Translations under genes and position numbers: made by a program
Assembly: GCA_000165345.1 (NCBI GenBank)
Contig: CM000434.1
Coordinates: forward strand, 480,001 to 544,000
Length of the DNA: 64,000 nucleotides
Direction: 5' to 3'
Shown here: positions 1 through 64,000 of the stretch, piece after piece
How positions within the stretch are numbered: the stretch's first letter is position 1
Layout of the letters: each line of letters opens with the position of its first letter
The notes under the pieces: generated by a model
Databases searched by the model: none
Told to the model about the DNA's origin: nothing
Seen by the model: only the letters and a program-made list of their open reading frames with translations

Positions 1-2
1 AA

Positions 3-3000
3 AGTCCTTGTAAACCAAATATGTCTATTGACAAGCTTGGAAGTTTTATAACCTTAAATCTTTCAGAAAGGAAGGTGCTTCCAACTGGAATTACAATTGA
101 TCAACTTCAAGGCTTTGGCTTGGGTAGTTTAGAAAAATTAATGAATGATCCTGAAATATTAAACGCACTAGTAACTCCCTCCGAAAATGTAATTGAACAC
201 ATTTTCACGATATGTAATACTCTTGCGAGCACGAACATCGAAACTAAAGCTATCGAAATGGCTGATATTCTAAATAAAAACCCGGAATATTGTCATTGGT
301 TTGCGTTTTATCTCGTGAAGAATAGGGCATCTAAGGAAAAGAATAACCATTCTACATATATCAACTTCTTAATTAAGTTGGATAAACTGATGCCAAAAAA
401 TTCAGATTTACTGCTCGAGGAAAAAACTGAGTCGGATATTCCATTAACTCATAAAGGAAATGAGGAAAGTAAAATAAACATCATTGAAATTACTACTCTT
501 GCCAGTTATGACTGCATTAAGGCTTTGCTGCGATATGCAAGTATATTGAATGAGGTCTCCTCATTCTTAAATGTACTACGTCATTTAGGATACTGGCTAG
601 GGCAAATTACAATAGGAATTAACCGTCCGATTATCCACAAATACCTAAATCCCAGACAATTGCTTATAGATAGCTATTCTAGAGGTTGCATAGCCTCTGT
701 CCTACCTTTTATTTGTAAAATATTGGAGAATGTTAAAGGAGGTTACTATTATCCGCCAAACCCTTGGACAAACAATATTTTATATGCACTAGCCGAAATT
801 CATTCGCTTGCGAATAATTCAAACTCTCATATGTTCGAGGTAGAACTTTTATTTAAGCAACTGGAGCTTAATCTAGATGATTATGTTGGTAAGTCAAACT
901 ACCTAGGTTTGAGCAGCCATACGGACTATACTGAGCATAAGGCTCTGGGCGAAAAACAAAGAGGTCATAATATTTATCCAAAGACCCAGACAGAGCATAA
1001 TTCTCACATAACTTTAGGAAGCTCATTTGAGCGCCCAAATATTACAAATAATGTAATTAACAGCTCTTTAAACCAATCTGCTGGCTTATATCAACTAAGT
1101 GCAAATATTGGAGATGCACAACTTGCTTCGACCTTCATGCCACCTAATCATTCATCCCAAATGATGCATCAACAAACTCCACAGCAGATACCATCATCCG
1201 ACATACAATTTTGGGCCAACAAAGTACTAATTTCTCCTTCTATTGTATTATTTCAGATACAACCATCGCTCAGACCTTTGGTACCGCTAGCTTTAGACAG
1301 ATCAATAAGAGAAATACTACAGGTTGTGATTCCAAGGTCAGTTAGAATTGCCGCAATTACTACTAAAGAAATTATCGGTAAAGAATTTGCTTTTGAGGCT
1401 GATGAAAACATCTATAAAAGAGCAGCCCATCTGATGGTTGCCGCTTTATCTGGCTCTATGGCTATTGCAGCATGTCGTGAACCCCTTAGAGTTGCATTTA
1501 CTGCTCAACTAAGACAAGTATTACACCCAACACCATCGAGAGATGGTGAGGACCATGTATTAATTGAACAAGTTGTCCAAGTCATTTGCAGTGATAATAT
1601 TGATTTAGGTTGCCAAATCATCGAACAGGCCGTGGTTGAAAAAGCTATTGAAGAACTAGACGAAGTTATCTCTCCAGGAATTATTGCAAGGAGGAAATCC
1701 AGAGAAACCGGGCATCAATTCGTTGATACAGACTTTTATGGAGGACCGAACACTCAGAATTCCGCTACTTTTTGGTCATCACTACCTGAAAATTTAAAAT
1801 ACAGACATAATTCTATGAGACATTTGCAGCTTTATAAAGATTTCTTACAATTCACCTTAATGAGAAATTTGGAAAGGAGGGATTCTGTTACCCAATATGA
1901 GCTACAGAATAGTTTACAATCAAATCAAATAACATCTCTATATCAGCATGGAAGTAATGACCAATTTAATAGCCAAACCCAACAATGGAATAATTCTAAT
2001 GCAATTCAATTTTCACACCAAGCCGAAAGTATCCAAAATTTCAATACAGTTAGGAGTGACAATACAAGCTCCCAAATGCCTTCTTCTAATCATTCTCAAA
2101 TGAATACCTCGCCTTCAACTATTGTACAACCTCCGGAACCTGTAAGGGTGCCTCTTGTTTTTGAATTGGCATATCTGCCTCTAATGATGCGTGTTGACGA
2201 ATGTTTGGGTCAAATAAAGGATGTAATACGCGAGATTGCCCTATATCCTCCGATTTTCTCTAAACAGCTGATTCCTCCAGTAAGCAATAATTTAAGCGAA
2301 GGAATGTCTGTTAACCAGAATATATACTCAAAACCTCTCGGGTCTAATATTTTTACATATACTCCGAAATCAACCGCACATCCAGTTCTTTCTGTGTTAT
2401 CTTCTCTCCAATCTGACCACATTTTATTTTATTTATGCAGAGTATTATATTCTATTGGAAAATCTGCGTCACAAAGAGAAGATGTTTTGATTGGGATCTC
2501 TCAAAAATTGTTTAAAACACTTTTTGATGCAGGCGCCGCCTTTCAGCAGAGTACAACAGGTATACTTCCCTCGAGTAGATGTATTGCCTCTTCACTTGGT
2601 TTCGATGCAGCTTTGTTACATATCGAGGTATTTCTGGCGCTATGTAATCAAATTTCGTATTATAGCTCAAAATTTTGGCTGAAGCTTAGGAAAGAGGCAA
2701 TAGGATGGTTTATTTACACTATAGAGGATCCAAAATATTCCGTTGATATTGTAATTGGTGCATTAAGATATGATCTTATCTCCTCAGATGAACTTGATGT
2801 TTCTCTATCAAACATTTTAGAAACTGCAATTTCTACGCTTAATGACTCTAATCCAGCAATCGGTGGAAATAGTAGATGTTTGAGAATTGTCGAGTTTATT
2901 TACAAACTGTTTTTCAGAAGTATTGAAGATTGGCACTACCCAATTACTAAGAAGTTACCAAGCGCTACTAAAAACTTGAATCGATTATCAAATAACAGTG

Positions 3001-4985
3001 TAGCCTTCCAAAACAGTAATTTTTCTGCAATACCAATAGTGCTACCAGGGCTTTATTATAAGCCATACTCTTATACAACTAATCTTGGAGAACTTAAGAA
3101 TAAAGTAGAAAGTATTCTATTGGAATTGGAATCCAACAAGTCAATTAAGTTTCATGAAATGTGGATAGGTGACCAATGTCCAGAGATTTTGAACTTTTAC
3201 TCAGTAATTCAGTGTAATTTGGATACAATATTGAACCCGAGATATATTGCGTTACCTACTCCTATTAAACCACCTCCTGATATTTCGAAAGGAATCAACA
3301 CGATTTTTGATGAGTGGATATTGCTATTGAGAATAACAATTTTTAATGGAGTTGGAGGTTCCGAGCGTAATAATCCATACAGAAATTTATTTCTTCAAAG
3401 GCTTTCTAGGCAAGGTCTACTAAGAATGGATGACACTACAGAAAAATTATTTACTGCTTGTATTGAGAGAGCAATCTATTTAAGCTTAAATCACAATAGC
3501 AGTGACTCAGACGCCTTGAATAACTCTATTTCGGAAAATGCAAATGACTCACGTAATAATATGGATCCGTTCCCGATAGATTCATTGGTTAGATTGATTA
3601 CAACTATGGCAAGGTATGTAGATCCACAGCAAATGGCTGCAGTAGTAATAACTCACAAATTTCTTTCAATACTTACTAGAGTTATTCATAAAGATGCAGA
3701 GTCACATGGCTTTAATCAAAGGCCATATTATAGGATTTTTTACTCTTTGTTACAAGAATATGAAAGTATAGGATTCAATACTGAAATGATACACTTTACC
3801 TGCATTCTAAGTGTAGTTCATCACCTTCAATATTTAAATCCTAATAGAGTCCCCGGATTTGCATATTCTTGGATCCAGATTATCTCAAGTAACCGATTCT
3901 TCCCGTACCTACTACGCCATGTAAAAGGTTGGCAACCTTATCAAGCTCTATTATTGCAAATCTTCATTTTTATATCGCCATTCTTGAGAAGTGTACAGCT
4001 ATCAAGTAACATTAAGACAATTTATGGTGCGCTACTCCGTATCCTTCTGGTATTACTACACGACTTTCCTGAGTTCCTTTGTGACTACAGTTGCAGTTTC
4101 TGCGATGTCCTGCCTGTTAACTGCATACAAATTAGAAACCTAATCTTATCCGCATTCCCAAGAAATATGAAACTGCCTGATCCATTTTTACCCACCTTGA
4201 AAATTGGAAATCTTCCCGAAATGAAGCTAATACCCAGAATGATTGCAAATTATGGTGCTTACATTCTATACAAGGATCTAAAGGTAAATATAGATAAATT
4301 CTGGATTACTAGAGATGCATCAATCCTTCCCCTCATAACAGAAACTATCAAAATGCCAAGGGATGAAGCACTTAAATGTGGTACTAAATACTCTTTCCCG
4401 ATAATAACAGGTTTATTGCTTTATATTGGGATATACCTCCCGAATGGAAATGAATCTAATTCAAGCATTGACGGTTCTCATAATGGGATATTTAATATCT
4501 TTAATTCTGATCCATCAACTAACTCGATTGAATCTGCATCGAAACTGGATCAAACACCAAACATAAAAAGTGATCAATTAGAAACTTTTGAAGATCCGTC
4601 CCTTTCAATAATTCTATTTCTTTGTAAGGACCTGGATATGGAAGGGCGTTTTGTCCTCATATCTGCAATGACAAATTTTCTTGGATATCCTAATTCTTAC
4701 ACATACTACTTTAGCTCACTTATTTTATGGTTGTTTTCCAAAAGCAATGACTCTATTGTGCAAGAACAAATCACAAGGATACTTCTAGAAAGGCTTATCG
4801 TGCACAGGCCACATCCATGGGGTCTTCTAATAACATTTATTGAGTTGATTAAGAATCCAAAATACGCATTTTGGAGCTGTTCATTTGTGCATCTGGCTCC
4901 GGAGGTTGAGAAGCTCTTTCAGTCTGTTGCTCAAACTTGTTTAGGTCAAGCCCCTAATAAAACGAATTTGGTGAACCATACATAA
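3..4985 (+). CDS. NOT1: CCR4-NOT complex subunit 1 (Not1), C-terminal ~1650 aa; 5'-partial (reading frame open to the window edge)
   Basis: C-terminal Not1 domain matches human CNOT1 by eye: ...LLVLLHDFPEFLCDYSCSFCDVLPVNCIQIRNLILSAFPRNMKLPDPF... and ...QEQITRILLERLIVHRPHPWGLLITFIELIKNPKYAFW...APEVEKLFQSVAQTCLGQ. No stop between nt 3 and the ATG at 21, so the gene most likely starts upstream of the window. Confidence 0.85.
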   Translation, partial: SPCKPNMSIDKLGSFITLNLSERKVLPTGITIDQLQGFGLGSLEKLMNDPEILNALVTPSENVIEHIFTICNTLASTNIETKAIEMADILNKNPEYCHWFAFYLVKNRASKEKNNHSTYINFLIKLDKLMPKNSDLLLEEKTESDIPLTHKGNEESKINIIEITTLASYDCIKALLRYASILNEVSSFLNVLRHLGYWLGQITIGINRPIIHKYLNPRQLLIDSYSRGCIASVLPFICKILENVKGGYYYPPNPWTNNILYALAEIHSLANNSNSHMFEVELLFKQLELNLDDYVGKSNYLGLSSHTDYTEHKALGEKQRGHNIYPKTQTEHNSHITLGSSFERPNITNNVINSSLNQSAGLYQLSANIGDAQLASTFMPPNHSSQMMHQQTPQQIPSSDIQFWANKVLISPSIVLFQIQPSLRPLVPLALDRSIREILQVVIPRSVRIAAITTKEIIGKEFAFEADENIYKRAAHLMVAALSGSMAIAACREPLRVAFTAQLRQVLHPTPSRDGEDHVLIEQVVQVICSDNIDLGCQIIEQAVVEKAIEELDEVISPGIIARRKSRETGHQFVDTDFYGGPNTQNSATFWSSLPENLKYRHNSMRHLQLYKDFLQFTLMRNLERRDSVTQYELQNSLQSNQITSLYQHGSNDQFNSQTQQWNNSNAIQFSHQAESIQNFNTVRSDNTSSQMPSSNHSQMNTSPSTIVQPPEPVRVPLVFELAYLPLMMRVDECLGQIKDVIREIALYPPIFSKQLIPPVSNNLSEGMSVNQNIYSKPLGSNIFTYTPKSTAHPVLSVLSSLQSDHILFYLCRVLYSIGKSASQREDVLIGISQKLFKTLFDAGAAFQQSTTGILPSSRCIASSLGFDAALLHIEVFLALCNQISYYSSKFWLKLRKEAIGWFIYTIEDPKYSVDIVIGALRYDLISSDELDVSLSNILETAISTLNDSNPAIGGNSRCLRIVEFIYKLFFRSIEDWHYPITKKLPSATKNLNRLSNNSVAFQNSNFSAIPIVLPGLYYKPYSYTTNLGELKNKVESILLELESNKSIKFHEMWIGDQCPEILNFYSVIQCNLDTILNPRYIALPTPIKPPPDISKGINTIFDEWILLLRITIFNGVGGSERNNPYRNLFLQRLSRQGLLRMDDTTEKLFTACIERAIYLSLNHNSSDSDALNNSISENANDSRNNMDPFPIDSLVRLITTMARYVDPQQMAAVVITHKFLSILTRVIHKDAESHGFNQRPYYRIFYSLLQEYESIGFNTEMIHFTCILSVVHHLQYLNPNRVPGFAYSWIQIISSNRFFPYLLRHVKGWQPYQALLLQIFIFISPFLRSVQLSSNIKTIYGALLRILLVLLHDFPEFLCDYSCSFCDVLPVNCIQIRNLILSAFPRNMKLPDPFLPTLKIGNLPEMKLIPRMIANYGAYILYKDLKVNIDKFWITRDASILPLITETIKMPRDEALKCGTKYSFPIITGLLLYIGIYLPNGNESNSSIDGSHNGIFNIFNSDPSTNSIESASKLDQTPNIKSDQLETFEDPSLSIILFLCKDLDMEGRFVLISAMTNFLGYPNSYTYYFSSLILWLFSKSNDSIVQEQITRILLERLIVHRPHPWGLLITFIELIKNPKYAFWSCSFVHLAPEVEKLFQSVAQTCLGQAPNKTNLVNHT

Positions 4986-5004
4986 GTTTTATTTATTAAG
5001 CTAT

Positions 5005-8000
5005 TTAATTAGAGTTAGATAATATATATGTTGATATTATTTGTTTTAATATTTTTGCAACAATTAGTGAACTTGATCTTACCCTAATTTCAACCGGCTC
5101 TTCATTTTTTCCATTATCATGAATCTTGTCTTCTCTAAAAGATTCGCTGTGTTCATTACAAGGTATTATTTTAAACATGCAAGGTATTCTTTTGCGATTA
5201 GACAGATACAAAGTGGATGTTCCTCCATAAATCATTGGAGTTGAAACGCTTGGATCGTCAATACTATCCATCACACTATATACGCAAAAGTTTAGCAGTT
5301 GTAGAAAGATTGGAATTTCGAGAGAAGAAATCCCTAAGATCCCTTTCACTGAAGATTGAGTGAGTTTTTCCCAAAAATTTCCAAACTCTTTCTTGCCCAT
5401 TTTTTTAGTTGGAGCCATAAAGTTTGTAAGTATTACTGGAAGCCTAAAATTTATACAAATAAGCTTTGAATAATTACTATCTGTGTTAATTTCTTCCATT
5501 TGTTCATTTATTTCCGAAACTTCATCTTTTGTATTTGAGAAAGCTCTTATTAGTAGTGAAATCATTGGAGGATTCAAATAAGGGCCATTGCAAATTAAAT
5601 TAATCCTTTGCTCAAATTTTCCTTCATTATCAAAACCTTTATTAGTTTCACTGAAAACTTCAACATGAAGGTTTTGCGATGTAGAATCAAATATATTTGG
5701 AAATGAATTATTAGAACTTTTTACAGACAATTTTTTCTCCTCGCAAAAAGTAGAAATACGCTCTATGTTAAATATCCTATTCTTCTCATTTTTCCCCAAT
5801 TTCACAATAATTGTTGACTCTCCAGAGGAATATTTAAAGCTCCCGTTTGAAAATCCAATTGATAATAGGCTAAAATTATATAAACTTCCTTTATTTGATA
5901 GACATAAGGAAAGCCAGGTATTTCTACTGCAATATCCATCATCGCCATATTTATTTGATTGGTTGGGTATTAAAAGGCTATTTTTTTTGTGATTAAATAC
6001 TCCATCCAATAACTGATCTCTATATCTCAAAGCTGAATTATTTTCTGATGGTATGTTTACCGGAGTTATATTCCCATTTATAGGGGTAACACTATATTGT
6101 GTATTTGCAACAATTGCATTTAAAAATTCGGGTGAGCCTATACAATTACCTCTGTTTCCAACACCGATTTTCAGAATTTCGTAGATTCGATTTTGGGTCT
6201 CATGATCAGAGTTACAATAAAGCTTCGTAAAAGAAAGTAAAATAGTACTTTTTAATAGTGGAATATGATCATCTTCAGAATCGATAGTTAATATATCATG
6301 AATAATCAACAATATTTCAACTTGCTTAATAATTGATACTTTACTTGATATCAGCTTTCCATATTCACCTAAAATAAAACATAACCATCTTATTCCAGAT
6401 CTTGGGTTGAAATTATCTCTTCGATTTTTTAATTTATTTAATAATTTATATGATTTTATTGCTACATATTTTTGAGTACTTATATCATTTCCAAGTGATT
6501 CATTCACTTTCTCCATTAAATCAGTGCATTCAATTTTCAATTTAGAATCAAATAGAATATCTGTTATCTGAAAAAGAGTATTTTCTGTAATTTCAAATCC
6601 TGGATTTGGGTTACAGAAAGACTTCTCGAGAGTTTGAAATAATACATTAATTGTCTTATATGAAACTTCATTTTTGTTTGAAAATCTTCTAATTGTATAG
6701 CAAACTGATAAAATTATCTCTTCCAATAATGTTTTTGTCTTTTCTGGAAAAAAACAATCACTTGAACCTTTTTGTATGTTATGTATTTCTTCAATATTTA
6801 ATTTATAAGGGTTTAATATATACTTGTAAAGAACTCCATTAAGAATTTCTTTTGTAATAAAAACCCAATTATTTTTGTTGCAGATATAAGAAAAAATATT
6901 TAATAGATTCAAAGTTGTATCTTCATCAAAAGAGCATGTAAATCTCAACAATGTAACCAAATTTTTTTTTACTAATTCTTGAATTGCCTTATTTGTTTTC
7001 GATTCAAAAATTAGTGAAATAGAAATAGAAATATAATCTTTGTTATCCGCATATAGTAAACCTTCAATAAATTTCCCCACTAAATGACCAATATTAGCAG
7101 ATAATTCTTGATTACAAATCTTGTTGAAATATTTTGTCATCTCAATTGCAATACCAATTATACATAGAAACTCAATTTCATCAAAGGTAGAACTAAAACT
7201 TAAATTACATTCATTTACTGATTTAATTGCATGGATTGCATTAAAAAATACGTCTTCCATTATCTTATTCATCTTGTAATTTACAAAATAGTCATTAATC
7301 ACTTCAGGGAACAATTCTAAAATCTCTATTAATTTAACCTGAAGCCAAAACATTGGAATTTTATGAAATCTCCAATTTTTTATTTCTTTGTATAACCTAA
7401 TTCTCGATAACGTAAATATTAAATTTGGAACTATAAATTCCCAAATCTTTACTAATTTAATATTTAAATTAGAGTTGATTATTTCTCTTTCGTCTCTTAA
7501 TACGGAATGATCTGTTTCTTGTTCATTTAAATTTTTGTAGGCATTTTCTGTTGGTTCCAAGTACTCAGTGTTTAAATAATACTTCAAACTATTCTTTATA
7601 AAAACGCATTGAGAAATTAGACAGTCAGCATTCCTTTCGAATTGGAAATATGATAATAGTCTTTCACCCCACTCGTTTGCCCTGAGCCGATCAGGGCAAC
7701 ATTGAAATAACTTCGTTAAACAACAAATTGCCTTCGATCTGATAATATTTGTGTCATTAAGTTGTTTTTCAACTGGTATTTCTGCGAGTTTCTTTATGTC
7801 GATAAAAAGATTGTCCGCAAAGTCTAAAGTTGGAGAATTCCCTATGAAATTCAATGCTAATAAGCAATTTTTGATTTTTTGTTTTCTAATATCGATGTTT
7901 TTACCTGAATGATTTTTTCCTATTCCTACTGAAAATTGTCTAAAATTCCGTGATTTATCAGAACCTTTTTCTTTGTCTACTAATACTTCAAAGCAATTAT

Positions 8001-8295
8001 TTAAGTCATTTTTTATTGTATTTATTAATAATCTAAGTAATTCTAAATTTCCCCTGTAAATTAATGAAGCAGCGATATAACCACATTGCTTAAATTCGAA
8101 AATATTTGAGCTAACCAACTCTAAAATTTCAAGCCATCCAAAGTCAATTTCATACCCCATTACGCTTATGTATGCTAATCTCCAAATTATCTTTTCTTTA
8201 TCCTTGAGAGATAATTGAGGACCTTTTTTGGAGCTATCATCTGTCTTCTCCAAAATAGATTTTAGATTAGAAATCTCATATTCAACTAATTCCAT
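5005..8295 (-). CDS. Adaptor-protein complex large subunit (adaptin), most similar to AP-3 delta
   Basis: N-terminal adaptin signature KIIWRLAYISVMGYEIDFGWLEILELVSSNIFEFKQCGYIAASL...LLRLLINTIKNDL aligns with AP-3 delta (CKLTYLQMLGYDISWAAF..FTFKRIGYLAAS) and more weakly with AP-4 epsilon. Length of about 1100 aa fits delta. ORF-track start 8310 is a TTG; first ATG is at 8295 (MELVEYEISNLKS). Stop lies 20 nt from the convergent NOT1 stop. Confidence 0.6.
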   Translation of the reverse strand: MELVEYEISNLKSILEKTDDSSKKGPQLSLKDKEKIIWRLAYISVMGYEIDFGWLEILELVSSNIFEFKQCGYIAASLIYRGNLELLRLLINTIKNDLNNCFEVLVDKEKGSDKSRNFRQFSVGIGKNHSGKNIDIRKQKIKNCLLALNFIGNSPTLDFADNLFIDIKKLAEIPVEKQLNDTNIIRSKAICCLTKLFQCCPDRLRANEWGERLLSYFQFERNADCLISQCVFIKNSLKYYLNTEYLEPTENAYKNLNEQETDHSVLRDEREIINSNLNIKLVKIWEFIVPNLIFTLSRIRLYKEIKNWRFHKIPMFWLQVKLIEILELFPEVINDYFVNYKMNKIMEDVFFNAIHAIKSVNECNLSFSSTFDEIEFLCIIGIAIEMTKYFNKICNQELSANIGHLVGKFIEGLLYADNKDYISISISLIFESKTNKAIQELVKKNLVTLLRFTCSFDEDTTLNLLNIFSYICNKNNWVFITKEILNGVLYKYILNPYKLNIEEIHNIQKGSSDCFFPEKTKTLLEEIILSVCYTIRRFSNKNEVSYKTINVLFQTLEKSFCNPNPGFEITENTLFQITDILFDSKLKIECTDLMEKVNESLGNDISTQKYVAIKSYKLLNKLKNRRDNFNPRSGIRWLCFILGEYGKLISSKVSIIKQVEILLIIHDILTIDSEDDHIPLLKSTILLSFTKLYCNSDHETQNRIYEILKIGVGNRGNCIGSPEFLNAIVANTQYSVTPINGNITPVNIPSENNSALRYRDQLLDGVFNHKKNSLLIPNQSNKYGDDGYCSRNTWLSLCLSNKGSLYNFSLLSIGFSNGSFKYSSGESTIIVKLGKNEKNRIFNIERISTFCEEKKLSVKSSNNSFPNIFDSTSQNLHVEVFSETNKGFDNEGKFEQRINLICNGPYLNPPMISLLIRAFSNTKDEVSEINEQMEEINTDSNYSKLICINFRLPVILTNFMAPTKKMGKKEFGNFWEKLTQSSVKGILGISSLEIPIFLQLLNFCVYSVMDSIDDPSVSTPMIYGGTSTLYLSNRKRIPCMFKIIPCNEHSESFREDKIHDNGKNEEPVEIRVRSSSLIVAKILKQIISTYILSNSN

Positions 8296-8899
8296 ATTAT
8301 ATTTATACAAATGAATATGAGAATATTATTTATTTATATTAACACCATACTCTTTTAGATCAACCACCAATTTGTGAGGGCCGTAATAAAAGCATTTTTT
8401 TTTTTTTTTACTGCGGGTAGAAATGCTTTATGTATATATTAAATTATCGATAAAGATTTAAATAAATAGAATTTCTTTACAAATATTTGTATTTCACTCA
8501 ATCACTGTAACTTGATAAACACCCTATTTTTTGTGCGTGATTTAGTTACTTTTTGCCTTCTTTAAAAATAGTCTAGTAATTTCACTATTCTATAGCAAGT
8601 ATTTAACTGATACATAGATTTATATTCATTTTCTATTTGAAATTTTTTGACAATAATTATTTAGCATGATTAGTCCTAAGAATTTTTTATCGAAAATAAA
8701 ATATTGAAAATGATTTGCTTTCATTCAAAAAATAATAATAAATAGTACTTCTGAATGTCATTGAAGGTTATGATTTCAAGTTTTAAACTAATTGTTAATT
8801 TTCTTTATCGAATCATAAATAGTATAATAACTACTTCTAATTTCTATATTTAATCTTTTGAATAATATATGTAAAACAAATTAAATTTATATATAAAAA

Positions 8900-11800
8900 C
8901 TAAGTAATCTTTAATATCTGTTTAAGTTTAAACTCCATCGAATCTTCAATTTTTTTTTCGCATTCTGGTACGTTGGAGATTTCATCATTCTTTTTTATCT
9001 TATTCTCTATGTTTCTTGAATTTAGGTAGTCTAGCCCATTTTTCTTTTTATTGATATTAATTGACAGCAATGACTTTAATTCAACAGCTAAGGGATGCTC
9101 ATTTGAATTAATATGTCTTATTTCAGTTTTATTCTTCGTCTTTCGGCATCTTAAATCTGAGTCATTACAATTATTATTATTATTATTATTTACTTCAGAG
9201 CTATTTTGTTTATCTGTGATTGATATTTCTTTCTTTCCCATTTGCTTTAAACTGCTATTTTGATTTTTCAGCCAATAATAACTATAATTATCACATTTTT
9301 TTTTGCTTTTTTCCGCTTTATTATTAAACTGCAAATCAAAGTTTAATATTTGTTTACTTATTATTTCTAAATGATTTTCATCTTTAAGATTTTGAATACA
9401 TGGTAGCAAAGGAATACACTCTGAAGATTTAACACTAATGCCTCTTAATTTAGAGCACATACCGTTTAAATTGTTTGCATTAATTTGAGTTTCATCCAAC
9501 AAAATATCAATAATTGTTGACGGATAATATTCCTTGTTAACTTTTACTCCACAGCATACAGATACAACTGTTCCAACTGTTCCAAAGGGCAACAATCCAT
9601 CATTTGTATTTATATAAACTACCCTAGTCCCCAAAGGGTACCCAAATCTTGAAATTAATTTATTTATGCCAGAGTTAAACTGATTCTCTGACTGATAAAA
9701 ATGCTCATTCCTACATAATTTCGACAAATCTATATATTTATCATTTGTCTCGATTTGTGAATTTAGAATTAGTCTTTCCAATCTAGAAATTGTTGAAGGA
9801 AGCATTGTTGCTGAATTAGAACGTGAAGATAAAAATGGTAAATTTCTATATAATTTACCCTTAATTATCTTTATCATTACATTAAATTTGAAGTCTTGAT
9901 CTTTTGAATCAATCAAATCCGAGAAAATATCCTTGACATGTATTTTCTTTAAGTTAAATACGTTTTCAACCTTTTCATTGTTATTGTCAATATTAAATGT
10001 GTTTGAGCAAATATTTTTTCCTTCAGAATTTATTATGTGTTCATCTAACTCTCCCTGGTCCAATAATACCAAACTTTTAAAAATAGCCAAAACAAAACAA
10101 GGGAAAAGGTCTAAATATTCTAATATTGATTTTATTGCTTCGTTGCTAACAATAGGAGTCCCAAGTTCCACATTAGTATTCGATGATGTAATAAATGAAT
10201 TTTCATCTACGAATTTACTATATAAAGGTAAATAAAGCTTATTTTTTAATTTATTTTCAAATTTAAAAAGATTCATCGATATTTCTTGCAAAGTACTATC
10301 GTTGCACTTCACTTGAATTGGACCAATAATTAGTTTCTTAAGAAATAAGGTTGAAAAGCGCATATACTCAAGTGATTTAGTAGCATCTAATCCGCATTTT
10401 GTGTTTAAGCAATTTAACAAGGGTTTGTATATTATTTTTGCAACATCCTCAATAGAAAACCATTGTATTGAAGATAAGTCTTCCAAAGCATATTCAAAAA
10501 TTCTCTTTTGAAGTTGTTCCACTTTATTCTTGTTTTTTGGAATTCGAAATAGTACTAATCTTTGAGCTTCATCTACAATTGTGCCGATATATCCATAGTT
10601 TGGATTTTGTTTATTAATGCAAAGGAGCTTTTCACCTAAATTTATTTTACTAATCTGCTTAAAACGTTCAGCCTCACTCTCTTTTAAATCTGAATACAAT
10701 AATATTAGTGGTAGCAAATAGTGTTTTGATATTTTTGAGAAGTTAAATTCAACCTTGCCACTCTCAGTAATGTAACTGCTCTCAGCAACTCTAGCCTCAA
10801 CAAGACAATTTACTGGATCAGATATATCCTTCAGTTCAGCATCAAAATCTTTCAAGTCTAAAACTTCTTTGCAATTAACCAACTTTGAAATGGAAAGCAA
10901 TTCTTCATCAATATTCATTGAATTTGAGGGGGAAAGAACAATTCCTCGTTTCTTTAGAAGTGAATTTTCATTAAATAATAAACGAATAAACTCTTTAGGA
11001 TTGTTGTTAGGTTCAATAATAGGTTTTGTCAGCAGCTTCGGTCTTAGAATATATCTCAAAGTTTTTATTGAAACAAGCTCAGCAACCTTCATTCTAGGAT
11101 AGTCAACCAATATTCTTATACCTGGATTTCTTGTATTAATGGAAGGTAGAAAGAGATTATTTAAAAACTCCTTTGAAATATGAGATGAAGATATTGAGGA
11201 AAAAATTGATTCATTACTACTTTCAGTCCCAAAAACACTTATCCCAGAACTATAATAAATTCTATAAGGAATTCTGCAAAGGTTTGGGAACCAATCGAAA
11301 GGTAATATTGTATTATCTAGTAAATAATTAGGGAAGTTTGATACACCGTCAGGGAATGCCGGATGATAAAACGATTTTGAAACTACCTTCGAGTTAGTAA
11401 TGGAAGGTAAGTATAATTTCACTGTGCTTTCAATTTTAGGAGTAGGAAATGCATAGTTATCCAAATAGAAAATAAATGGTCTCCCTTCCTGATTTCTGGC
11501 TTTATCTTCGGTATCTAAAAACTCCGAACTATTGATAATTGATGAATGAGTATTTGTATTAGCATCAATTAAATTTTCTAATTCACTTGTACTTAAATAA
11601 AATTTATACCGATTTTTCAGTTCATATTCAAAATTAGTCTTTATTTTGATTTCAAAATTTCTAAAATCAGAGTCATAAAAACCACATTTTGAAAGAACAT
11701 ATGTAATTGAATCCAATAGAAGGAACTCATCAATAAAAGGAATTAATGTTACGCCACCCCAAGGAACCTTGACGCCTTCCATATCAACTTCAAAGTTAGC

Positions 11801-13666
11801 CGGATAAAAACTCAATAATGGTGAGTTTGGATTAGTAAACAGCTTCCTAAATGGCTTTGGTAAAAGATCCTTGCTATTTGAAGGAAGAACCCCCATTAGT
11901 TGCTCAAACGGTTGCAATGGATTTCCTTTAATAAACCGAAATGCTAACCCATTAAGCTCGATTTCCTCCGAATACATTGTGTGAACAAACATCAATTTAG
12001 AAGAACCATATTTAACAATATCATCTCTACTCAATGTTGAAATACTCTTATTTTGTAGCCAACAACTTAAAATAATGGCAATATCACATGCAAATGGCGC
12101 ATACCTATAAGGGTAATACCATCTCCATGAAGGAACACCTCTAAAATAATAATAGCTGACCCATTGCAAACCCTCAAGGTAACAAAAAACAATATCTTCA
12201 ATAGAATTAGTTGTTATCCTATTGGAATTCGTGTTAGATTTAATATTTGCTTGATTTTGAACATTTGAATTTTCTGGGAAAAACTTATCGATATTTATTG
12301 CCATTTTTACAAAGTAATATCTCCAACGCATAACTTCAAAATTTTCGGGTCTAGTTTCTTGCCACTTTGCCCTAAATTTATCTTGTTCTATAGAGTCTGA
12401 TTTCATAAACCTTGGAACACCTATTGAATCTGAACTAATTTTGTTTTGGTCTGGGATTACCTTTTTCCAATAATCTGGATTAGAAATACGTTTTTCAGCT
12501 TCTTCTTTCTCCGAAATAATATGCCAAATTAGAAACCGTAACAAATTTACATAATTGATTCTACCACAATCTTCGAGTATCCATGGAGAACTACTCAACT
12601 TCATTAAAAAAAAATGAGCCAAATACTTTCTATAACTACTTATTATCCTTGCTAGTCCTTGATCAACAGTGTGGAATGGGATATGAGGGAGAAAATCATT
12701 TCCAACAATGAAGCCTAAGATAATAAAATCGTCAATAAGGCGTTCTCCATCTATTAAAACGTTATCGAAAATACTAATTTGATCCTGTGAATCATTTTTC
12801 AGTCCAAACTTGTATCCGAAACATAAATTTAACTCCTCAACACTTAAATTTCTAGGATTTAAATCATTTATAATATAATCTCTTAAAATAGAGATATGCA
12901 GAAATTGAAACCTTTCCTTTGTGCAAACCGTTCTACTCTCATAATTTCTTGAACTTGAAAATTTTATTTCTTCCCTCAACAAAGAAAAATGTGGTTCATG
13001 AGAAGCAAGAGAAAGCATTATCAAATCAGCATCAAGGCCATACAAGCAATGAGTCGTGTTGTTATTATAGTCTCTTTGGGATTTAATACAACGTATGAAA
13101 TCCATTATTTTATGTTCGCCTTCACCAGGTACGTCAGCTCCACTTAAAACAACTTCTAAATGTTTCCATAATGGATCAGTATGTATTTGATGGTAAATAA
13201 AAAATTCCAGTTGTCTCCGCAACTCATGCATAAAAGTCGTACCAGGAGTTATACAATTCGAATCAAAAACGTTATTTTGTGTTGTATCAATAGAATTATT
13301 TTTCTCCATTTTCTTTAGAAACTCTGAATCCCTTGCAGACCTAAATCTTCTACTTCTTTGTTGATTCATTTTAGCTCTAGGAGCAACCCCATCAACTGCA
13401 ATATAAAGTAATTTCCTAGGTTTAGCTATGTATACCAACTTATTTATATATCTAAAAATAGCAGCCCAAATTTCTGGAGACCCTTTTTCAGATAAATTAA
13501 TCCCATTACTTGGAGTGCGCATTTCACTAGAATTCACACTATTGTGAGCAATTCCATTTACATCCAAATATAAATTATCAAATGGTGGTATAATTCCATC
13601 TGATATTTCCTCATTAATTTGAGGATACCTTTCTGATATCCATCTATAGAATCTCGAGATTCCCAT
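8900..13666 (-). CDS. XRN1: 5'-3' exoribonuclease, XRN1 type (1588 aa)
   Basis: N-terminus MGISRFYRWISERYPQ...FDNLYLDVNGIAHN... is the XRN catalytic-domain signature (compare MGVPKFFRW.. / FDNLYLDMNGIIH). Length fits cytoplasmic XRN1 rather than Rat1/XRN2. True ATG at 13664-13666. C-terminal low-complexity Asn/Lys-rich tail. Confidence 0.85.
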   Translation of the reverse strand: MGISRFYRWISERYPQINEEISDGIIPPFDNLYLDVNGIAHNSVNSSEMRTPSNGINLSEKGSPEIWAAIFRYINKLVYIAKPRKLLYIAVDGVAPRAKMNQQRSRRFRSARDSEFLKKMEKNNSIDTTQNNVFDSNCITPGTTFMHELRRQLEFFIYHQIHTDPLWKHLEVVLSGADVPGEGEHKIMDFIRCIKSQRDYNNNTTHCLYGLDADLIMLSLASHEPHFSLLREEIKFSSSRNYESRTVCTKERFQFLHISILRDYIINDLNPRNLSVEELNLCFGYKFGLKNDSQDQISIFDNVLIDGERLIDDFIILGFIVGNDFLPHIPFHTVDQGLARIISSYRKYLAHFFLMKLSSSPWILEDCGRINYVNLLRFLIWHIISEKEEAEKRISNPDYWKKVIPDQNKISSDSIGVPRFMKSDSIEQDKFRAKWQETRPENFEVMRWRYYFVKMAINIDKFFPENSNVQNQANIKSNTNSNRITTNSIEDIVFCYLEGLQWVSYYYFRGVPSWRWYYPYRYAPFACDIAIILSCWLQNKSISTLSRDDIVKYGSSKLMFVHTMYSEEIELNGLAFRFIKGNPLQPFEQLMGVLPSNSKDLLPKPFRKLFTNPNSPLLSFYPANFEVDMEGVKVPWGGVTLIPFIDEFLLLDSITYVLSKCGFYDSDFRNFEIKIKTNFEYELKNRYKFYLSTSELENLIDANTNTHSSIINSSEFLDTEDKARNQEGRPFIFYLDNYAFPTPKIESTVKLYLPSITNSKVVSKSFYHPAFPDGVSNFPNYLLDNTILPFDWFPNLCRIPYRIYYSSGISVFGTESSNESIFSSISSSHISKEFLNNLFLPSINTRNPGIRILVDYPRMKVAELVSIKTLRYILRPKLLTKPIIEPNNNPKEFIRLLFNENSLLKKRGIVLSPSNSMNIDEELLSISKLVNCKEVLDLKDFDAELKDISDPVNCLVEARVAESSYITESGKVEFNFSKISKHYLLPLILLYSDLKESEAERFKQISKINLGEKLLCINKQNPNYGYIGTIVDEAQRLVLFRIPKNKNKVEQLQKRIFEYALEDLSSIQWFSIEDVAKIIYKPLLNCLNTKCGLDATKSLEYMRFSTLFLKKLIIGPIQVKCNDSTLQEISMNLFKFENKLKNKLYLPLYSKFVDENSFITSSNTNVELGTPIVSNEAIKSILEYLDLFPCFVLAIFKSLVLLDQGELDEHIINSEGKNICSNTFNIDNNNEKVENVFNLKKIHVKDIFSDLIDSKDQDFKFNVMIKIIKGKLYRNLPFLSSRSNSATMLPSTISRLERLILNSQIETNDKYIDLSKLCRNEHFYQSENQFNSGINKLISRFGYPLGTRVVYINTNDGLLPFGTVGTVVSVCCGVKVNKEYYPSTIIDILLDETQINANNLNGMCSKLRGISVKSSECIPLLPCIQNLKDENHLEIISKQILNFDLQFNNKAEKSKKKCDNYSYYWLKNQNSSLKQMGKKEISITDKQNSSEVNNNNNNNCNDSDLRCRKTKNKTEIRHINSNEHPLAVELKSLLSININKKKNGLDYLNSRNIENKIKKNDEISNVPECEKKIEDSMEFKLKQILKIT
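9171..9191. repeat. (ATT)7 trinucleotide microsatellite encoding poly-Asn in the XRN1 C-terminal tail
   Basis: ttattattattattattattatt read on + strand; on the - strand AAT codons give NNNNNNN in the ORF translation (…EVNNNNNNNCNDSD…). Confidence 0.8.
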
Positions 13667-13979
13667 TTTGAAACTAACATTTATAAATAACTTAAAAGAA
13701 AAAAATTAAATCCTCCCGCCAAATCAAATTTCTGTCTAATTGATTTTTTTTCTTAGATCAACTCAAAAACGATCAAAATAAGAATATGCTAAAAATCTAA
13801 GAACGTTAGATACAATACCATCTTTTAGTTGTATTTTAATAAAATTTTAACATTTTTTAATAGAATAGATTTTAGAAATTATTAATCCTCTTAAGTATGA
13901 AATAAGAAACACATTGAATATATGAAACCCTTTTCTATGTAAGAAAGCGACTTGGCAAACGAAACTCGGAGTTGTAGAG

Positions 13980-14053
13980 GTGGGATGGCCGAGCGGTCTA
14001 AGGCGCTAGTTCGAGGTGCTAGTTTTCGCGGGTTCGAATCCCGTTCCCATCAC
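13980..14053 (+). tRNA. 74-nt tRNA gene, class I length, identity uncertain (anticodon loop UCGAGGU, apparent anticodon GAG)
   Basis: GGTGGGA/TCCCATC 7-bp acceptor stem. A box TGGCCGAGCGG and B box GGTTCGAATCC. T arm GCGGG-TTCGAAT-CCCGT. D arm GCCGAGCGGTCTAAGGC resembles Leu-type tRNAs. Anticodon stem CTAGT/GCTAG. 5-nt variable loop TTTTC. No encoded CCA. Discriminator A, followed by a T5 run. Confidence 0.7.
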
Positions 14054-14054
14054 T

Positions 14055-14059
14055 TTTTG
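14055..14059 (+). terminator. RNA polymerase III terminator (T5) directly after the tRNA
   Basis: cacTTTTTg immediately 3' of discriminator base A14053. Confidence 0.55.
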
Positions 14060-14190
14060 ACACTGGAAAACAAAGAAAAGTTAAAATTCTATCAGATTAA
14101 ACTATCAAAGTAGTTTGGCCTTTTCTAGATAATTTTTTGATAATAGATGTTTTTAGCGATAATAAAATTATTATTCATTGAAATTCAGAT

Positions 14191-17100
14191 TTATGCAGCG
14201 TTACAAGTTGGCCCAATACATGTTGTTTCATATGACACAATTGGGGTCGTTATAACTTTCTTGACGCAACCTGTACTAGTTTTTTCTGTATTGTCTGGGC
14301 ATCTACTATCTGGTTTTGTTACCAAAACGCACTCCTTATTGTCAAACAAAGTATATGGATCATTGCATGTTAATGAGAATGGAGCATATTCAACAATATA
14401 GCATGTGCCATCTTGATCGGTAACATACCCAGATGGACAACTGGAAACTACTGGTGTAGATTCTATCTTTTCACAACCACCGGATGGGCACACCTTAGGT
14501 GCGAATCTTGCGCATCTATCACCCAATAGTTGACTATCAGCTGTACAGCTTAATGAATATGGAGCAAAAACTTCTCTTGAACAAACAGTTGTCCTCACAA
14601 TGCTTACTTCCTGAGTAACTGCATGATGATGATGATGATGTCCTAGAGCGTGATGATGTCCAGAACTATGATGTGGATGATTTGAAGCTGTTCCTAAAGA
14701 CCTTCTGGTTCCTTGGGCAACTCCAGCCTCCATTGTGTAACCCGGTGGGCAAACAAGCTCTGGTGGGAATGTTCTTATTCTCTCGCAATCGCCATTTGGA
14801 CAGACTTTATCTGCATATTTTGCGCACTTATCGCTGATAACTATTAATCCAGGTGGGCATGCCAATTCATAATCTGCATATTCATTAGCAATACACCTCT
14901 GTCCACTTCTCTCAAAGTTTTGAGGACAAGAGAGAATTGGTGGTATATAACTGATTCTTTCACAATTGTTGTTTGGACAAACCTTTGCTGTTGATTGTTG
15001 GCACATATCTCCCAATAATCTGAATCCATCTGGACATTGTAGTGCATATGGCTCATAAACATTTCTCATACATTGACTTGCTCCACTGGCTTTATGACCA
15101 TGGGATCTGATTGCAACACCAGCCTGAGGTCTATAATATCCAGGTGGGCACTCCATCGTTGGTGGTGAACGAATGAGTTGTTCGCAGTTTCCATCTGGGC
15201 AAACTTTAACAGTATGGATCGCGCATTTATCTCCGATTATTGAATAATTATCTGGACAAGAAAGGTCATAAGGTGTATATATTTGTTTTGTACACTCTTG
15301 TAATAACTGGTTTCCATGTCCATGTCCATGTCCTGCATGATCTGAATGATGATTTGATTGTGGTCTAGTAAATCCAGGTGGGCATACCATATTGGCAGGT
15401 TTACTTATCAATCTCTCGCAGTTACCATTTGGACAGATTTTATTTGTAAACAATGCACATCTATCCCCTAATAACACGAACCCTGATGAACATACTAAAC
15501 TATACTCTTCAAAAATAGTTCTAACACATTCTGCTGAAGGTGTTGAATAATGATGTGTTCCGGCGGTATGCTTGCTTGAAATTGCTGTTTGAATTCCGTT
15601 GGCATTTCTGTAACCTTGTGGACATGAAAGAGTTGGTGGAACGACGACTTGTTTTCTGCAGTCACCTTGTAGACAAATTTTTTCTGTTTTTTCGATACAT
15701 TTGTCGCCATCTAAAATAAATGGAGATTCGCATTTTAAAATATAAGGTACTGAAATTGTCTTAATGCACTCAGGGGAAGCTAGATTTCTGTGATGATGAT
15801 GATGATGATGATGATGTCCTTGATAAATTGTGCCGGTTTGGTAAACTGGAGTTGGATAAGTTGTTAAAATTTCCTGTGTTTGATGAATTACTTGTGGCTG
15901 ATAATTTACTTGTCTTTGTTGAATTACTTGTGGTTGGTTAATAGTTTGTGGTTGGACGGGAACAGAAACATTTGGATGGTTAATATGAGAATGGCTTATT
16001 GGCTGAATTGGTTTAGATGATGAGAATCCTGGAGGGCATACTAATTCAGCAGGCTCATTATATATACGCTCGCAATTACCATTTGGACATATTTTATCCG
16101 AATATGTAACACATTTATCCGCTACAAGTCTTGATCCAACAGGACAGATAAGATTATATGGAGCATGGTCTGCATGGATGCATTTCATTTGCTGAATAGG
16201 AGCAACAACTGGAACTGGTTGTGGTGGCTGAGAAATTACAGGAGTATATTTATGTCCATGAGAATATCCCTTTTGAGAAGTAGATTGAACCCCAGCTAAG
16301 TGTCTGTGGTGTGGATGAGCAGAAATATTCATAACTTCATCTATTTGGTGATATCCAGGGGGACAAGTTAAAGAAACAGGCGCAGTTACAACTCTTTGGC
16401 AACTTTCATTCGGGCAAACTTTTTCTCTTGTGGTAGCGCATTTGTCTCCAACCAATGCATATCCTGCAGGGCATGCAAGATCATATGGTGAATATTTGTT
16501 AACTTGACATTGAGATCCTACATCTACAGAACCTGGCGGACATTTTAAAGTAGGTGGAGTTTTTACAAACTTAGCACACTCTTTTGATCTTGTTCCATCT
16601 TGACAAATTGCTTCTAATGGGTAGTAATTTGTTAATACACATTCTTTTCCTACAAGTTCAGCATTGTTCTCGCAAATAGGCACAGCTGGGACAGAATCAG
16701 CTTTTGTACAAGTTTTTGGGGTAATTTTTGGAACATCTTCACAAATTGGCCTTGGAGCCTCTTTATGATGTTGTGTATGTATATTCTGGGTTTGAATTGG
16801 TATAACTTGTGAATGTGAATGCCCATGAGAATGACCATGATGATGTCCTGGATTTTGTATCTCAGATGTTTCATAAACTGTTGATGTTTCTTTTGCAGCT
16901 GCTAATCTTCTTAGTGCTTTAACATCAGGTGTTTTACACTCTGTAACATAAGTTGTTACTGAACAGTCATATTGGCTTCTTCTAACACATTGTTTACCTG
17001 TTTCCAATGAATAACCAGGTGGGCATTCCAAAACAGGCGAACTAATCGATCTCTCTACGCAAACGTCCCCCTCTCTAGTACCAACAGGACAAACGTATTG

Positions 17101-19062
17101 AAGAGCCCCGGGAACAAGTCTTGTGCACGAGTCTCCATCCAACGCAGAACCTGGAGGACATTCTGGTGTTTTTGGTGAGGTAGTTGTTTGAACACACTGT
17201 TGATTTTGTAGAGTGAATCCAGTAGGACATACAGTTGAAGCAGGAGAAAATTGGATACAATCGTCTCCATTTGGTAAAAATCCATCTGGGCAGATAGCAT
17301 CGATCATTTTTAGTGCAGTACATTGATTTCCTTGAAGTTTATATCCTGGTGGACATTCTGAAACAGGAGGTGCTTCTTTTATTTGCTCGCATTGGGATCC
17401 AGAAAGTGTATATCCAGGTGGGCATTCTCTGTTTGGTGCGGAGAAAGAAGCACAATTTGTACCATTATCAATAAAACCAGTTGGACATACCATATTTATC
17501 CTTTCAACTTTTTGGCATTGTCCATTTACCAGGTTTGTACCTGGAGGACACTCTGGTTGTGGTGGAGCTTGAGTAGTTTGGGTACATTGTTTTCCAATTA
17601 ATACAAAACCTGTTGGACACTCCTTTTCTGGTTGAGAAAACTGAACACAGTCTGATCCATTGTCGAGATATCCAGGTGGACAAATGGCATCTTCTAGTTC
17701 ATATGAAATACAACTGTTATTTTCCAAGGTTGTACCTGGTGGGCATTCTGTTAATCTTGGAGCAGATTCTGTTTTAACACATTGTTTTCCGGAAAGAGAA
17801 AATCCTTGGGGGCAAATTTTCTCTGGTGCAGAAAATTGGACACAATCTTCGCCATTATCTACAAACCCTGGTGGACAAATTGTATCAACTCTTTCTATCG
17901 ATTGACATTGATCATCTTTTAAAATTGTACCTGGTGGGCATTCGAATTCCATGGGAGCATTTACCATTTGAACGCACCTGTTCCCACTCAATGTAAACCC
18001 GGGTGGGCATTCCTTTGTGACTGGAGAATATTTTACACAATCTTTTCCATTGTCTAAAAATTCTGGTGGACAGATAGCATCGATTGCTTGGACTGAAATA
18101 CAGGCATTATCTTGTAATACTGTACCTGGAGGGCAGACAGGTTGAGTTGGAGCAGAACTAGTTTGTATACATTGGAGGCCTTGTAAAATGAAATTTGGTG
18201 GGCATTCCTTTGCAGGAGCTACATATAGTACACAATCATCTCCTGAGTCTGTATATCCTGGTGGGCAGACCATATCAATATTTTTAATCACTTTACATTT
18301 TCCATTTTCAAATATTGAATTAGGTGGGCATGTCGATTCTAATTCAGCTGATTCTGGTGCCATACATTGTTGTCCTGACAAATTGAATCCAGGAGGACAG
18401 ATTTTATTTGCAGGGAGATATTGAACACATCTATTTCCTTCTTCAACAAAACCAGAAGGACAAACGGTATCAATTTGTTGAATTAATTTACATGTGCCAT
18501 TCTCCAGTATAGTGCCTGGAGGACATTCTGGATTAGGAGGAGCTGTGTCTGATTGAACACATTGTTTTCCAGAAAAAACGAATCCTGGGGGACATGATTT
18601 TTCAGGCATAGTGAATGCAACACAATCTCTTCCATTATCTACGAAACCAGGGGGACATACTGTATCTATCATATGTTTAGAGATACACTCTGTTCCATGT
18701 AATGTAGTACCTGGAGGACAAGATGGTTGTTGAGAAGCGGTTTTAGTAGCAGTACATTGCTTTCCTGATATTTCGTATCCTGGTGGACATTGCTTTAGTG
18801 GTGCTGTTACTATTAAACAATGCCCCTCGTGATAGATTGCTGGTTCCTGACAGAAAGGCATAGGAGGAACCTGGATACGTTGGACACAAACTCCATTCTC
18901 CATTAAATACCCTGGAGGGCAGCTTTCTAGCGGAGTTTCAACATACGTAGGTACCTGGCCTTTTGTGTGTGGCAAAGGGGAAGCTACACCAGGAATGTTG
19001 GGTTTAACCTGAGGCGCACCAAATGCACCAATAATAAACGACAATAATAAAATACGTTTCAT
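14191..19062 (-). CDS. COWP1: Cryptosporidium oocyst wall protein 1 (COWP1), 1623 aa, Cys/Pro/His/Gln-rich, with type I and type II Cys repeats
   Basis: N-terminal signal peptide MKRILLLSFIIGAFGAP. Dozens of tandem CPPG[FYT]..(G/N)..C modules and CPNGNCER-type modules. Poly-His tracts. Size equals the published ~1622-aa COWP. Exact matches to the classic COWP genotyping primers as I recall them: GGACTGAAATACAGGCATTATCTTG at 18090-18114 and the reverse complement of GTAGATAATGGAAGAGATTGTG at 18621-18642, giving a 553-bp amplicon. Confidence 0.93.
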   Translation of the reverse strand: MKRILLLSFIIGAFGAPQVKPNIPGVASPLPHTKGQVPTYVETPLESCPPGYLMENGVCVQRIQVPPMPFCQEPAIYHEGHCLIVTAPLKQCPPGYEISGKQCTATKTASQQPSCPPGTTLHGTECISKHMIDTVCPPGFVDNGRDCVAFTMPEKSCPPGFVFSGKQCVQSDTAPPNPECPPGTILENGTCKLIQQIDTVCPSGFVEEGNRCVQYLPANKICPPGFNLSGQQCMAPESAELESTCPPNSIFENGKCKVIKNIDMVCPPGYTDSGDDCVLYVAPAKECPPNFILQGLQCIQTSSAPTQPVCPPGTVLQDNACISVQAIDAICPPEFLDNGKDCVKYSPVTKECPPGFTLSGNRCVQMVNAPMEFECPPGTILKDDQCQSIERVDTICPPGFVDNGEDCVQFSAPEKICPQGFSLSGKQCVKTESAPRLTECPPGTTLENNSCISYELEDAICPPGYLDNGSDCVQFSQPEKECPTGFVLIGKQCTQTTQAPPQPECPPGTNLVNGQCQKVERINMVCPTGFIDNGTNCASFSAPNRECPPGYTLSGSQCEQIKEAPPVSECPPGYKLQGNQCTALKMIDAICPDGFLPNGDDCIQFSPASTVCPTGFTLQNQQCVQTTTSPKTPECPPGSALDGDSCTRLVPGALQYVCPVGTREGDVCVERSISSPVLECPPGYSLETGKQCVRRSQYDCSVTTYVTECKTPDVKALRRLAAAKETSTVYETSEIQNPGHHHGHSHGHSHSQVIPIQTQNIHTQHHKEAPRPICEDVPKITPKTCTKADSVPAVPICENNAELVGKECVLTNYYPLEAICQDGTRSKECAKFVKTPPTLKCPPGSVDVGSQCQVNKYSPYDLACPAGYALVGDKCATTREKVCPNESCQRVVTAPVSLTCPPGYHQIDEVMNISAHPHHRHLAGVQSTSQKGYSHGHKYTPVISQPPQPVPVVAPIQQMKCIHADHAPYNLICPVGSRLVADKCVTYSDKICPNGNCERIYNEPAELVCPPGFSSSKPIQPISHSHINHPNVSVPVQPQTINQPQVIQQRQVNYQPQVIHQTQEILTTYPTPVYQTGTIYQGHHHHHHHHHRNLASPECIKTISVPYILKCESPFILDGDKCIEKTEKICLQGDCRKQVVVPPTLSCPQGYRNANGIQTAISSKHTAGTHHYSTPSAECVRTIFEEYSLVCSSGFVLLGDRCALFTNKICPNGNCERLISKPANMVCPPGFTRPQSNHHSDHAGHGHGHGNQLLQECTKQIYTPYDLSCPDNYSIIGDKCAIHTVKVCPDGNCEQLIRSPPTMECPPGYYRPQAGVAIRSHGHKASGASQCMRNVYEPYALQCPDGFRLLGDMCQQSTAKVCPNNNCERISYIPPILSCPQNFERSGQRCIANEYADYELACPPGLIVISDKCAKYADKVCPNGDCERIRTFPPELVCPPGYTMEAGVAQGTRRSLGTASNHPHHSSGHHHALGHHHHHHAVTQEVSIVRTTVCSREVFAPYSLSCTADSQLLGDRCARFAPKVCPSGGCEKIESTPVVSSCPSGYVTDQDGTCYIVEYAPFSLTCNDPYTLFDNKECVLVTKPDSRCPDNTEKTSTGCVKKVITTPIVSYETTCIGPTCNAA
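14623..14640. repeat. (ATG)6 / (CAT)6 microsatellite encoding a His6 tract in COWP1
   Basis: gcatgatgatgatgatgatg on + strand, giving the HHHHHH run near the COWP1 C-terminus (…GHHHALGHHHHHHAVTQE…). Confidence 0.8.
15791..15817. repeat. (GAT)n / (ATC)n about 9-unit microsatellite encoding His9 in COWP1
   Basis: gatgatgatgatgatgatgatgatgatg on + strand; ORF translation shows QGHHHHHHHHHRNL. Confidence 0.8.
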
Positions 19063-19427
19063 AATAAAAGAAAAAACTATTTAATGAAATTGACCTAATA
19101 ATTAAATTAGGGCAGATATTCAAATAGTAATTGAAATTATTAGGTAAAAAATTGTTGATTGAGGAAAAACAATAATTCGAGGATACACCTAACGCATATA
19201 CGATACAATTTACACAAATTCGTGAGTGCTCATATTAGAGTTTAATCTAAATTGTTTTAAAGAAACATATGATAATAAACTATCGCTTTGCAATAAATTA
19301 AAATATTGAACTTTCGTTGGAATGTGTTTTTTCAATAATTTTTGATCGGATTGTAAATTTATTGGATAAAACCAATCAATTTTTTGGGCGCAATTTTCAG
19401 AGATGGATTACATTAACATTAAATATT
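19063..19427. promoter_or_regulatory. Head-to-head intergenic region shared by COWP1 (-) and the giant hypothetical gene (+); presumed bidirectional promoter region
   Basis: About 250-365 bp AT-rich spacer between the COWP1 ATG (19062) and the first ATG of the + strand ORF (19428). No specific motif could be assigned by eye. Confidence 0.3.
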
Positions 19428-22400
19428 ATGAATACTGACATACTTGAAAGTAGAAATAATAGAAGGCCAAGATATGTTTCAATTAGCTTAAATAATGATG
19501 AATTAACACATTTTTGTCCATTCTTATCTGATAATGATGAAAAAGTCCTGTTTACGTTGACATGCAATTATCTTTCTTTGGGACAATTTGAGTTAGCAAG
19601 ATCAAGCATACTTCAGCTAAGTTCATTAAACTTTAGAAAGGTGTCTGAGCTACTTTATTCCATAATTTATTATGGTCCTCCCCCAGACTGGCAGCTTTCT
19701 GTCACAATTTCTACATCAGCACATTTTATACTTGCATGCATAAGAGAATATGAATCATTTTTCAGAAATAATACTAAAATTGAAAACTACATAATTAAAA
19801 GGACTGAGTTTGATTTATTAATTGGGCAAATGATAGCGGATATCTCCGATGTTAAAATTAGTTTTGAAATAATTAAGAAATTAAGAAATTTTTATTCCGT
19901 TTTTTTAATTAATGGACTTGACGTCAAAGTTCCAGAACTGAAAATCTTGCCAAAAATTGTTGGATTACCTTCTTATCTTAGCAGGCTTCCTTCATTTTCG
20001 ACAAATTTGAACAAATTATCTGAAAATTTATTGATTGACTTGGCAAATAATCAAGGAAAGTATCTTTCGATTAAAATAATTAATGAAATGTTTGAATGTT
20101 TTAATACATCTCGGAGATATTTTATTAAAATCGCAAAAATACTAATTATGGATCATTCGAATACATTAAAATTCGAGACTAGTTTGATCAAAGACAACTC
20201 AATACTTAAAAATACATTATCTTCTATCAATGTTAGCTTAAATTGGATTGGATTGAAGAATTGCATTATTGATCTGATTTTTTTCAAGGAAAATTGTGGA
20301 ATAATATCCTTAAATTCGCTTGGAGATATGATTTCAAAAAATATTTCAATAATTAAATTAGAAGATATTTTCGAAAATCATGATTTAGAGCTTACTAATT
20401 TTACATATGAAAAAGATGTTTCATCAAAAAACAACTTTACTAAAAATAAAAAGCCAGAGGATGTTATTTCAATAGTATTTATGATATTTTGCATAATAAA
20501 TCTATTTTGTAAATATAAACTGAACAAGGAGATTTTTCTTAAGTTTTTAGCTGACCAAATTGAAATTTTAAAGTCTTGTGAAGATATTTGTAACACATGT
20601 ATATTTGACTCTAGAATAATTTCAAATGTTAAAAGTCTATTTTCAGAAAATCTTCTTAAGCAATTAAGTAATTTTCAAAGCATTCATCAATACTTAAATG
20701 ATATAAATACAGTTAAATTTTTCGAAAATGATACTTATTCTGATCATATTGGAACACTTGTTAATTCAAATTCCGACCAAAATTTATTGTTTAAAATTGT
20801 TTTGGAATTTGACAATATTTTGTTTAATATTAATTTTGGAATAAGTAATTCTTTGGGAATTTTTTCATTACCAAGATATATTGAGAATAAAAATAAAGTT
20901 ACTTTAAATCCTATTTTAACTTACGATTTTTCAATAAATTGTAAATTTGATGAAAAGCCTTTTTTTTGGTGCGAATATTTAAGGTATTTAAATTTATCTA
21001 GAAATAAGTTTGAAGAGCTGCCCATTATTTTTATAACAAATTTATTTGACAAGATTTATAAAACCAAAAGAAATATTAATTCTTTTGAGTCTGCAAATAA
21101 AATTATTCTTTGTTTCCCACATTTAAGAGCAATTTGCGTTCATCTTGGGATGAAAAACGATCCTATTTTTAATTGGGAACTACTTAAGAACATCTGGTTG
21201 CCATTTAGATTAATTAGCAAAAACGAAGAATCACTTGTTGAGAGCAAATCTTTGGAACTCGATCTAGATGAAATATCAAGAAGACATGCAATTTCCATGT
21301 TTATTTCGGAAGAACTTAATTCGAATTTTTGCAGCGAGTTTAGATATAGTTCAAACAAAAATATTAGAAAAATATTTGAAGAAATAACTCTTAAAAAATC
21401 AATTATAAATTATTATTTTGATAATTTTAACTCTTCCAAAAAGTACACAACAATAAATTGGGTTTCACTGGAAGCATTTATTTCAAACATAATTTCTCTT
21501 CCACTAACAATTGGTAGTGATATTTCGTTATTAACAAAAGAAAGAGACTGCATAAAATCATACTTAATACAAAAAGAAGTTTTCGAGACAATTGATGGAA
21601 AGGGAAGTTCAAGCTTTGGGTTAAATTTACAGAACACATCTATTGAAATTGGAAATATTCAAACTGAATACTTTCATAATGAATTAATGTATTGTTTTTT
21701 TTGCCGAATTTTTATTTATTTAAAGAAAATTAAAATAAACAATTCGATTATTCATACTAAAAACAAAAAATTATTCAACATCACACAATTGTTGTACTAC
21801 TTATTTATTTGGAGTGATAGATTATCCAGAAATTTTCAAATTGAAATGCTTCCAGTTATTGAAAAAACTTTTGAAAAAACAATTTTGATGATTGAATTGA
21901 TATTATTTTCATTTCCATTTAATATTCCAAACTTGCCACTACCAAAAAATTTGGAAATTTTTTCTTGGTGGTATCGCTTTATTTTATCAACCCCATCAAG
22001 AGTATTCAATACAGGGAAAACAATAATCCGCTCAAGTAAAAGTTCAGAATATTTTCAAAATTTGTTTAAAGTTAGATGGGTTATTCGCGGAATTTATGAA
22101 AATAATCCATGGTATTCAAATTTATTTAGTTTTGAATCATTTTGTGTTTTAAATTATTACAACAATTCGACTAGAAATAATTACTCAGAAATATTACTTT
22201 TTCCTTCTATTCTTATTCTAAAGCTATTATCTATTCAGAACTATGAAAAATCTATTGAATTAATATTGAGTTCAAAATTTCACGTAAATATAACGCTAAT
22301 AGTTCTGGACGGTTTTATTTTCCATTCACTCTTTGAGGAAGAAGTAATTAATAATTATTGCAATATTAACAAAATTTATGGAATAATTAAAAACGCGAAA

Positions 22401-24365
22401 ACTGAAAGATTAACGAAACTTGATTTATTAAATATTAACAAGATTTCTTTATTTTCGGCAATGGAGGTATTTTCTATATATATTCAAACAAAATTTATCG
22501 ATAATGAAAATGAGATAGGCTGGATATTTTATGCTTTTCCTAAACTATATCAAGCATTCGTATTGATAGATCTCTATATTTGTTTTGGAAATAAAAATTC
22601 CTCAAATTTATTTGAAGATATAGCGAAGGCTAGAGATATGATAGAACAGTACACCAGTAATTTAAATATTAAATACAAGTCAGTGGTTCAAACTACTTTA
22701 GACAGACTTTTTATATTTTATCAGTCTTCCAGCACAATTTCTTTAACAAGATATATAATGGAGATAGATACATTACCAAATCAAAGTTCTCAGATAAAAA
22801 CTCATTTAAGCAGAATTCATGATAGAAAATTAATAACTACAACGTTAACTCAGTCATTAAATTATTTATCTGGCTTTTCTTTAATTAAACCACAAGACGA
22901 AAGTTTAATTAATATTAATCAAATTTTGGAACAAAGTTTATTTTCAAATTTTAATAACTCTAGCTATCTATTTTCAGTAATTCATTATATAAAGTCTATC
23001 ATTTCAGAGTTATTTTTAAATCTGGATAAGCACAAAGCATTTCCAATTTTAGCATTGACTCCAAATGAAATAATTTCCTACTCTTTCTTTGAAAGAAAGT
23101 TAAAAGGAGGTAGTAAGAGACTTTCGAGAATAATGAACGCAGACTTGATCTCTGTTATAATTAAAGCTCTTAATTGTTTTCATTGCTCAACATCAATGTT
23201 CAGGAACAGTGAAATTAGCTCACATAGTGATATGGAATTTCTAATTAAACAGCTTGATCCATTTAAGGGAACATTTGCAATGTTGTCCCACAATATTTTA
23301 CAGTCTAAAGATGTACAATATAGCTATTTTATATGGAAATTCGCCGTCAAGAATCGAATAAACTTTAGTCTTGAAAAAAAACAAATTATTCTAATTTCAT
23401 TGGAATACCGTATCTGGAAATACGATATACATAAGCAGCTTGAATCTAAAATATTTAATGCCAATATAGATAAGTTATCTGGATTCTTTACATCTAAATC
23501 TTTGGAATACTATAATTATTTATTAAAGTGGCTATCGATAATAATTACATTTTTTTCTCTAAATTGTAATGATTTACATCTTATAATGAATAAATTTGAT
23601 AAAACTATTGGTTTAATTAATTATTTATTCCCAATTTATTCTATTAGTCGTACTAATACTGTTGACAAAATTTTGTTTCAGTTATCCAGAGAAATGTTGA
23701 GAAATCAAAATATAATCAACCTACATTTGAATAATTTTAAACGAATAATAAAATTAAATAATCCATATTATCTTTATAGGTTAATAACTAGAGCTCAGGG
23801 AATATCAGATCCATATTTTATTTTGTCAATCATTGAAGTTACTAGCAAAAGTATAAAAAATAGCTATTCTGGAATTAAAAATTCTAAATCAAATAATTTC
23901 AAAAGTAAATTTATTGAAGAAAATATCTATGTAATTTTAAATGTCCAAAGGCTATTTTGTATTTCATATATTAAACATTTTAAAAATAATAGCGATATAT
24001 GGAATGAGTGGTTCATTTTGATTAAAAAGTGGGAAACAACGAAAGGTATAATATCAATGTTGAAATACTCAATAGAAATGAAGATGTTCAGTATAGCAAA
24101 AATTATATCTCAACAATTGCTATTTAAAGTTATAAAGCATTGTGGGGATGTTCAATATACAGAAAAAGAATTGAAACATTTTTTTTCTGGGGATAACTTT
24201 TTTGAAGAAATAGGAAAAGATAATAATTTCAATAATTTTTCTTTAGTTTCAATTGTCAATTATATTATTACAAATATTAGAGATGACAAATTTTTCAGAA
24301 ATATAACTTTATTAAATTATCTAAAGCTGTTGTTTCAAAATGGATTGGTAGTTTCGAAAGTATAA
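19428..24365 (+). CDS. Giant hypothetical protein, part 1 (about 1645 aa from the first ATG); probably continuous with the next ORF
   Basis: Uninterrupted 5-kb ORF with low-complexity Asn/Ile/Lys-rich composition. ORF-track start 19317 is a TTG; first in-frame ATG is 19428. No recognisable catalytic motifs. Confidence 0.5.
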   Translation: MNTDILESRNNRRPRYVSISLNNDELTHFCPFLSDNDEKVLFTLTCNYLSLGQFELARSSILQLSSLNFRKVSELLYSIIYYGPPPDWQLSVTISTSAHFILACIREYESFFRNNTKIENYIIKRTEFDLLIGQMIADISDVKISFEIIKKLRNFYSVFLINGLDVKVPELKILPKIVGLPSYLSRLPSFSTNLNKLSENLLIDLANNQGKYLSIKIINEMFECFNTSRRYFIKIAKILIMDHSNTLKFETSLIKDNSILKNTLSSINVSLNWIGLKNCIIDLIFFKENCGIISLNSLGDMISKNISIIKLEDIFENHDLELTNFTYEKDVSSKNNFTKNKKPEDVISIVFMIFCIINLFCKYKLNKEIFLKFLADQIEILKSCEDICNTCIFDSRIISNVKSLFSENLLKQLSNFQSIHQYLNDINTVKFFENDTYSDHIGTLVNSNSDQNLLFKIVLEFDNILFNINFGISNSLGIFSLPRYIENKNKVTLNPILTYDFSINCKFDEKPFFWCEYLRYLNLSRNKFEELPIIFITNLFDKIYKTKRNINSFESANKIILCFPHLRAICVHLGMKNDPIFNWELLKNIWLPFRLISKNEESLVESKSLELDLDEISRRHAISMFISEELNSNFCSEFRYSSNKNIRKIFEEITLKKSIINYYFDNFNSSKKYTTINWVSLEAFISNIISLPLTIGSDISLLTKERDCIKSYLIQKEVFETIDGKGSSSFGLNLQNTSIEIGNIQTEYFHNELMYCFFCRIFIYLKKIKINNSIIHTKNKKLFNITQLLYYLFIWSDRLSRNFQIEMLPVIEKTFEKTILMIELILFSFPFNIPNLPLPKNLEIFSWWYRFILSTPSRVFNTGKTIIRSSKSSEYFQNLFKVRWVIRGIYENNPWYSNLFSFESFCVLNYYNNSTRNNYSEILLFPSILILKLLSIQNYEKSIELILSSKFHVNITLIVLDGFIFHSLFEEEVINNYCNINKIYGIIKNAKTERLTKLDLLNINKISLFSAMEVFSIYIQTKFIDNENEIGWIFYAFPKLYQAFVLIDLYICFGNKNSSNLFEDIAKARDMIEQYTSNLNIKYKSVVQTTLDRLFIFYQSSSTISLTRYIMEIDTLPNQSSQIKTHLSRIHDRKLITTTLTQSLNYLSGFSLIKPQDESLININQILEQSLFSNFNNSSYLFSVIHYIKSIISELFLNLDKHKAFPILALTPNEIISYSFFERKLKGGSKRLSRIMNADLISVIIKALNCFHCSTSMFRNSEISSHSDMEFLIKQLDPFKGTFAMLSHNILQSKDVQYSYFIWKFAVKNRINFSLEKKQIILISLEYRIWKYDIHKQLESKIFNANIDKLSGFFTSKSLEYYNYLLKWLSIIITFFSLNCNDLHLIMNKFDKTIGLINYLFPIYSISRTNTVDKILFQLSREMLRNQNIINLHLNNFKRIIKLNNPYYLYRLITRAQGISDPYFILSIIEVTSKSIKNSYSGIKNSKSNNFKSKFIEENIYVILNVQRLFCISYIKHFKNNSDIWNEWFILIKKWETTKGIISMLKYSIEMKMFSIAKIISQQLLFKVIKHCGDVQYTEKELKHFFSGDNFFEEIGKDNNFNNFSLVSIVNYIITNIRDDKFFRNITLLNYLKLLFQNGLVVSKV

Positions 24366-24412
24366 TTGGATTTTTAAATAGTAATATTGGTATAGATGAA
24401 AAATATATTATT

Positions 24413-27409
24413 TTGGATGCCTATATTAATTCACAGAACTCTTCATTAGATGCCAATCGTATCAATATATTAAAGACTATACTGACTTCCATAAAATTGG
24501 TAAAAGACCTTAGGATGAGTAATATTCAAGCGTCCAATTTATTTTCTCCATATTTAATTATTAGGATGGCAATTATGTCAAGGAATAGTAGATTGATTGA
24601 AATATTAAAGAGAGATATTGATATTTTTCTAAAATCCGGGGATGTTTTATTAAATTTAATTGAAGAGTCATTTGGAATTATTGACGATAAACAGATACTA
24701 AAGGAAAAGATAAAAAAATCTTATATTTTTGGGCAAGCTGACATAAATTCGTGTATAAAATTATTTCCAATGATTGAAAATAATATTAAATTATGTTTAA
24801 ATATAGAAGATATTCCATCATACAACAATGATATATATTTTTCTATCAAACTGATTTCTATTATACCTAAAAAAAAAACAATGAGTGATCTTTTATTTAG
24901 TATCTCTAACAAGATATCAAACCAGCTTTACAGAATATTTAGAAATTCTATTTCAGATAATTCATTAATCCGCACAAGGTTTGAATGTAGTAATTCGCAG
25001 CTTTGGGTTGCTGAGGAAGGTTCATTAAAAATAATTCCTAACAGCCTACATCCTTTTTCCAAATTTTCAAAAGCAAAAAGAAACTCGTATTATATCAAAA
25101 ATCGGTGTCTAAATAAATATAAGAGCGGATTAAATATAAATTTAGAAAAGAGTTATAATAATAGAAATGAAATCAACATAGAAAATATTTCAAAATCAAG
25201 AATTTTATTTAGAAATTTATTTGTTTTATTAACTTGGGCAAGCGATTATATTGGGAAAAGCGAATTTAGCAAATCAATTAAAAGCTTAACACATTTATTT
25301 GAAATTTGGCAAAGGAATCCTGCATTATCATTCTCTTTGAAAGATTTTGTGTATATAAGTGATTATGTTATTCTAGTTCTAGTTTTCTCTGACCAAATAA
25401 AGATATTAAAAGATTTGAGTGAAAATAATATTCTTGAAACAAATATGAAGCCTTTAGATAAAAATCATGAACCAAAAAATTTAATTATTTGTAACATAGT
25501 TGCAAATTCAATTACAATTTCAAGAATGAACCAGTATTATAACGGAAAAAGTGACCATTCAAATCCCACTACCCTAAATGCATCTAAATCGAGAAATGAA
25601 ATGATAATGGATATATTTTGCAATAAATGGAAGATTAATAGAGGAAAAGTGACCAATATTGAAATTTTAAAGGGCAACACAGTGAGGATTATTGAAAATC
25701 TTTTACTTCTAAAGCCTGATATCTTGAATTTAAGTATTTTAATAATAATATTAACTTACCATTCATGGGGAAAGCTTCAAATGTATATTAGTGGGCAAAT
25801 AAAACGTATGTTACACTTTCCATGCGCATCAATATTAAATTTTAAATTTTTCAATTCAATATTTGAATTATATGAACAATTATTTATCTCAAATGTTAAA
25901 ATTAGAATGAATGAAATATATACAATTTCAGATTTAGTTTCAAACTGGAAAGATTTTTCTGTTGGAATTGAAAATAATTCAGATTTTTTTGAAAATTCTA
26001 ATGATAATTTGAGTTTGTCATATACCACATTTTTTTTAGAGAGAATAACAAATTCTATTAAAAAAAACTTATTCTTAAAATATAAAAAAGCAATTAAAAT
26101 GATAAAATGCATTCAAGTAAAAAAATTGAACAATATAATAATTTATTTTAACCAAAAAAAAGTGAACAACAAAAAATTCTTTCAACTTGACTTCATTAAT
26201 CACTTATTAATACAAAGTACTCCAAATCACTATTTTTTAATAAATACTTTTGTAAAATTAAATCTATGGTGGGAATTAATGGTTTACATTCTAAGATGGA
26301 GTTTTGAGCTTGGACCTTCCAAATCGAGATCTTTATTAATAGATAAAAGACGTGAAATACGAGCAAACAGTGAAAAAACTTTTGAAGAGATATTTTTTGA
26401 CCTGGTTATAAAAAAAGCTCATTCAAAAGGCCAATTAAATTCTCTGATCAATGCAATGAATGAAGCCGTACCATTGGGAGGCCCAAGAGCCGCTATAGTT
26501 GTGAAAAAGTGCAAAAATGCAATACAAAAATACTTAGAATGTAGTGGGGCTTTGGAAATGTTATATAGATCTTTTCTATCACTTTATATTTCAATTGAGA
26601 TTCCTCACGCACTTATGGGGGCAATAGCAATCCATCTTTCACTTCTAGACCATTTAAATATTGATTCAAGGACTGGATACTTAGAATCAGCTTTGTACCA
26701 TTTCAAAAATGCAAATTTGGTATTGAAAAAAAAAGTTAAGTCAGGAGTAATTAAAAAGAACAAACATGCATCTCCAACAAACTGTATTGACTGCGAAAGA
26801 ACTGCAGAAGTCCCATTTCTTTCTCAAAATTTGAATATTGGGAAATTAAACGACGTACTTATTCCATTTATCGCTGATATTCCAATTTATAAAATTAATA
26901 TTTCTCCTTGGGGTGGTCTTTCATTGCCAATAATACAAAGAATAATCAGATTAGTCGAGCTGCAAAATTCGATTATTAAACTCTTAATAAAAGAAAATTC
27001 ATCAATGTCAATTTTAAGTCCAAATTATAAGGATAGAAGAAATGTTATAGTAGTTCTCTTTCTTATTCGTGAATATCCTCTTGCATTTAAGACTTCTAAC
27101 ATGCTTGAAATACCATTGATGGAAATTTTGGTGCATGCGACTAAAGAACTGATAGTTTCTTATCCAAACAGCAATTCTCTTTATTGTTTTCTGGATTCAA
27201 TGAAACTATGGCTGTCAGAATACGACTCGGATGCACTAATATCAAATGCAATAAATATGTGGATCTCGGAAAAAAAAATAAATCTTAATAATATCCCAGA
27301 ATTAGAAAAAAACAGTATAATGGAACTCGTTAATAGGCTGTCAAACCCTTTGAGCAGAAGCGAAGCATTTAAAATGATAAATCCTTTGGAAAGAGTTAAA
27401 TTAAGTTAA
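24413..27409 (+). CDS. Giant hypothetical protein, part 2 (about 998 aa); likely the C-terminal continuation of 19428-24365
   Basis: Same strand, begins 48 nt after the stop of the previous ORF. Its frame stays open more than 50 nt upstream of that stop and it has no ATG until 24515. This fits one gene broken by a frameshift (assembly indel or real) better than two genes. Alpha-helical C-terminal region; no confident domain call. Confidence 0.45.
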   Translation: MDAYINSQNSSLDANRINILKTILTSIKLVKDLRMSNIQASNLFSPYLIIRMAIMSRNSRLIEILKRDIDIFLKSGDVLLNLIEESFGIIDDKQILKEKIKKSYIFGQADINSCIKLFPMIENNIKLCLNIEDIPSYNNDIYFSIKLISIIPKKKTMSDLLFSISNKISNQLYRIFRNSISDNSLIRTRFECSNSQLWVAEEGSLKIIPNSLHPFSKFSKAKRNSYYIKNRCLNKYKSGLNINLEKSYNNRNEINIENISKSRILFRNLFVLLTWASDYIGKSEFSKSIKSLTHLFEIWQRNPALSFSLKDFVYISDYVILVLVFSDQIKILKDLSENNILETNMKPLDKNHEPKNLIICNIVANSITISRMNQYYNGKSDHSNPTTLNASKSRNEMIMDIFCNKWKINRGKVTNIEILKGNTVRIIENLLLLKPDILNLSILIIILTYHSWGKLQMYISGQIKRMLHFPCASILNFKFFNSIFELYEQLFISNVKIRMNEIYTISDLVSNWKDFSVGIENNSDFFENSNDNLSLSYTTFFLERITNSIKKNLFLKYKKAIKMIKCIQVKKLNNIIIYFNQKKVNNKKFFQLDFINHLLIQSTPNHYFLINTFVKLNLWWELMVYILRWSFELGPSKSRSLLIDKRREIRANSEKTFEEIFFDLVIKKAHSKGQLNSLINAMNEAVPLGGPRAAIVVKKCKNAIQKYLECSGALEMLYRSFLSLYISIEIPHALMGAIAIHLSLLDHLNIDSRTGYLESALYHFKNANLVLKKKVKSGVIKKNKHASPTNCIDCERTAEVPFLSQNLNIGKLNDVLIPFIADIPIYKINISPWGGLSLPIIQRIIRLVELQNSIIKLLIKENSSMSILSPNYKDRRNVIVVLFLIREYPLAFKTSNMLEIPLMEILVHATKELIVSYPNSNSLYCFLDSMKLWLSEYDSDALISNAINMWISEKKINLNNIPELEKNSIMELVNRLSNPLSRSEAFKMINPLERVKLS

Positions 27410-27422
27410 TATTTTTTCATAA

Positions 27423-28067
27423 TTAAAGGCAGCTAAGTAGGTATATTGCAAAACTATAAAAAATGAGTGCAAGCGGTAATTGATATATTATAAAGTCGTA
27501 TAATGCATTAAATAAATATATAAACCACTCTTTAAGATTTTTTTTTACCGATTTTATTGAAATATTTGTGCATGAAAATTCTGGATTACAAAACTTGCAT
27601 TGCTTATTACATGCGGACTTCATTCTAATCAAAGAACGCCTAAATTTACTTTTCTGCCAAGTATTATTTAGTTTTGTATTACATCGTTTATTTGATAATG
27701 ATTTATCTACGTAATTTGTGAACATTACCATATTTTTTGGAACAGTATTCAAAATATCCTCTCCGAAATACTTCTTAGGAGTAGTTAGAAGTTTATTTGA
27801 TTGTGTAAATGAGTATTCTTTATTATATCTCTTTTTAACTGGGGTTCTGTTCAAACAATCATTAACTAATAATCGATCATCGGATCCTAAATAATCCAAA
27901 TGTTCTTCATAGTTCTCACTTTTGGAATTTTGTATTTTAATAAGTAGATCTGTTTCCTCAAACAACGAGAGATTTTTTTCATTTGTTCCTTTAGAGAAGG
28001 TATTTATTAACTTTAAATCATCTCTTTCTTTTTCTTTTGGTGTTTCAGGAAGAAATAAAGTGCTCAT
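27423..28067 (-). CDS. Hypothetical protein about 214 aa with a C-terminal hydrophobic anchor (possibly tail-anchored)
   Basis: MSTLFLPETPKEKE... ending ...IIYQLPLALIFYSFAIYLLSCL. ORF-track start 28085 is TTG; first ATG is 28067. Stop lies only 13 nt from the convergent giant ORF stop. Confidence 0.35.
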   Translation of the reverse strand: MSTLFLPETPKEKERDDLKLINTFSKGTNEKNLSLFEETDLLIKIQNSKSENYEEHLDYLGSDDRLLVNDCLNRTPVKKRYNKEYSFTQSNKLLTTPKKYFGEDILNTVPKNMVMFTNYVDKSLSNKRCNTKLNNTWQKSKFRRSLIRMKSACNKQCKFCNPEFSCTNISIKSVKKNLKEWFIYLFNALYDFIIYQLPLALIFYSFAIYLLSCL

Positions 28068-28353
28068 TATGTAAAATATAAACAAAATTTACAAAAATGT
28101 GGGTCAAGTTACGGCGGGAATATCGAAACTAAATTTTTAACTCTGGAGATTGAGTATAAAAAAATTTGTTATCCCATTTTCTTCCCTTTACTGGTAAAAC
28201 AGTAATTCCTAAAAAATATTTGGCCTAAAACAATGTATCATAAACATACCTGGTCCATCACTAGATGAAAACCAATAATTATCTCTTTTTGCAATTCTCG
28301 AGCTTTTTCTGATCTCAGAATCGGTTAATAATAATTCAGCCTAATAAATTAGT

Positions 28354-29429
28354 TTAATTTCTCTGAGTCCTTCCAAAACTTACCTTTGAATATAGGGATA
28401 TTAGTGCTGTTTCTACTTTAAGAATTCTATCTCCCATATTCACGACTTTGAATCCCATTGTAATTAAGTCTGTCAATTCTTCTTTTGTCCAACCTCCTTC
28501 AGGTCCAATAGCAAGGATAATTGGTCCAGTGTGGCTTTGTAATCCTATTTCAGTAATCTTGCTGTTGCCTAAGACATCAGCAACAATTCCAATCATGCTT
28601 TCTTTGCAAAAAAAATAATTCCTAATATTGTTAATGTTTAACAAAAAGGAAGTAAAGTTTCTTACCTTAAATGCTGTAGAAAAAATGTCCAAGAAGCATA
28701 AACATAAACATCTGGGCACAATGTTTTTGATGCCTGTTCAAGCCCAAGCTGTACAATTTCATCAATAGACTCTTTTTTTAACTTGGATGAATTTAAATAC
28801 GACTTTTCGGATTTATCAGTACAAACAAAAATTATTCTTCCAACTCCAATTGTAACCGCATTTTGAAGTACTTTCTCAAACACTTTTGGTCTAGGAAGTG
28901 CAATTAATAAGTCGATTAAGGGGTAATCATGTTTATATTCCTCTTTATGAATTTCTGTATCTAACTTAATTGTAACTGCATATTGAAAATTATTTAAATT
29001 ATTGATTTCCGAAATAGATCTTCTGGATCTATTATTTACTTTATTACCTATTTCTTCAATGCTAGATAAGTTAATTATTGATTCTGATTTGGTTATTCCA
29101 TCTTTATTAGTTTCTTTTCTCATTATTTTGGTTACTGTTGCAGTTCCTTTTCCAGAGTTTTTAACTCCAACATTAACTTTTGAGCCAATATTAATTTCCA
29201 GAACTGAGATACAATGATTGGACTGTCTGGAGGATAGCTCAACAGTTAGGTCTTCATTAATATCCTTTTTATCAATAATGATTAAGTTCATTAGAATTGA
29301 TGGAAAAATGACCATTATGGCGGTATGATCTGCATTAAGACTGGATCTTCTCGCATGGTGCATAAGAAAGATACGATCACATAATAAAACTAAGCTAACA
29401 AAAGATTGGGTTTCGTATTGAAAGATCAT
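28354..29429 (-). CDS. RsmE-family RNA methyltransferase (bacterial 16S rRNA m3U1498 methyltransferase-like), 2 exons: 29429..28666 and 28621..28354, 44-nt intron
   Basis: C-terminal motif LAIGPEGGWTKEELTDLITMGFKVVNMGDRILKVETA matches the RsmE signature (E. coli-like ..IGPEGG.S..E......F..V.LG.R.LRTETA). Middle region ALPRPKVFEKVLQNAVTIGVGRIIF and EQASKTLCPDV match RsmE blocks. The two ORF-track fragments (28662-29429 and 28354-28719) are joined by a GTAAG...TATTAG intron with phase preserved (..HL-R-NYFFCKESMIG..). Confidence 0.75.
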
Positions 29430-29874
29430 TTATTTTTTATTTGAAAATGCCTTTATATTTTCAAGATGACTTATTCTCAATAACGAAAGATCAAAAAAAA
29501 TATATTAACATCAAAAGGTATACTTTAAAATCAATCATTTTTTTTTAAATAACTTTTTTAGTCTGATAAGAACAACCTTTACTTTTGTTTACAGTATTTT
29601 TATTTTTACTACTGCAGTTTTAGTCTTAAATAAATATTATTCATTTCCTGGAATTGTTGCAATTGGTAAGTTAATAATAATATATTAAGCAATTTCAACT
29701 TCGTATCCTAAGTATTTAACAGTGGAATTTTTTTTTTCTTATATATAATTATTGAGTGGTTTAATCTTCCAAAATTTTTAAATTGGAATATTTCATATTT
29801 TTTGATTAAAAGAAAACTCTATAAATCATCTACAAGAATTTTTCAAAAAAAAGTCAGCAGACCGTAAGTTTATA

Positions 29875-32800
29875 ATGTTTTTTAGAAAATTATTAATGGT
29901 TTTTAGGTATTTGAAAAACTCGAACCTTAAAAAAAATAAAAATGAACTAGAAGAGTGTATTGAGATTGATTGTAAAAGTGGAAGTTCAGAATCGTTTAAT
30001 GAAACTGGATTATATGACTATGCATTTGATCATTCAATAATTTCTAAAGCTGCTTCAGATGATTGGGTAGCTGCAATACCTCGAATACATAAACAAGTGG
30101 GTTTAAATTTTTCAATTTTAGATTTATCATTTTTAGGTTATGAGCAATGAATTTTATTCAAACAAATTATTTACATTAAAAGGAGTTGAATTGATTCATT
30201 GGGGAATTCATACAGGTTACCCAAGTTTTTCCCAATTATTAAAAAATACATCAGAAATACTTAGTTCATTTATTGAAATGTGTTTTAGGCAAACACAAAC
30301 GCCTGCATATCAAACAGGTAAGGTTTTATTAACTTATTTTGTTAAAATAATATTTTTAGGCCACATTGTAAAATCAATGTTGTGGTCCGGGGTGTATATT
30401 TGGGCAACAACAAAGATGTATCGTAAAAATAATAATGACCCATGGAATTTTAAACGTATTCCGGAGATTTACTATTTTTTTGAATCAACATTTTTGTGGA
30501 TGCTTTCCTATGATTATGTAATTGGTACGCACTAAAATAATTTATATGAAAAGTTGATTTTTGTTTCAGGTTTAATAGCAATATGGTATAGAAAAGAGAG
30601 TACAATACGTTATATTTTCAATTTTTATCAAATTATTGACTTTTTGTCGCTTCCTCCGTTCTTATTGTTTATAATTACAATAAGCCCACAATACGAATCA
30701 AGCCAAAGTTGGTTATTAATGTAAGTTTAGCAATATTTTTTTCAAACTTCAAATATTTGATTAGATTCGGGTGGTTAAGATTTTTAAGACTATTTCGAAC
30801 AGAAAAAGTGTTGGATATGTTATTTCCACATGTTTCTGCAATAAAAAGAAGAGTTATCGGTAAGACATTCTTTCTTTAATGATATTTTTTACTAAAATAA
30901 TTAGGAATTTTTGCTGGTGCGATAACCATCATTTTAACTCATGCTGGTGCAATATTTACGATAGAGTCACCATCGGAAAAAGAATATAATAGTTTGTTTG
31001 ATTATTTGTATTATTCAGTTGTAACAATTGGTACTGTAGGTTATGGCGACTTTTCACCTCGAAAAAGAGAAGGAAGACTAGCTACAATCATTTTGATCAC
31101 CCTGACCTTAGTTTTACTTCCTCATGAATTTCAAAGACTAAAAGAAGCATTAAATACACCACCAGATTCAATTGGATCATTTATTAGGAAAAATGATACA
31201 TATTTGTGTATTATTGGACCAATTCCACCAAAGGTAAGTTAATTATGCTCTTTGCAATATTTTAACACTTTCTTAAAGCAGTTGTTATTTATTACAAAAA
31301 GTCTTTCTCTGCAAAAACAAAGAAGATTCAAATCTATAGTACTTGTGACACCAATACAAATTTTAGAATATCAAAACATAGTTAAAATATCACAACAAAG
31401 AGGTTATATTCGATTAAGTATAAAGCAGGGTTTTTTAGGATCTGCAATCAATAACCTGGTCCAATATAGCTCTATTGTTTTAATTTATGGATCAGAGAAG
31501 CCAATATTACATGATGTTATTTGTAATGAAGGAACGCAAAAAAGTGACTTTGATGCACTGATTACTGTAATGTGTAAGCGATAAAATGAATAATTATGAT
31601 TAATAATATGAATTTTAGGTCTGACTAATTTATTGGGGCTAAAAGATAAATTTTTTCTTATTTTTTATTCATCGCAAGTTGCAAGTTTATCAAAGATAAC
31701 TGGAGTATTAGGGAGCCTATCTTTAGAGAATTTAAGAATTAAATTATTAAGCAAATGTATAAGTAATTGTCCAGGGTTTCTACCAATTATGCTACATCTT
31801 ATTATACCAAAGAATGAAAACATGCTTAAAAAGCTCCAGGAACCACCAAAAAATACATTTTTTACTAGTAATATCGATAGATCAAAAATTACCCCATATG
31901 AATGGAAATGTAGATGGAGGGGACTGCATTTTAAGGTTTATACATTAAGATTTCCAAACTCATTTTTTGGATATCCAATACAAATTTTTACGAAGTATAT
32001 TTATAAACATCTAGGAATATTTTTAATTGGAGTTTATTGCCCTGATACGAATAGAACTTATTTAAACCCTCATCAATATATAATTGGAGATAATTCAAAT
32101 ATTTATTATGAGGGGTCAAATTACCTTGGAATTGTGTTATCTTCCAGTATTTCCCTTGTAAAGAAAGCAGAGTTATTGGAATCACCAAAAAATTACACAG
32201 AAGAATTTATTAAAAAAGTGGGGAGGAGGAGCTGTTCTCCATCTAACGTATTTCTTAATAGAAGTAAAAAATTCAAGTCAAAAGAGTATATTGAAAACAA
32301 AGATCAATTAAATATTTATGATTGTACAATCATATCTGAAATTCATAAGCATTGTGATTCGAATGATACCGATAAAAATATCATAAAAAATTTGATAAAT
32401 ATTAATGAAACTGGGAAAAATATACAAATTACTCAGCATAATCGTGAATTTACAAATTTAATCAATTATTCAAGTTCTTACGATGATCAATGTTTATTTG
32501 ACCAGGTAAAAAATATGGTTCTCCCCAATCACTTTGAAGAAACTGCATCTAATATGACGAATATAAATAGTAAATTTGATATCTGCAAAATCAATTCTAA
32601 TACAGTTAGTTTTTCTCAATCAAATTTAAATTTTCTACCTGAAACAAATACCGGTATTCCAGTAGTTTCAAATTATTTAGAAGCAATTTCAAAAGTTTTT
32701 ACAAATAGAGAATACCCAATTGTGCTGATTATCGGATGGTGCGAACAGATTGATATGCTGGTAAAATTAACCTTTTCACTTAAACCTTCAAATTTTATTG

Positions 32801-33757
32801 TTTTATGTGAAAAAATTATAGATTCCAGTTTTATAAATGAAGAGTTTTTTGGAAGAATTGCCCAAATATCTGGTGTTGGGACATCAGAACATGATTTAAA
32901 ACAAGCCGGAGTATTGGTTGCATCAAGAATAATTATTTTTGATTCAACAGGGAATCCTTCAAATATATATAAAGAAGAACTAATTAACGTTAGATATGGA
33001 AAACATGCCATTGGCACTTGGATAGTAGTATGTTATTTATTCTCCAAATACAAAAAAAAAGATAATTGTTTAGTAGGATCCCAAAAAATGCCACCATTAA
33101 TAATAGATATTAAAGAGACAGACATTGGGTTATTATTATTTCAGTACTCGGATGATTGGCCAACCAGGATCGATGGATCAACTTACTCTATTCCATATAA
33201 GAACGAACTAGATTTTTTTTATTCAAGACAATTTCTTAGTGGACAGTTTTTTGTGGATAATATTATTGACTCATTGATTCCTTTTTTAGTTCCAATATTA
33301 GATAACAATCCTATAAATAAATCATTTATTAATCAAATAATTTATGGAAATCCAACTAGTAAACCATTCGGAAATGTTAGGTATTATAACGAAAAGAACT
33401 GTAGTTTGCAAATGGAAGAGATTCCATTTGTATTTGTGAATTCTACATTTTATAACTTATTTTCAGTAAGTTCGTTTTCGTTTTATAATTATAAATTTAT
33501 TCTTGATTTAACAGCAACTTCTTAAACATGGCAGGCTAGCCATTGGAATTTATAGACCAATTAGAGTGGACGATCATCAATTTAATAAAAAACAAGATAT
33601 AAAAACTCAAAAATTTTCTCCAAGTTTAGGAGATTTAGAGTCAGTTATTAACGAGAATTCGGTAAAAGAATGCTTTAATTGCGAAACTCATTTAATAATA
33701 TCATGCCCACCACCAAAATTCAAAATAAATTTAGGAGATTGTGTTTATTTCTTATAG
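29875..33757 (+). CDS. Slo/BK-type K+ channel (voltage-sensor S4, TVGYGD pore, RCK domains, Slo C-terminal tail); at least 9 exons
   Basis: Exons deduced by eye from GTAAG(T/A/G) donors and T-rich...AG acceptors with phase continuity. Firm exons: 30183..30317, 30360..30524, 30570..30720, 30765..30859, 30905..31233, 31279..31573, 31619..33465, 33515..33757 (introns 42-49 nt). The 5' end (29875..30136?) is uncertain. Motifs: S3/S4 IIDFLSLPPFLLFIIT and WLRFLRLFRTEKVLDML (compare BK VVDFFTVPPVFVSVYL / LRFLRALRLIQFSEILQFL). Pore YSVVTIGTVGYGDFSP. RCK-like YLCIIGPIPPK.. Tail ..RLAIGIYRPIRVDD...CFNCETHLIISCPPPKFKINLGDCVYFL (compare BK LCFGIYRLRD...[21 protein letters not shown]). No poly-Asp calcium bowl seen. 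Confidence 0.8.
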
Positions 33758-33891
33758 AGTATATATCTTAAATATATTTATTAAAATAATGACTTTTATT
33801 TGATTGATTTTTTTTTTTGGTAGATATTTCACCATTATTTGATTGGTGTGTGCACACCAAAGTTAAACTATTTGAAAATAAACAAATCATT

Positions 33892-35412
33892 ATGTGGGGA
33901 TTTATAGAACAATTAAGAACAAAAGCAGGAGGATTTATTGACTTATCCAGTGGAATTATTTGTTGTGCAGCATTTGGAAGTTTATTACTGATATTTCGTA
34001 AGTACATTCCGCATCCATCTGAATTCTTTCCATTTGGTTGGTTTTTTTTAAAATTTGGTATTCATAAGCATGACAATTTTAATTTATTATTGGATATTCT
34101 CGAGGGAGTTGATATTCCTGAAACAGGAAAGTATTCAATAAGAATTAAATGCGGTAGAGAAACTGACGAATCATCTACAACTATTTGCTTGGAAGATGTA
34201 AACAAGTTTACTAATAACCTTACGAAATCATTTAAATGTTGTTGGAAAGAAAAGCGTATTATTCTTGTAAGACAAAGGGAGAACTATTTATTTATTGAAT
34301 TAATCAGTCATGGCACTTTTACCAGTTCTGTAATTGGAGAATGTAGAATTAGCATTATGGATATAATTGATGCAAAGTTTCCAAAAAAAGTAACTTATAA
34401 CATCCAAAAAGACAGGAAGGTTGTTGCGAAACTACTGTTATCTTTTTATAGAATTTCTGCAAACATAATAGTTGAGGATACAAATCCAGTATTATTTCAA
34501 GCAATGATTAATTTACAAACTGATGCAGATATTTCAGGCAATAAATCAATTTATGCAGATTTTGACAAAATGTCGGAAAAAGAACAATTAATATTCTTTT
34601 CTAAAGCATTACAAGGAAATCTATATTACTTAGAAAATGGTGACAAAGGTAAGTTATCACAATTCTTTTTAAACCTTTAACTTTTTTTTTTTAAGATAAA
34701 CTGAGAATGTTTTATTTCAGAGCAGTGGAAGTTACAATTAATAGGTAAGTTAATAAAAAAAATATAAAGCAATTATTAATATTAAACAGGTGGGAGTGGT
34801 GCTATTGGGCAACCGAAGGCGATTATTTAAAAGGAAGTAGTAAATTAGGAGGATATCCATTTCTTGCTATGAGTGTGGTCATTCCAGATAAAACGGATAG
34901 AGATCAAATATACATCAAATATCATGATTTATACGGGATTCATGACCTTTTCTTTAAAGCGATAGAAATTGATAGAGATGTCTGGTCAGAAGCAATATAT
35001 GAATTTATCGAGAGAGTAAGTTAAATTCAGTACTACAAAGACGATTAATAAATATTCTTAGTTAAGATCATATCTGGATCATATAAAGGATGGCGTTATA
35101 AACACCGAACAATTAAACATTCACTTGGAGAACGCTAATTTTTCAAATTCACCCTCGGAACAGCCATTCATTATAAACTTAAACTCAAGAGACGAAAGCC
35201 TAACAAATAATACTCACCACGAAATAACAAGCGAAAAGAAGGACAAACAAGTGACGATGATTGAGTCCAAAGTAAAGAACTCAAGAACAGTAAAAATACA
35301 CACAAACGGGGGTTCAGAAAAGCATTCCAAGAACATCAACTCACCAAATTCTATAAAGAGAATGAAGATGGAAGTAAATCCATCAAGATATGAAAACGAG
35401 CCATTAATATAA
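33892..35412 (+). CDS. Hypothetical protein of about 460-485 aa encoded by 4 exons
   Basis: Exons 33817(TTG)/33892(first ATG)..34648, 34696..34744, 34790..35015, 35062..35412, joined through GTAAGT donors at 34649, 34745, 35016 and AG acceptors with correct phase. This links ORF-track fragments 33817-34680 and 35125-35412. The T9-GGTAG at 33811-33823 could instead be an acceptor for an undiscovered upstream exon. No domain recognised. Confidence 0.45.
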
Positions 35413-35832
35413 ATATTGAGCTACTGGAATCTCGAATCTCAAAGACTCAGAAGAATCAATAGGAATTTCCAATTTGCATCAGTAAATCAGATACTATCTA
35501 GCAATGGAACTTCAATCATCGTCATTGAGAAGAAAATGTTTACATTTTTTGCTCAGACAGGGATAACAATAATACTCAACCATCAAAAATTGATGTCTGT
35601 AGGTGTCCTAAGAAAATCATCATCACAAAATGTAAACTTTAAAGTTTAGGAACTAAAACAAAAGGCATTATAAAAATATACTGCCAGTAGAGAGTTTCTT
35701 GTTCCATCAAATTATAGCAACGTTCTCTTCAATACCGATTAGAGAATATACAATCACTATTGTACACACTAGTTGCAAAGTGATTTTTTACAATAGAACG
35801 AGACAATAAAATTGAGACAACAGTTTGCGCGG

Positions 35833-36795
35833 TTATTTTTTTTTTGCAAATGAAAGCTTGAGTCTGGTCGAATTGTTTAATAGAAAGTTGTCTAGTTTAG
35901 AGATTGTAGTTGCTGCTTGTACTTGAGTGAAAAAGTCTACAAATGCGACTTGATGATTCTTATACAAGTAAATTAAACTATTGAGTAATCTTTAGAAACT
36001 TACTGGTATAAAACGGAGTTCTTTGAATCCATTTATGTGACTAAATAAAGTATACAGTTCTTCTTCTCTACATATCCCCATCTCCATTTGTACAAAAACT
36101 GTATTGCTTACCTCAAGCGGGCTAGCGTTGTTTGGAAGCCTGTGTAGAAACGATGTAGTGCCATCAATTTGCATCTCTGGTCTTCCTAGGGAGTTTTGTG
36201 TAAGCTCATTATTAATAAAGGGATGAACATTCAATTTTTTGTTTTTGTTAGAACGCATGAGGTTCACGTAGTTGTTATCATATAAAACTTGATTGTTAAC
36301 TAGTTTAATCTGGTTTTTTTCAGGATCGTCCAGAGTTTGAAATAAACCATTGTTTTCAGCATTTTTTAACCATTGAGCCAGGTATTGCTTGTATAATTCA
36401 ATGCGAGCATTAATAGACTTTGGTACCATCCGAATGTTGGAACTGGAATTGCGAACTTGGATATTTCTACGTTCTGACTCTTTAGCTGCAAATGAAACAT
36501 TTACGTGCTTCCCAAATATTTGCGTCCCAATTTCATTATTCACAGCATTTACAGCAGAAACAGCGTTAGAAAATGTTATCCATGCCTGACCTTTCCTAAA
36601 ATATGAGTTAAACATTTTAATTGATTCAATCTTGCCATATTTTGCAAAAATCTCTTCAAGTGACAATTTTTGCTTTGGGATAGATATACTGTCATTTAAA
36701 TTGTTAATATAAATAGTTTTGTTTTCATCATCATCAGATAGGCTGTTCTTTAGTACTTTAATACCATTTTTTCTATCCATTAAAGAATTGTTCAT
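35833..36795 (-). CDS. U1 snRNP A / U2 snRNP B'' homolog (two RRMs), 2 exons: 36795..36004 and 35958..35833
   Basis: RRM1 TIYINNLNDSI...FAKYGKIESIKMFNSYFRKGQAWITFSNAVSAVNAVNNE matches U1A TIYINNLNEKI...RGQAFVIFKEVSSATNA. Exon 1 ends at the consensus donor CCA|GTAAGT (36003-35998). Exon 2 after acceptor ..TTGTATAAG| encodes NHQVAFVDFFTQVQAATTISKLDNFLLNNSTRLKLSFAKKK* (U1A: [40 protein letters not shown]). The ORF track shows only exon 1. First ATG is 36795 (track TTG 36804). Confidence 0.8.
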
Positions 36796-36872
36796 TGCAA
36801 ACAAAATACATAAAAATTCAGATTACAAGTTATCTAAGGCGCCAGATGGATTTTTTATTTTAGTTCTTGATA

Positions 36873-37529
36873 ATGAATTACGATGAAATAAGAAGCCTCA
36901 TATTAGATACGGCGGAAGAATATAAGCATTCGCTTGGTAGCGATTATAGGCTAGTGTTGAAAGAAATAAATCAATTAGGTGATATATCTGTGAGCGATAG
37001 TTTTCAAAAGAATAAAGTTGAATTTTCTTTTTCACTTAAGAAGGGTAAAGAGAAATATAAAATTTCTATCTATGTAAATAGAAAATTATTAGAGAGTAAT
37101 GAATCTCTTATCGGTAATAAACATCTAAAAAAATCAGTTGAAATATCTGCGTTGGCTTTCTGGGAATTTTCGGATAAAAAAAAGGAACTTTTTGAATATT
37201 TTACTGAACTTTTTGAAGAGGACGGCATTTCACCATTTAAAAATAGCGAATCCCATGATATATTTTATTCTAACTGTGAAGGTTTGAGGGATGAGCTAAT
37301 TCCTTCCTGCGACATAATATCATTCCTTGACATTTTCTTACTCTCATTATTCAGATCCAAAATACCTCAACTCATTAGACACTTGGGCTGGGATGAGAGT
37401 ATTCCCCTTAGAAATTCACTAATAGAACACATAGCATCCGATGAATGTTTTAAGGACCTAGATGAAAGCAGTACAGACAGTGAGTCTGAGGAGAGTACTG
37501 TGAAAAAAAGAGTAAATAGGAGATACTAA
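36873..37529 (+). CDS. Hypothetical acidic protein of about 218 aa
   Basis: ORF with Ser/Glu/Asp-rich C-terminus (DESSTDSESEEST); first ATG 36873 (track TTG 36867). No domain recognised. Confidence 0.4.
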   Translation: MNYDEIRSLILDTAEEYKHSLGSDYRLVLKEINQLGDISVSDSFQKNKVEFSFSLKKGKEKYKISIYVNRKLLESNESLIGNKHLKKSVEISALAFWEFSDKKKELFEYFTELFEEDGISPFKNSESHDIFYSNCEGLRDELIPSCDIISFLDIFLLSLFRSKIPQLIRHLGWDESIPLRNSLIEHIASDECFKDLDESSTDSESEESTVKKRVNRRY

Positions 37530-37624
37530 AAGTATTAATCTTTAAGGTATAAGTTATTACTATGAACCACTAGGTAAATCTAGTACTAATAAAGTTGAAA
37601 TCGCTGATTAACGCACAACAATTT

Positions 37625-38143
37625 TCAGTTCAAGATAATACCATCATATTTAGACTGGAACCATTGCATAGCTTCATCCTTTGTAACTCTACCGTGCTTA
37701 CCAACCTTTGATCTACATTTCCTTCTTAGGCTAACACGATTACCTGGTCTAGTTAATTGTACGAAGAAGTCCATACCGTAAATACCGGTGCTAGGATCGT
37801 ATTTAATACCCAAATCAATGTGCTCATCTATTCCAAAACCAAAATTACCAGTTGCAGAGAAGTTCCTTTTACGAAGTTCGTATTCCTTAACTTTCAAACC
37901 CTTCTCAAGAATCTCTTCGGCTTTATCACCACGAACAGTAACATAACATGATATCTTTTCAGCCCTACGGATAGAGAATGAACGGATAGTGAAACGAGCC
38001 TGACCAAAGACAGGTTTTTGGTCAGTCAACTGTTCCAATACCTTCGCTGCACGGGTGAGGCGATCACCTGACTGGCCAACACTAATATTAATGACCAACT
38101 TCTCAATTTTGATATTTTTCATAGGGTTCACCTCTGCTGTCAT
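37625..38143 (-). CDS. RPL11: 60S ribosomal protein L11 (uL5)
   Basis: [35 protein letters not shown]...[28 protein letters not shown]... is near-identical in pattern to eukaryotic RPL11. Confidence 0.93.
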
Positions 38144-38403
38144 ATTGAATTATAATTATTTAAATCCTGAACAATAATAACTTAAGGAAGTATTGGATGC
38201 CTGTACAAACTGAAATTAAAAAAACCAGTTCCGTGAACCTTATTTAAACGTCTGTAGACGGTTATTTGTACAAATATAAATTGATATTTTTGAGACAGGT
38301 TTTCGTCTCTCAATAGCGGGCAATTTAGTTGCGCGCTGAATTTTTTTAATATTCATAAAAAAAAATATATAATATAATATATATAAATTACAGCGTGTGA
38401 TAA

Positions 38404-41128
38404 ATGTCAAGCAAGAAGAAAAATGCTAACAAGGTAAGTAGTACTTATATTTATTGTTACGCTAGGAATACTTCTGTTATTTCAGAAACAGGATCAAGAT
38501 CTCGAGGATTTGGATGCACTATTAGCTGAATTTGGAACGGTTGATAATGAAGAGGTAAATCAGGAATTACAAGATCTTAAGGAAGTGAAAGCAGAGGAAA
38601 CTGTATCTTCTCAAACTCTTAAAAACAGGCTTAAGAAACAGAAAAAAAAACAAGCAAAGTCACATGCTCTAGCCACTGAGGATGTTGGTTCGGAAGCCAT
38701 TACAAAACCCAAGCCTATAAGTGCAGCTGCTAAAGCAGCTGCAGAAAGATTGAGGCAGATTCAAGAAAATGAACAGGAATTGAAAAGAAGAGAAGAGGAG
38801 GAGAAAAAGAAGGAAGAAGAGAGGCGGAGGTTGGAAGAAGAAGAAGCATTGCGCATTCAAGAGGAAAAACTTCAAAAACAAAAACAAAGGAAAGAGCGCA
38901 GGGAACAGTTAAAGGCTGAAGGAAAACTCTTGTCTGCTAAGGAAAAGGCTGTAAAACAAAAGCGTGAACAATTTGTTGAATACCTTAAACAGCAGGGCGT
39001 AGTTTCTACAAGTGAAGGTAGTCTTGCCAATTCAAGTTTCAGTAGTGGGCTTGCAACAAGAAAGAAGAAAAATAATAAATCTAATTTAAAGGAAGATATT
39101 CTATCTACGGATATTATAGAAAATAGTGAGAGAAATCAAGATATGGAAACTAAAACGGTTATACAGGAGTTTGTATTAGACTCATGGGAGAAAGCAGTTG
39201 ATTATGAAGCGGGATCAAAAAGTCCGAACGTTTCTACAAAAAATATTAGAGACCTAGTTCCGCCAAAGAAAGTGGACGGCATCGCGGATACAAACTGTAT
39301 TGAACATATTGCAGAGGAATCATGTGAAGACCTGGGGTTTAGATCACCAGTTTGCTGTATTCTAGGCCATGTTGATACTGGAAAAACAAAGCTTCTTGAC
39401 AAAATGAGGAAAACAAATGTTCAGGATAATGAGGCAGGAGGAATAACTCAACAGATTGGTGCAACTTACTTTCCACCTGAAATGCTTTCCGAACAAGTTA
39501 AAAAAGTTGAAGCTGACTTTGAATTGCAAATACCTGGGTTATTATTCATAGATACTCCTGGCCATGAGAGTTTTAATAATTTGAGATCTAGAGGCTCGTC
39601 ATTATGCGATATAGCTGTTCTTGTTGTTGATATTATGCATGGACTTGAACCGCAAACTAGAGAAAGTATTGGATTACTCAGAAGCAGGAAATGCCCTTTT
39701 ATCATTGCTTTGAACAAGATTGACAGACTTTATGGCTGGATTGAGCAGAATTGGTCTTCTTCTAGGTCAACACTTTCTATCCAAAATGAAAGTACAAGAG
39801 ATGAGTTTGACACTCGTCTTAATAGAGTTCTTCTAGAACTTTCTGAGGAAGGTCTTAATTGTGATATATATTGGAAGAATGATGATTTTAGAGGAAATGT
39901 ATCAATTGTACCAACTAGTGCTGTTACTGGAGAAGGAGTGCCTGACTTGATTTATTTAATTGCTCAGCTGACTCAAAATTACATGGGCCTCCATTGTTTG
40001 CAATTGAATACACGTGAATTAAGCTGCACGATTCTTGAGGTAAAGGCTATCGACGGTTTGGGCGTGACAATTGATGTGATTCTTGTATCAGGAATATTAA
40101 GGGAAGGAGATACAATTATTGTTTGCGGTCTTTCTGCTCCAATTGTAACTACAATTAGAGCATTATTGACCCCCCAACCAATGCATGAGATGAGGGTGAA
40201 AGGCGAGTATATACATCATCGTTTTATTAAAGCTTCAATGGGCGTAAAAATATGCGCGAACGGGCTTGATGACGCTGTTGCGGGAACACAGTTACTAGTG
40301 CAATCTAAGAATTCAACTCCAGAGGAGATCGAATCATTGAAAGAGGAAGTTATGAAAGATATGGGAGACATTTTTAGTTCTGTTGATAGGACAGGGAATG
40401 GAGTATATGTAATGGCTTCAACTCTTGGATCCCTAGAAGCTCTATTAGTTTTTCTGAAGTCTTCCAATATTCCAGTTGTTGCTCTAAATATCGGCACTGT
40501 TCATAAGTCTGATGTTAGAAGAGCATCTATTATGCACGAAAGAGGTTTTCCTGAAATGGCAGTTATTCTTGCATTTGACATTAAGGTAGATGCAGAGGCA
40601 GAAGTTGAAGCCAAGAAACTTAATGTAAGAATAATGAAGGCAAATATAATATATCACCTTTGTGATATGTTCACCAAGTATTATAGCGATGTCCAGGAAG
40701 AGAAGAAGAAGGAGAAGTCTCAGAAGGTTGTATTTCCTTGTATATTAAAAATTATTCCTCAATACATTTTTAATGCTAGAGATCCAATTATTTGTGGCGT
40801 TTATGTGGAGGAGGGTATTTTAAAACCAGGAACACCTCTTTGCATTCCCGAGAAAGATAACTTGATGATTGGCCGCGTAACAAGTGTTGAATTTAACAAG
40901 AAACCTGTAAATGAAGGGAAGAAAGGTCAAGAGGTTGCTGTGAAGATTCAGCCTTTTGCATCAGATACAAACATCACATATGGTAGGCACTTTGATCACA
41001 ACGATAAACTAGTTAGTCGTATTACAAGAGATTCCATAGATATTTTGAAACAACATTTTAGAGATGATCTATCTAAAGATGATTGGAAATTAGTTATTCA
41101 GTTGAAGAAAACATTCGGAATTCCTTAA
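38404..41128 (+). CDS. EIF5B: Translation initiation factor eIF5B (IF2 family GTPase), 2 exons: 38404..38433 and 38486..41128
   Basis: G domain GHVDTGKTKLLDKMRKTNVQDNEAGGITQQIGATYFP...DTPGHESF...ALNKIDR. Charged Lys/Glu-rich N-terminal region. 10-codon first exon MSSKKKNANK followed by GTAAGT (38434) ... TTTCAG (38485) with phase 0 into KQDQDLEDLDALLAEFG. Confidence 0.9.
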
Positions 41129-41363
41129 TTAGATTATATTTGTAGTTTTGATATATTAACTTTAAATTTTTTCTTTCATGTTTAAAAACTGAGTTTTTTA
41201 GTACTTTTTTTAGTCTTTGATTTAATGACAGGTTAATTCTTCCACCCGCACCCTCCAGTTTATGATAAAAACGCCTCAATTATTCTGGATAATCCAGAGA
41301 TGATTAATCCAGTAGCGGTTATGCATATCTTATTGTTATTAAGCTACTTTGTTTGGCGCAGTG

Positions 41364-42590
41364 ATGGATGTTGATCTTCCAATTTTTGAATTCACTCTTA
41401 AAAATCTTGAGAAAAAAGAGTTAAACAATTTGGCAGACAACAAGATTGGTGTTACGGAAAATAATCCAGATGAATGTGATATATCGGTTAGATTAGAGAA
41501 CATTTGCTGGAAATCTCAATGTTATGTCGACATTTTGCCATTAGACTTTTGTGATGTAAATCATTCACTTTTAAATGAGACTAATTCAAGAAAAACGGTC
41601 GGAATGGGATGGGAATTACAGCGTAAACTAACTAAACTGGGATACAACAATTTCAATAAATACTTAATTAGTAACTATATTAATTTATTTCCAATTGGTA
41701 TTTCTAAGTCGAAGGCTAAACTTTGCAATTGGGCAAACTATAAGGATTTTACTCAAAAGAAATTATTGAAATTATGCATTAACGGAATTCCATCCGATAT
41801 TCGAGGAGAAGTTTGGTGCTATTTATTAGGAAGCGATCGAATGCTGAGGAATAACTCGAATGTATATTTTAATGAGCTTAATGGGAGCATCGATAAAAAT
41901 ATTGAAAACCAAATAATCCTAGATTTACACAGAACTTTCCCAAACTCTAAATATTACTCTAATTCTAGCAATTTTAATAAAGTTGGTACATTAAGTAGAG
42001 TTTTATACGCATTTGCATCGTATGACAAAGCAATAGGCTACTGCCAAAGCATGAATTTTATTGCTGCAATTCTACTAATTAATATGAAGGAAGAAGCAGC
42101 GTTTTGGTCTTTAGTACAACTAGTTAGCAGCAATAGAAACAAAGAGTTTATGGTTTGTAGCTGGGGAGATTTAGAGACATATTATGGAGAAAGGATGGAT
42201 GGAGTAATACGTGACATTGCCATTTTAGAGACTCTGTGCAGACAATTTATTCCTAAAGTTTCACAAAAATTAGAAAATATAGGAGTAAACTTCCAATGGT
42301 TTGCATTAGAGTGGTTCCTCTGCTTTTTTGTTACATCTTTGCCTTTAAAATCAATTATGGAGATATTAGATCTCATTTTTTGTTTTGGCAGTGATGTTTT
42401 ATTTAATATTTCGATTGCATTATTAGATATAAATAAAAAAAAATTACTTTCATCCGTTAATATGGAAGAATGTATGGAAATTTTGAAGAATATTACAAGA
42501 AATATTACTGATTCAACTAAAATAATCAGAAAAGCAATGAAATATAATATTTCTAGTAACCATATACGAAAATTAAGAGAAGAAAATTAA
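41364..42590 (+). CDS. TBC-domain Rab GTPase-activating protein
   Basis: TBC signature blocks GIPSDIRGEVWCYLLG (RxxxW), IILDLHRTFP (IxxDxxR, Arg finger), YCQSMNFIAAILL (YxQ, Gln finger). First ATG 41364 (track TTG 41349). Confidence 0.8.
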   Translation: MDVDLPIFEFTLKNLEKKELNNLADNKIGVTENNPDECDISVRLENICWKSQCYVDILPLDFCDVNHSLLNETNSRKTVGMGWELQRKLTKLGYNNFNKYLISNYINLFPIGISKSKAKLCNWANYKDFTQKKLLKLCINGIPSDIRGEVWCYLLGSDRMLRNNSNVYFNELNGSIDKNIENQIILDLHRTFPNSKYYSNSSNFNKVGTLSRVLYAFASYDKAIGYCQSMNFIAAILLINMKEEAAFWSLVQLVSSNRNKEFMVCSWGDLETYYGERMDGVIRDIAILETLCRQFIPKVSQKLENIGVNFQWFALEWFLCFFVTSLPLKSIMEILDLIFCFGSDVLFNISIALLDINKKKLLSSVNMEECMEILKNITRNITDSTKIIRKAMKYNISSNHIRKLREEN

Positions 42591-42604
42591 TTTAGTAGAA
42601 TTAA

Positions 42605-44470
42605 TTAATTTACCCAAATTGGTTTATTTCTTTCTAAGTATTTATCTCTTATTTTCTCGAATTTATAAGTAAATTCTGATATTGGAAGCTCTACATCATA
42701 ACATATTTCGATATTTATTTTTTTGTTGTTTGGCTCTACTTCCATATTGTTTAATATCCATTCATTCAGTCTTCTTGGGTCAAACGAGAGCCTAAATACT
42801 CCCATCTTTCTTAAGTTTGAAGTAAAGGTCATATTTCGATAATTAATTAGGCTACACTCTAAATTACAACATCCTGCTAAATCGATAATTTCCAAAAATT
42901 TGCAATTACTTAAAATTTGTATCAGGGCATTAGCTTTGAAATTTAGACAATAAGATAATTTGAGACCAGATATCATTTTTAATTTACTTGGTATCTTATC
43001 AAATATTTTTTCAGAAATGTTGGCACAATAAGAAACATCCAATATTTCTATCCCAGGACAGTTTTCAAAAATTATATCAAGTAATTGATCACTAATGTTT
43101 GTATTTGATAATACCAAAACTTTTAGATTTTTAGAGTAACCAAAAAAATGTTCAAGTTCAATATTTAAAATATTTTTGCAGCCCCTCAAGTCCAAATATT
43201 CAATATTGTAACAATATTCTTTAACAGTTTTGGGAATCTTAGTAATTCCGACGCAGTTTTGAAGTTCTAAGTGTTTAATGCTAGGTTTTGTACAGACACT
43301 CACATCAGTTTTGATTAATTTTTTTTGGTAGTTTGAATTGAATAAATCTTTCAATGAGTTGTCATTAATTGAAAAGTTTTGTTTAATCCTTGATCCTATC
43401 TTTAAAAATTTAATTGAAGACTTCATCCCAATTACTCGAAAAGAAGAGCTTCCGGTAATGCTATTACAATCAATGATTTCTAAGAATTCCAGATTCCTTA
43501 ATCTTAAAAGGAAAAGCGATAGCGCAGAGTCAGTAATGTTATTATTTCCATTGATAGTTAATTTGTTTATAGATGCCGGGAGATATTTTTCGGAAGCAAT
43601 TTCTTTAATATCAGAGTCTTTAATATTTTTACTTGAAATGATCAAACTTCCTAAATTCTTAAAATTGATTATATTGTTAGATTTTTTGCGTAATCTATGA
43701 TTAATTAAAATCTCCCATACGTTACCTTGGAAAAATTTCAATAGCCTACTGTTTACAAATGCTAAATTGGTTGATTTAATTAAGTCATCTTTATAGAATG
43801 AATTATAATTAATGTAGGATTTTTCATTTTCTTCGTAAACAACCGGAGTAACAAGCATTGAGAGAACATAAAATAATAAATCTTCCGGTAGGCTGCTGAT
43901 GCAATTGGTTGAAATGATTGGGTAATTGCCCGAGTTAGTTTTACAGAAGGTATTCTGCCTTTCACCTTCAAACGTACTTTCTGAAGCACAGTTTTTCATC
44001 TTCTGATGATTCATTTGTTCAAATTTTGTAATTTTTTGTTTTTTGGTGATTAGCATTTTATCATTATTATCGGGAAATTTGTTTTTGAAAGTTAGAGATG
44101 ATTTATAAATAATATCATTCCTAGAGCTGAATCTGGGAGATAAAAATTGGGGAGCAATACCTGATACTTTTTCAATAAAGCAAAAAATCGAGTTTGGCGT
44201 TGCATTCGAGAAAAAAAAATATATGTATTTTTTGCTAACCATTGTGAATTTTCCATCTAAATAGAACTTCCAAAAAATTGATAAAATATCCTTTTTAAAT
44301 GAATAATTAAACTCACGATTAAACCCATGGATACAAACTTTGATGTCATCAGCAAATAATTTATAATATATTCCTGTTCCATTGGCACCCAAATTTTGCA
44401 TGATTCTTTTTCCAGAAACATGAACCTCAACATTTGAGGCAAAAAACAACCATTCTGATTCACTCAACAT
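42605..44470 (-). CDS. F-box-like / leucine-rich-repeat protein (FBXL-like)
   Basis: F-box-like SSLPEDLLFYVLSMLV followed by multiple cysteine-containing LRRs (LEFLEIIDCNSIT, LELQNCVGIT, LDLRGCKNI, LDVSYCANIS, LKLSYCLNF, IDLAGCCNLE). Stop 15 nt from the convergent TBC gene stop. Confidence 0.6.
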   Translation of the reverse strand: MLSESEWLFFASNVEVHVSGKRIMQNLGANGTGIYYKLFADDIKVCIHGFNREFNYSFKKDILSIFWKFYLDGKFTMVSKKYIYFFFSNATPNSIFCFIEKVSGIAPQFLSPRFSSRNDIIYKSSLTFKNKFPDNNDKMLITKKQKITKFEQMNHQKMKNCASESTFEGERQNTFCKTNSGNYPIISTNCISSLPEDLLFYVLSMLVTPVVYEENEKSYINYNSFYKDDLIKSTNLAFVNSRLLKFFQGNVWEILINHRLRKKSNNIINFKNLGSLIISSKNIKDSDIKEIASEKYLPASINKLTINGNNNITDSALSLFLLRLRNLEFLEIIDCNSITGSSSFRVIGMKSSIKFLKIGSRIKQNFSINDNSLKDLFNSNYQKKLIKTDVSVCTKPSIKHLELQNCVGITKIPKTVKEYCYNIEYLDLRGCKNILNIELEHFFGYSKNLKVLVLSNTNISDQLLDIIFENCPGIEILDVSYCANISEKIFDKIPSKLKMISGLKLSYCLNFKANALIQILSNCKFLEIIDLAGCCNLECSLINYRNMTFTSNLRKMGVFRLSFDPRRLNEWILNNMEVEPNNKKINIEICYDVELPISEFTYKFEKIRDKYLERNKPIWVN

Positions 44471-44704
44471 TCCAGCCCCGACTTACATCTTTATTTTCAG
44501 TATTTAAGTTTTTTTCGCACAAAATCAAACAAAAATTAATCAGCTTATTCTGTGAGAAATCTTATTAAGAGATACCCGGCAAAATACTAAATTTTTGTCC
44601 GGCAGATATTTATATATTAGTGCTTTGGCAAATATGATTAAAATTTTTTAAACGAAAATTAACTAATTTCTATTCAAAGTTACTAGTTGGATAGTGCCTT
44701 TAGC

Positions 44705-45568
44705 TCACATTGTTGGCTGTTGGGTATAATTTCCCTCGGCCATAACTGGGGGACCAAAGTATGCAAGCGCATTTCTACTTTTATAGTATTCATTTCTAAC
44801 AGCTGATTGGGTCATTTTGATTCTAGACTTGAGAGCGATACTTTCAAAAATTCCAGCCCAAAGTGTTACATGAGTAAGCGCAATGATTGTTACCAATGTT
44901 GCAAGAGAACCAATAGTTTTGCAATCTGGGAAGATGATTGTTAAAAACATAAAAATACCGGAAACTTTGCACAATAATATGCTCGCAAATCCTAGTATCT
45001 CTCTGGTTCCATCGCTTGAATAAACTTCAACGAGAAATGCAGCGAATCCAAGTATTGTTAGTCCAACACTCGTAATAGCTAAGCCTGCATTATACATACA
45101 TTTAATTACGTGGTTGAGATCTAGACCAGATAGAGCATTACCTTCATAGTAACCCACATTTGAGTACAATGTAACTACAATAAGTATCAATCCCAACAAA
45201 ATAACGAGAGAGCCTTGGCCAAATGCTTTACATCCTGACCTAAACCCACGTGTTTGGCTAATACTGCCATCATCGTCCATTAGAATTGTCGACATATTTA
45301 AGCATATTACACCAAAAATCATAAATATCATAAAGAACAACGCTGTTCCAGTTGAGTTTGTTGCTTCGTTAAATGGGCTTAAGAACTTTGTTATGTGCAA
45401 TCCAAATCCACTAAATATTGAGCAGATCGTCAGGCCAATAAAACCCAAAAGCATTGAACCAAATCCCAGTTTGAGGTTGTTTACTAAAAAGTTTTCAAAA
45501 AATAATGGTTGCGAAGGCCCTCTTCCTTCAGGAGCATCTCCTGGTCGAACTACATACGTAAAATACAT
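44705..45568 (-). CDS. Multi-pass membrane protein (287 aa), member of a local paralogous pair
   Basis: Four or more hydrophobic segments; block TRGFRSGCKAFGQGSLVILLGLILIVVTL parallels PLGFRAGSRLLNTANIIQIIVVALRV in the divergently oriented gene 46562-47593. Confidence 0.5.
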   Translation of the reverse strand: MYFTYVVRPGDAPEGRGPSQPLFFENFLVNNLKLGFGSMLLGFIGLTICSIFSGFGLHITKFLSPFNEATNSTGTALFFMIFMIFGVICLNMSTILMDDDGSISQTRGFRSGCKAFGQGSLVILLGLILIVVTLYSNVGYYEGNALSGLDLNHVIKCMYNAGLAITSVGLTILGFAAFLVEVYSSDGTREILGFASILLCKVSGIFMFLTIIFPDCKTIGSLATLVTIIALTHVTLWAGIFESIALKSRIKMTQSAVRNEYYKSRNALAYFGPPVMAEGNYTQQPTM

Positions 45569-46561
45569 GGTCTCGATTTAGATTCAATTAATAAAATCAG
45601 AGCTATTAAAATTTAAGATTAAACGGTATTGTCCTTTAAAAGCCGTTTAAATTGATAAAGGCACTAACAGTACATGTATTGTTTATAATTTTTATTGCAA
45701 AACCCAAGCATGTCTCCGTAATTAAATTTTTATTGCACGTACAGTTCTCCATGCGTGAGTACACCTTTCCACAAGAAAGTTCCCCATTTTTGAAGATGCG
45801 GATCGCTTTTTTTTTTTTTAAATTTTTAAAGGGTAGACAAAACGTTTATCATAAAAACAATTTCCTCCAAAAATGTTATAAACGATACTTACAGTTATTA
45901 AGGCAATCTAATATCTAAGTTGTTTTCATTAGATAGTGAGCTGTTGTTTCTAAATTAGGGAGTAGAAAAGACTTGGCCGAATAATTTGTTTATTAAGTGC
46001 TAATCTATGCGCATCACTTAAATGAGATCAAAATACTCTAGTAATTGTTTCTATTTACGATTGATTTAGCGATAAAGCAATTTCAATTTGAAAATACATG
46101 CTTAATTTGTTAATGTTACATTAATCTTCAAATCTAGTTTAGAGACAAGACATCACATTCCGGTTGTCGCTAATAGGTTTATAAATACAATAAGGACAAT
46201 ACGACGTGGCGGATTTGTGTGGCATGCATACGTATTAATTAATTGGGACATTTAATAATAGTTACAAAACAGCGCATCAGAGCTAGGAAATACACCAACT
46301 ATTAATTTGTTTATTAGAGGTACTAATAGACATATTATATGTATTAATTTGTCTACATAATGTAGCCTGGATACAAAAACGTTAAGCACATACACACAAA
46401 ATTATTGCAAGAGATTATTCTTAAGAACTAAATATTAAACGCACAGGAGGCAAGTTAGATTCTATTGGCTTAGCGCGATTTTTTTTTTTTTTTCCAGAAC
46501 TAATCTTGATTTCGGAAGTCATAAACAAGCACTCATAAAGCTAAGTGATAAGAATAATAAA
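45569..46561. promoter_or_regulatory. About 1-kb divergent intergenic region between the two paralogous membrane-protein genes (putative bidirectional promoter)
   Basis: Both ATGs face outward from this region (45568 on - and 46562 on +); contains T12-T16 tracts (45803-45815, 46476-46491). No motif assignment possible by eye. Confidence 0.3.
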
Positions 46562-47593
46562 ATGTATTCTCAACCATATTCTGGAGAGGAGCCTATGCTC
46601 TATCAAAGTAGAGGTCCAAACAAGTCCTCTACTAATCAATTTAATATGTCTGCAACTAATGGCATGCAGGTAATAAACGATGGAATAATGGACGATGAAG
46701 CCTTAAATGAAAGAGGTGAAGAGATTACCCCACTTATATCGAATTTCTCTTGTATTACTCTCAGGACTGGGACGTTATTGCAATGCGCAAGCTTACTTGT
46801 ATTGATTATCCTATATAATGTATTTGGCAATAAAGGATTATTTACGTTTGACCTATATGGCAATGGCGGTACTTTAGCTGAGGATTTGAGTTATTATGCA
46901 GGAGTTGTTTCGATGCTATGCGTATATTTTATTGGTGTTTTGTTCTTAGCAGGATTCCAAGAATTTATCGCAGATAACTCAAAAGCTCCTTTGGGATTTA
47001 GAGCAGGCTCGAGACTACTAAACACAGCAAATATTATTCAGATTATCGTGGTTGCACTTAGAGTTACACAATTTTCGTTTACATACAGCTATTTCAATCA
47101 GAAATGGTATGGAAAATTTAGCCAAACAAAGGGCGACTGGTGTTTGTACAATTTTGGAATTGTTTGTGAGGCAGTTAGCTTAATAATGTACGGTATTAGC
47201 TTCTTTTATGTAGAGTCATATGCGGACGTTGGAGTTGGTGAGCAGTATGCTTATTGGATGTTAACTTTATTTACATTGGCTGGAATCTCTGAACTAATGA
47301 TGCTTTTCACAGGTTTTGGTAGCTTCTTTATCCTTTTCTTTGCAGCCGCTCTTATTGTCACATGTACTTGGGCATTTCAATTTGAACCCCTTCTAGAATC
47401 AAACTCACCTTTGCTATTTTCAAGAGATATCAATGCAGACGTTTTACCAAAGGAAACTCCACTAGATGATATGAGCATTGAAAAGAATCAAACTGTCAAC
47501 AATTATCAGCCAAATTTTACTTATCAACTTTATGCAGGCGCATCTGGAGTTTCTAGTGTTCCAAATCCGTATGGGGTTGAAATGCAACAATAA
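46562..47593 (+). CDS. Multi-pass membrane protein (343 aa), paralog of 44705-45568
   Basis: Same TM topology and shared GFR(S/A)G block as the upstream divergent gene; Gly/Phe-rich TM helices; C-terminal Gln/Tyr-rich tail. Confidence 0.5.
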   Translation: MYSQPYSGEEPMLYQSRGPNKSSTNQFNMSATNGMQVINDGIMDDEALNERGEEITPLISNFSCITLRTGTLLQCASLLVLIILYNVFGNKGLFTFDLYGNGGTLAEDLSYYAGVVSMLCVYFIGVLFLAGFQEFIADNSKAPLGFRAGSRLLNTANIIQIIVVALRVTQFSFTYSYFNQKWYGKFSQTKGDWCLYNFGIVCEAVSLIMYGISFFYVESYADVGVGEQYAYWMLTLFTLAGISELMMLFTGFGSFFILFFAAALIVTCTWAFQFEPLLESNSPLLFSRDINADVLPKETPLDDMSIEKNQTVNNYQPNFTYQLYAGASGVSSVPNPYGVEMQQ

Positions 47594-47931
47594 ATGAAGA
47601 TTTGGGCGCATAATTAAATAATTATTAATATGTTACATATCTCGATTTATTTTAATAAGACAAGAATATTGGAATTTATTAGAGTAACATAGACTGTAAG
47701 GAAATTAGACACAAATTTAAAAGGAAGCTTGCCGAACAACTTTAATATGAAACTATAGTTTGGCTCCATTTTGAATCTTCTAGTTTTAATCATTCTTAAT
47801 AATAGGATACGAAATAATTTTTCCCATTTTGCTTTCACTCTAGGGTCTAAAATTGTATATACATGTTAGGGCTAACACCTTTTCCCGCCATTTATTAATA
47901 GTAAATTTATACAATAGCTATTTTTAATAAG

Positions 47932-49425
47932 ATGGACTCTACAATAGCAAATCCGAATATTTCACTTAGTAATGATATTAATTATAAAAGATTTGACCCT
48001 GGATATTCTGACATAGAAAATATTGAATTATTAAAAGAGGCAATTAGGGTTGGACTACCTTCTCATTATGATTTTGAAATAATTAAAACAATTAAAAAAA
48101 TTAATGAAATAAAATCTATCTCAGATGAGCGTGAAAACTTTACCGTGTATTTACAAATGCCGGAAGGGTTGTTAGTTTTTTCTCAATCTATTTCTCTTAT
48201 TTTACAACACTTTGCCCGAACGAGTGTAGTAATTTTGGGGGATATAACATATGGAGGATGCTGCATAGAAGATCAATTAATGAGCATATTAGAATCTTCA
48301 CATTCAAAATCATCAAACCAGTCTTTACTGGTGCATTATGCTCATTCATGTTTAATTCCATTTGAAGAATTAGCTATGTCTAAAGACATTAATATTGCAA
48401 ACATTCTTTATATCTTCGTTGAAATTAATTTGTTATCGGATCATTTTATTCAAACTATCAAGCATAATTTTAAAAAAGAAGATAAGATTGCACTATTATC
48501 AACTATTCAATATCATAGCACAATTGTTGGTTCTCAGAAGTGCTTGAATGATTATTTTTTAAACCCAGTAAAAATTCCGGTTTGTGACCCATTGGCATGG
48601 GGCGAAACCCTCGGATGTACCAGCGCAATTATTGATGGCGATGTAGAAAAGTGCATTTTTCTTTCGGATGGTAGATTTCATCTTGAAAGCGCTATGATAC
48701 AAAATCCAAGTAAAGTATTTTATTTATATGAGCCTTTTTCAAAAAAAATTACAAGAGAAACTTATAGTCATCAGCTTTTACATGAAATAAGAAAAAGTTC
48801 AATAGTAAATTCGTTCAAAATAGTTCAAGCGGGCGGAAGTAATTTAATTAATGACTCTGTAGTGATTGGAATATTCTTCAGTACATTAGGCCGTCAAGGG
48901 AGTTTTGCAATAGTTGAAAGACTGGAAAAACTTATAAATAAATATAATACGAACACAAATAATAAAACAAAAATTGTCGCTTGCACTATTTTTGCTTCAG
49001 ATTTATCTGCAGAATGTATAAATGATAATATTTTAGAAGGGGTCGACTATTCAATACAGCTTGCATGCCCCAGGCTTTCTACTGACTGGGGAGCCTATTA
49101 TAAAAAGCCGATTCTAAATTCATATGAGGCATTTGTATTATTGGGAAATCTTTCTAATAATAACTTCCAGTTTTTTTGTGATATGGAAAATAATTTAGAT
49201 TTATCAAACTCCGAATTTTCATACCTCCAAACTTACCCAATGAATTATTGGGCATCAAATGGTAATATTTGGTGTAACTATTATTCAGATGAATCTAGAA
49301 ACGGAAGTTTTGGAGCATCTAAGGACCAAATTGATGAGATAAAGTACAATATTAGGCAGAACAAACTCAAGAACTTGACTAAAAGAAAAATTAACTTGCA
49401 ATATGAAAGAAATGAGTTAGCTTAG
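47932..49425 (+). CDS. DPH2: Diphthamide biosynthesis protein, Dph1/Dph2 family (probably DPH2)
   Basis: FEIIKTIKKINE...VYLQMPEGLLVFSQSISLIL...VVILGDITYGGCCIED and later ...PVCDPLAWGETLGCTSAI match conserved Dph1/Dph2 blocks (..ALQFPEGLL... V.VLGDVTYGACCVDD). Length 497 aa favours Dph2. Confidence 0.7.
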   Translation: MDSTIANPNISLSNDINYKRFDPGYSDIENIELLKEAIRVGLPSHYDFEIIKTIKKINEIKSISDERENFTVYLQMPEGLLVFSQSISLILQHFARTSVVILGDITYGGCCIEDQLMSILESSHSKSSNQSLLVHYAHSCLIPFEELAMSKDINIANILYIFVEINLLSDHFIQTIKHNFKKEDKIALLSTIQYHSTIVGSQKCLNDYFLNPVKIPVCDPLAWGETLGCTSAIIDGDVEKCIFLSDGRFHLESAMIQNPSKVFYLYEPFSKKITRETYSHQLLHEIRKSSIVNSFKIVQAGGSNLINDSVVIGIFFSTLGRQGSFAIVERLEKLINKYNTNTNNKTKIVACTIFASDLSAECINDNILEGVDYSIQLACPRLSTDWGAYYKKPILNSYEAFVLLGNLSNNNFQFFCDMENNLDLSNSEFSYLQTYPMNYWASNGNIWCNYYSDESRNGSFGASKDQIDEIKYNIRQNKLKNLTKRKINLQYERNELA

Positions 49426-49714
49426 TTTAAATTGAACAAAATTAGGCTTTAATTATATTAGCAAAATCACTTTTAGTATAATAGACTATTAATAATTTTT
49501 AATAATAATACTTTACATCTGACAAATATCGTTATAAATCACAATTTATGTAACACAAAGCCGGTACTTTGTCTTGTCGTTTGATTAAAATAATTTGATT
49601 AAAGCTATAGTAAAAAAATTTTATGGTATAACAATTCCAATCTAATCGAGCAACATTAAAGATATATTTTTGTCTGTGGGAAGTATAAAAAAAGAAGTTG
49701 ATAAATATGGTAAT

Positions 49715-52700
49715 ATGGAAGAAGTTAATATAAATCAAGTTTTACTAGAAAGAGGGATTAGTTACACTTGTACTCAAATACTTGATGCCCATGCAAAAAA
49801 ATTAAAAAATGAAATTAATACTAGATGTAGAGAATTTCAGTCTGTTGATGAGCTGATAAATTTTTCAAATTCAGATCAAAACAGAAATGATTCAAATGGC
49901 TTGCTTTCAAATTTTGATTGGAGAAGTAGTTATTTACCGCATATTTATTCTGCTACATTAGGATTGAAAAATGGCTTTATTGACCCAAAGCTGCAAGGCG
50001 AGCTATATCAATCCATTTTAAAGTGCATTAATCAAGGGTTTGTCTCCGGAAATATTGGTATTGTAAGGATTTCTGACCATTCTCATCCTGTCAGATTAGC
50101 GACTCCAATTGATAAAACATGCTATTCCCTTGTTTGGCGTAAAAAAGATTTATCCGAAACTCACGACATTCCTATAGTATTAGGAGAATATACTGGGGAT
50201 GTGAAATACGTCGGAGATGAGGAAATTAGTGACGAGTCATATTCATTCCAGCTTACTTTTAAAAGTTCGGCATTTAAATTCACAGGCGCTGTTGTATCAG
50301 GTAGTCATCAACAATTTGGTGATTTTTCAGCAAATAACACAGATAAATTGAGTGATCAACCAACTTATTTTCCTGATGAGTTTGAATATACTGAGGCAAA
50401 TGATAATTCATATTCCCCAAATAAGTCTTCTTTCTTCTCAAAGCCGTTTAGTCAAACCCGAAATGAATTACTTTCAACTGATGGTAACATTAAAAAAATA
50501 GGAGCTAGGCTTTTACTTCCAAATGAAAATGAATATATATTATCAGCTGACAAGACTTGTAATGAAATGGCATTTCTTAATCATTATGAATGCGTGTTTA
50601 ATAATAATTTTAACTTTAGAATAAATGTTCAATGGCATTCTGTTTATGTTGATGGATGGCCGCATATCATTTTAACTTCTATTCCTGGGGTTGGAATCAA
50701 ATTAGGCGACGAACTTGCAGCAGACTTTGGTGAAAACTGGTTTTCTAGAATTCGGCGTATTTCTGAAAACAATATTAAAAACGAGCTAATTTTATTTAGG
50801 TTAAGATTTAATAGTGGTAATAATCAGGGGAGTGTAAATTTTTCAGATTTAGATGAGAATTTATCACTTAAACAAACTGATTCGAAAGACTCTCTATCTA
50901 ATTGTGGAATTAGCGGACTAATAAATTTTTATGAAATCTGCGAAGTTTGTCAGAACTCGATCACCTCACAGGCAAGAAAAAGTTATTACAAGCCAAAGAA
51001 TGAAGACAGTGTTTTATTTTTAAAATCAAAATTTGATTACTTGCTTTGCAATGGATGCAATAGAGCCTTTCACTGGTACTGCGTAAATCGCCCTGAGTTT
51101 AGAGATCTTAAAACTAGTTCAAAAAATTGGTTCTGCTTTCAATGTCTTTCATTGACTTTGAGAATTCTTCCATCACTGATATATAGAATTCCTAATTTAA
51201 CTCCTGGATTAATAAACTCCATTCAAAATTTGTATAACTCTACCGATGATTTAATTCCAGGCGTAATTGATGCAATAGGAAATGTTGTTCTTAGGTCAAC
51301 AGATGAAGTTAATACAGAAGACCCCAAAAGCATCGTATTTAGGCCTCCAGAATATTTCGATTATAATTTAAGGCATTTTAACGAGTATGGTGGCCTTGAA
51401 GGTCTTACTAAACTCAAACCTTGCTATTTGTGTTACTCGTCGTCAACCATTTCAAATCAAATGATTGGCATTGCAACGATATGCAGAATACATAGGCTTC
51501 ACATTGCTCCAGATTATGACGAATTTTTTAATTCAGTTCAGTACACCTATAATTCTGATAACAATCAACTGGTAAGTAACAGTTCCCTTCATTTATCTTT
51601 GGTAGCTGATGATTATGGTAAACGAAAGTATACAGCCTCCACACAAAGTAGCACAGAAGATATTATAAGACCACACATAAAGAAACTTTCTGGTTCAAGA
51701 TATATTATTGAAAGGAGTAGGAGAGTTATTTGTTCTCTTAGACAATCTCTCTATCAGTCAGAAAAACACAGAGTAGAACTATTATATAAACTTGAAAAAT
51801 TAAGAAAAATTCAGGATGAATATTTTAGAAATATAAGCGAAGGAAATGGCATGATTCCAGTACTATGTATTAAACTCGGAAGTACAATACTAAATAAAGA
51901 GTTTTCCGGTAGGCTTTATCAAGGAGTTATATCACGCTACTATCCAAAAGAGAGGATATTTCATATAGAATATCTTGACGGGGATCGCGAGGATTTAGAG
52001 TATAATGATTTTATTTCATTATTAGCTAATGACATTGAGAATCATCGAATAAATATCGATGATTTATTAATTACCGATAACCACGTAAAAAGTACCAAGA
52101 AAACGTCTGAAAATCTTATACCTTATAGAAATTCAAAAAAGCATACAATATTTGGGATATCTGAAGAATTTTATAAATCCGAAAACTTTGAATTTAATAT
52201 TATCAAAATGAAAAATGAAAAATTATTGACTGAGACTTACAAGAATTTTAATATCGATTCAATTTATGATAAGGTTAAATTGATTCACAAATTTATTATT
52301 CAAGAGTGCAAAATGAATCAAGATAATGAAGATGCAATATTAATTAGAGAAACCCCCAAGTATGAATATATTGATCAACCTGAATGGAATATTATTTGTG
52401 GATCATTAAACATAGAATCAAATTTAATCAAGTATTTTGTTGGCGTAAATATTTCTCGGATCAGTCACAAAACAACCACATTTAATATTACTTCAAAAAT
52501 TTGCATTGGGAATGTATTCCTAATTAAAACCATCCCCATAACAATCTATAACGAGTTTAGTATTAATAATGACGAATTAGCCGAGCTAAATGAAAAAAGC
52601 CACTCCGAAATATTAAATACGATTAGATTTTCAGCAATAGAAATACTTGCTTGGACTCAGAGCCGTTTGAGTGAAATTTTTATTAAAGAAACAAGTTTAA

Positions 52701-54145
52701 ACAATAATGATGGTATTGCGCTTGACAAAGTTGATGGATGTGAAAATACTAATATTGAACAAAATTACAAACGGGATTTAGGCGAATCTTTAAACTCAGA
52801 TTTTAATTCAGCACTTGTGAAAGAAAATTGGTTACAAAAGGCCAATTTGATTGCTCAAGCGCTTCAACCATATCCAACTGGAATTAAATGGATTAATGAA
52901 ACACACTCATGGAAAGTTGTTTATTCAAATGAATTTGGACAGAAGATCTCGAAGTTTTTCGATACGATTCCATTTGATGAAAATGCTACAGTAGAGTCAT
53001 TGTATTTAAAGGCATGTAAATTTGTTTCTGTTTCTCAAACAAATAATAAAGTAATTAAAATGCTTAGCACTAGCAGAAAACTTAATAAAATTACCAATGA
53101 GATATCTAGTCCACTAGATAAATTTATTTTTAATGAATGGGGGAACACTATCGAAGATTTTTTGGCAAGATATAATTTAAATAATCCTGATAGAGCTGTA
53201 TATTCCATCAATGATTTTAATAATGAAATTAACTCATTAAGGCCATTTCCTGATAATTTAGATTGGTGTGATTCTACATTTTCGTTTGTAGTTGTTCTAC
53301 CTAGTAATGAAAAAAGATCATTTCAACTTGATAAATTCGAATTCAATATTATTAACTGCTATTCAGCGGCTTACAGTTTGGCAATCGGGAATGTAAATAT
53401 TGATAAGGAGTTTTATAATAGAAAGATAAGGAAATATAATTCAAAAGTAAAGAATAACACCAATCCTACCCAATTAAAAAAACAAATTTATAAAAAACAT
53501 TTGATAAATAATAGACACGAAAGTCCTTCGGAAGAAAAGAAGGAAAATTTTTCTTTGAATAAATCTATTAATACCAAACAAAAAAACTCGAATGAAACAG
53601 GCAAATTCACAAGTTTGCCAAGCTGTCAAGTTTATTCGTACCAAGATAAAGAAACTACAGATACAAACACTTCATCTGAAGAAAGTTTACTTGGAAATAT
53701 TTGCGAATCAAAAATAGAGCCTAAGGAGCTTATTAATGAAGATTTAAAGGGAAATTCTTTCAATAAACTACCAAGTTCCGATGAAGATAAGCTTTCTATT
53801 AGAGCAAAAAGTAATAAGCGTAAAACAATAGTAAGGGCACTACCTGCTCCATCAGATCCATTGAGCAGGGCTAGAATAATTGAATATAGCAAACAAGCTG
53901 ATGAGCTGAGACCTTTTCCCCACGGCATAACTTGGTGTTACCGTTCTGCAAGGTTCAAAGTAAGATATAGGAGATCAAGTGATGGTTGTTGGACTGCAAC
54001 ATCGTTCACTCCCACTAAATTCAATTCTGTGAAAGAGGCATTTGAAAACGCAGTAGATAAATTAGCGGCTCATATTAACGATTATAAAAATAGTAATGAA
54101 ATCCCTATTATTCCGAAGAAAAGACATTTAGAAATTGAACCTTAA
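49715..54145 (+). CDS. Chromatin protein with SET domain, PHD finger and two putative AP2-like DNA-binding domains (about 1475 aa)
   Basis: SET C-terminal blocks FLNHYECVFNNNF...NVQWHSVYVDGWPHIILTSIPGVGIKLGDELAADFGENWF (compare NHSCxPN...GEELTxDYG). PHD finger CEVCQNS...LLCNGCNRAFHWYCVNRP...WFCFQC. Two segments with AP2-like pattern: GIKWINETHSWKVVYSNEFGQKISKFFDT..ENATVESLYLKACKF and GITWCYRSARFKVRYRRSSDGCWTATSFTPTKFNSVKEAFENAVDKLAA. First ATG 49715 (track TTG 49670). Confidence 0.65.
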   Translation: MEEVNINQVLLERGISYTCTQILDAHAKKLKNEINTRCREFQSVDELINFSNSDQNRNDSNGLLSNFDWRSSYLPHIYSATLGLKNGFIDPKLQGELYQSILKCINQGFVSGNIGIVRISDHSHPVRLATPIDKTCYSLVWRKKDLSETHDIPIVLGEYTGDVKYVGDEEISDESYSFQLTFKSSAFKFTGAVVSGSHQQFGDFSANNTDKLSDQPTYFPDEFEYTEANDNSYSPNKSSFFSKPFSQTRNELLSTDGNIKKIGARLLLPNENEYILSADKTCNEMAFLNHYECVFNNNFNFRINVQWHSVYVDGWPHIILTSIPGVGIKLGDELAADFGENWFSRIRRISENNIKNELILFRLRFNSGNNQGSVNFSDLDENLSLKQTDSKDSLSNCGISGLINFYEICEVCQNSITSQARKSYYKPKNEDSVLFLKSKFDYLLCNGCNRAFHWYCVNRPEFRDLKTSSKNWFCFQCLSLTLRILPSLIYRIPNLTPGLINSIQNLYNSTDDLIPGVIDAIGNVVLRSTDEVNTEDPKSIVFRPPEYFDYNLRHFNEYGGLEGLTKLKPCYLCYSSSTISNQMIGIATICRIHRLHIAPDYDEFFNSVQYTYNSDNNQLVSNSSLHLSLVADDYGKRKYTASTQSSTEDIIRPHIKKLSGSRYIIERSRRVICSLRQSLYQSEKHRVELLYKLEKLRKIQDEYFRNISEGNGMIPVLCIKLGSTILNKEFSGRLYQGVISRYYPKERIFHIEYLDGDREDLEYNDFISLLANDIENHRINIDDLLITDNHVKSTKKTSENLIPYRNSKKHTIFGISEEFYKSENFEFNIIKMKNEKLLTETYKNFNIDSIYDKVKLIHKFIIQECKMNQDNEDAILIRETPKYEYIDQPEWNIICGSLNIESNLIKYFVGVNISRISHKTTTFNITSKICIGNVFLIKTIPITIYNEFSINNDELAELNEKSHSEILNTIRFSAIEILAWTQSRLSEIFIKETSLNNNDGIALDKVDGCENTNIEQNYKRDLGESLNSDFNSALVKENWLQKANLIAQALQPYPTGIKWINETHSWKVVYSNEFGQKISKFFDTIPFDENATVESLYLKACKFVSVSQTNNKVIKMLSTSRKLNKITNEISSPLDKFIFNEWGNTIEDFLARYNLNNPDRAVYSINDFNNEINSLRPFPDNLDWCDSTFSFVVVLPSNEKRSFQLDKFEFNIINCYSAAYSLAIGNVNIDKEFYNRKIRKYNSKVKNNTNPTQLKKQIYKKHLINNRHESPSEEKKENFSLNKSINTKQKNSNETGKFTSLPSCQVYSYQDKETTDTNTSSEESLLGNICESKIEPKELINEDLKGNSFNKLPSSDEDKLSIRAKSNKRKTIVRALPAPSDPLSRARIIEYSKQADELRPFPHGITWCYRSARFKVRYRRSSDGCWTATSFTPTKFNSVKEAFENAVDKLAAHINDYKNSNEIPIIPKKRHLEIEP

Positions 54146-54229
54146 TAAAATAAAGTTATATTAGCTAGTAATTACAATTTATTGCAAGTTTTTTTTTTCT
54201 CTAAAGAATTTGAATTCTCTTCTAAATTA

Positions 54230-55426
54230 CTAGATCTCGGGGAATGAATGCAGAAATGGATCGGCGATACTGCCTGTATCAAGTCTATGTATTGGGTTAT
54301 TATCCCATACATTTGAGTTTTCATTCCATACATACCAATTAGGATCTCTATAATCCATTTCATTGTAAATACTTGGCTCTTCATTAAAGATGCAAATTGG
54401 TTGAATACACTTACTAGGTAGACACTCGCTCAGCTCTGATGATGGCGTCAAGAACTCTGATTTTGAGATATATTCATTATCTTGATTTGTTTCACACGTA
54501 GAAGGTTCAATAGCGTTATTTGTTTTATAATTATTGCAATTTTCTGTGAATGTAGGAGTAACAGGGTAAATCCCAACATCACTTGCAAGAAGGACACCTG
54601 GTGGGGATTGCTGGAACTCAAGGCATGCGCGTCTGAAGTTTCTAGGAGAAAACTCTATTTCTGAATTCGATGGCACAACTTCGCAAGTACTTTCAATTGT
54701 TTGAATTCTTTGCTTATATAAGTCGGGATCATTTTTAATAACATTTTCTTGTCTTTGTTCAAAGCCTTCAAAACGACTGTAGTTCTCAACCGGTTTTCTG
54801 TTTGATTTAGAGTAATGCTTATCAACTTCTAATTCACTTTGAATGAACGATACTTCATTTTCGGAATAGATTGGCTTGTTTTTTTTAAATTGATCTATTG
54901 ATTCCTTTTCATTCATGCATCTGTAGTTACTTATAGATTCTCGTCTTTTTTTAATAATGGCTTTTTTAACTCTTATTTGATTACCAACTTCGGATTCTTT
55001 TTCAGGAGGATCTTTAAAGAAATTAGTTTGCTGCAAGAAATGTGGTACAACGTGAATTAGTGGTGCATTAAGAATGGTTTCAAGCTTAGTTTTTCCTTGG
55101 TTAAGTAATCTTTGCAATTGATGGTATCTGTTTTTCACTGCATGCGTAGTTCTTCCAGGAAGATGTCTTGCAATATCTGCCCATCTGTTTCCCCAAAGAT
55201 TTTGCTGGTTTAAAATAAATCTGTCCTCAGAAAGTGACCAATCGCCTCTTCTGATTCTTGGATCAACATGCGATATCCACCTTTCTCTACATTGCTTTGC
55301 TAATCTATTTACGTTAAGTGTTGAATTAAGCAATCTAGCCGTTTCAGACCAGCTTGATGGTCCAAGCCGTTGAACTAACTGATACAACAGCTCATCCTCT
55401 TCTGCATTCCAAGGCTCTTGGGGCAT
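54230..55426 (-). CDS. Myb-domain (R2R3-type SANT/Myb) transcription factor
   Basis: Two Myb repeats: WNAEEDELLYQLVQRLGPSSWSETARLL..RLAKQCRERWISHVDPRIRRGDWSLSED and W(G)NRWADIARHLPGRTTHAVKNRYHQLQR. Confidence 0.8.
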   Translation of the reverse strand: MPQEPWNAEEDELLYQLVQRLGPSSWSETARLLNSTLNVNRLAKQCRERWISHVDPRIRRGDWSLSEDRFILNQQNLWGNRWADIARHLPGRTTHAVKNRYHQLQRLLNQGKTKLETILNAPLIHVVPHFLQQTNFFKDPPEKESEVGNQIRVKKAIIKKRRESISNYRCMNEKESIDQFKKNKPIYSENEVSFIQSELEVDKHYSKSNRKPVENYSRFEGFEQRQENVIKNDPDLYKQRIQTIESTCEVVPSNSEIEFSPRNFRRACLEFQQSPPGVLLASDVGIYPVTPTFTENCNNYKTNNAIEPSTCETNQDNEYISKSEFLTPSSELSECLPSKCIQPICIFNEEPSIYNEMDYRDPNWYVWNENSNVWDNNPIHRLDTGSIADPFLHSFPEI

Positions 55427-55867
55427 TTATCTTTTTATCATGAGAAATACCATTAAAACGATATATATTCGTGAAAAAAGAATTTGTATTCTGCTTTACT
55501 ATCTATTTGTGGGGTACATGCTACCTTCACCGCAGAGTAAGTTGATATCGTTGCAACGACAATACATCTTCGGATGTCTCTTTAGCTATAATTGGTACTG
55601 GATATAGTTGCGCTATTTAACTTGATGTCTGGAGTATTAATTAAATTATAAATTGGCGGTAAATGTGGGAATAGTTGCCATTTTTTTGTAAAGAAACAGC
55701 AACATTCTGTAGAAAAACAAAAAACTACCGCCTTAAATTTGCTTTTTTTTTTTTTTGATCTGTTACCATGTAATTATACTTCATAAATTTACCATTTTAA
55801 TATAAAGTATGGCGGCAATTATGTTGGCGCAGAATATTCAGATTGCAAATCGTGACATTTTCTAAAG

Positions 55868-58180
55868 ATGAGCGAAGTAAATAAAAAGAAGAACAAGACA
55901 AATACTAGATACAATGATGAACAGGAAATTAAAAATCTCAAGAATAGAATTGTTATAGAGCTCCCATGTAGAGGAAAATCTTGGAATAATCCTAATCTCT
56001 TAAATCACGGTGTTATTAATAACAAAAATGCTGAGCTCCCTGTAAAAAGAATTAAAATTGAGGATATCATGAGTCCGGATTTATTCTCTGATCTACCAAT
56101 AAGTAGAAGAACTTTGGAAGGTTTGAGGGCGGAAGGCTATTATCAGATGACGTTGATTCAAAGAGACACACTACCTCATTCGCTACAAGGAAGAGATATA
56201 ATTGGTCAGGCAAGAACAGGCAGTGGAAAAACTTTAGCGTATGTAATACCGATATTAGAAAATATTTATAGGGATAACTATTGTTCAATTGATGGGCTTT
56301 TATCTCTGATATTGACTCCAACCAGAGAACTTGCAAGCCAAGTATTTGATGTGATAAAAGAAATTGGTAAATTTCACTCGACCTTATCAGCAGGATGTAT
56401 TGTTGGAGGGAAAGATATTAAGTCAGAATCATCTAGAATCAATATGCTGAATATTCTTGTTGCAACTCCTGGAAGGCTCATTCAACATATGGATGAGTCC
56501 CCACTCTGGGACGCAAACAATTTGAAAATTTTAGTAATCGATGAGGTGGATAGAATGCTTGATATGGGATTTTTAAACGATATAAAAATAATTTTAGATG
56601 GTATTCCATCTTCATCTTCGGGAAGACAAACCATGCTTTTTTCTGCTACAGTTTATTCGTCAGAACTTTCTATTAAAAAAATTGAAAACTTGTTTCGACC
56701 TAATCAGCTAGAAAGTTTTTCTCTCGATAACATAGGGGCACTACCTAAAAATCTTCAACAGCTATATATTAAAGTTGCAATTCATGAAAAAATTGATACT
56801 TTATTCAACTTTTTGCGTACTCATAGCAATAAAAAAATAATTGTTTTTGTTTCCTGTTGCAAACAAGTTAGATTTTTATCCACAGTTTTTACAAAGCTAA
56901 AAATAGGATGTAAAGTGTTAGAACTTTATGGAAAGCAATCACTACAAAAAAGACTTGAGGTGGTTCACAATTTTTATACACATGAGAGTTTGGTAACGTC
57001 GAATGAAAAACTCAAATTAAAAAATATAGGAAGAAATTCAAAGTCCTCTTACGATGGGGCGGTCTTATTCTGCACTGATATCGCATCTAGAGGATTAGAC
57101 TTTCCCAAAATTGATTGGGTTATTCAATTAGACATTCCTGAAAATGCAGATACTTATGTTCATAGAATTGGTAGGACAGCAAGATATATTTCTAAAGGTA
57201 AATCATTACTGTTTGTTATGTCTAATGAAGGCTATTTTTTAAAAAGTCTATATGAAAAAGGAATAAATACAATTAAAAAAGTTACTCCCAATGAATATGA
57301 GATGAGATATACGATTCATTCTTCACTGCAAAGCATTTGCGCTTCAGACCAAAATATAAAAGAAATGGCAGAAAGGGCATTTTCTGCATATATTAAGAGC
57401 CTTTTTATTTTAACTCCTAACGATAAACGTGAGGAACTTAAGAAGTTGGATTTCTCTGCATTTGCACTATCTTTAGGATTAGCAATTCCTCCTAAAATCA
57501 AAATTAACAACACAGAAAGTGAGAAAAGATTAATTTCAAAACATTCTTCCAAACTCCAAAAATTTAAGGAGAAAATCAGGCAAAAAAAGTTATCAAAAAA
57601 TTTGGATGACAATGAAGATATAAATTCTAATAGATTATTACAAAAAGATGACAGCGAACCAATTGACATATTGTCGGATGAACTAATTCTTTTTTCAAAT
57701 AATGAGTCTGCTATAAATCAAGAAAAGTTATCAGCTATTCCGTTAAATAAAAAAGTTGCCACTGATAAGTTGAGATTTAGATCTGATTATTCTGGTAAAA
57801 TAAGAGGGCATGGAAATTTTGATTTGGATAAGAAACACATATTTTTCAGTGATGATGAAGGGCCAGGTACAATTAATGAAGATAATAAATGTGAAAACTT
57901 AGATATTGATTGTCAGAGAAAATATATTGAACAGGTTAAAAATCGTTTGAAATGTCAAACTAAAAATGATAAAGAAAGAGATAGAGAAAGAGTGCATGAA
58001 ATGCATGTTAAAAAAAGAAGAATTTCGCGTCAATTTAGAAGTGAGAAATCAAATAATGCCAATGATATTGAATTGATTGAAAGCAGGGAAGAGGAAGAAA
58101 GCAGAATTTGTGATGAAGATAATTTACACAATTTAACTACAGCGGCTTTAGAAAAATTAGGAATACAAATATCAAATTAG
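55868..58180 (+). CDS. DEAD-box ATP-dependent RNA helicase, DDX10/Dbp4-like
   Basis: Q motif and motif I (TLIQRDTLPHSLQGRDIIGQARTGSGKTLAY), Ia ATPGRLIQHM (DDX10/Dbp4-like TPGRLLQHM), II VIDEVDRML (DEVD), III SAT, VI HRIGRTAR. Charged C-terminal extension typical of nucleolar helicases. Confidence 0.85.
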   Translation: MSEVNKKKNKTNTRYNDEQEIKNLKNRIVIELPCRGKSWNNPNLLNHGVINNKNAELPVKRIKIEDIMSPDLFSDLPISRRTLEGLRAEGYYQMTLIQRDTLPHSLQGRDIIGQARTGSGKTLAYVIPILENIYRDNYCSIDGLLSLILTPTRELASQVFDVIKEIGKFHSTLSAGCIVGGKDIKSESSRINMLNILVATPGRLIQHMDESPLWDANNLKILVIDEVDRMLDMGFLNDIKIILDGIPSSSSGRQTMLFSATVYSSELSIKKIENLFRPNQLESFSLDNIGALPKNLQQLYIKVAIHEKIDTLFNFLRTHSNKKIIVFVSCCKQVRFLSTVFTKLKIGCKVLELYGKQSLQKRLEVVHNFYTHESLVTSNEKLKLKNIGRNSKSSYDGAVLFCTDIASRGLDFPKIDWVIQLDIPENADTYVHRIGRTARYISKGKSLLFVMSNEGYFLKSLYEKGINTIKKVTPNEYEMRYTIHSSLQSICASDQNIKEMAERAFSAYIKSLFILTPNDKREELKKLDFSAFALSLGLAIPPKIKINNTESEKRLISKHSSKLQKFKEKIRQKKLSKNLDDNEDINSNRLLQKDDSEPIDILSDELILFSNNESAINQEKLSAIPLNKKVATDKLRFRSDYSGKIRGHGNFDLDKKHIFFSDDEGPGTINEDNKCENLDIDCQRKYIEQVKNRLKCQTKNDKERDRERVHEMHVKKRRISRQFRSEKSNNANDIELIESREEEESRICDEDNLHNLTTAALEKLGIQISN

Positions 58181-58256
58181 CGCAAAACATAATATAAAAG
58201 TTTGAACTACAGAAAAATTTTTTGAATAAATTCTCGATGAAAAAATATTTTATAAA

Positions 58257-60332
58257 ATGCAATATGGATTTGGTAATAATTTAAAGTTATACTCAGGTAT
58301 TGATTCAATTTTTAATTTAAGGAAGGTCAACAAAACACGGCATATAGTTATCCATGCATTTGTTCGAGAGACCTACGAAATCTTTCTTTTTTTATCAGCA
58401 ATATCACTATTATATTTTATTTTAAGCGGATATGATGGGAGCAATACTATGGTTATTGCAAATGCATTAAGGCTCATTTTTACAATAGGATGTTATTTGG
58501 TTTCTCATCGTATGAGAGAAGGAGACCTCTCATTACTTTTATTATGGCTAGTATTACTTATGAATATTTGTATTATTCCAATTTTTAGTATTGATATATT
58601 CTACTTCAGAATGCTGGATATTTTGTCATATTTTTTTTTATTCTGGTTCACTGGTTTTCATCCTATTTTTATTTTTATTAATGCAATAATTGGACTAGGA
58701 TCTTTATCTTGGGCAAACTTCAGAATGCTATCTGCAATAGATATAAATTTATATGAAAGAAATGTTCTTCAGGCACTGAGCTTTACTTTATTATTCACAA
58801 GACTTTCAGTTGGCTTGATAGTTCTAAACAACATTTACACAAATTGTTCAATAATTAGGGATATTACTGTTAACAAAATAAAATCATTATATGATATTAA
58901 AGTTATTATTGAAAATGAAAGCGAGCTGATAAAACTTTCAAAAAGCCTTGGTATTTCATTAAAGCAGCTATCAAAGCAATCAGAAGACTTAGATAATTCA
59001 AACAATACAGAATTACTTAGAGTTGACTCTGACAATTATTCGTCTTCGATGTCATTAATAAATCCATCTTCAATACATTCTGCAAATATATCTAGGGCAC
59101 TATCTTTTGCAGATAATTCAAATGAATCTTCTTCAATAGGGTCTTCAACTTTTTTGAACACTCCAATACAATCTATTGATGACTTTGAGTCAGTCCCTCA
59201 TTCTTCAACTTTACAGGGATTATACAACCGATTGTTGATTAAAAAAAAAAACGATGTTTTTGAACGTTTTTCTCCATCAATGACATTTATTGACAAATAT
59301 AGACAAAGAATGAAAAAATTATTTAGGAGCTTAATGTATAAATGCGAAAGTTTTATATTAACTATTAGATTTGCAGAGTTCCCAGATTCTACTCTTCCCA
59401 TTTCAACAAAAGCTGTTTCTCAAGTTTTTCTTGACCAGGAGATCGAAGGTATGTATACTCAATGGTTACAATTTTACTCTTGTAACACGATTGAACATTC
59501 TCTCCATTATATATTATTATCTTGTATTATCGTTCCACTAATGTCTTCAGCAGAATGGCTTTTATTATTTTCTAATAAGTCTAAACAACTACTATGTATA
59601 TATTCACCTTATGTGTGTTTAATACAGACTTCAAATAAAAGAAAAATCATTTTTTTCATTTTTAGAGAGGGAATTCAAGTTATAGTTTCTATGATTTTAA
59701 TTGGAATGATATATATCCTCTGCAAAGTAAATAAAATAATTAGAAAAAGAGAAAAAAGCAAAAGCGATCAAGAACATCTTCTGAAGGGAGGCTCCATTAA
59801 GGAAAGAATAATCAACGCTTTTTCAAGAAAAATTGTACTATATCCTAAATTTTCTGAATCTATTCACTCCTGTATTCAATGGTTAAGCATTATTATTGGG
59901 TCTTGGACAATTTTTTGTAATATAATTGACTGTATTTTAATGGGTAATATTTCATTAAGATTTTTAACCCTTTCATCAAGTTTATTGATTGCAGGAACAT
60001 ACTTGAACCTGAGAGTTTCTTCAACCATTATTGTATATTTAATTTGGGGTCTATTTTCCTTTATATTTACAGTAGTGATTTCTGGAAGTATTGAGAAATA
60101 TATTCCTTGTATAATTTCAATTTCCATCCCTGCGGCTTCGATAATATTCCTTCAAACAATACCGTTGGATCGTGTAAGAAGGATATTATTCTGCAGGTAT
60201 GTATTACCTTATATTTTATACATTCAACATACCGCTTTTGTGTTAAAAGATTGCGGAGAGGATATAAAGAAGAAGTTGTCTAATAAATATGTAAGTTCTA
60301 GCATGGGCATTAGAACTGTCTACAGTAAATAA
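58257..60332 (+). CDS. Hypothetical multi-pass membrane protein (691 aa)
   Basis: More than 10 hydrophobic segments split by a Ser-rich low-complexity loop; no motif recognised. Confidence 0.45.
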   Translation: MQYGFGNNLKLYSGIDSIFNLRKVNKTRHIVIHAFVRETYEIFLFLSAISLLYFILSGYDGSNTMVIANALRLIFTIGCYLVSHRMREGDLSLLLLWLVLLMNICIIPIFSIDIFYFRMLDILSYFFLFWFTGFHPIFIFINAIIGLGSLSWANFRMLSAIDINLYERNVLQALSFTLLFTRLSVGLIVLNNIYTNCSIIRDITVNKIKSLYDIKVIIENESELIKLSKSLGISLKQLSKQSEDLDNSNNTELLRVDSDNYSSSMSLINPSSIHSANISRALSFADNSNESSSIGSSTFLNTPIQSIDDFESVPHSSTLQGLYNRLLIKKKNDVFERFSPSMTFIDKYRQRMKKLFRSLMYKCESFILTIRFAEFPDSTLPISTKAVSQVFLDQEIEGMYTQWLQFYSCNTIEHSLHYILLSCIIVPLMSSAEWLLLFSNKSKQLLCIYSPYVCLIQTSNKRKIIFFIFREGIQVIVSMILIGMIYILCKVNKIIRKREKSKSDQEHLLKGGSIKERIINAFSRKIVLYPKFSESIHSCIQWLSIIIGSWTIFCNIIDCILMGNISLRFLTLSSSLLIAGTYLNLRVSSTIIVYLIWGLFSFIFTVVISGSIEKYIPCIISISIPAASIIFLQTIPLDRVRRILFCRYVLPYILYIQHTAFVLKDCGEDIKKKLSNKYVSSSMGIRTVYSK

Positions 60333-60440
60333 TATAATACAATTTTCTAGATTACTCTGAAATTTAATCTTTCAATAAGAAATGTTTAAATTCTTCCGCC
60401 CAATAATATTTCGCGGACAATAGGATTTAGTTATCTTAAA

Positions 60441-61730
60441 ATGAAAAAGATAAATTTTTTTCAATATTACATTGGGCTTTTTGTGTTTTTTATTGCTTTA
60501 TTTTCAGAATTAGATGCCTATTCAGGTTCTTTTACCAAATTAGAAGATTTTGGTTCGAAAGGATACAGAGTTACCACTGAAACGTTCAATGTTACTGCAA
60601 ATGCGTTTTATACCAATGTTGAAAAGGAGATTAATGAATGCGTTGATTGGTATTCAGTAATTTTTACTTCAAGAAGTTTTGGGCAATTAATAATACCGTC
60701 ATTACCTAATGGACTATTTATTTTTTTCTCTAAAAAAAGGGCGATTAAATGCAACAAAGACGAAAAGATTAAAGAGTACTTTCTGTCAATCCCAAATATT
60801 AATCTGGGATTTGATATTTCAGTTATAAATAATTTTACTAAACTATATTCTAAAGAGGAAATAACTTATGAACTGAATAAAGTTAATAAGCAGTTTTATT
60901 TAGATATATTAAGTAAATCTAATCCATTCACTCCAAACCATCCCGAGTTTTTTTCCTTAGAAGGAGAAGAATTAACTTATATTCATTTTCCTCATTTAGA
61001 AGTAGAAAGTAAAATCTTAAAAAAATTGCTTCAAGGCATGTTTGAATTAGATTTAATTAATTCTCAAACATTAAGTTTGCTTAGATTTTCTAATAAGAAC
61101 CATTCTAATAAGTGGACGACGAAAATTACATCATTTACCATAAATAAAAACAACACCGGAAAAAATTGTGAAAGTGGGAATCTGGAAGTTGTGAGAAAGT
61201 TGAGTGGGTCTGGTTTTCACTGGAATCTTGAGACGGAACTAATTAATTTTGAAAATACGCCAATATTACTGGACTCTTTTAATCGGGAAATATTTGTGGA
61301 TATTGACGAAATTTCTCAAAGAAATGAAAAGAAGGTTGATGGCATCTTAGTTCCTCTTCACCCCGTTCACATTGAAAGACCTAGTGAAGAGTCAGATAGT
61401 TCAATGTTGTTGAGCATTGGAAAGTCATCAGATATACCGATTCATGCAAGATATCAATCAGCATGTAATGGCTGTAACTTCAAAACGGTTAAGATAGGAT
61501 TTCCTTCAATTGTTATTTATGAGAAGGAGTCAGTCGACAAACATTGTTTAATTCCGAAATTAAGGTTCGAGATTGCAACAAATCAGAATGTAAAGACGGG
61601 GAGTTCACAGGAGATAGTAATTAACATCCCTGTCGGGAATAGTAAGGATATCAACTACGTTTTTATTGCTACTATATTTACGATAATCATTACAACGGTG
61701 ACTACTGGGATATCAATAAAAAGGTATTAA
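60441..61730 (+). CDS. Type I membrane / secretory-pathway protein (signal peptide plus C-terminal TM anchor); possibly PIG-X/Pbn1-like
   Basis: N-terminal signal MKKINFFQYYIGLFVFFIALFSELDA and C-terminal anchor YVFIATIFTIIITTVTTGISIKRY. Overall architecture resembles PIG-X/Pbn1; motif support is weak. Confidence 0.4.
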   Translation: MKKINFFQYYIGLFVFFIALFSELDAYSGSFTKLEDFGSKGYRVTTETFNVTANAFYTNVEKEINECVDWYSVIFTSRSFGQLIIPSLPNGLFIFFSKKRAIKCNKDEKIKEYFLSIPNINLGFDISVINNFTKLYSKEEITYELNKVNKQFYLDILSKSNPFTPNHPEFFSLEGEELTYIHFPHLEVESKILKKLLQGMFELDLINSQTLSLLRFSNKNHSNKWTTKITSFTINKNNTGKNCESGNLEVVRKLSGSGFHWNLETELINFENTPILLDSFNREIFVDIDEISQRNEKKVDGILVPLHPVHIERPSEESDSSMLLSIGKSSDIPIHARYQSACNGCNFKTVKIGFPSIVIYEKESVDKHCLIPKLRFEIATNQNVKTGSSQEIVINIPVGNSKDINYVFIATIFTIIITTVTTGISIKRY

Positions 61731-61759
61731 GTAGTATTGTCGTTAATCTATAAATTGTT

Positions 61760-63289
61760 TTAATATTGCGAATTTCTGTAATTATTGTCGAGCTTCCTTT
61801 TAAGTTCTACGTATACCCCATAATGGTCACTGAGAGTAACTAGTACAGTTGATCCAACACAACCAAAACACCAACCGTCAACAAGAACTCTAGGTTCTCT
61901 TAGAATAACGCTAGACTTATAAGGTTCGTATTGAGCCAGCTTTTTGGATAGATGGGTTGGCGGGAGAAATATATGGTCACATCTTTGACCATGACAATTA
62001 CTGTGCGGACCGATAACATTAAGAGGATTATTTGGGTCCCATGTAAAATCGGATGAAAATAGTTTACTACTACAATAATCTTTATTACCTGGAAAGTATT
62101 GTTTAATTGGATAGTTCTCCTGAAATTCATTTATATTATTTGAACAATTTGAAGATTTTGTAGTTGACACAACTTCGATACTTGTAGATTCTGGGGAACA
62201 TGATGAAAATCCTCTTTTAGCTACCTCAACTGCAGCCTTTGCAACTGCAAATGATGAAACAAGCTTATTTACTACTGCAACATCATCATTTCCTTTATTT
62301 ATGCTTGATGACCCAATACTCATATTAATCATCGGAGTGGTGTCAATTTCAATCCTAGTTGAGAAAGAATCGTTACTAGAGGGAGTTGCGTGTTCTTCCT
62401 CCTCGATTTGCTCTTCTCTATGAGCAAAATTTTCTTTAGAATAGCAGCTTAAATCGTCGTAAAGGTCATCCATATCTATGTATGTTTGCTTCCCTTTATA
62501 GTCAAAGTCATTTTGCCTAGATTTTAAGTTTATTTGAGAACTTATATTCGATGAAGCGGATGTGCTATATCTATTTTCATGTTTGAAACATTCAAAGCAA
62601 TCTCTCCAGCCTCTATCAATAAAATAGTTATAATTACTACCACAGCAGTTTGGGGCTGCATTTAAGTCTCCTATAATGACAGGAACCTCTCCTCTACGGA
62701 TTGCATGATCACAAGCTCCTAAAAGTTGTTCAATTTCCTTGTTTCTGAGTGTTTCAATTGTTTCTGATTCAGGATTAACCGCTCCACTTGCCATATGAAT
62801 ATTAAATAAGGTTAAAGGGGATTTATCCATTCCTGGTAATTGAATTGTTACCTCTAACATTCCCTTGCTGACAAACCATTCTTCAATCAATGTTACATCG
62901 CTGAAACATGTGAATCTTGCATTTAATATAGGATATTTACTAAGCACCAACAATCCATTATGTAGTGCCAACTGATTATGTATAACAGATATTGGCTGCC
63001 ATCTCATTGACTTTTGATTCTGGCTTTGTTTTGTTTCACGAGCAAAATATGGATAAACGGGCTGTAAAGACTCAATAATATAGTCAGAGTGTTTTTCATC
63101 AAATACTTCTTGCAACGCAATAATATCAGCATTTATTCCCCTTAATGCTGATGGGATCTGTAGTAACCTGTGAGAAGTATATGGAGGGTTTTGATACAAC
63201 TTTACTCCACAAATACGATATTCAAGGAGCCCTGCATTAAATGTAAGAAAGCTTATTCGATCAGGAAGTTCATCTTCGTCCGCCCACAT
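61760..63289 (-). CDS. Endonuclease/exonuclease/phosphatase (EEP) family phosphodiesterase, neutral sphingomyelinase (SMPD2/ISC1)-like
   Basis: Blocks in nSMase order: LTFNAGLL; ADIIALQEVFDEKHSDYIIESLQPVYPYF (compare FDLALLEEVWSEQDFQYLRQKLSPTYP); NGLLVLSKYPI (SGLCVFSKHPI); PVIIGDLNAAP (VLLCGDLNMHP); CDHIFL (SDHEAL). Ser/Asn-rich insertion between the catalytic blocks. Confidence 0.6.
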   Translation of the reverse strand: MWADEDELPDRISFLTFNAGLLEYRICGVKLYQNPPYTSHRLLQIPSALRGINADIIALQEVFDEKHSDYIIESLQPVYPYFARETKQSQNQKSMRWQPISVIHNQLALHNGLLVLSKYPILNARFTCFSDVTLIEEWFVSKGMLEVTIQLPGMDKSPLTLFNIHMASGAVNPESETIETLRNKEIEQLLGACDHAIRRGEVPVIIGDLNAAPNCCGSNYNYFIDRGWRDCFECFKHENRYSTSASSNISSQINLKSRQNDFDYKGKQTYIDMDDLYDDLSCYSKENFAHREEQIEEEEHATPSSNDSFSTRIEIDTTPMINMSIGSSSINKGNDDVAVVNKLVSSFAVAKAAVEVAKRGFSSCSPESTSIEVVSTTKSSNCSNNINEFQENYPIKQYFPGNKDYCSSKLFSSDFTWDPNNPLNVIGPHSNCHGQRCDHIFLPPTHLSKKLAQYEPYKSSVILREPRVLVDGWCFGCVGSTVLVTLSDHYGVYVELKRKLDNNYRNSQY

Positions 63290-63732
63290 TACTAAGAAAT
63301 ATTAAAAATAGCGGAAAAATTGCTGTTGGGGTTTAGCAGGCAAAACAAACCGCAAATTGCATGATACGTAGATAATTATTTTGTAAAGCTAATAAAAGAG
63401 GAAATAGTTTTGAAAAATTTTTAAAAAAATTATTTGGATTGAAAATTATTATTCAGAAGTTTAAAAAAAAATCTTATTTAGCATTTATAGTAGTAAGTAG
63501 ATATTTTCATATTGATTATACAAAAATATATAAATCTAAAACTTTTAAGATAGTAATCTAATCAATTTAACAACTTAGTTTCGAAAACTTAATTTTTGTC
63601 CTGCTTTTCTTCTTTTGTTTTGTTTAAATTTTGAAAAAAGTTTTGCCGCGGTTTTTTAGGTAATTAGTAATAGGAAAAAGAGCTCCACACTTCGGTGTGA
63701 GAACTTTTAATGTAAATACAATTAATTTACCG

Positions 63733-64000
63733 ATGATAAATGCACTGATATTAGAAAAGTTCGCTGTGAAAAGTAAATACACTAACTCCCAAATAAATTG
63801 CGTGAAAGAATGCGAGGATGGCTATTTAGATCATAGAGAAGAAAGAAACAGAATTAATATTCAAGATGATTGGGAATATCCTAGGAAAATATTAATCGGA
63901 AGCAATAAGTCGGAAAAGCTGTTTTATTGGTCGGAAAGTGAGCAGAAGCTCTGTTATACTGAGAATGACTATCATCGGAGCAAGTGCAATTACGAGCTTA
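63733..64000 (+). CDS. 5' part of an ORF running off the window end (hypothetical)
   Basis: ATG at 63733 opens an 89-codon frame (MINALILEKFAVKSKYTNSQINCVKECEDGY...) with no stop before nt 64000; not in the ORF track because it is unterminated. Confidence 0.25.
   Translation, partial: MINALILEKFAVKSKYTNSQINCVKECEDGYLDHREERNRINIQDDWEYPRKILIGSNKSEKLFYWSESEQKLCYTENDYHRSKCNYEL

What the first reader, a model, noticed from the sequence alone, without database searches (positions are those of the whole stretch)
28354..29429. Bacterial-type RsmE (16S rRNA m3U methyltransferase) family gene carrying a spliceosomal intron in a parasite without organellar ribosomes
The protein has the complete RsmE signature including ..AIGPEGGWTKEEL...MGDRILKVETA. 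RsmE methylates U1498 of bacterial 16S rRNA, and eukaryotic homologs are normally organelle-targeted. Cryptosporidium has no apicoplast and a genome-less mitosome, so there is no obvious bacterial-type rRNA substrate. The gene has a 44-nt GTAAG..AG intron, so it is a genuine nuclear gene, not contamination. It could be an ancient horizontal transfer or endosymbiont relic repurposed for cytosolic rRNA or another RNA. A further GTAAGT at 28378 hints at a possible extra 3' exon.
Basis: partly seen in the sequence, partly recalled or inferred. Interest (0 to 1): 0.6.

Follow-up and report, generated by a model that had tools for sequence, protein, structure and literature searches.

The report
Cytosolic RsmE-type RNA methyltransferase of Apicomplexa
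This is a real, three-intron Cryptosporidium parvum gene for a bacterial-type RsmE RNA methyltransferase. It is already annotated, it belongs to a family shared by all apicomplexans and chromerids, and that family appears to work in the cytosol rather than in organelles, so its RNA target is unknown.

Summary
The RsmE call is correct. Pfam PF04452 scores 116 bits (cut-off 23.9) and TIGR00046 94.6 (cut-off 41). A model of the 94%-identical C. meleagridis ortholog matches only RsmE crystal structures best.

The 44-nt intron is real, and the GTAAGT at 28383-28378 starts a second intron. The true CDS is 29291..28129 on the minus strand: 4 exons, 3 introns, 344 aa. The window is C. parvum, and the gene is already annotated there as RsmE.

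The gene is neither Cryptosporidium-specific nor a recent transfer. Orthologs occur in Porospora, coccidia, Plasmodium, Babesia, Chromera and Vitrella. 24 of 28 gene models start at the domain's first residue, with no presequence. Most carry a eukaryote-specific C-terminal tail.

The Toxoplasma ortholog TGME49_209240 has no signal peptide. It fractionates with cytosolic complexes, not with the apicoplast or mitochondrion.

The gene is under strong purifying selection (dN/dS 0.13 overall, 0.04 in the domains).

So the "no organellar ribosome" paradox dissolves: this lineage most likely methylates a nuclear-encoded RNA. Candidates are the 18S decoding-site uridine or the unassigned, provisional m3U reported in apicomplexan tRNA. 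Neither is proven.

The parts
28666..29291 (-). Exon 1 (coding part). It runs from start codon ATG 29291-29289 (MNLIIID...) through residue 208 plus 2 nt. It encodes the PUA-like N-terminal domain, a Cryptosporidium-specific low-complexity insert (aa 56-105, 29126-28977) and the first half of the SPOUT domain (PRP 28895-28887, LEQ 28742-28734, clade-specific ASW 28697-28689).
   Evidence: All orthologs from other Cryptosporidium species and other apicomplexans start at MNL(I/L). dN/dS is 0.04 in the PUA core and 0.32 in the insert.
28622..28665 (-). Intron 1, 44 nt, GTAAG...TTAG, phase 2.
   Evidence: Its removal restores the frame and gives one continuous Pfam match across the junction. The position is conserved in C. 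meleagridis and C. serpentis. Divergence from C. meleagridis is 15.9%, against 5-7.7% in the four exons.
28384..28621 (-). Exon 2 (aa 209-288). It encodes the second half of the SPOUT domain with the SAM-binding knot loops GPEGG (28506-28492) and G-D-R-I-L-K-V-E-T-A (RILKVETA 28428-28405).
   Evidence: The motif residues are conserved against 177 bacterial relatives. The E. coli R223 equivalent is K277.
28341..28383 (-). Intron 2, 43 nt, GTAAGT...TTAG, phase 0.
   Evidence: Splicing it gives AELLLTDSEIR..., which aligns with all orthologs. The position is conserved in C. meleagridis and C. serpentis. Divergence is 14.0%.
28250..28340 (-). Exon 3 (aa 289-318 plus 1 nt). It is the start of the eukaryote-specific C-terminal tail and includes the LLLTDSEIR motif (28334-28308).
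28209..28249 (-). Intron 3, 41 nt, GTATGT...TTAG, phase 1.
   Evidence: A 2-nt indel relative to C. meleagridis lies inside it. An equivalent unannotated intron can be read in C. serpentis.
28129..28208 (-). Exon 4 (aa 319-344 plus stop TAG 28131-28129). It carries the conserved tail motif VLPVKGRK (28200-28177).
   Evidence: An (L/I/F)-P-x-(K/R) motif recurs near the C-terminus of most orthologs. The 4-exon product is 100% identical to the last 344 aa of the current C. parvum protein QOY41093.1/WRK32812.1.
29292..29429 (-). Upstream in-frame ORF extension (46 codons from ATG 29429). It is most likely 5' UTR.
   Evidence: A 1-nt indel just upstream of ATG 29291 puts C. meleagridis and C. hominis in a different frame, so their annotated N-termini differ. 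C. serpentis has in-frame stops 7-8 codons upstream. Divergence is 10.9%, against 5-7.7% in the four exons.

Best explanation
The locus encodes an active SAM-dependent RNA methyltransferase of the RsmE family. It has an N-terminal PUA-like RNA-binding domain and a C-terminal SPOUT trefoil-knot catalytic domain.

It is the Cryptosporidium ortholog of a gene present throughout Apicomplexa and in the chromerids. That gene descends from one bacterial RsmE subfamily (NCBIfam NF008700 type) and was inherited vertically since at least the common ancestor of apicomplexans and chromerids.

This eukaryotic lineage has no N-terminal targeting sequence. It has gained a disordered C-terminal tail with two short conserved motifs. 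It works outside the organelles, in the cytosol and possibly the nucleus.

By analogy with RsmE, the protein would act as a dimer. SAM would sit in the knot loops (GPEGG and G-x-R-I-L-K-x-E-T), the PUA domain would hold the RNA, and a methyl group would go to N3 of one uridine of a nuclear-encoded RNA.

Because the substrate is not organellar rRNA, the gene survived the loss of the apicoplast and of mitochondrial DNA in Cryptosporidium.

Shown here:
- family and fold;
- gene structure;
- purifying selection;
- clade membership;
- absence of a presequence.
Taken from published data: the non-organellar fractionation of the Toxoplasma ortholog.
Inferred: catalytic activity, N3-uridine chemistry and the substrate.

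My ranking of substrates, given a non-organellar enzyme:
- the 18S rRNA uridine equivalent to E. coli U1498 in helix 44, about 35-40%;
- the discriminator U73 of cytosolic tRNAs, about 30%;
- some other RNA, the remainder.

The confidence of 0.72 refers to the general statement (an active, non-organellar RsmE-type RNA methyltransferase), not to one substrate.
For: Family and fold:
- PF04452 116.3 bits, TIGR00046 94.6 bits; the best equivalog is NF008700.
- The AlphaFold model of the 94%-identical C. meleagridis ortholog has pLDDT 84. Its 28 best PDB matches are all RsmE-family structures, with TM-score 0.57-0.81 normalised to the target.

Catalytic and SAM-loop residues are conserved: R134, E162/K163, Q186, G248-P-E-G-G252, G272, R274, L276, E279, T280 (residue roles from PMC5699498, and PMC1829167).

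Selection: dN/dS between C. parvum and C. meleagridis is 0.13 overall and 0.04 in both the PUA core and the SPOUT domain.

Clade:
- An exhaustive profile search ranks apicomplexan and chromerid proteins above all bacterial ones.
- These include five not used to build the profile: Besnoitia, Cystoisospora, Eimeria, Babesia and Vitrella.
- The NJ tree recovers the 25 sequences as one group, with bootstrap 58% (82% without long branches).
- Clade-specific residues are C157, K170 and A199-S200-W201.

No presequence:
- 24 of 28 models start exactly at MN(L/I/V)..., and the other four are truncated or fused models.
- This first strand is part of the folded PUA domain.
- The first 30 residues carry 5 acidic and 3 basic residues.

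Toxoplasma ortholog TGME49_209240:
- It starts MNLILLKRRQIRR and is 475 aa long.
- SignalP gives OTHER, and it has 0 transmembrane domains.
- TAGM-MCMC assigns it to the '19S proteasome' class with probability 1.
- The best TAGM-MAP class is cytosol, but it is flagged as an outlier.
- It is assigned to neither the apicoplast nor the mitochondrion.

Substrate leads:
- The U1498 position carries m3U in bacteria and in the archaeon P. abyssi (PMC7005279).
- An AlkB-sensitive signature at U73 of P. falciparum tRNA-Thr, -Lys and -Gln is inferred to be m3U, with no enzyme named. m3U was also measured in P. falciparum and T. gondii tRNA fractions.
Against: - No experiment on this protein exists in any apicomplexan. 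No paper in the library links RsmE to Apicomplexa.
- The hyperLOPIT assignment rests on 2-4 peptides per experiment. TAGM-MAP left the protein unassigned as an outlier.
- The residue equivalent to E. coli R223, whose alanine mutant is inactive (PMC5699498), is Lys in Cryptosporidium. Lys also occurs in 12 of 24 clade members and 19 of 177 bacterial relatives. The effect of this change on activity is unknown.
- Against the 18S target: the 2.7 A cryo-EM plus nanopore map of Babesia divergens cytosolic ribosomes lists only m7G, two m6,2A, m1A and m5C as base methylations. No m3U is listed. Yeast U1761 is unmodified. The Toxoplasma protein is in neither the nucleolus nor the 40S class.
- Against the tRNA target: no RsmE-family enzyme is known to act on tRNA. 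The chemical identity of the U73 mark is unproven. m3U in tRNA fractions could come from rRNA fragments.
- Bootstrap support for the clade is only moderate. I did not include plant, cyanobacterial or alphaproteobacterial RsmE in the tree.
Confidence: 0.72

Rival explanations
1. tRNA writer. The apicomplexan RsmE-type enzyme is the missing methyltransferase for the m3U reported in cytosolic tRNA of Plasmodium and Toxoplasma. Specifically, it would modify the discriminator base U73 of tRNA-Thr, -Lys and -Gln(UUG), with the PUA domain docking on the acceptor/CCA end. This rivals only the substrate step of the best explanation.
For: - An AlkB-sensitive misincorporation signature at U73 of nuclear-encoded P. 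falciparum tRNAs is inferred to be m3U. No enzyme is proposed. Earlier mass spectrometry detected m3U in purified P. falciparum tRNA (bioRxiv 10.1101/2025.02.24.639833).
- m3U was quantified in T. gondii tRNA fractions (PMC10269570).
- The T. gondii ortholog is non-organellar, and its CRISPR score of 0.01 marks it as dispensable. This fits a low-stoichiometry, stress-responsive mark.
- No m3U is reported in Babesia cytosolic rRNA.
- In two bacterial genomes the NF008700-type gene lies beside or near tRNA U34 modification genes: the UPF0176/rhodanese trhO type in Litoribrevibacter and mnmE in Pontiella. This evidence is weak.
Against: - Every characterised RsmE acts on 16S rRNA U1498 in assembled 30S subunits.
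- The U73 mark is not chemically identified and comes from a preprint.
- m3U in tRNA preparations may derive from rRNA fragments.
- The third bacterial context examined has no tRNA gene nearby; there the gene follows tatABC.
Confidence: 0.22
2. Organellar relic. The protein is, or was, an apicoplast or mitochondrial 16S-type rRNA methyltransferase. In Cryptosporidium it persists in the mitosome or cytosol without its original substrate, either decaying or moonlighting.
For: - The family's only proven activity is on bacterial-type SSU rRNA (PMC1829167; PMC5699498).
- Databases name the protein 16S rRNA (uracil(1498)-N(3))-methyltransferase.
- COG1385 members in plants exist and are presumed plastidial; that presumption is from my own knowledge.
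Against: - The gene is not decaying: dN/dS is 0.04 in the domains, and it is conserved in at least 8 Cryptosporidium species.
- No presequence is found in any lineage, including those that have both organelles.
- The T. gondii ortholog is assigned to neither the apicoplast nor the mitochondrion.
- The gene is retained in Porospora as well.
- The nearest bacterial relatives named so far are not cyanobacteria or alphaproteobacteria. They are Acidobacteriota, PVC-group bacteria, Desulfobacterota and gammaproteobacteria.
Confidence: 0.05
3. Catalytically silent factor. The protein keeps the RsmE fold but acts as an RNA chaperone or ribosome or RNP assembly factor without transferring a methyl group.
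For: - The E. coli R223 equivalent is Lys in Cryptosporidium. It is Thr or Ser in two clade members, P0141 and P0142.
- The T. gondii protein co-fractionates with a large soluble complex class.
Against: - The SAM-binding loops and the remaining catalytic residues are essentially invariant across the clade.
- Purifying selection is as strong on the SPOUT domain as on the PUA core.
- Lys at that position also occurs in about 11% of the bacterial relatives.
Confidence: 0.08
4. Recent horizontal transfer into Cryptosporidium, or bacterial contamination of the assembly.
For: - In a single-sequence search, bacterial proteins follow directly after Cryptosporidium and Porospora.
Against: - There are three spliceosomal introns at positions conserved across the genus.
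- Neighbouring genes are syntenic in C. meleagridis and C. serpentis.
- The window has 31% GC, like the host genome.
- Orthologs occur across Apicomplexa and chromerids.
Confidence: 0.01

Closest known systems
Bacterial RsmE (YggJ; COG1385, PF04452, TIGR00046), the 16S rRNA m3U1498 methyltransferase
   Same: - It has the same two-domain architecture: an N-terminal PUA-like domain and a SPOUT knot domain.
- It has the same SAM-loop motifs (GPEGG, GxR(I/V)L(R/K)xET) and the same dimer-interface residues (R134, E162/K163, Q186).
- The best structural matches are all RsmE crystal structures.
   Different: - It is encoded by an intron-bearing nuclear gene of an organism with no bacterial-type ribosome.
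- It scores below every equivalog cut-off.
- It has a 50-residue insert in the PUA domain (Cryptosporidium only) and a 55-residue C-terminal tail.
- It has Lys in place of the catalytic Arg223 of E. coli.
- Its substrate cannot be organellar 16S rRNA.
NCBIfam NF008700 (PRK11713.5-4) subfamily of bacterial RsmE-like proteins. These start MNLIL... and are found in PVC-group bacteria, Acidobacteriota, Desulfobacterota, Nitrospirota and some gammaproteobacteria.
   Same: - It is the nearest bacterial relative of the whole apicomplexan and chromerid clade (174-184 bits, against under 100 bits for most other equivalogs).
- It shares the MNLIL N-terminus.
- It shares a C-terminal helix (..LLAQ..LLR..) that continues into the eukaryotic LLL(T/Q)D..(L/I)R motif.
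   Different: - The eukaryotic proteins fall below the 252-bit cut-off.
- They carry the ASW motif where the bacterial proteins mostly have basic residues followed by F.
- They carry the long tail.
- The substrate of this bacterial subfamily has not, to my knowledge, been tested separately from canonical RsmE.
Plant members of COG1385 (presumed chloroplast RsmE)
   Same: They are RsmE-family proteins encoded in a eukaryotic nucleus (PMC1829167).
   Different: - The plant proteins are expected to carry transit peptides and to act on plastid 16S rRNA (my own knowledge).
- The apicomplexan clade has no presequence, and its Toxoplasma member is non-organellar.
- I did not place plant sequences in the tree.
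SPOUT1/Ptch (COG2106 family), the eukaryotic m3U writer on 28S rRNA
   Same: - It is a cytosolic or nuclear SPOUT enzyme that makes m3U on eukaryotic rRNA (PMC11641110).
- COG2106 was proposed as the archaeo-eukaryotic sister family of COG1385 (PMC1829167).
- It shows how a eukaryotic m3U writer can work.
   Different: - It is a different family with a different domain insertion.
- The Cryptosporidium protein hits only PF04452, not that family.
Yeast Bmt5/Bmt6 (25S rRNA m3U2634/m3U2843)
   Same: They produce the same chemical product on cytosolic rRNA (PMC3950682).
   Different: They are unrelated to the SPOUT family (from my own knowledge they are Rossmann-fold enzymes). The similarity is functional only.

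Membership tests
RsmE family (PF04452 / TIGR00046 / COG1385) | The SPOUT-type RNA methyltransferase domain scores above the curated family thresholds. | tested here: met
   PF04452 scores 116.3 bits against 23.9. TIGR00046 scores 94.6 against 41.
RsmE family (PF04452 / TIGR00046 / COG1385) | An N-terminal PUA-like domain is fused to the SPOUT domain. | tested here: met
   The PF20260 sequence hit is sub-threshold (19.4 against 23.9). However, the AlphaFold model aligns over 295-305 columns, covering both domains, to RsmE crystal structures with target-normalised TM-score up to 0.81.
RsmE family (PF04452 / TIGR00046 / COG1385) | Conserved SAM-binding knot loops and catalytic or dimer-interface residues: GPEGG; GxRxLRxET; the Gln of LEQ; the Arg of the first SPOUT motif. 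| tested here: met
   All are present. The one conservative change is at the E. coli R223 equivalent, which is K277. Lys is also seen in 19 of 177 bacterial relatives (residue roles).
RsmE equivalog (16S rRNA (uracil1498-N3)-methyltransferase, NF008690-NF008711) | The whole-protein score is above the curated equivalog cut-off. | tested here: not met
   The best is NF008700 at 173.7 bits against a cut-off of 252. All 23 equivalog models are below their cut-offs. The same holds for Porospora, Chromera and Babesia.
RsmE equivalog (16S rRNA (uracil1498-N3)-methyltransferase) | A bacterial-type small-subunit rRNA is available as substrate in the organism. | not testable with these tools
   I did not test this on sequence. 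By established knowledge the feature is not met: the C. parvum and C. hominis mitosome lacks DNA (abstracts of PMC12691609 and PMC5146892), and the genus has no apicoplast.
RsmE equivalog (16S rRNA (uracil1498-N3)-methyltransferase) | It has N3-uridine methyl transfer activity on U1498 of 30S subunits. | not testable with these tools
   This needs biochemistry.
Organelle-targeted eukaryotic RsmE (plant or plastid type) | It has an N-terminal signal, transit or mitochondrial presequence. | tested here: not met
   - The conserved start is MNL..., at the first strand of the fold, in 24 of 28 models.
- The frame upstream is not conserved between Cryptosporidium species, and C. serpentis has in-frame stops there.
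- The T. gondii ortholog is SignalP 'OTHER'.
Organelle-targeted eukaryotic RsmE (plant or plastid type) | It localises to an organelle. | tested here: not met
   This rests on published data for the ortholog only. TGME49_209240 is assigned by hyperLOPIT to a cytosolic complex class, not to the apicoplast or mitochondrion. There are no data for Cryptosporidium itself.
Other SPOUT families (TrmD, SpoU/TrmH, RlmH, Nep1, SPOUT1/COG2106) | It matches those family profiles. | tested here: not met
   No Pfam hit to any other SPOUT family at E<=1. Structural matches to SpoU-type enzymes are far weaker (E about 1e-5, against 1e-13 for RsmE).

The most novel reading that the evidence does not exclude
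An RsmE-type enzyme acquired from bacteria before apicomplexans and chromerids diverged now works in the cytosol. It would be the missing writer of the m3U reported in Plasmodium and Toxoplasma tRNA (discriminator U73). That would make it the first tRNA m3U methyltransferase and the first RsmE-family enzyme with a non-rRNA substrate. It would also be parasite-specific, being absent from the animal hosts.
Probability: 0.22. Interest if true: 0.75.

Novelty: new variant of a known kind. Interest (0 to 1): 0.45.

Why it matters
The gene itself is ordinary and already annotated. What is not in the literature I could search is the following.
- The apicomplexan RsmE homologs form one conserved lineage without a presequence.
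- That lineage fractionates with the cytosol in Toxoplasma and survives in Cryptosporidium, which has no organellar ribosomes.
- The database name "16S rRNA (uracil1498-N3)-methyltransferase" is therefore almost certainly wrong as a functional statement for these parasites.

The finding points to an unassigned RNA methylation in the cytosolic translation apparatus of Apicomplexa. It gives a concrete candidate enzyme for the unassigned m3U signals reported in Plasmodium and Toxoplasma tRNA.

The question is directly testable, because the Toxoplasma ortholog appears dispensable in culture. Animals are not known to have an RsmE-family protein (my own knowledge), so the enzyme would be parasite-specific. 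Its dispensability in tachyzoites argues against high value as a drug target.

The work also corrects the gene model at both ends.

Tried and rejected
I used an alignment of database orthologs instead.
- The scan of genome contigs with back-translated patterns returned only one Treponema locus, because the patterns chosen were clade-specific. It was of no use for naming bacterial relatives.
- Literature searches for RsmE with Cryptosporidium, apicoplast, Plasmodium, Toxoplasma or mitoribosome found nothing relevant.
- A first NJ bootstrap with Kimura distances gave only 29% support for the clade. Scoredist distances gave 58%, or 82% without long branches. No maximum-likelihood program was available, so the phylogeny remains moderate evidence. 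The apparent sister group, which includes Acidobacteriota MAGs, has 1% support and should not be read as the donor.
- I considered the 46-codon upstream extension as a possible signal anchor. It is the source of the 'transmembrane domain-containing protein' annotation. I rejected it on frame non-conservation and on stops in C. serpentis.
- I looked at three bacterial gene neighbourhoods for hints on the substrate of the NF008700 subfamily. They are inconsistent: trhO-like, near mnmE, and after tatABC. I could not test whether those genomes also hold a canonical rsmE.
- I did not identify the P. falciparum gene ID, so no Plasmodium localisation or essentiality data were retrieved.
Full report
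**Observation.** The region 28354-29429 holds, on the minus strand, two ORFs in different frames. A 44-nt GTAAG...AG segment at 28665-28622 joins them.
- The joined 343-aa product matches Pfam PF04452 (RNA methyltransferase, RsmE type) at E=1.3e-33, 116.3 bits against a cut-off of 23.9. The match is one stretch that crosses the junction.
- It matches TIGR00046 (RsmE family) at 94.6 bits against a cut-off of 41.
- By sequence it matches ten or so solved RsmE structures.

**Identity of the window and prior annotation.** The product is 89% identical to a C. meleagridis protein named RsmE.
- The cluster of that protein holds C. parvum, C. hominis, C. tyzzeri and C. meleagridis records. Their names range from 'conserved hypothetical protein' to 'Ribosomal RNA small subunit methyltransferase E'.
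- My revised model is 100% identical to the last 344 residues of the current C. parvum protein QOY41093.1/WRK32812.1.
- The window is therefore C. parvum, and the RsmE annotation is already public.

**Gene model.**
- In the window this sequence is obtained by splicing two further introns. Intron 3 is 28249-28209 (GTATGT..AG).
- The CDS is then 29291..28129: exons of 626, 238, 91 and 80 nt, 344 aa, stop TAG 28131-28129.
- Against C. meleagridis, introns 1 and 2 differ at 14-16% of sites. The four exons differ at 5-7.7%. Intron 3 holds a 2-nt indel.
- Introns 1 and 2 sit at the same codon positions in the distant C. serpentis. An unannotated intron 3 can be read there too, giving a tail ...KPG-LLILPTRSKK that restores the conserved motif.

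**Start codon.** ATG 29429 opens a 46-codon in-frame extension, which some annotations use.
- A 1-nt indel just upstream of ATG 29291 puts C. meleagridis and C. hominis in another frame. Their annotated N-termini are unrelated to that of C. parvum.
- C. serpentis has stops 7-8 codons upstream.
- This stretch diverges at 10.9%.
- Models for C. canis, C. xiaoi, C. felis, C. serpentis, Porospora, coccidia, Plasmodium and Babesia start at MNL(I/L).
- The start is therefore ATG 29291, and there is no N-terminal extension.

**Is the protein functional?** dN/dS between C. parvum and C. meleagridis varies by region.

| Region | dN/dS |
|---|---|
| Whole CDS | 0.13 |
| PUA core | 0.04 |
| SPOUT domain | 0.04 |
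| Cryptosporidium-specific insert | 0.32 |

- An AlphaFold model of the C. meleagridis ortholog has mean pLDDT 84. Both domains are above 90; the insert and the tail are low.
- Its 28 best PDB matches are all RsmE-family structures.
- The residues that published structures assign to SAM binding, the dimer interface and catalysis are conserved.
- The one change is Lys277 at the position of E. coli Arg223, whose alanine mutant is inactive. Lys is also found there in half of the clade and in 11% of the bacterial relatives.
- An active enzyme is the most economical reading, but activity is inferred.

**Relatives.** A profile search with names, and an exhaustive profile search of 1.84 billion representatives, place the following above every bacterial protein:
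- Porospora, Chromera, Vitrella, Hammondia, Neospora, Besnoitia, Cystoisospora, Eimeria, Babesia and Plasmodium;
- two EukProt transcriptome ORFs (GHVS and GHVT prefixes);
- several unnamed metagenomic proteins.

A further search seeded with the chromerid-like members found more Babesia species. It found no named dinoflagellate, perkinsid, ciliate, plant or fungus.

- An NJ tree of 202 sequences recovers 25 apicomplexan and chromerid sequences as one group. Bootstrap support is 58%, or 82% without haemosporidians, piroplasms and a fragment. A cruder distance gave 29%.
- The group shares derived residues: C157, K170 and A199-S200-W201. Each is present in 72-92% of members and in at most 10% of bacterial relatives.
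- It also shares a C-terminal tail with two motifs. One is LLL(T/Q/N)D..(L/I)R, directly after the SPOUT domain. The other is (L/I/F)-P-x-(K/R), near the end.
- The nearest bacterial group is the NF008700 subfamily, whose members also start MNLIL.
- The donor lineage is unresolved.
- The gene is thus an old, vertically inherited apicomplexan gene. It is not a Cryptosporidium acquisition.

**Where does the protein work?** Of 28 gene models, 24 start at the first residue of the fold. The other four are truncated or fused.
- This holds for parasites that do possess an apicoplast and mitochondrial DNA.
- The Toxoplasma ortholog is TGME49_209240. I identified it by its sequence in the hyperLOPIT supplement: MNLILLKRRQIRR..., 475 aa, the same length as the Hammondia protein.
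- It has no signal peptide and no transmembrane domain. Its CRISPR fitness score is 0.01.
- TAGM-MCMC places it in the '19S proteasome' class with probability 1. TAGM-MAP gives cytosol as the best class but flags it as an outlier.
- Among 26 classes that include apicoplast, mitochondrion-soluble and mitochondrion-membranes, it is not organellar.
- The data are thin, at 2-4 peptides per experiment. They agree with the sequence evidence.
- They also agree with retention of the gene in Cryptosporidium, whose mitosome has no DNA.

**What does the protein act on?** This step is inference.
- *Candidate 1: the 18S uridine equivalent to E. coli U1498.* It is the only proven substrate type of the family. 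The helix 44 sequence is universal. The archaeon P. abyssi carries m3U there. Against it, the 2.7 A cryo-EM plus nanopore study of Babesia divergens cytosolic ribosomes lists five base methylations and no m3U. Yeast has an unmodified U at this site. The Toxoplasma protein is in neither the nucleolus nor the 40S class.
- *Candidate 2: cytosolic tRNA.* A 2025 preprint reports an AlkB-sensitive signature at the discriminator U73 of P. falciparum tRNA-Thr, -Lys and -Gln(UUG). It infers m3U, recalls earlier mass-spectrometric detection of m3U in P. falciparum tRNA, and names no enzyme. m3U was also measured in T. gondii tRNA fractions. Against it, no RsmE-family enzyme is known to modify tRNA, and the mark is not chemically proven.
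- I rank candidate 1 slightly ahead on evolutionary parsimony, because a transferred RsmE would find a nearly identical site on the 40S subunit. The margin is small.

**Comparison with what is known.** By every family-level test this is an RsmE-family protein. It fails the equivalog-level test: 173.7 bits against 252 for the best model. It also fails the biological precondition of a bacterial-type rRNA.
- It should therefore be filed as 'RsmE family RNA methyltransferase', not as '16S rRNA (uracil1498-N3)-methyltransferase'.
- A 2007 survey described COG1385 as almost exclusively bacterial, with a few plant members.
- I found no paper discussing the apicomplexan clade.

**Verdict.**
- The gene is a normal member of a conserved, apparently cytosolic, apicomplexan and chromerid branch of the RsmE family.
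- It is already annotated. Its gene model is corrected here.
- Its RNA target is unknown and experimentally accessible.
- Interest is moderate.

Noticed in passing
window 27423-28085 (minus strand; likely ATG at 28067-28065): The next gene downstream begins only about 62 nt after the RsmE stop. It encodes a roughly 214-aa protein with a hydrophobic C-terminus (MSTLFLPETPKEK...). In the public C. canis (P0002, 452 aa) and C. felis (P0006, 494 aa) records it is fused to the RsmE gene. The C. felis model also lacks part of the SPOUT domain. These look like annotation errors.
   Followed up: partly
window 13979-14053 (+): ARAGORN calls a tRNA-Leu(GAG) gene. It is the only tRNA in the window. It is not one of the U73 tRNAs discussed, so it does not bear on the tRNA hypothesis.
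   Followed up: no
L001:4068-4247 (C. serpentis, GCA_051169045.1): The annotated C-terminus of the C. serpentis ortholog (...NKPGNLKWFPHCYLFPLLINSFFRTFNIAHSQ) reads through an unannotated intron (GTAAT...TTCAG). Splicing it gives ...NKPG-LLILPTRSKK*, which restores the conserved LPx(K/R) tail motif.
   Followed up: partly
window 29292-29429 (minus strand) and public records QOY41093.1 / KAL5368085.1 / WKS78321.1: Several public records name this protein 'transmembrane domain-containing protein'. The hydrophobic stretch lies in the 46-codon upstream extension, which is not conserved in frame between species. The name is probably an artefact of the start-codon choice.
   Followed up: yes
L004:4961-6714, L005:6001-9199, L006:4494-6708 (bacterial loci): The bacterial NF008700-type RsmE-like genes sit in varied contexts. 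One is directly after a UPF0176/rhodanese (trhO-type, tRNA U34 hydroxylase) gene in Litoribrevibacter. One is two genes from mnmE in Pontiella. One overlaps the end of tatC in Thiopseudomonas. None resembles the gshB-linked context I recall for E. coli rsmE. It is an open question whether this subfamily is a paralog with its own substrate.
   Followed up: partly
L001:1-2727 and L002:1-2934; in the window upstream of about 29500 on the + strand: The divergently oriented upstream neighbour is a large ion-channel gene (Ion_trans_2 / BK_channel_a Pfam hits). It is conserved in position in C. meleagridis and C. serpentis, which shows synteny of the locus across the genus.
   Followed up: no
window 29126-28977 (aa 56-105 of the protein): A 50-residue Asn/Ser/Lys-rich insert lies inside the PUA-like domain. 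It is found in Cryptosporidium species only and is longer in C. serpentis. It has low model confidence and relaxed constraint (dN/dS 0.32).
   Followed up: partly

Follow-up and report, generated by a model that had tools for sequence, protein, structure and literature searches.

Introns in five neighbouring genes

Five neighbouring genes on chromosome 6 of Cryptosporidium parvum probably carry 19 ordinary spliceosomal introns of the U2-type GT-AG class, as judged from their sequences and from their conservation in related species. The DNA analyzed here (the window) is a 64,000-nt stretch of this chromosome, to which all coordinates refer. An initial annotation had flagged a 10-kb segment of the window, corresponding to approximately 505-516 kb of CP141123.1, as an intron hotspot with at least 14 mini-introns at 28622-38485. 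Introns were present where it had placed them, but the number was an undercount; gene models constructed as shortest paths, and compared with public gene calls in both span and product length, contain 19 GT-AG introns, and the cluster starts at 28,209 and ends at 38,485. The introns are spread over the genes for an RsmE-like protein (three, rather than the one proposed), a Slo/BK-like channel (11, where at least 8 had been given), a CERLI1-like protein (three), a U1A/U2B''-like protein (one) and eIF5B (one), the last three counts being as first annotated. The gene labels RsmE-like, Slo/BK-like, U1A-like and eIF5B also hold.

The introns are 40-52 nt long (mean 44.8, median 45), with a G+C content of 13-29% (n = 19); they are short and narrow in size range, as had been stated, but the range is wider than the 42-52 nt given before. 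All 19 have GT-AG termini, and a T-rich tract lies upstream of the AG. The donor starts with GTAAG in 15 introns and with GTAAGT in 11 (58%), whereas a GTAAGT start has been reported for 84% of Cryptosporidium introns (PMC2483917). The hexamers are GTAAGT (11 introns), GTAAG followed by A, C or G (four), and GTATAC, GTGGGT, GTACGC and GTATGT (one each). Most fit the pattern initially described, GTAAG(T/A/G) or GTACGC, which has to be extended to GTAAGC, GTATAC, GTGGGT and GTATGT. By eye, only loose YTNAY-like motifs were seen, 8-20 nt 5' of the AG; the branch-point consensus is not clear in C. parvum introns (PMC2483917).

In the gene models, the open reading frames of the five genes are restored by the 19 GT-AG removals only. 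Complete Pfam matches to Methyltrans_RNA, PH_CERLI1 and RRM, together with a match to Ion_trans, appear only in the spliced products. The restored frames, the completed domains and the conserved positions described below argue for genuine spliceosomal mini-introns, as had been proposed. For each of the 20 other genes in the window, the span in public annotations equals three times the number of amino acids plus 3; therefore, these genes are intronless, and the earlier view of the rest of the window as intron-free is borne out. Outside the cluster, the best-scoring intron-like candidates were intergenic, antisense or located within an uninterrupted ORF. None of the five upstream frames that were checked could be linked to a coding exon further upstream.

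The frame breaks might also be explained by assembly errors or pseudogene decay, and the window does carry a single-base deletion at about 24,286 relative to two other assemblies. However, positions 27,625-48,143 are identical to C. parvum CP141123.1 and Cryptosporidium sp. 43IA8 CP029785.1, which are independent assemblies. In addition, each break is a GT...AG unit whose position is conserved in four species, and the exons show coding-type conservation. These observations refute the explanation, whose probability we consider negligible.

The channel gene

The channel gene and its introns are located as follows.

29447..33757, plus strand: Slo/BK-like K+ channel gene, 12 exons, 1,273 aa in our model, with full-length alignment to the C. 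serpentis protein of 1,317 aa
29518..29561, plus strand: channel intron 1, 44 nt, phase 2, GTATAC
29666..29712, plus strand: channel intron 2, 47 nt, phase 1, GTAAGT
29864..29906, plus strand: channel intron 3, 43 nt, phase 2, GTAAGT
30097..30136, plus strand: channel intron 4, 40 nt, phase 0, GTGGGT donor
30318..30359, plus strand: channel intron 5, 42 nt, phase 1, GTAAGG
30525..30569, plus strand: channel intron 6, 45 nt, phase 1, GTACGC
30721..30764, plus strand: channel intron 7, 44 nt, phase 2, GTAAGT
30860..30904, plus strand: channel intron 8, 45 nt, phase 1, GTAAGA
31234..31278, plus strand: channel intron 9, 45 nt, phase 0, GTAAGT
31574..31618, plus strand: channel intron 10, 45 nt, phase 1, GTAAGC
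33466..33514, plus strand: channel intron 11, 49 nt, phase 0, GTAAGT

The minimum-intron path through this gene has 10 introns, to which the in-frame 42-nt intron is added. All 12 exon peptides occur, in order, in three other species. The identification of the predicted product as a Slo/BK-like K+ channel holds. It shows Pfam matches to Ion_trans_2, BK_channel_a and Ion_trans, and among its relatives of solved structure, Slo2/KCNT1 and BK channels rank best. The segment TIGTVGYGDF, which contains the K+ selectivity filter TVGYGD, is invariant in seven channel sequences (Ion_trans_2, E=4.7e-13), and the BK_channel_a domain follows the pore (27.8 bits against a cut-off of 26.8). The six-helix, voltage-sensor-type Ion_trans match scored 24.5 bits, with a full-model cut-off of 25, and this family has been recorded in the orthologue from C. 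serpentis; the match was found in the spliced product and not in the 1,075-aa public model scanned in parallel. An S4-like segment, RFLRLFR, lies in exon 8. As regards tandem RCK domains, Slo-like_RCK reached 17.9 bits, with a cut-off of 24, and is on record for the Theileria equi homologue.

The four other genes

The remaining genes and introns are as follows.

28129..29429, minus strand: RsmE-like RNA methyltransferase gene, 4 exons, 390 aa, with the same span as the public 390-aa model
28622..28665, minus strand: RsmE intron 1, 44 nt, phase 2, GTAAGA...TTAG, with the same position and phase in C. serpentis, C. felis and L013, a Logan contig of Cryptosporidium
28341..28383, minus strand: RsmE intron 2, 43 nt, phase 0, GTAAGT...TTAG, at the conserved junction ...YSK/AELLL (slash, exon boundary)
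28209..28249, minus strand: RsmE intron 3, 41 nt, phase 1, GTATGT...TTAG
33892..35412, plus strand: CERLI1-like PH-domain gene, 4 exons, 460 aa, Pfam PH_CERLI1
34649..34695, plus strand: CERLI1-like intron 1, 47 nt, phase 1, GTAAGT
34745..34789, plus strand: CERLI1-like intron 2, 45 nt, phase 2, GTAAGT
35016..35061, plus strand: CERLI1-like intron 3, 46 nt, phase 0, GTAAGT
35833..36795, minus strand: U1A/U2B''-like two-RRM gene, 2 exons, 305 aa, from structure and Pfam matches
35959..36003, minus strand: U1A-like intron, 45 nt, phase 0, GTAAGT, at the conserved junction LRFIP/NH.VAFVDF
38404..41128, plus strand: eIF5B gene, 2 exons, 890 aa
38434..38485, plus strand: eIF5B intron, 52 nt, phase 0, after codon 10, GTAAGT

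The start codon of the RsmE-like gene is that of public models, and orthologue models begin at residue 47. Its Methyltrans_RNA match is complete in the spliced product (positions 7-162 of 165, E=2.5e-33) and partial in the unspliced one. The public 390-aa model requires intron 3, with three introns totalling 128 nt, and the exon 4 peptide is kept after 46-nt gaps in the Logan contig L013 (96%) and C. felis (68%). In the CERLI1-like gene, the PH_CERLI1 match (positions 2-110 of 111, E=8e-35) crosses all three exon junctions. A 451-aa public model of this gene would, judging from the lengths, fit an intron 3 acceptor at 35088, 27 nt further on; both C. serpentis and C. meleagridis have kept LRSYLDHIK, the peptide lost with this longer intron. 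Among solved structures, the U1A-like protein matches U1-A (E=3e-20) and U2B'' best, and the exon junction falls inside the second RRM.

Conservation across Cryptosporidium

The positions and phases of 18 of the 19 introns equal those of C. serpentis gene models, and the nineteenth, RsmE intron 3, is conserved among the intestinal species and has a plausible but unannotated counterpart in C. serpentis. When the C. serpentis channel protein was mapped exactly onto its DNA, 11 introns were obtained, again of the GT-AG type, and seven internal exons are identical in length (104, 151, 165, 151, 95, 329 and 295 nt), including the two that flank channel intron 2 (104 and 151 nt). The introns of the other four genes, RsmE intron 3 excepted, share junctions and phases with the C. 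serpentis models; the eIF5B intron lies at the same position in C. serpentis, where it is 81 nt long, and in C. felis, as a 52-nt gap. The exon peptides all occur in order in C. felis and in a further Cryptosporidium contig. All 19 introns are supported in C. felis, and those of RsmE and the channel also in L013. Exon indels relative to L013, the closest comparison, are all multiples of 3, against intron indels of 1, 2, 3 or 5 nt, and exon identity exceeds intron identity in both L013 (84% vs 72%) and C. felis (70% vs 62%). In the channel gene, GT and AG are kept at every boundary of the 11 introns in three aligned intestinal sequences; the unusual intron 4 donor corresponds to GTGAGT, GTAAAT and GTAAGT in three other species. 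Because positions and phases are shared with C. serpentis, the introns are older than the radiation of the genus. The comparison shows that this arrangement was already set before intestinal and gastric Cryptosporidium diverged from their common ancestor, with drift since then in intron sequence and length only.

In two further intestinal species, the orthologous introns measure 40-50 nt; those of C. serpentis span 52-81 nt. The size uniformity had been taken as a local oddity; these lengths instead point to a near-minimal intron size throughout the lineage that is not specific to the locus. An introner-like element, mobile or duplicating, could account for a uniform size of 40-52 nt, and the start GTAAGTTAAT is common to several introns. 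However, the shared start is merely an extended donor consensus, and pair scores of the intron interiors do not differ from those of shuffled sequences (mean 8.53 vs 8.63, maximum 15 vs 15.4). In addition, all 11 channel introns are present in the four Cryptosporidium lineages, without presence/absence variation, and orthologue sizes differ between lineages. The likeness to shuffled controls effectively refutes such a family, which we regard as a highly improbable source of these introns. Many similar-sized introns in a small region of an intron-poor genome do recall introner families, but here the copies have no sequence similarity and their positions are fixed across the genus.

Public annotation and intron retention

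Deduced from span and product length, 15 of the 19 introns are implied by the annotation of GCA_035232765.1 (CP141123.1): three in RsmE, seven in the channel, three in the CERLI1-like gene and one each in the U1A-like and eIF5B genes. In the C. parvum reference genomes (IOWA-ATCC CPATCC_002739/002740 and neighbours; CP141123.1), the locus and its introns are the same as here, and the 1,100-aa channel model CPATCC_002739 has seven introns totalling 315 nt, channel intron 5 included. The introns of the IOWA-ATCC re-annotation are described as 100% RNA-seq supported (PMC8744675), which would cover these seven and not the four 5' ones; the support would presumably extend to the 8 introns of the neighbouring genes, whose structures were taken from the GCA_035232765.1 annotation.

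[quoted passage not shown] Public channel models range from 1,016 to 1,171 aa, in addition to fusions; sequences were compared for those of 1,017, 1,075, 1,100, 1,162 and 1,171 aa, and the others by length only. Channel intron 1 was removed in the 2003 model CAD98503.1, while the 1,100-, 1,075- and 1,017-aa models lack it; intron 2 is correctly spliced in none of the examined C. parvum models, and the start codon of some public models, at 29896, lies inside intron 3. The 12-exon, 1,273-aa structure is matched by the C. serpentis annotation only, and exceeds the range of 2-10 exons given for C. parvum in 2015 (PMC4637869). The four 5' introns, conserved in C. felis, the L013 Cryptosporidium and C. 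serpentis and absent from current C. parvum reference models, are predicted from comparative evidence only. The introns of the cluster are real and had mostly been annotated before.

We also considered the possibility that some introns are regulated or retained, giving protein isoforms. The lengths of seven introns are divisible by 3, about one third, as expected. Several had been described as in frame and free of stops, but 30318-30359 is the only one of the 19 that would remain so if retained; the other six multiples of 3 carry in-frame stops. This segment is the main candidate. Public models also conflict at junctions (451 or 460 aa for the CERLI1-like protein, 1,016 to 1,171 aa for the channel). 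However, in L013, C. felis and C. serpentis, the orthologues of 30318-30359 are 43, 46 and 56 nt long, respectively, and would shift the frame if retained there; therefore, the segment is not disguised coding sequence. The model conflicts follow missed short introns and skipped exons rather than conserved alternatives, and the peptide cut from the 451-aa CERLI1-like model is conserved. Isoforms from retained introns thus appear very unlikely.

Clustering of the introns

The segment is dense in introns: its 10.4 kb contain 19, where 1.6 would be expected at the rate of C. parvum IOWA-ATCC, which has 1,364 CDS introns in 9.12 Mb (PMC13125899 Table S1). However, 11 of the 19 introns are in the channel gene, so that the density excess is mostly due to one 12-exon gene. 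Intron-bearing genes make up 5 of the 25 in the window (20%), and about 20% genome-wide (PMC13125899 Table S1; PMC4637869). Given 5 of 25, the probability that five intron-bearing genes fall within seven neighbours is P = 0.0055, and that of 20 other window genes all without introns is about 0.01 (at p = 0.2). Simulations that took the fraction p of intron-bearing genes from published genome-wide values gave a run of five or more such genes in seven somewhere in the genome with P of 0.44 (p = 0.108), 0.92 (p = 0.15) or >0.99 (p = 0.20), and 1 to 18 such runs per genome were predicted. Given that about one fifth of genes bear introns, the adjacency of the five genes is compatible with chance, about once or more per genome. 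The hotspot initially described is locally dense, but a regional phenomenon is not supported, as most of the excess comes from one 12-exon gene and the adjacency is compatible with chance.

A regional process would be the other reading of the cluster: the segment may have been shielded from the intron loss that affected the whole lineage, for instance because recombination was low or because a co-regulated block was little transcribed, or a local burst of gain may have occurred in the Cryptosporidium stem. The low conditional probability above and the 20 intronless flanking genes favor it, as do two outside homologues of the channel. T. equi BEWA_019650 and a GC-rich, coccidian-like metagenomic contig have the same pore and BK_channel_a architecture (E 1e-62 to 1e-68, core coverage 94-100%). 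Against 11 introns in Cryptosporidium, the T. equi gene has a single 36-nt intron at a position that is not shared, and the coccidian-like contig is uninterrupted across the positions of introns 6-10. Piroplasm and coccidian genomes are far richer in introns overall (PMC13125899 Table S1). The structure of the channel gene is therefore inverted relative to genome-wide intron richness. However, the orthology of these genes is putative (27-31% identity). Coccidia and piroplasms together are the sister clade of Cryptosporidium; therefore, one loss is as parsimonious as one gain, and the outgroups cannot polarise the change. Furthermore, a comparable run is expected by chance, the 11 introns in one gene are a gene-level property, and the introns share no sequence and are all fixed across the genus. 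Therefore, a regional process seems unlikely.

Origin of the introns

[quoted passage not shown] The cluster resembles such reduced genomes, including those of microsporidia, in its narrow, near-limit lengths, very high A+T content, strong 5' splice-site consensus and intron-poor genome. However, an apicomplexan nuclear genome is concerned here, and the introns occur throughout the coding regions rather than being confined to the 5' ends of ribosomal-protein genes. Genome-wide, C. parvum introns are longer, with a mean of 87 nt (PMC13125899 Table S1) and a median of 61 nt in the 2004 annotation (PMC2483917).

Taken as ordinary spliceosomal introns, those of the cluster would have shrunk in the intestinal lineage to near the smallest spliceable length (40-52 nt vs 52-81 nt in C. 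serpentis), and their recognition would presumably depend on a strong donor of the GTAAGT type, together with a T-rich tract ahead of the acceptor (YAG or AAG). The hotspot would then consist of two components, namely one exceptionally intron-rich gene, the channel, and four nearby genes with one to three introns each, whose adjacency is compatible with chance. The likeliest reason for the intron richness of the channel may be weak or stage-specific expression, under which intron loss by way of cDNA, to which the stripping of most Cryptosporidium genes is attributed, would have been rare. The two non-Cryptosporidium homologues examined lack these introns; therefore, the evidence for ancestral retention is confined to the genus. 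That the channel introns, and perhaps the whole cluster, were instead gained locally in the Cryptosporidium stem or lie in a segment protected from massive loss is, in our view, rather improbable. If this were true, the cluster would record, as few loci do, how introns come and go at the scale of a region, in a genome that loss has otherwise shaped.

Location and intron content of the cluster

Positions 27,625–48,143 of the window were base-for-base identical to CP141123.1 (C. parvum, GCA_035232765.1), where window position p corresponds to 477,394 + p, and to CP029785.1 from the near-identical Cryptosporidium sp. 43IA8. The ribosomal protein L11 gene of the window also had exact matches in CP029785.1 and in CP141123.1, which is a 1.31-Mb chromosome. 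Because the genes of the window are also found on CAD98503.1, which we take to be the 2003 chromosome 6 sequence, the window was assigned to chromosome 6. It is A+T-rich (G+C 24–40%), with densely packed long ORFs.

Gene models were built by a shortest-path search over GT...AG removals that leave the frame open, and were compared with public gene calls by span and product length. The models checked in this way contain 19 introns between 28,209 and 38,485, distributed over five genes.

Intron-bearing genes of the cluster (window 28,209–38,485)
RsmE-like RNA methyltransferase, minus strand, 3 introns
Slo/BK-like K+ channel, plus strand, 11 introns
CERLI1-like PH-domain gene, plus strand, 3 introns
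U1A/U2B''-like gene, minus strand, 1 intron
eIF5B, plus strand, 1 intron

The initial annotation had described at least 14 mini-introns here, starting at 28622; the cluster exists, but the count was too low and the true left edge lies about 400 nt further left. The gene labels proposed there agreed with the Pfam families found (Methyltrans_RNA, PH_CERLI1, RRM, GTP_EFTU/IF-2, and Ion_trans_2 with BK_channel_a) and with solved structures, the best matches being U1-A and U2B'' for the RRM protein, with Slo2/KCNT1 and BK channels among the best for the channel core.

The introns are 40–52 nt long (median 45), with a G+C content of 13–29%. Their donor is GTAAGT in 11 of 19 cases and GTAAG followed by A, C or G in four, and the weaker donors GTATAC, GTGGGT, GTACGC and GTATGT account for the other four. 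Seven lengths are divisible by three, close to the expected one third, and only one of these seven introns, 30318–30359, is free of in-frame stops, so that the ‘several’ such introns reported previously come down to a single case. The 19-intron cluster is real, ordinary and largely annotated already, with 15 of the 19 introns present in public annotation.

Evidence for splicing

Four independent lines of evidence, drawn from comparison of sequences, indicate that the introns are real. The RsmE-like protein gave a partial Methyltrans_RNA match when unspliced (E=7e-14) and a match to positions 7–162 of 165 when spliced (E=2.5e-33). The PH_CERLI1 match (positions 2–110 of 111) crosses all three CERLI1-like junctions, and the U1A-like junction lies within the second RRM. 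An Ion_trans match just short of the cut-off (24.5 against 25 bits) was obtained with the full channel model and not with the 1,075-aa public model, from which exons 7–8 are missing.

The annotated channel orthologue of the gastric species C. serpentis (1,317 aa) aligned end to end with our 1,273-aa model, and when mapped exactly onto its own DNA it showed 11 introns of 53–67 nt. Seven internal exons (104, 151, 165, 151, 95, 329 and 295 nt) have the same lengths in the two species. Identical junctions and phases were also found for C. serpentis introns in the other genes (two in RsmE, three in the CERLI1-like gene, and one each in the U1A-like gene and eIF5B). In C. felis, the 12 exon peptides of the channel were all found as separate matches in order, as were the exons of the other genes; in L013, a further Cryptosporidium contig, the RsmE and channel exons were likewise in order, with gaps of 40–50 nt. 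Indels between C. parvum and L013 were of 3, 9 or 15 nt in exons and of 1, 2, 3 or 5 nt in introns. In nucleotide alignments, exons and introns showed 84% and 72% identity to L013, and 70% and 62% to C. felis, respectively. Each of the 11 channel introns keeps its GT and AG in all three aligned intestinal sequences, and the C. serpentis channel introns are likewise GT-AG. Orthologues of the in-frame 42-nt intron 30318–30359 are 43, 46 and 56 nt long; therefore, this intron is not a hidden coding segment.

In C. serpentis, a GTAATT...TTTCAG unit (contig L010, 8510–8575, minus strand) occupies the site of the third C. parvum RsmE intron. The annotation of that species reads through this unit, which is probably an intron not yet annotated.

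A 12-exon model of the channel gene

Public channel models are 1,016–1,171 aa long, and some are fusions with the following gene. In the current reference annotation, the 1,100-aa model CPATCC_002739 begins at window 30140 and has seven of the 11 channel introns, the 42-nt intron among them. In CAD98503.1, the model of 2003, the start codon is that of our model and the first intron is spliced out; its exon 3 is mis-spliced and exons 7–8 are skipped. The first four exons, whose product includes two hydrophobic N-terminal segments that probably span the membrane, are missing from the 1,100-, 1,075- and 1,017-aa models, and exons 7–8, with the S4-like RFLRLFR segment, are skipped in those of 1,075, 1,017 and 1,171 aa. 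No C. parvum-group model matched the 12-exon structure, as judged from the sequences of the 1,017-, 1,075-, 1,100-, 1,162- and 1,171-aa models and from length for the others; the only annotation with this structure is that of C. serpentis. The four 5' channel introns predicted from comparison between species (29518–29561, 29666–29712, 29864–29906 and 30097–30136) are new for C. parvum. The introns of the IOWA-ATCC re-annotation are stated to be fully RNA-seq supported (PMC8744675). Given that a C. parvum re-annotation lists 2–10 exons per intron-bearing gene (PMC4637869), the 12-exon channel gene is at or beyond the known maximum.

We considered the possibility that the channel and CERLI1-like genes form one fused gene (window 33741–33891), as in public models of C. 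meleagridis (1,569 aa) and of one C. hominis assembly (1,645 aa). An in-frame bridge between them does exist in C. parvum, where the frame is open, and the C. meleagridis fusion protein points to a weak donor, GTGTTT, located 17 nt ahead of the channel stop, together with an acceptor at 33823. However, the frame is closed and the peptide unconserved in C. felis and C. serpentis. We therefore rejected the fusion, which is probably an annotation artefact.

Several details of neighbouring models were also recorded. Upstream of the CERLI1-like start codon, a GTGTGCACAC-like motif (window ~33845–33860, C. felis contig L011 ~13965, L010 ~14725) is common to three species, the surrounding spacer having diverged, and may be a promoter element. 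Judging from lengths, the 451-aa public CERLI1-like model fits a 73-nt intron with its acceptor 27 nt downstream (35062–35088). Such an intron would delete LRSYLDHIK. Conservation of this peptide in C. serpentis and C. meleagridis favours the 460-aa model, provided that the two acceptors are not both in use. The public RsmE-like models start 46 codons upstream (29292–29429) of the MNLIII... methionine, which is the first residue of the C. serpentis model and the point from which C. felis and L013 show similarity; this N-terminal extension may be untranslated.

Other genes and candidate small RNAs

For all 20 other genes, the public span is accounted for by the product length (3 nt per residue) and a stop codon, which indicates that they are single-exon genes and agrees with the uninterrupted ORFs originally described beyond the cluster. 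In a motif-scored scan of both strands, most top ranks were taken by the 19 introns, and the remaining candidates for further introns were rejected because they were antisense, lay within uninterrupted ORFs or fell between genes. For APC1, the 2,660-aa gene, DPH, the CERLI1-like gene and the DEAD-box gene, the upstream frames showed no link to upstream coding exons.

At ~24286 the window is one base short relative to CP029785.1 and CP141123.1 (GATGACAAA in the window, GATGAACAAA in both), which breaks the 2,660-aa ORF into ORFs 19317–24365 and 24413–27409. This deletion reflects either an error of assembly or a polymorphism between strains. The CP141123.1 annotation likewise splits the gene, though its sequence is identical to CP029785.1. 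Between the XRN gene and the 1,623-aa gene, the spacer contains a tRNA-Leu(GAG) gene (13979–14053, plus strand).

An intron-encoded snoRNA, an idea taken from a public product name, was rejected, as the weak C/D-box hits were intergenic and none was intronic. At the gathering threshold, the Rfam search returned a tRNA as its sole match. Two putative C/D-box snoRNAs in tandem (TGATGA...CTGA and GATGAT...TCTGA) were observed at 35470–35631, minus strand, where a spacer separates the CERLI1-like stop (35412) from the U1A-like stop (35833). Their Rfam matches, below threshold, are SNORD58 (30.8 bits, E=0.0025), snoR64 and snoR38, and the syntenic spacers of C. felis (L011 15621–15741) and C. serpentis (L010 16499–16649) retain the box-plus-guide segments with strong conservation. 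The adjoining 460-aa protein is itself named ‘snoRNA’ in some public records.

Intron size, origin and age

The C. parvum intron average is 87–99 nt genome-wide (PMC13125899 Table S1; PMC4637869) and the 2004 annotation gave a median of 61 nt (PMC2483917), so that the 19 cluster introns are among the shorter ones. Their orthologues are just as short in two other intestinal lineages and measure 52–81 nt (median 57.5) in C. serpentis. The narrow size range is therefore confirmed, but not as an oddity of this locus; its most plausible reading is erosion across the lineage towards a minimal spliceable length. An introner-like or repeat origin was rejected by a shuffle test, in which the shared sequence amounted only to composition and splice signals.

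The intestinal and gastric clades are taken here as the deepest split of the genus. Given that the intron positions are common to both, the introns date back at least to the origin of the genus. One guess is that low or stage-restricted expression would limit cDNA-mediated intron loss, so that the channel would have kept its 11 introns.

We also considered whether outgroups could polarise gain and loss. Outside Cryptosporidium, the closest homologue of the channel core, on the ENA metagenome contig L012 (4,761 nt, 52% G+C), gave one unbroken match to C. parvum channel residues 227–736, through the positions of introns 6–10. Poly-Ala, poly-Gln and poly-Ser tracts are abundant on this contig, a (TA)n stretch lies between its N-terminal ORF and its core ORF, and it looks like DNA of an unsampled coccidian. 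The Theileria equi homologue has a single 36-nt intron at an unshared position. For the two outgroup homologues retrieved, identity is 27–31%, a level at which orthology is uncertain. Coccidia and piroplasms constitute one clade, sister to Cryptosporidium, and therefore one ancestral loss in the sister clade is as parsimonious as gain in the Cryptosporidium stem; with L012 and T. equi both placed in that clade, the comparison is uninformative as to direction. Word-indexed protein searches returned no channel orthologues from Toxoplasma, Plasmodium, gregarines or chromerids. On these sequences, the origin of the introns beyond the genus appears ambiguous.

Clustering and chance

C. parvum IOWA-ATCC has 1,364 CDS introns in 9.12 Mb (PMC13125899 Table S1). 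The 10.4-kb cluster contains 19 introns against 1.6 expected, 11 of them in one gene, and by intron density it is clustered beyond chance. The intron-bearing gene fraction was 10.8% in the 2015 annotation (PMC4637869), and is ~20% when the 1,364 introns are divided by 1.65–1.72 introns per intron-bearing gene (two annotations). With five of its 25 genes bearing introns, the window is at the genome average.

A regional process, either protection from intron loss or a local burst of gain, would be suggested by the finding that the five intron-bearing genes lie within seven neighbours (P = 0.0055, conditional on five of 25). However, at least one such run per genome was predicted by simulation with a probability of 0.44 (p = 0.108), 0.92 (p = 0.15) or >0.99 (p = 0.20). 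When many windows are scanned, such a run is bound to be met; thus, chance adjacency of the five genes cannot be rejected, and we regard a regional process as improbable. The interpretation given in the initial annotation is thus partly supported: the ‘hotspot’ stands as a local density of introns and is not supported as a regional phenomenon. We consider it likely that these are ordinary U2-type introns, genus-ancient and near-minimal, and that the ‘hotspot’ consists of an intron-rich channel gene beside four neighbours with one to three introns each, an arrangement compatible with chance.

As it stands, the cluster reveals no new mechanism. Its practical value lies mainly in the 12-exon, 1,273-aa channel model, which has four-species support and corrects the public models of a plausible drug target, the most intron-rich C. 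parvum gene that could be documented here. The locus also provides a clean series of orthologous introns, of ~45 nt in the intestinal species examined and ~57 nt in the gastric species. The cluster is a convenient test of whether intron loss in Cryptosporidium proceeds gene by gene or with a regional component.

Follow-up and report, generated by a model that had tools for sequence, protein, structure and literature searches.

A twelve-exon Cryptosporidium gene for a putative Slo-architecture K+ channel subunit, with S3 and S4 exons absent from deposited models

The described channels closest to the gene analysed here are the K1-type channels of Apicomplexa (PfK1, PbKch1 and relatives), Slo1/BK (KCNMA1, KCa1.1), which joins a voltage sensor and a pore to a tandem RCK ring, and Slo2.2/Slack (KCNT1, KCa4.1). 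PfK1 has evenly spaced arginines in S4 (PMC2263067). The Cryptosporidium gene and its family are already known: the gene is deposited as XP_001388321, a "putative ion transporter", and was described as a KCa4-like channel in the survey of Prole & Marrion 2012, in which a Slo2.2-type KCa4 was the closest human channel (PMC3283738). The same survey listed the protein with six TM segments but without recognisable RCK domains, and regarded Kv-type channels as lacking from C. parvum and C. hominis (PMC3283738). What is new here is a corrected gene model.

Exon structure of the locus

The window, that is, the whole stretch of 64,000 nt analysed, is DNA of Cryptosporidium parvum type, and the locus, a chromosome 6 gene, occupies its positions 29447-33757; all coordinates refer to this window and all features lie on its forward strand (+). 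The spliced coding sequence of 3822 nt forms one open frame encoding 1273 aa, with a TAG stop codon at 33755-33757. All 11 introns are of the GT..AG type, 40-49 nt long and with a G+C content of 14-24%; the one at 30318-30359 is 42 nt long and in frame. All junctions were set from sequence signals and cross-species conservation, and every exon and splice site is kept at the orthologous loci of C. serpentis, C. felis and C. ubiquitum, among which intron lengths vary with no constraint to multiples of three. Taken jointly, it is very probable that the locus is a single gene of 12 exons and 11 introns encoding a K+ channel subunit of Slo architecture and that the jump from exon 6 to exon 9 in deposited models is an annotation error.

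Exon 1 (29447-29517), found by tblastn of orthologue models, opens with the start codon at 29447-29449 (MPLYFQDDLFSITKDQKKYINIK); the exon and its donor are kept in the three other species. Two extra N-terminal hydrophobic helices, visible as hydropathy peaks, are encoded by exon 2 (29562-29665; approximately aa 25-46) and exon 3 (29713-29863; approximately aa 54-75). The protein encoded by exon 2 is 68-85% identical to its counterparts in the three other species, and exon 3 was placed by tblastn, hydropathy and the same loci. An even number of extra helices would keep the predicted N-terminus cytosolic. A presumably cytosolic N-terminal region is encoded by exon 4 (29907-30096), which ends in AASDDWVAAIPRIHKQ and whose donor after KQ is kept in all three orthologous loci, and is followed by exon 5 (30137-30317), also placed by these loci, which runs from VMSNEFYSNK to TQTPAYQT.

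The segments assigned as S1 and S2 from the family alignment (HIVKSMLWSGVYIW and YYFFESTFLWMLSYDYVIG) lie in exon 6 (30360-30524), 79-93% identical to the orthologues. Exon 7 (30570-30720; 86-96% identity) encodes S3, with the motif IIDFLSLPP at 30632-30658, and exon 8 (30765-30859) encodes S4, in which WLRFLRLFRTEK at 30772-30807 has a basic residue at every third position, a motif kept across the apicomplexan family. Exon 9 (30905-31233) carries S5, the pore helix, the TVGYGD filter (31033-31050, aa 413-418) and S6 and leads into RCK1, whose N-terminal part is encoded by exon 10 (31279-31573), as judged by hhalign against BK RCK1 and by a QL pair invariant in the family alignment; a NAGNAG acceptor is found at 31277-31281, at the boundary of this exon. 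The remainder of RCK1, with the Pfam BK_channel_a match at 31720-32034, and most of RCK2 are in exon 11 (31619-33465), separated by a low-complexity linker rich in N, S and K (approximately 32182-32661). The position equivalent to the calcium bowl is at 33142-33165 in the same exon, where hhalign and the family alignment place QYSDDWPT against DQDDDDDPD of BK. Exon 12 (33515-33757) encodes the C-terminal Slo-type tail (GIYR...PPP...D.VY), with GIYRP at 33545-33559 and SCPPPKF at 33701-33721.

An earlier note on this DNA had proposed that the open reading frame fragments found here are joined by splicing into one Slo/BK-like K+ channel gene, and the joined sequence, in a single open frame, bears this out. 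The seven junctions it listed (30317/30360, 30524/30570, 30720/30765, 30859/30905, 31233/31279, 31573/31619 and 33465/33515) all enclose GT..AG introns, of 42-49 nt and 14-24% G+C, and the S4 motif WLRFLRLFR (30772-30798), the TVGYGD filter and the BK-like tail that it named are present. Its count of at least nine exons has to be raised to 12, and its start codon, ATG 29875, has to be given up: this ATG falls inside the 43-nt intron after exon 3 (29864-29906), and the gene begins at 29447, with three further exons upstream. The junction 30096/30137 (KQ/VMSNEF), absent from its list, was judged by conservation in the three orthologous loci.

Two other readings of the locus were rejected: an exon 4/5 intron at 30137-30182, as at the orthologous loci the donor immediately follows KQ and the peptide VMSNEFYSNKLFTLKG is kept, and a pseudogene, given the intact frame in four species and purifying selection. 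In C. parvum a maximum of 10 exons per gene has been reported and approximately 90% of the genes are intronless (PMC4637869); the 12 exons found here exceed that maximum.

Voltage-sensor exons in the deposited models

Exons 7 and 8, and with them S3 and S4, are missing from all 12 models examined (C. parvum, C. hominis, C. tyzzeri, C. meleagridis, C. ubiquitum and chipmunk genotype I), most of which also lack the true N-terminus. The C. serpentis deposit carries both exons and the C. felis deposit carries S3. Automated annotation had been expected to have this gene wrong or missing: the first holds, since deposited models skip exons, and the second does not, since the gene is deposited and catalogued (PMC3283738).

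Comparison with the three orthologous loci yielded ratios of synonymous to nonsynonymous codon changes of 25:7, 27:4 and 14:2 for exon 7 and of 13:7, 14:1 and 8:2 for exon 8. The differences cluster at third codon positions, as in the flanking exons 6 and 9, and the matched coding parts of both exons have equal lengths in all four species. These observations indicate that exons 7 and 8 are conserved and under purifying selection in the three other species, and point to the models joining exon 6 to exon 9 as annotation errors; such a skip is possible only because the 246 nt removed keep the frame.

The deposited models could nevertheless be right, or could describe one real isoform, perhaps a regulated one, in which exons 7 and 8 are skipped and the subunit lacks S3-S4 and hence the voltage sensor. 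The frame is indeed kept when 151 + 95 = 246 nt are taken out, the same skip is used by all twelve models, which span six intestinal-clade species or genotypes, and some recent annotation efforts call their introns RNA-seq supported (PMC8744675), without reference to this channel gene. Yet the skip implies an intron of 380 nt, as compared with 40-49 nt for all 11 introns of the gene, and the sequence it discards is 77-97% identical in protein across four species, with a strong synonymous excess and with conserved GT and AG sites of its own around each exon. Against it there are also the deposits of C. serpentis, with both exons, and C. felis, with S3; a sensor left with two of its four helices would have no known function. 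Disagreement among the same deposits at four further points of the gene favours prediction error. We consider a genuine skip highly improbable and retain the 12-exon model.

The six-TM entry with no RCK domains and the conclusion that these parasites have no Kv-type channel (PMC3283738) would be explained by the lack of S3 and S4 in the deposited models. Cloning, expression, modelling or drug-target screening starting from those deposits would be carried out on a protein with no voltage sensor.

Voltage sensor, pore and cytosolic ring

The S4 segment of the corrected protein has the form R-x-x-R-x-x-R-x-x-K, and the IIDFLSLPP motif of S3 includes a conserved acidic residue and a proline; both are features of voltage-sensor-type segments. 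The core is that of a six-TM K+ channel with a GYGD filter. The earlier note had called for searches with Pfam Ion_trans_2 and BK_channel_a, and both score above cut-off, Ion_trans_2 with 49 bits (E 5e-13) and BK_channel_a, whose cut-off is 26.8 bits, with 27.8-28.2 bits here and 33.8 bits in C. serpentis. The score of Ion_trans lies close to its cut-off of 25 bits in C. parvum (24.5-25.8 bits) and reaches 30.6 bits in C. serpentis. The best PDB sequence match over S5-pore-S6 is the Slo2.2 pore (E 4e-8 to 1e-10). When the voltage-sensor region alone was compared with PDB, S3/S4 of Kv3.1 aligned in register but insignificantly (E 0.8), and a profile made from Cryptosporidium proteins only was significant over the membrane part only.

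RCK1, including the BK_channel_a region, directly follows S6. RCK-type cytosolic domains had also been proposed in the earlier note, and they were recovered by hhalign with a profile of the apicomplexan family only, which matched the real BK pore-RCK1 region at 98.4% probability (E 9e-15, 273 columns), the TM-RCK1 region of KCNT1 at 99.4% and its RCK2 at 94.5% (E 8e-8), and an oomycete Slo-like protein at 99.7% and 96.8%. The C-terminal tail aligned with that of BK (E 9e-6). Against BK itself the match of RCK2 was weak (wider family profile, E 5e-4, 31% probability); the Cryptosporidium-only profile gave no match to BK RCK2, and Pfam Slo-like_RCK (16 bits) and Slowpoke_C were below threshold for this protein.

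An AlphaFold model was built from the deposited protein, without S3-S4. The alignment of apicomplexan orthologues used for it also included Slo2.2 and Slo-like proteins of oomycetes, and these may bias the model towards a Slo fold. Its pTM is 0.62; in the RCK regions many blocks of 10 residues reach pLDDT 80-93, and a quarter to a third of the model is of low confidence. Its best 50 Foldseek matches were all Slo1 or Slo2.2 (E 1e-26 to 1e-18, approximately 860-1170 columns), and it matched full-length Slo1, full-length Slo2.2 and the gating ring of BK on its own (TM 0.65-0.67 on target length). Profile comparison and the AlphaFold model together place a second RCK and a Slo C-terminal tail behind the pore and RCK1, suggesting a Slo architecture of pore plus tandem RCK gating ring.

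Relationship to known channels and predicted gating

The family to which the gene belongs extends, on present sequences, across Apicomplexa and chromerids. Matches have E-values of 1e-84 to 1e-30, and 24 representatives score below 1e-30, among them proteins of Besnoitia, Eimeria, gregarines, Plasmodium, Theileria and Vitrella. Two word-indexed homologue searches with alignment queries returned almost only Cryptosporidium proteins and missed even members of the query alignments. Putative orthology was assigned by score ranking and motifs: the Besnoitia orthologue scores 2e-72, as compared with 2e-22 for its paralogue, and the gene is the best-scoring Cryptosporidium counterpart of the K1-type channels. 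It shares with them, besides best mutual similarity, the TVGYGD pore, an S4 with evenly spaced arginines (GPLRFLRLVRAES in the Plasmodium fragile relative, GWLRFLRLFRTEK here; LRFLRL.[RK] is kept in most family members of the alignment), conserved RCK1- and RCK2-like regions and the tail IGIYR...SCP...D.VY. The Cryptosporidium protein, with 1273 aa, is shorter than those of P. fragile (1860 aa) and Besnoitia (2959 aa). The Plasmodium member has a PfK1-type S4, and this motif together with the best-hit scores suggests that the relative is PfK1 rather than PfK2.

As in Slo1/BK, the voltage sensor is followed by the pore and a tandem RCK ring; a charged S4 (LRFLR.LR), the BK_channel_a match, the tail motif and the best Foldseek matches also connect the two, although identity in the structural alignment is approximately 14%. 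The protein differs in having two predicted extra N-terminal helices, whereas BK has a single S0, and an N-, S- and K-rich linker of approximately 160 aa that joins RCK1 to RCK2. Slo2.2/Slack provides the best PDB match over S5-pore-S6 and profile matches to both RCK1 and RCK2, and likewise has no calcium bowl; it differs in that the S4 stretch compared has no regularly spaced basic residues, and its Na+-site residues are not evidently kept here. The nearest matches outside Alveolata in a word-indexed search were Slo-like proteins of the oomycete Aphanomyces (E 2e-9), colinear from S1 to the C-terminus but scoring 137 bits with Pfam Slo-like_RCK, against the 16 bits obtained here.

The ligand residues of BK were located by hhalign on the sequence of PDB 6nd0, with residue numbers that we take from a hand count on the human sequence. 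BK D362, H365, D367, E374, E399 and E535 align to S, L, K, S, S and K, so that the Ca2+ site of RCK1 (D367, E535) is replaced by K and K and the Mg2+ site (E374, E399) by S and S. The absence of a calcium bowl, as had been suggested, is upheld: the aligned segment is QYSDDWPT, kept neither in the genus nor in the wider family, its two Asp being D-Y in C. felis and C. ubiquitum and N-P in C. serpentis. Nowhere in the protein is there a run of at least three D/E residues or a 12-residue segment with at least six acidic residues. Because the aligned ligand residues are substituted, action of Ca2+ or Mg2+ through the sites of BK is unlikely; the substitutions leave room for Ca2+ sensing at other sites.

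The protein might, in function, be a Ca2+-activated channel after all, sensing Ca2+ at such other sites or through an associated protein. The survey that lists it with the KCa homologues notes that sequence does not predict ion specificity (PMC3283738), and both the ions bound and the binding sites vary among RCK domains; moreover, most family members keep an Asp at the position of BK D892 (L-E-Y-x-D). This has to be set against the replacement of every residue aligned to a Ca2+ or Mg2+ ligand of BK by a non-acidic one, in two cases Lys, the lack of any acidic cluster and a calcium-bowl position that varies even inside the genus, and we regard Ca2+ activation as unlikely. Equally doubtful is gating of the Slo2 (Na+/Cl-) or Slo3 (pH) type, which the earlier note had proposed from the missing calcium bowl, a feature of both. 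The Slo2.2 pore is the best PDB match and KCa4 the closest human protein (PMC3283738), but the R-R-R-K series of S4, four regularly spaced basic residues, has no equal in the aligned Slo2.2 stretch, and no ligand site could be assigned. At the Na+ motif of rat Slack RCK2, which we take to be D818/H823, the protein has E and S.

By homology, the subunits would form a K+-selective, voltage-dependent tetramer in which S4 is displaced by voltage and S6 is coupled to the gating ring, in the manner of Slo channels. A plausible, though tentative, proposal is that the apicomplexan K1-type channels form a distinct Slo branch, with a charged sensor of Kv/BK type, two extra helices and a ring without the known divalent sites of BK, gated by voltage together with a ligand new to Slo channels or, if the ring is structural, by voltage alone. 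If this proposal is true, the published absence of a voltage-sensor-type K+ channel in C. parvum and C. hominis would be an artefact of the skipped S4 exon.

Structure of the channel gene

The window is AT-rich, with a G+C content of about 25-40%, and consists mainly of long unbroken ORFs; positions 29400-33800 are unlike the rest in containing many short ORFs on the + strand. An earlier note had assembled these ORFs into a Slo/BK-like K+ channel gene of at least nine exons. Direct reading of the DNA showed GT and AG at each of the seven junctions proposed (from 30317/30360 to 33465/33515), separated by introns of 42-49 nt with a G+C content of 14-24%, and the joined exons form an open frame. 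The expected motifs were present: WLRFLRLFR (30772-30798), TVGYGD (31033-31050) and, in the C-terminal tail, GIYRP (33545-33559) and SCPPPKF (33701-33721), followed by a stop codon at 33755-33757.

The ATG at 29875, previously taken as the start, lies inside a 43-nt intron (29864-29906, GTAAGT...TAG). The 5' extension was traced through orthologue models: those of C. serpentis (1317 aa) and of the chipmunk genotype I have additional N-terminal sequence that maps 5' of this ATG, and the true start is the ATG at 29447. The corrected gene model has 12 exons on the + strand: 29447-29517, 29562-29665, 29713-29863, 29907-30096, 30137-30317, 30360-30524, 30570-30720 (exon 7, S3), 30765-30859 (exon 8, S4), 30905-31233, 31279-31573, 31619-33465 and 33515-33757. 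The CDS of 3822 nt is in frame and encodes 1273 aa; this exact sequence was absent from a collection of 15 billion proteins.

The voltage-sensor helices S3 and S4 occupy one separate exon each, and S5-pore-S6 lie together in one exon. Ten of the 11 introns fall within the first 2.2 kb, while exon 11 (1847 nt) is intron-free, a 5'-biased intron retention within an otherwise intron-poor genome. Introns are absent from about 90% of C. parvum genes; in the whole genome they number 688 and average 99 nt, and no gene was reported to have more than 10 exons (Isaza et al. 2015, PMC4637869); with 12 exons and all introns 40-49 nt long, the channel gene is therefore at the extreme of this genome.

At two introns, deposited models depart from this one. 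Intron 5 (30318-30359; 42 nt, in frame and stop-free) is read through in C. tyzzeri TRY51112 and C. parvum KAL5368086, which adds 14 residues (KVLLTYFVKIIFLG); its counterparts in the orthologous loci measure about 43, 46 and 56 nt, and neither the C. felis nor the C. serpentis protein has the insert. At a tandem NAGNAG acceptor (aaAGcAG, 31277-31281) the deposited C. parvum models splice to the downstream of the two AGs, at the cost of one Gln. The upstream AG is favoured because 'QL' is invariant at this position in a nine-sequence apicomplexan alignment; C. felis apparently has Leu.

The upstream neighbour (28354-29429, - strand) resembles an RsmE-type RNA methyltransferase, with a GPEGGWT motif, and Pfam Methyltrans_RNA is present in its syntenic counterparts from three other species. 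Since two ORFs make up the gene, it probably contains an intron. Its longest ORF begins 17 nt from the channel ATG, a spacing that would make the two genes a very tight divergent pair. The downstream neighbour (33817-35412, + strand) consists of several ORFs, and its orthologues match Pfam PH_CERLI1; a C. meleagridis deposit (1569 aa) joins it to the channel gene, a further annotation error at this locus.

Exons 7 and 8 in deposited models

The 'putative ion transporter' of Cryptosporidium sp. 43IA8 is 100% identical to the spliced protein over the common parts, and its 90% cluster includes C. parvum Iowa II XP_001388321, C. parvum CAD98503 and the C. hominis and C. tyzzeri proteins. The window is of C. 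parvum type, since the C. hominis protein differs at several residues. The gene is thus annotated and not missing, as the earlier note had thought it might be; its other expectation, a wrong model, was borne out, the deposits being mutually inconsistent (1016, 1017, 1074, 1075, 1089 and 1171 aa). In every model retrieved from C. parvum, C. hominis, C. tyzzeri, C. meleagridis, C. ubiquitum and chipmunk genotype I, exon 6 is joined directly to exon 9 (...SYDYVIG|IFAGAITI...), and exons 7 and 8 (151 + 95 = 246 nt) are dropped. Gene predictors accept this skip because the loss keeps the frame.

The window was compared with the orthologous loci in three species, C. serpentis, C. felis and C. ubiquitum, all flanked by the RNA methyltransferase gene upstream (- strand) and the PH_CERLI1 gene downstream. 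C. felis and C. ubiquitum have all 12 exons, with GT and AG at matching boundaries; exons 1-11 were confirmed likewise in C. serpentis, and exon 12 is covered by the deposited model of that species. Few parts of the gene are as well conserved as exons 7 and 8, with protein identities to the three orthologues of 86-96% and 77-97%, respectively. Synonymous to nonsynonymous differences were 25:7 (exon 7) and 13:7 (exon 8) for C. serpentis, 27:4 and 14:1 for C. felis, and 14:2 and 8:2 for C. ubiquitum; most of them are third-position changes, a pattern also seen in exons 6 and 9 on either side. The coding stretches matched in both exons are of equal length in all four species; the flanking introns range from 42 to 67 nt, with no restriction to multiples of three. 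Because the two exons are conserved, change mostly at third positions, keep a constant coding length and encode S3 and S4, their skipping appears to be an annotation error, barring contrary transcript data.

Family, predicted gating ring and ligand sites

Pfam searches supported the channel assignment for Ion_trans_2 (49 bits, cut-off 22.5), BK_channel_a (27.8 bits, cut-off 26.8; C. serpentis orthologue 33.8) and, at the threshold, Ion_trans (24.5-25.8 bits, cut-off 25; C. serpentis 30.6); Slo-like_RCK (cut-off 24) and Slowpoke_C (cut-off 24.2) stayed under threshold. The best solved-structure matches by sequence were the Slo2.2/KCNT1 pore, then other K+ channels. When 1.84 billion cluster representatives were searched exhaustively with HMMER, 24 proteins scored below 1e-30. 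The named ones are from Besnoitia, Eimeria, the gregarines Lankesteria, Gregarina and Selenidium, Plasmodium fragile, Theileria equi, Vitrella and Chromera; by sequence, the channel protein belongs to an apicomplexan/chromerid family. Two Besnoitia proteins score 2e-72 and 2e-22 against the channel gene, which argues for at least two paralogues in the family, the channel gene apparently pairing with the former.

A family profile built from apicomplexan and chromerid sequences only was compared with known channels. The S6-RCK1 part matched BK (98.4%, E 9e-15, 273 columns), and the TM-RCK1 part matched KCNT1 (99.4%, E 2e-21, 418 columns) and an oomycete Slo-like protein (99.7%, E 3e-25, 472 columns). 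The C-terminal part matched KCNT1 RCK2 (94.5%, E 8e-8, 181 columns), the oomycete protein (96.8%, E 3e-10, 239 columns), the BK C-tail (83%, E 9e-6, 54 columns) and, weakly, BK RCK2 (31%, E 5e-4, 145 columns). An AlphaFold model of the deposited 1075-aa protein without S3-S4, from an alignment with apicomplexan orthologues that also contained Slo2.2 and oomycete Slo-like sequences and so may be biased towards the Slo fold, had a pTM of 0.62, with many RCK-region blocks at pLDDT 80-93. Its best 50 Foldseek matches in the PDB were all Slo1/Slo2.2 chains or BK gating rings (E 1e-26 to 1e-18; TM-score <=0.67 on target length). As to architecture, the earlier Slo-like reading was correct. The RCK1-RCK2 linker (32182-32661, ~160 aa) is low-complexity, N/S/I/K-rich and modelled at pLDDT ~30; its conservation is weak even among Cryptosporidium species, and C. 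serpentis has a longer one.

The calcium bowl had been reported as lacking, correctly: no acidic run occurs at the aligned position, nowhere in the protein do three or more acidic residues follow one another, and no stretch of 12 residues contains six or more. The BK bowl QFLDQDDDDDPD aligns to FQYSDDWPT (33142-33165) in C. parvum; in place of the two Asp, C. felis and C. ubiquitum have D-Y and C. serpentis has N-P. In the wider family, L-E-Y-x-D stands there and no acidic run follows. In the RCK1 alignment, BK D362 (RCK1 Ca2+ site region) aligns with S and H365 (a proton sensor) with L; D367 and E535, the RCK1 Ca2+ ligands, both align with K, and E374 and E399, the Mg2+ ligands, both with S. 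Residue numbers are those of human BK, and the BK sequence is that of the PDB 6nd0 alignment. Like the bowl, BK's other divalent-cation sites are absent.

Predicted voltage sensor and earlier descriptions

In S4, R-F-L-R-L-F-R-T-E-K, every third position is basic, four residues in all; S3 has an IIDxxxxxP motif and S2 conserved acidic residues. The aligned Slo2.2 stretch lacks this spacing, so the predicted voltage sensor is of the Kv/Slo1/Slo3 and not of the Slo2 kind. The 'Slo2/Slo3-like gating' proposed earlier is a guess. Most family members, that of Plasmodium among them, keep the S4 motif G[WYFPS]LRFLRL.[RK], and PfK1, unlike PfK2, is described as having evenly spaced arginines in S4 (Waller et al., PMC2263067); on these grounds we infer that the channel gene is the K1-type channel of Cryptosporidium.

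The gene and the family were already known. A published survey placed XP_001388321 among the KCa homologues of C. parvum: its closest human protein was KCa4, six TM segments were predicted and an RCK domain was not detected. The survey also reported a Kv-type homologue as absent in C. parvum and C. hominis and present in C. muris (Prole & Marrion 2012, PMC3283738). Both statements are explained by the truncated model used there. The contribution of this analysis would be a corrected gene model, in which the predicted voltage sensor and N-terminus are restored.

What the first reader, a model, noticed from the sequence alone, without database searches (positions are those of the whole stretch)
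49715..54145. SET methyltransferase + PHD finger protein that also contains two AP2-like DNA-binding domains
Within one 1475-aa ORF I see the SET C-terminal core (NHYEC..., ..KLGDELAADFGENWF), a canonical C4HC3 PHD finger, and two about 50-aa segments. Each segment has the three-strand plus helix pattern of ApiAP2 domains: G(I/T)xW...RFKVxY...F....A...A.., for example GITWCYRSARFKVRYRRSSDGCWTATSFTPTKFNSVKEAFENAVDKLAA. AP2 is the main sequence-specific transcription-factor fold in Apicomplexa. A fusion to a histone methyltransferase plus a methyl-lysine reader would couple DNA-sequence recognition directly to chromatin writing. The AP2 assignment is by eye and needs profile confirmation.
Basis: inference. 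Interest (0 to 1): 0.55.

Follow-up and report, generated by a model that had tools for sequence, protein, structure and literature searches.

The report
Cryptosporidium SET–PHD–Tudor protein with three AP2 modules
This Cryptosporidium gene encodes a chromatin protein that joins a divergent histone-methyltransferase-like domain and two histone-reader domains to three AP2-type nucleic-acid-binding modules; Toxoplasma is already reported to have this combination (AP2VIIa-7), so it is a newly recognised member of a known kind, not a new invention.

Summary
Window 49715-54145 (+) is one intact ORF of 1476 codons whose start matches all Cryptosporidium orthologues.

- **Pfam:** It scores neither SET nor AP2 above threshold.
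- **AP2:** the call is well supported, and there are three helix-β3-helix modules (R1, R2, R3), not two.
  - AlphaFold2 models them at pLDDT 80-92.
  - A profile of the repeats retrieves proteins whose matched segments independently hit Pfam AP2.
  - hhalign links R3 and R1 to those segments at 98% probability.
- **R3** is strongly basic and is the most conserved segment I measured in the protein. R2 looks degenerate.
- **Relatives:** the protein is collinear with Plasmodium SET10 (which has no AP2 part), a Selenidium protein and Cardiosporidium 'AP2VIIa-7'. TgAP2VIIa-7 is published as an AP2 factor with PHD and SET domains.

Verdict: new member of a known kind, of moderate interest.

The parts
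49715..54145 (+). Complete single-exon CDS, 1476 codons plus stop. It is the Cryptosporidium orthologue of the SET10 / AP2VIIa-7 family.
   Evidence: ORF listing. The start at MEEV is shared by 11 Cryptosporidium orthologues of 37-92% identity and full-length coverage. Translation checked.
49922..50749 (+). Divergent SET-like domain (aa 70-345). It has an N-lobe (aa 110-190, with the invariant GEYTG motif), a poorly conserved insert (aa 191-264) and a C-terminal core (aa 265-345) carrying NHYEC and GDELAADFG.
50930..51154 (+). PHD finger (aa 406-480), C4HC3 with a long 32-residue first loop.
   Evidence: Pfam PF00628, 25.4 bits against a cut-off of 24. PDB phmmer hits to the AIRE, BAZ2A and UHRF1 PHD fingers. 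The eight zinc ligands are invariant in 12 species. Pattern located.
51392..51532 (+). Conserved Cys/His module (aa 560-606): LKPC570-x2-C573-x16-C590-x5-H596 followed by APDYDEFF. Possibly a zinc-binding element; it has no family assignment.
   Evidence: 51% invariant columns in Cryptosporidium. It is also aligned in the Selenidium, Cardiosporidium and P0016 relatives and weakly in P. fragile. No Pfam hit for aa 546-615.
51857..52024 (+). Tudor domain of the PTM/DIR17 type (aa 715-770; Pfam match at aa 727-766).
   Evidence: Pfam PF21743, 38.3 bits against a cut-off of 27.2, E=1e-9. The same family is precomputed for all Cryptosporidium orthologues. It is weakly present near the C-terminus of the Plasmodium homologues.
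52805..53035 (+). AP2-fold module R1 (aa 1031-1107): N-terminal helix, the signature LQPYPTGIKW, three β-strands and a C-terminal helix.
   Evidence: AF2 secondary structure H2-20, E28-31, E36-42, E48-54, H64-78 in model numbering (model residue + 1029 = protein residue), pLDDT about 75-87. hhalign against Pfam-AP2-positive segments: 98.2% probability, E=4e-14. 43% identity to a Selenidium AP2 segment. No direct Pfam AP2 hit.
53207..53386 (+). AP2-fold module R2 (aa 1165-1224), a degenerate copy: LRPFPDNLDW..., with an acidic or neutral sheet and low conservation.
   Evidence: AF2 secondary structure H136-144, E153-156, E161-165, E171-175, H183-195, pLDDT 85-91. It aligns in register with R1 and R3. 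Its sheet is 9% invariant with net charge -1. No Pfam hit.
53441..53824 (+). Disordered, low-complexity, Lys/Ser/Asn-rich linker (aa 1243-1370) between R2 and R3.
   Evidence: pLDDT 21-33. 2% invariant columns.
53858..54070 (+). AP2-fold module R3 (aa 1382-1452): helix, LRPFPHGITW, an Arg-rich three-stranded sheet (YRSARFKVRYRR) and a helix. It is the best candidate for the nucleic-acid-binding module.
   Evidence: AF2 secondary structure H353-367, E376-379, E384-390, E397-402, H410-423, pLDDT 81-92. Pfam AP2 E=0.041, 14.6 bits, below the cut-off. hhalign against AP2-positive segments: 98.5% probability, E=1.6e-15. Its sheet is 85% invariant across 12 species against 25% for the whole protein, with net charge +5.

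Best explanation
The ORF encodes the Cryptosporidium member of an old apicomplexan chromatin-protein family: Plasmodium SET10, the Toxoplasma-type AP2VIIa-7, and an archigregarine homologue.

**Shown here.** From N- to C-terminus the protein carries:
- a very divergent SET-like domain;
- a C4HC3 PHD finger;
- a conserved CCCH module;
- a PTM/DIR17-type Tudor domain;
- a genus-specific middle region;
- three helix-β3-helix modules with the AP2 fold, which are homologous to Pfam-recognisable AP2 domains of related proteins.

**Inferred.**
- R3 is highly basic and nearly invariant, and may be helped by R1. It probably docks the protein on specific DNA sites through its β-sheet, as canonical AP2 domains do.
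- R2 is a degenerate copy that likely serves as a structural or protein-contact spacer.
- PHD and Tudor probably read histone-tail marks, giving multivalent DNA-plus-chromatin targeting.
- The SET-like domain either methylates histone H3 locally or acts mainly as a scaffold. The first option follows PfSET10, reported as an H3K4 methyltransferase and later as required for H3K18me1. The second follows TgAP2VIIa-7, which is a core partner of bromodomain proteins BDP1, BDP2 and BDP5.
- In Plasmodium the AP2 part is absent, so targeting there would have to be supplied in trans.
For: **Architecture and orthology**
- Full-length orthologues occur in 11 Cryptosporidium species.
- aa 70-485 match the P. 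fragile protein named histone-lysine N-methyltransferase at E=2e-44. The Tudor and CCCH regions are collinear.
- The protein is collinear with Selenidium P0017 (aa 303-605, E=8e-25, plus R1 at 43% identity). It is also collinear with Cardiosporidium 'AP2VIIa-7' P0024 (aa 61-164, 271-602 and R3).

**PHD and Tudor**
- Both are above Pfam cut-offs.

**AP2 fold**
- AF2 models three modules at pLDDT 80-92.
- Foldseek's top three hits are the same proteins.

**AP2 homology**
- The repeat profile finds 20 proteins among 1.84 billion representatives at E<=1e-3.
- 11 of the 17 non-query hits scanned have Pfam AP2 hits (E up to 0.1), three of them above the gathering score (41-42 bits).
- 9 of 10 excised matched segments hit PF00847 on their own at E from 1e-6 to 2e-3, in register.
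- hhalign links R3 and R1 to those segments at 98% probability.

**R3 as the binder**
- Its sheet is 85% invariant with net charge +5.

**SET**

**Literature**
- PfSET10 knockout abolishes H3K18me1, and PfSET10 is proximal to many ApiAP2 proteins (PMC11580448).
Against: - No module reaches Pfam's AP2 gathering score. Whole-protein Pfam and PDB sequence-profile searches gave no AP2 hit.
- The best structural matches are AP2 proteins built into the T. gondii mitoribosome, where they are part of an RNA-protein machine. The fold therefore does not by itself imply sequence-specific DNA binding.
- R2 lacks basic residues.
- SET support is weak. There is no Pfam SET hit, the only PDB sequence hit is SET8 at E=0.004-0.015, and the N-lobe adds no score.
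- The N-terminal AF2 model has mean pLDDT 43.5.
- The residue aligned with the last Tyr of SET8's ELLYDYG motif is Phe338. It is Phe in all the aligned Cryptosporidium and Plasmodium sequences, and W, L or R in Selenidium, Cardiosporidium and P0016. The NH motif is also not kept outside Cryptosporidium and Plasmodium.
- The T. gondii sequence itself could not be retrieved. Orthology to TgAP2VIIa-7 therefore rests on a Cardiosporidium protein that bears that name, plus the published domain description.
- No binding or activity data exist for the Cryptosporidium protein.
Confidence: 0.72

Rival explanations
1. The three AP2-fold modules are not sequence-specific DNA readers. They serve as RNA-binding or protein-protein interaction modules, for example docking to bromodomain or other chromatin partners. 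Genomic targeting would come from PHD, Tudor and partner proteins.
For: - The closest solved structures are AP2-domain proteins that are structural components of the Toxoplasma mitoribosome.
- R2 and, in most species, R1 carry little positive charge.
- Oberstaller et al. found several high-scoring C. parvum AP2 domains with no detectable DNA motif, and suggested that some AP2 domains act outside DNA binding (PMC4117751).
- All three modules sit below the Pfam AP2 threshold.
Against: - R3 has the Arg/Lys-rich β-sheet typical of DNA-contacting AP2 domains, with net charge +5. It is the most conserved segment I measured in the protein.
- The rest of the protein is made of nuclear chromatin domains (PHD, Tudor, SET-like).
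- The authors of the T. gondii study treat AP2VIIa-7 as the putative DNA-binding subunit of the BDP1 complex.
Confidence: 0.2
2. The SET-like domain is a pseudo-enzyme. The protein is essentially an ApiAP2-type targeting or reader subunit whose SET fold only provides a binding surface, so no direct DNA-to-chromatin-writing coupling occurs in cis.
For: - The canonical Tyr of the ELxF/YDY motif is replaced by Phe here and in Plasmodium, and by W, L or R in other lineages. The NH motif varies across the family.
- No Pfam SET match is found even for the Plasmodium proteins.
- The gene is absent from a published list of 10 C. parvum SET-domain methyltransferases (PMC9487757).
- Reports on the substrate of PfSET10 conflict (H3K4 against H3K18me1; PMC11580448).
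Against: - The SET core is strongly conserved within Cryptosporidium (63% invariant columns), and GWPHI(I/L)LTSIPG is kept as far as Plasmodium and Selenidium.
- Loss of PfSET10 abolishes H3K18me1 in P. falciparum, and the protein was earlier described as an H3K4 methyltransferase (PMC11580448).
- The H of the NH motif and the acidic E/D-L motif are retained in Cryptosporidium and Plasmodium.
Confidence: 0.3
3. The AP2 resemblance is convergent or due to chance. A small β3-α unit is a common supersecondary structure, and the segments are an unrelated lineage-specific repeat.
For: - There is no Pfam AP2 hit above threshold.
- PDB sequence-profile searches with R3 and R1 gave no AP2.
- Foldseek E-values are only 0.03-0.14.
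Against: - Proteins retrieved by the repeat profile carry independent Pfam AP2 hits at the same positions, some above the gathering score.
- hhalign to those segments gives E=1e-14 to 1e-15 over 66 columns.
- R3's own Pfam AP2 alignment is in register (profile positions 5-44 of 54).
Confidence: 0.03

Closest known systems
Toxoplasma gondii AP2VIIa-7 (TGME49_202490) and the proteins named after it (e.g. Cardiosporidium cionae KAF8820941.1)
   Same: - It has the same combination of domains. [quoted passage not shown]
- The Cardiosporidium protein of that name aligns collinearly with the window protein over the SET-like N-lobe, the SET core, the PHD and CCCH modules, and R3.
- It shares the module signature LxP(F/Y/W)PxG(I/V)xW.
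   Different: - It is much larger (3041 aa in Cardiosporidium).
- No Tudor hit was found there by Pfam.
- The number and spacing of AP2 modules differ.
- The SET-core motifs differ: KH instead of NH, and DLG instead of DFG.
- Association with bromodomain proteins is shown only in Toxoplasma.
- The T. gondii sequence itself was not compared here.
Plasmodium SET10 (PfSET10, PF3D7_1221000; P. fragile and P. brasilianum homologues P0012 and P0013)
   Same: - The SET-like domain and PHD finger are homologous (26% identity over about 415 aa, E=2e-44).
- It has the same CCCH module and a PTM/DIR17-type Tudor domain.
- It has the same NH..C and E-L-x-A-D-F-G core.
   Different: - The Plasmodium proteins have a long N-terminal extension and DUF7073.
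- They end just after the Tudor domain, and no AP2-like module is detectable with the repeat profile.
- Functional data (H3K4 or H3K18me1, var, rif and stevor repression) exist only for Plasmodium (PMC11580448).
Canonical ApiAP2 / plant AP2-ERF DNA-binding domains (Pfam PF00847; PfSIP2 6sy0, AtERF1 2gcc)
   Same: - It has a three-stranded antiparallel sheet packed on a C-terminal helix.
- R3 aligns in register with the Pfam model.
- R3 has an Arg-rich sheet.
   Different: - The modules fall below Pfam's gathering score.
- There is an extra N-terminal helix and a P-Φ-P-x-G signature before strand 1.
- One of the three copies is degenerate.
- No DNA motif is known.
AP2-domain proteins of the Toxoplasma mitoribosome (AP2VIIb-2, AP2IX-6, AP2IV-1; PDB 9i05, 9g6k, 9hqv)
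   Different: Those proteins are ribosome constituents. The window protein carries nuclear chromatin domains. Sequence identity is only 12%.

Membership tests
AP2/ERF domain (Pfam PF00847; ApiAP2) | Three-stranded antiparallel β-sheet followed by an α-helix packed against it | tested here: met
   [not shown]
AP2/ERF domain (Pfam PF00847; ApiAP2) | Score at or above the family's curated Pfam cut-off | tested here: not met
   There is no AP2 hit on the whole protein. R3 alone scores 14.6 bits, E=0.041, against a cut-off of 33.3. R1 and R2 give no hit.
AP2/ERF domain (Pfam PF00847; ApiAP2) | Homology to recognised AP2 domains, demonstrable through intermediate sequences | tested here: met
   The repeat profile retrieves proteins with Pfam AP2 hits at the matched positions, three of them above the cut-off. 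9 of 10 excised segments hit PF00847 at E from 1e-6 to 2e-3. hhalign gives 98.5% for R3 and 98.2% for R1.
AP2/ERF domain (Pfam PF00847; ApiAP2) | Basic or aromatic DNA-contacting surface on the β-sheet | tested here: inconclusive
   The R3 sheet has net charge +5 and is 85% invariant. The R1 sheet ranges from 0 to +6 depending on species. The R2 sheet ranges from -2 to +1. Residue-by-residue mapping onto a DNA complex was not done.
AP2/ERF domain (Pfam PF00847; ApiAP2) | Sequence-specific DNA binding | not testable with these tools
   This needs a protein-binding microarray, DAP-seq, EMSA or CUT&RUN.
SET-domain lysine methyltransferase (Pfam PF00856) | Score at or above the Pfam cut-off | tested here: not met
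   There is no SET hit at E<=10 for the window protein, nor at E<=1 for the Plasmodium and C. muris homologues.
SET-domain lysine methyltransferase (Pfam PF00856) | Conserved C-terminal SET core (NH..C and E-L-x-x-D-Y region) alignable to solved SET domains | tested here: met
   Profile A7 matches SET8/KMT5A only, at E=0.004 over 70 columns, with NH aligned to NH and GDELAADFG aligned to GEELLYDYG. The match is weak and is not improved by adding the N-lobe.
SET-domain lysine methyltransferase (Pfam PF00856) | SET fold | tested here: inconclusive
   [not shown]
SET-domain lysine methyltransferase (Pfam PF00856) | Invariant catalytic Tyr at the end of the ELxF/YDY motif (its role as the catalytic residue is from my own knowledge of SET enzymes) | tested here: not met
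   The aligned residue is Phe338. It is invariant in Cryptosporidium and Plasmodium, and is W, L or R in other lineages.
SET-domain lysine methyltransferase (Pfam PF00856) | SAM-dependent methyl transfer to lysine | not testable with these tools
   The only evidence is by analogy to PfSET10 (PMC11580448).
PHD finger (Pfam PF00628) | C4HC3 ligand pattern and a score above the Pfam cut-off | tested here: met
   25.4 bits against 24. The pattern spans C409 to C477 with all ligands invariant. PDB hits include AIRE-PHD1 at E=2e-5.
PTM/DIR17-like Tudor (Pfam PF21743) | Score above the Pfam cut-off | tested here: met
   38.3 bits against 27.2 at aa 727-766.
SET10 / AP2VIIa-7 orthologous group | Collinear SET-like, PHD and CCCH modules (with or without Tudor and AP2) shared with named members | tested here: met
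   Matches to the P. fragile protein named histone-lysine N-methyltransferase, to Cardiosporidium 'AP2VIIa-7' and to the Selenidium homologue.
SET10 / AP2VIIa-7 orthologous group | Direct alignment with T. gondii TGME49_202490 | not tested
   The sequence was not returned by any search available here. The link rests on the name carried by the Cardiosporidium protein and on the published domain description.

The most novel reading that the evidence does not exclude
The AP2 part, not the SET part, may be the functional heart of this family.

- R3 is the most constrained segment I measured in the protein.
- The SET-like domain has lost the canonical catalytic Tyr in every lineage examined.
- Cryptosporidium carries further paralogues that share the same AP2 subtype (N-terminal helix plus an LxPΦPxGΦxW signature), at least one of which also has a SET-like core. 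Examples are C. xiaoi/bovis P0032 and C. muris CMU_031500.

If so, there is an unrecognised, ancient ApiAP2 subfamily. It would be absent from public protein names and probably from published Cryptosporidium AP2 and SET inventories. In that case the genus's transcription-factor repertoire is undercounted. Plasmodium SET10 would then be a derived form that lost its built-in DNA reader and must be recruited in trans.
Probability: 0.35. Interest if true: 0.5.

Novelty: new member of a known kind. Interest (0 to 1): 0.35.

Why it matters
Cryptosporidium has few recognisable transcription factors, and its gene regulation is poorly understood. This work adds three AP2-fold modules to a protein that public records name only as a 'PHD domain protein', a 'hypothetical protein' or a 'putative H3K4 methyltransferase'. 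The protein is also missing from a published list of C. parvum SET enzymes.

It gives a concrete candidate for a factor that links DNA-site recognition, histone-mark reading and possibly histone methylation in one polypeptide. It also connects two literatures that have been separate: PfSET10 in malaria parasites and AP2VIIa-7/BDP1 in Toxoplasma. The comparison suggests that Plasmodium lost the in-cis AP2 part.

The general idea of the fusion is already published for Toxoplasma, so the advance is annotation and evolutionary context, not a new principle.

Tried and rejected
- **Whole-protein Pfam scan.** It gave no SET and no AP2.
- **Single-segment Pfam scans.** R1 and R2 gave nothing relevant, and R3 only a sub-threshold AP2 hit.
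- **PDB sequence-profile searches with R3 and R1.** They returned no AP2 proteins, only chance hits such as Rhs and DOCK2.
- **SET N-lobe joined to the C-core with the insert removed.** The SET8 hit did not improve (E=0.014), so the N-lobe has no sequence-level support.
- **Word-indexed profile searches with the SET-PHD alignments.** They returned only one unrelated-looking hit each and did not retrieve Toxoplasma.
- **afdb50 fold library.** It was unavailable.
- **Exact-sequence look-up of the window protein.** It found no record, so the species and gene ID could not be fixed. The closest match is C. meleagridis at 92%.
- **Literature searches.** 'cgd6_2240' (a guessed ID) gave nothing. I could not establish whether Oberstaller et al.'s C. 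parvum AP2 list includes this gene, because no supplement is held.
- **Spurious hits to the repeat profile.** P0019, P0023, P0027, P0029 and P0031 have many tiny stretches, and the four I scanned (all but P0029) match Tudor/SH3-like, pacifastin or other unrelated families. I disregarded them as low-complexity or repeat artefacts.

Full report
**1. The observation**

Window 49715-54145 (+) is one uninterrupted ORF. The mechanical ORF list begins at a TTG at 49670. However, all 11 Cryptosporidium orthologues found (37-92% identity, full-length coverage) start at MEEV, which is the ATG at 49715.

The window is AT-rich (GC about 0.25-0.40). The best database match is C. meleagridis at 92%. An exact-sequence look-up found no record, so this is a Cryptosporidium close to, but not identical with, the species on record.

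- NHYEC at aa 289-293.
- KLGDELAADFGENWF at aa 329-343.
- A C4HC3 pattern from C409 to C477.
- The two 'AP2-like' strings at aa 1404-1452 and about 1056-1104.

**2. What standard profiles say**

Pfam on the whole protein gives two families above their curated cut-offs:
- PHD (aa 441-477, 25.4 bits against 24).

Neither SET (PF00856) nor AP2 (PF00847) appears, even at E<=10. Scanned alone, the C-terminal segment R3 gives AP2 at E=0.041 and 14.6 bits (cut-off 33.3). That alignment is in register (profile positions 5-44 of 54). The other two segments give nothing relevant.

**3. The AP2 question: structure**

I modelled aa 1030-1476 with AlphaFold2, using the 12-species alignment. The model shows three similar modules, not two. 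Each has an N-terminal helix, three β-strands and a C-terminal helix:

| Module | Residues | pLDDT |
|---|---|---|
| R1 | aa 1031-1107 | 75-87 |
| R2 | aa 1165-1224 | 85-91 |
| R3 | aa 1382-1452 | 81-92 |

R2 and R3 are separated by a 128-residue disordered linker (pLDDT below 35).

- Further down: the plant AP2 domains of AtERF1 (4.3), TEM1 (4.2) and WRI1 (4.1).

Foldseek against the PDB independently put the same Toxoplasma AP2 proteins at ranks 1-3. Its E-values were only 0.03-0.14. The AP2 fold is therefore supported.

The best matches are AP2 proteins that are built into the Toxoplasma mitoribosome. This is a reminder that the fold does not guarantee DNA binding.

**4. The AP2 question: homology**

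The three modules align with each other almost without gaps. They share the signature L-x-P-(F/Y)-P-x-x-(I/L)-x-W before and in strand 1. R3 and R1 match each other profile-to-profile at E=1e-5.

A profile of all three modules (A6) was searched against 1.84 billion representative proteins. It found 20 proteins at E<=1e-3.
- Five of these are obvious low-complexity or repeat artefacts.
- Of the 17 non-query hits I scanned, 11 carry Pfam AP2 matches (E up to 0.1). P0016, P0017 and P0026 score 41-42 bits, above the gathering score, and the matches lie at or next to the matched positions.
- When the matched segments were cut out and scanned alone, 9 of 10 hit PF00847 at E from 1e-6 to 2e-3, in register.
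- An alignment of those AP2-positive segments (A10) matches R3 by hhalign at 98.5% probability (E=1.6e-15, 66 columns). It matches R1 at 98.2% (E=4e-14).

The segments in A10 were selected by similarity to the repeats. Their Pfam AP2 scores, however, are independent of that selection. I conclude that the modules are genuine but divergent AP2 domains.

**5. Which modules could bind nucleic acid**

I measured conservation and charge across the 12 Cryptosporidium species:

| Region | Invariant columns | Net charge |
|---|---|---|
| R3 β-sheet (ITWCYRSARFKVRYRRSSDGCWTATSF) | 85% | +5 |
| R1 β-sheet | 22% | 0 to +6, by species |
| R2 β-sheet | 9% | -2 to +1, by species |
| SET core | 63% | not relevant here |
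| Whole protein | 25% | not relevant here |

R3 is thus the most constrained segment I measured in the protein. It has the Arg-rich sheet expected of a DNA-contacting AP2 domain; that expectation rests on established knowledge of AtERF1 and PfAP2 complexes and is an inference here. R2 looks like a degenerate structural copy.

**6. The SET question**

The N-terminal 'apicomplexan-specific globular domain', as one database record calls it, matches Plasmodium proteins named histone-lysine N-methyltransferase. The match covers aa 70-485 at 26% identity, E=2e-44. By name and architecture (central SET-like domain plus PHD) I take these to be the SET10 orthologues. Pfam does not see SET in those proteins either.

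Evidence for a SET domain:
- A profile of the C-terminal core (aa 254-359, Cryptosporidium plus Plasmodium) hits only human SET8/KMT5A in the PDB. The E-value is 0.004 over 70 columns, aligning NH with NH and GDELAADFG with GEELLYDYG.
- Adding the N-lobe does not raise the score.

So a SET-like domain is likely, but it is highly divergent.
- The residue aligned with the last Tyr of SET8's ELLYDYG motif is Phe338. From my own knowledge, that Tyr is the invariant catalytic Tyr of the ELxF/YDY motif. The Phe is invariant in all Cryptosporidium and Plasmodium sequences examined.
- In Selenidium, Cardiosporidium and P0016 that position is W, L or R, and the NH motif is not kept.
- PfSET10 was earlier described as an H3K4 methyltransferase. 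More recent work shows it is needed for H3K18me1 but not for H3K4 methylation (PMC11580448).

Whether the Cryptosporidium domain is catalytic cannot be decided here.

**7. Family and evolutionary context**

The names of the retrieved proteins and pairwise comparisons place the protein in an old family.
- **Selenidium pygospionis** (archigregarine) P0017 has the SET-like core, the PHD and CCCH modules, and several AP2 domains. aa 303-605 of the query match at E=8e-25, and R1 matches at 43% identity.
- **Cardiosporidium cionae** P0024, annotated 'AP2 domain transcription factor AP2VIIa-7', is collinear over the N-lobe, the core, the PHD and CCCH modules, and R3.
[quoted passage not shown] It co-purifies with TgBDP1, BDP2 and BDP5 at the highest confidence, and the authors treat it as the putative DNA-binding subunit (PMC10470533). 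I could not retrieve the T. gondii sequence itself.
- **Plasmodium.** The homologues end just after the Tudor domain and show no match to the repeat profile. Either they lost the AP2 part or it has diverged beyond recognition.

Database names for the Cryptosporidium orthologues never mention AP2. A 2022 survey of C. parvum SET-domain methyltransferases lists ten genes, none of this size (PMC9487757).

**8. Most likely mechanism**

Shown here: a single polypeptide combines a SET-like domain, a PHD finger, a CCCH module, a Tudor domain and three AP2-fold modules.

Inferred:
- R3, perhaps with R1, docks on DNA.
- PHD and Tudor bind modified histone tails, giving multivalent targeting.
- The SET-like domain either methylates H3 locally or serves as a scaffold in a bromodomain-containing complex.

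Rivals:
- The AP2 modules bind RNA or proteins instead of DNA (0.2).
- The SET-like domain is a pseudo-enzyme (0.3; this is compatible with DNA targeting).
- The AP2 resemblance is chance (0.03).

**9. Novelty and score**

It is already described for Toxoplasma, and the SET-PHD half is the well-studied PfSET10. What is new:
- the recognition of three AP2 modules, a Tudor domain and a CCCH module in the Cryptosporidium protein;
- the finding that R3 is its most constrained part;
- the evolutionary link between SET10 and AP2VIIa-7, with apparent loss of the AP2 part in Plasmodium.

This is a new member of a known kind. Interest is 0.35.

Noticed in passing
window 51392-51532 (+), aa 560-606 of the same protein: There is a conserved C-x2-C-x16-C-x5-H module (LKPCYLCYSS...ICRIHRLHIAPDYDEFF). 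It has no Pfam family. It is also present in the Selenidium, Cardiosporidium and P0016 relatives, and weakly in Plasmodium SET10. It may be an undescribed zinc-binding element of this family.
   Followed up: partly
proteins P0032/P0033 (C. xiaoi and C. bovis, 1210 aa) and P0020/P0021/P0034-36 (C. muris CMU_031500, C. andersoni, C. serpentis, C. xiaoi, C. bovis; about 1040-1140 aa): Cryptosporidium has further paralogues with the same AP2 subtype (LxPΦPxGΦxW). P0032 also has a SET-like core (40% identity to aa 276-362) and a Cys-rich finger. The C. xiaoi and C. bovis members of the second group are named 'adenosine monophosphate deaminase', which looks like a misannotation.
   Followed up: partly
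window 54230-55426 (-): The gene immediately downstream, convergent with this one, encodes a 398-aa protein with two Myb DNA-binding repeats (Pfam PF00249, E=7e-25). It is another putative transcription factor, only about 85 bp from the stop codon of the SET-PHD-AP2 gene.
   Followed up: partly
window 47932-49425 (+) and 55868-58180 (+): The flanking genes are a diphthamide-synthesis protein (PF01866, E=7e-67) and a DEAD-box helicase with an SPB4-like C-terminal extension (PF00270, PF00271, PF13959). They are ordinary housekeeping neighbours, and gene spacing is very tight.
   Followed up: yes
window 20001-26000: This stretch has markedly lower GC (0.24-0.25) than the rest of the window (0.28-0.40). 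I did not examine it.
   Followed up: no
aa 800-1030 of the protein (window about 52112-52804): This middle region is conserved within Cryptosporidium (for example IHK..I..ECK and PKYEYIDQPEWN). It has no Pfam family and no detected counterpart in the Plasmodium, Selenidium or Cardiosporidium relatives. I did not model it.
   Followed up: no
[not shown]
   Followed up: no
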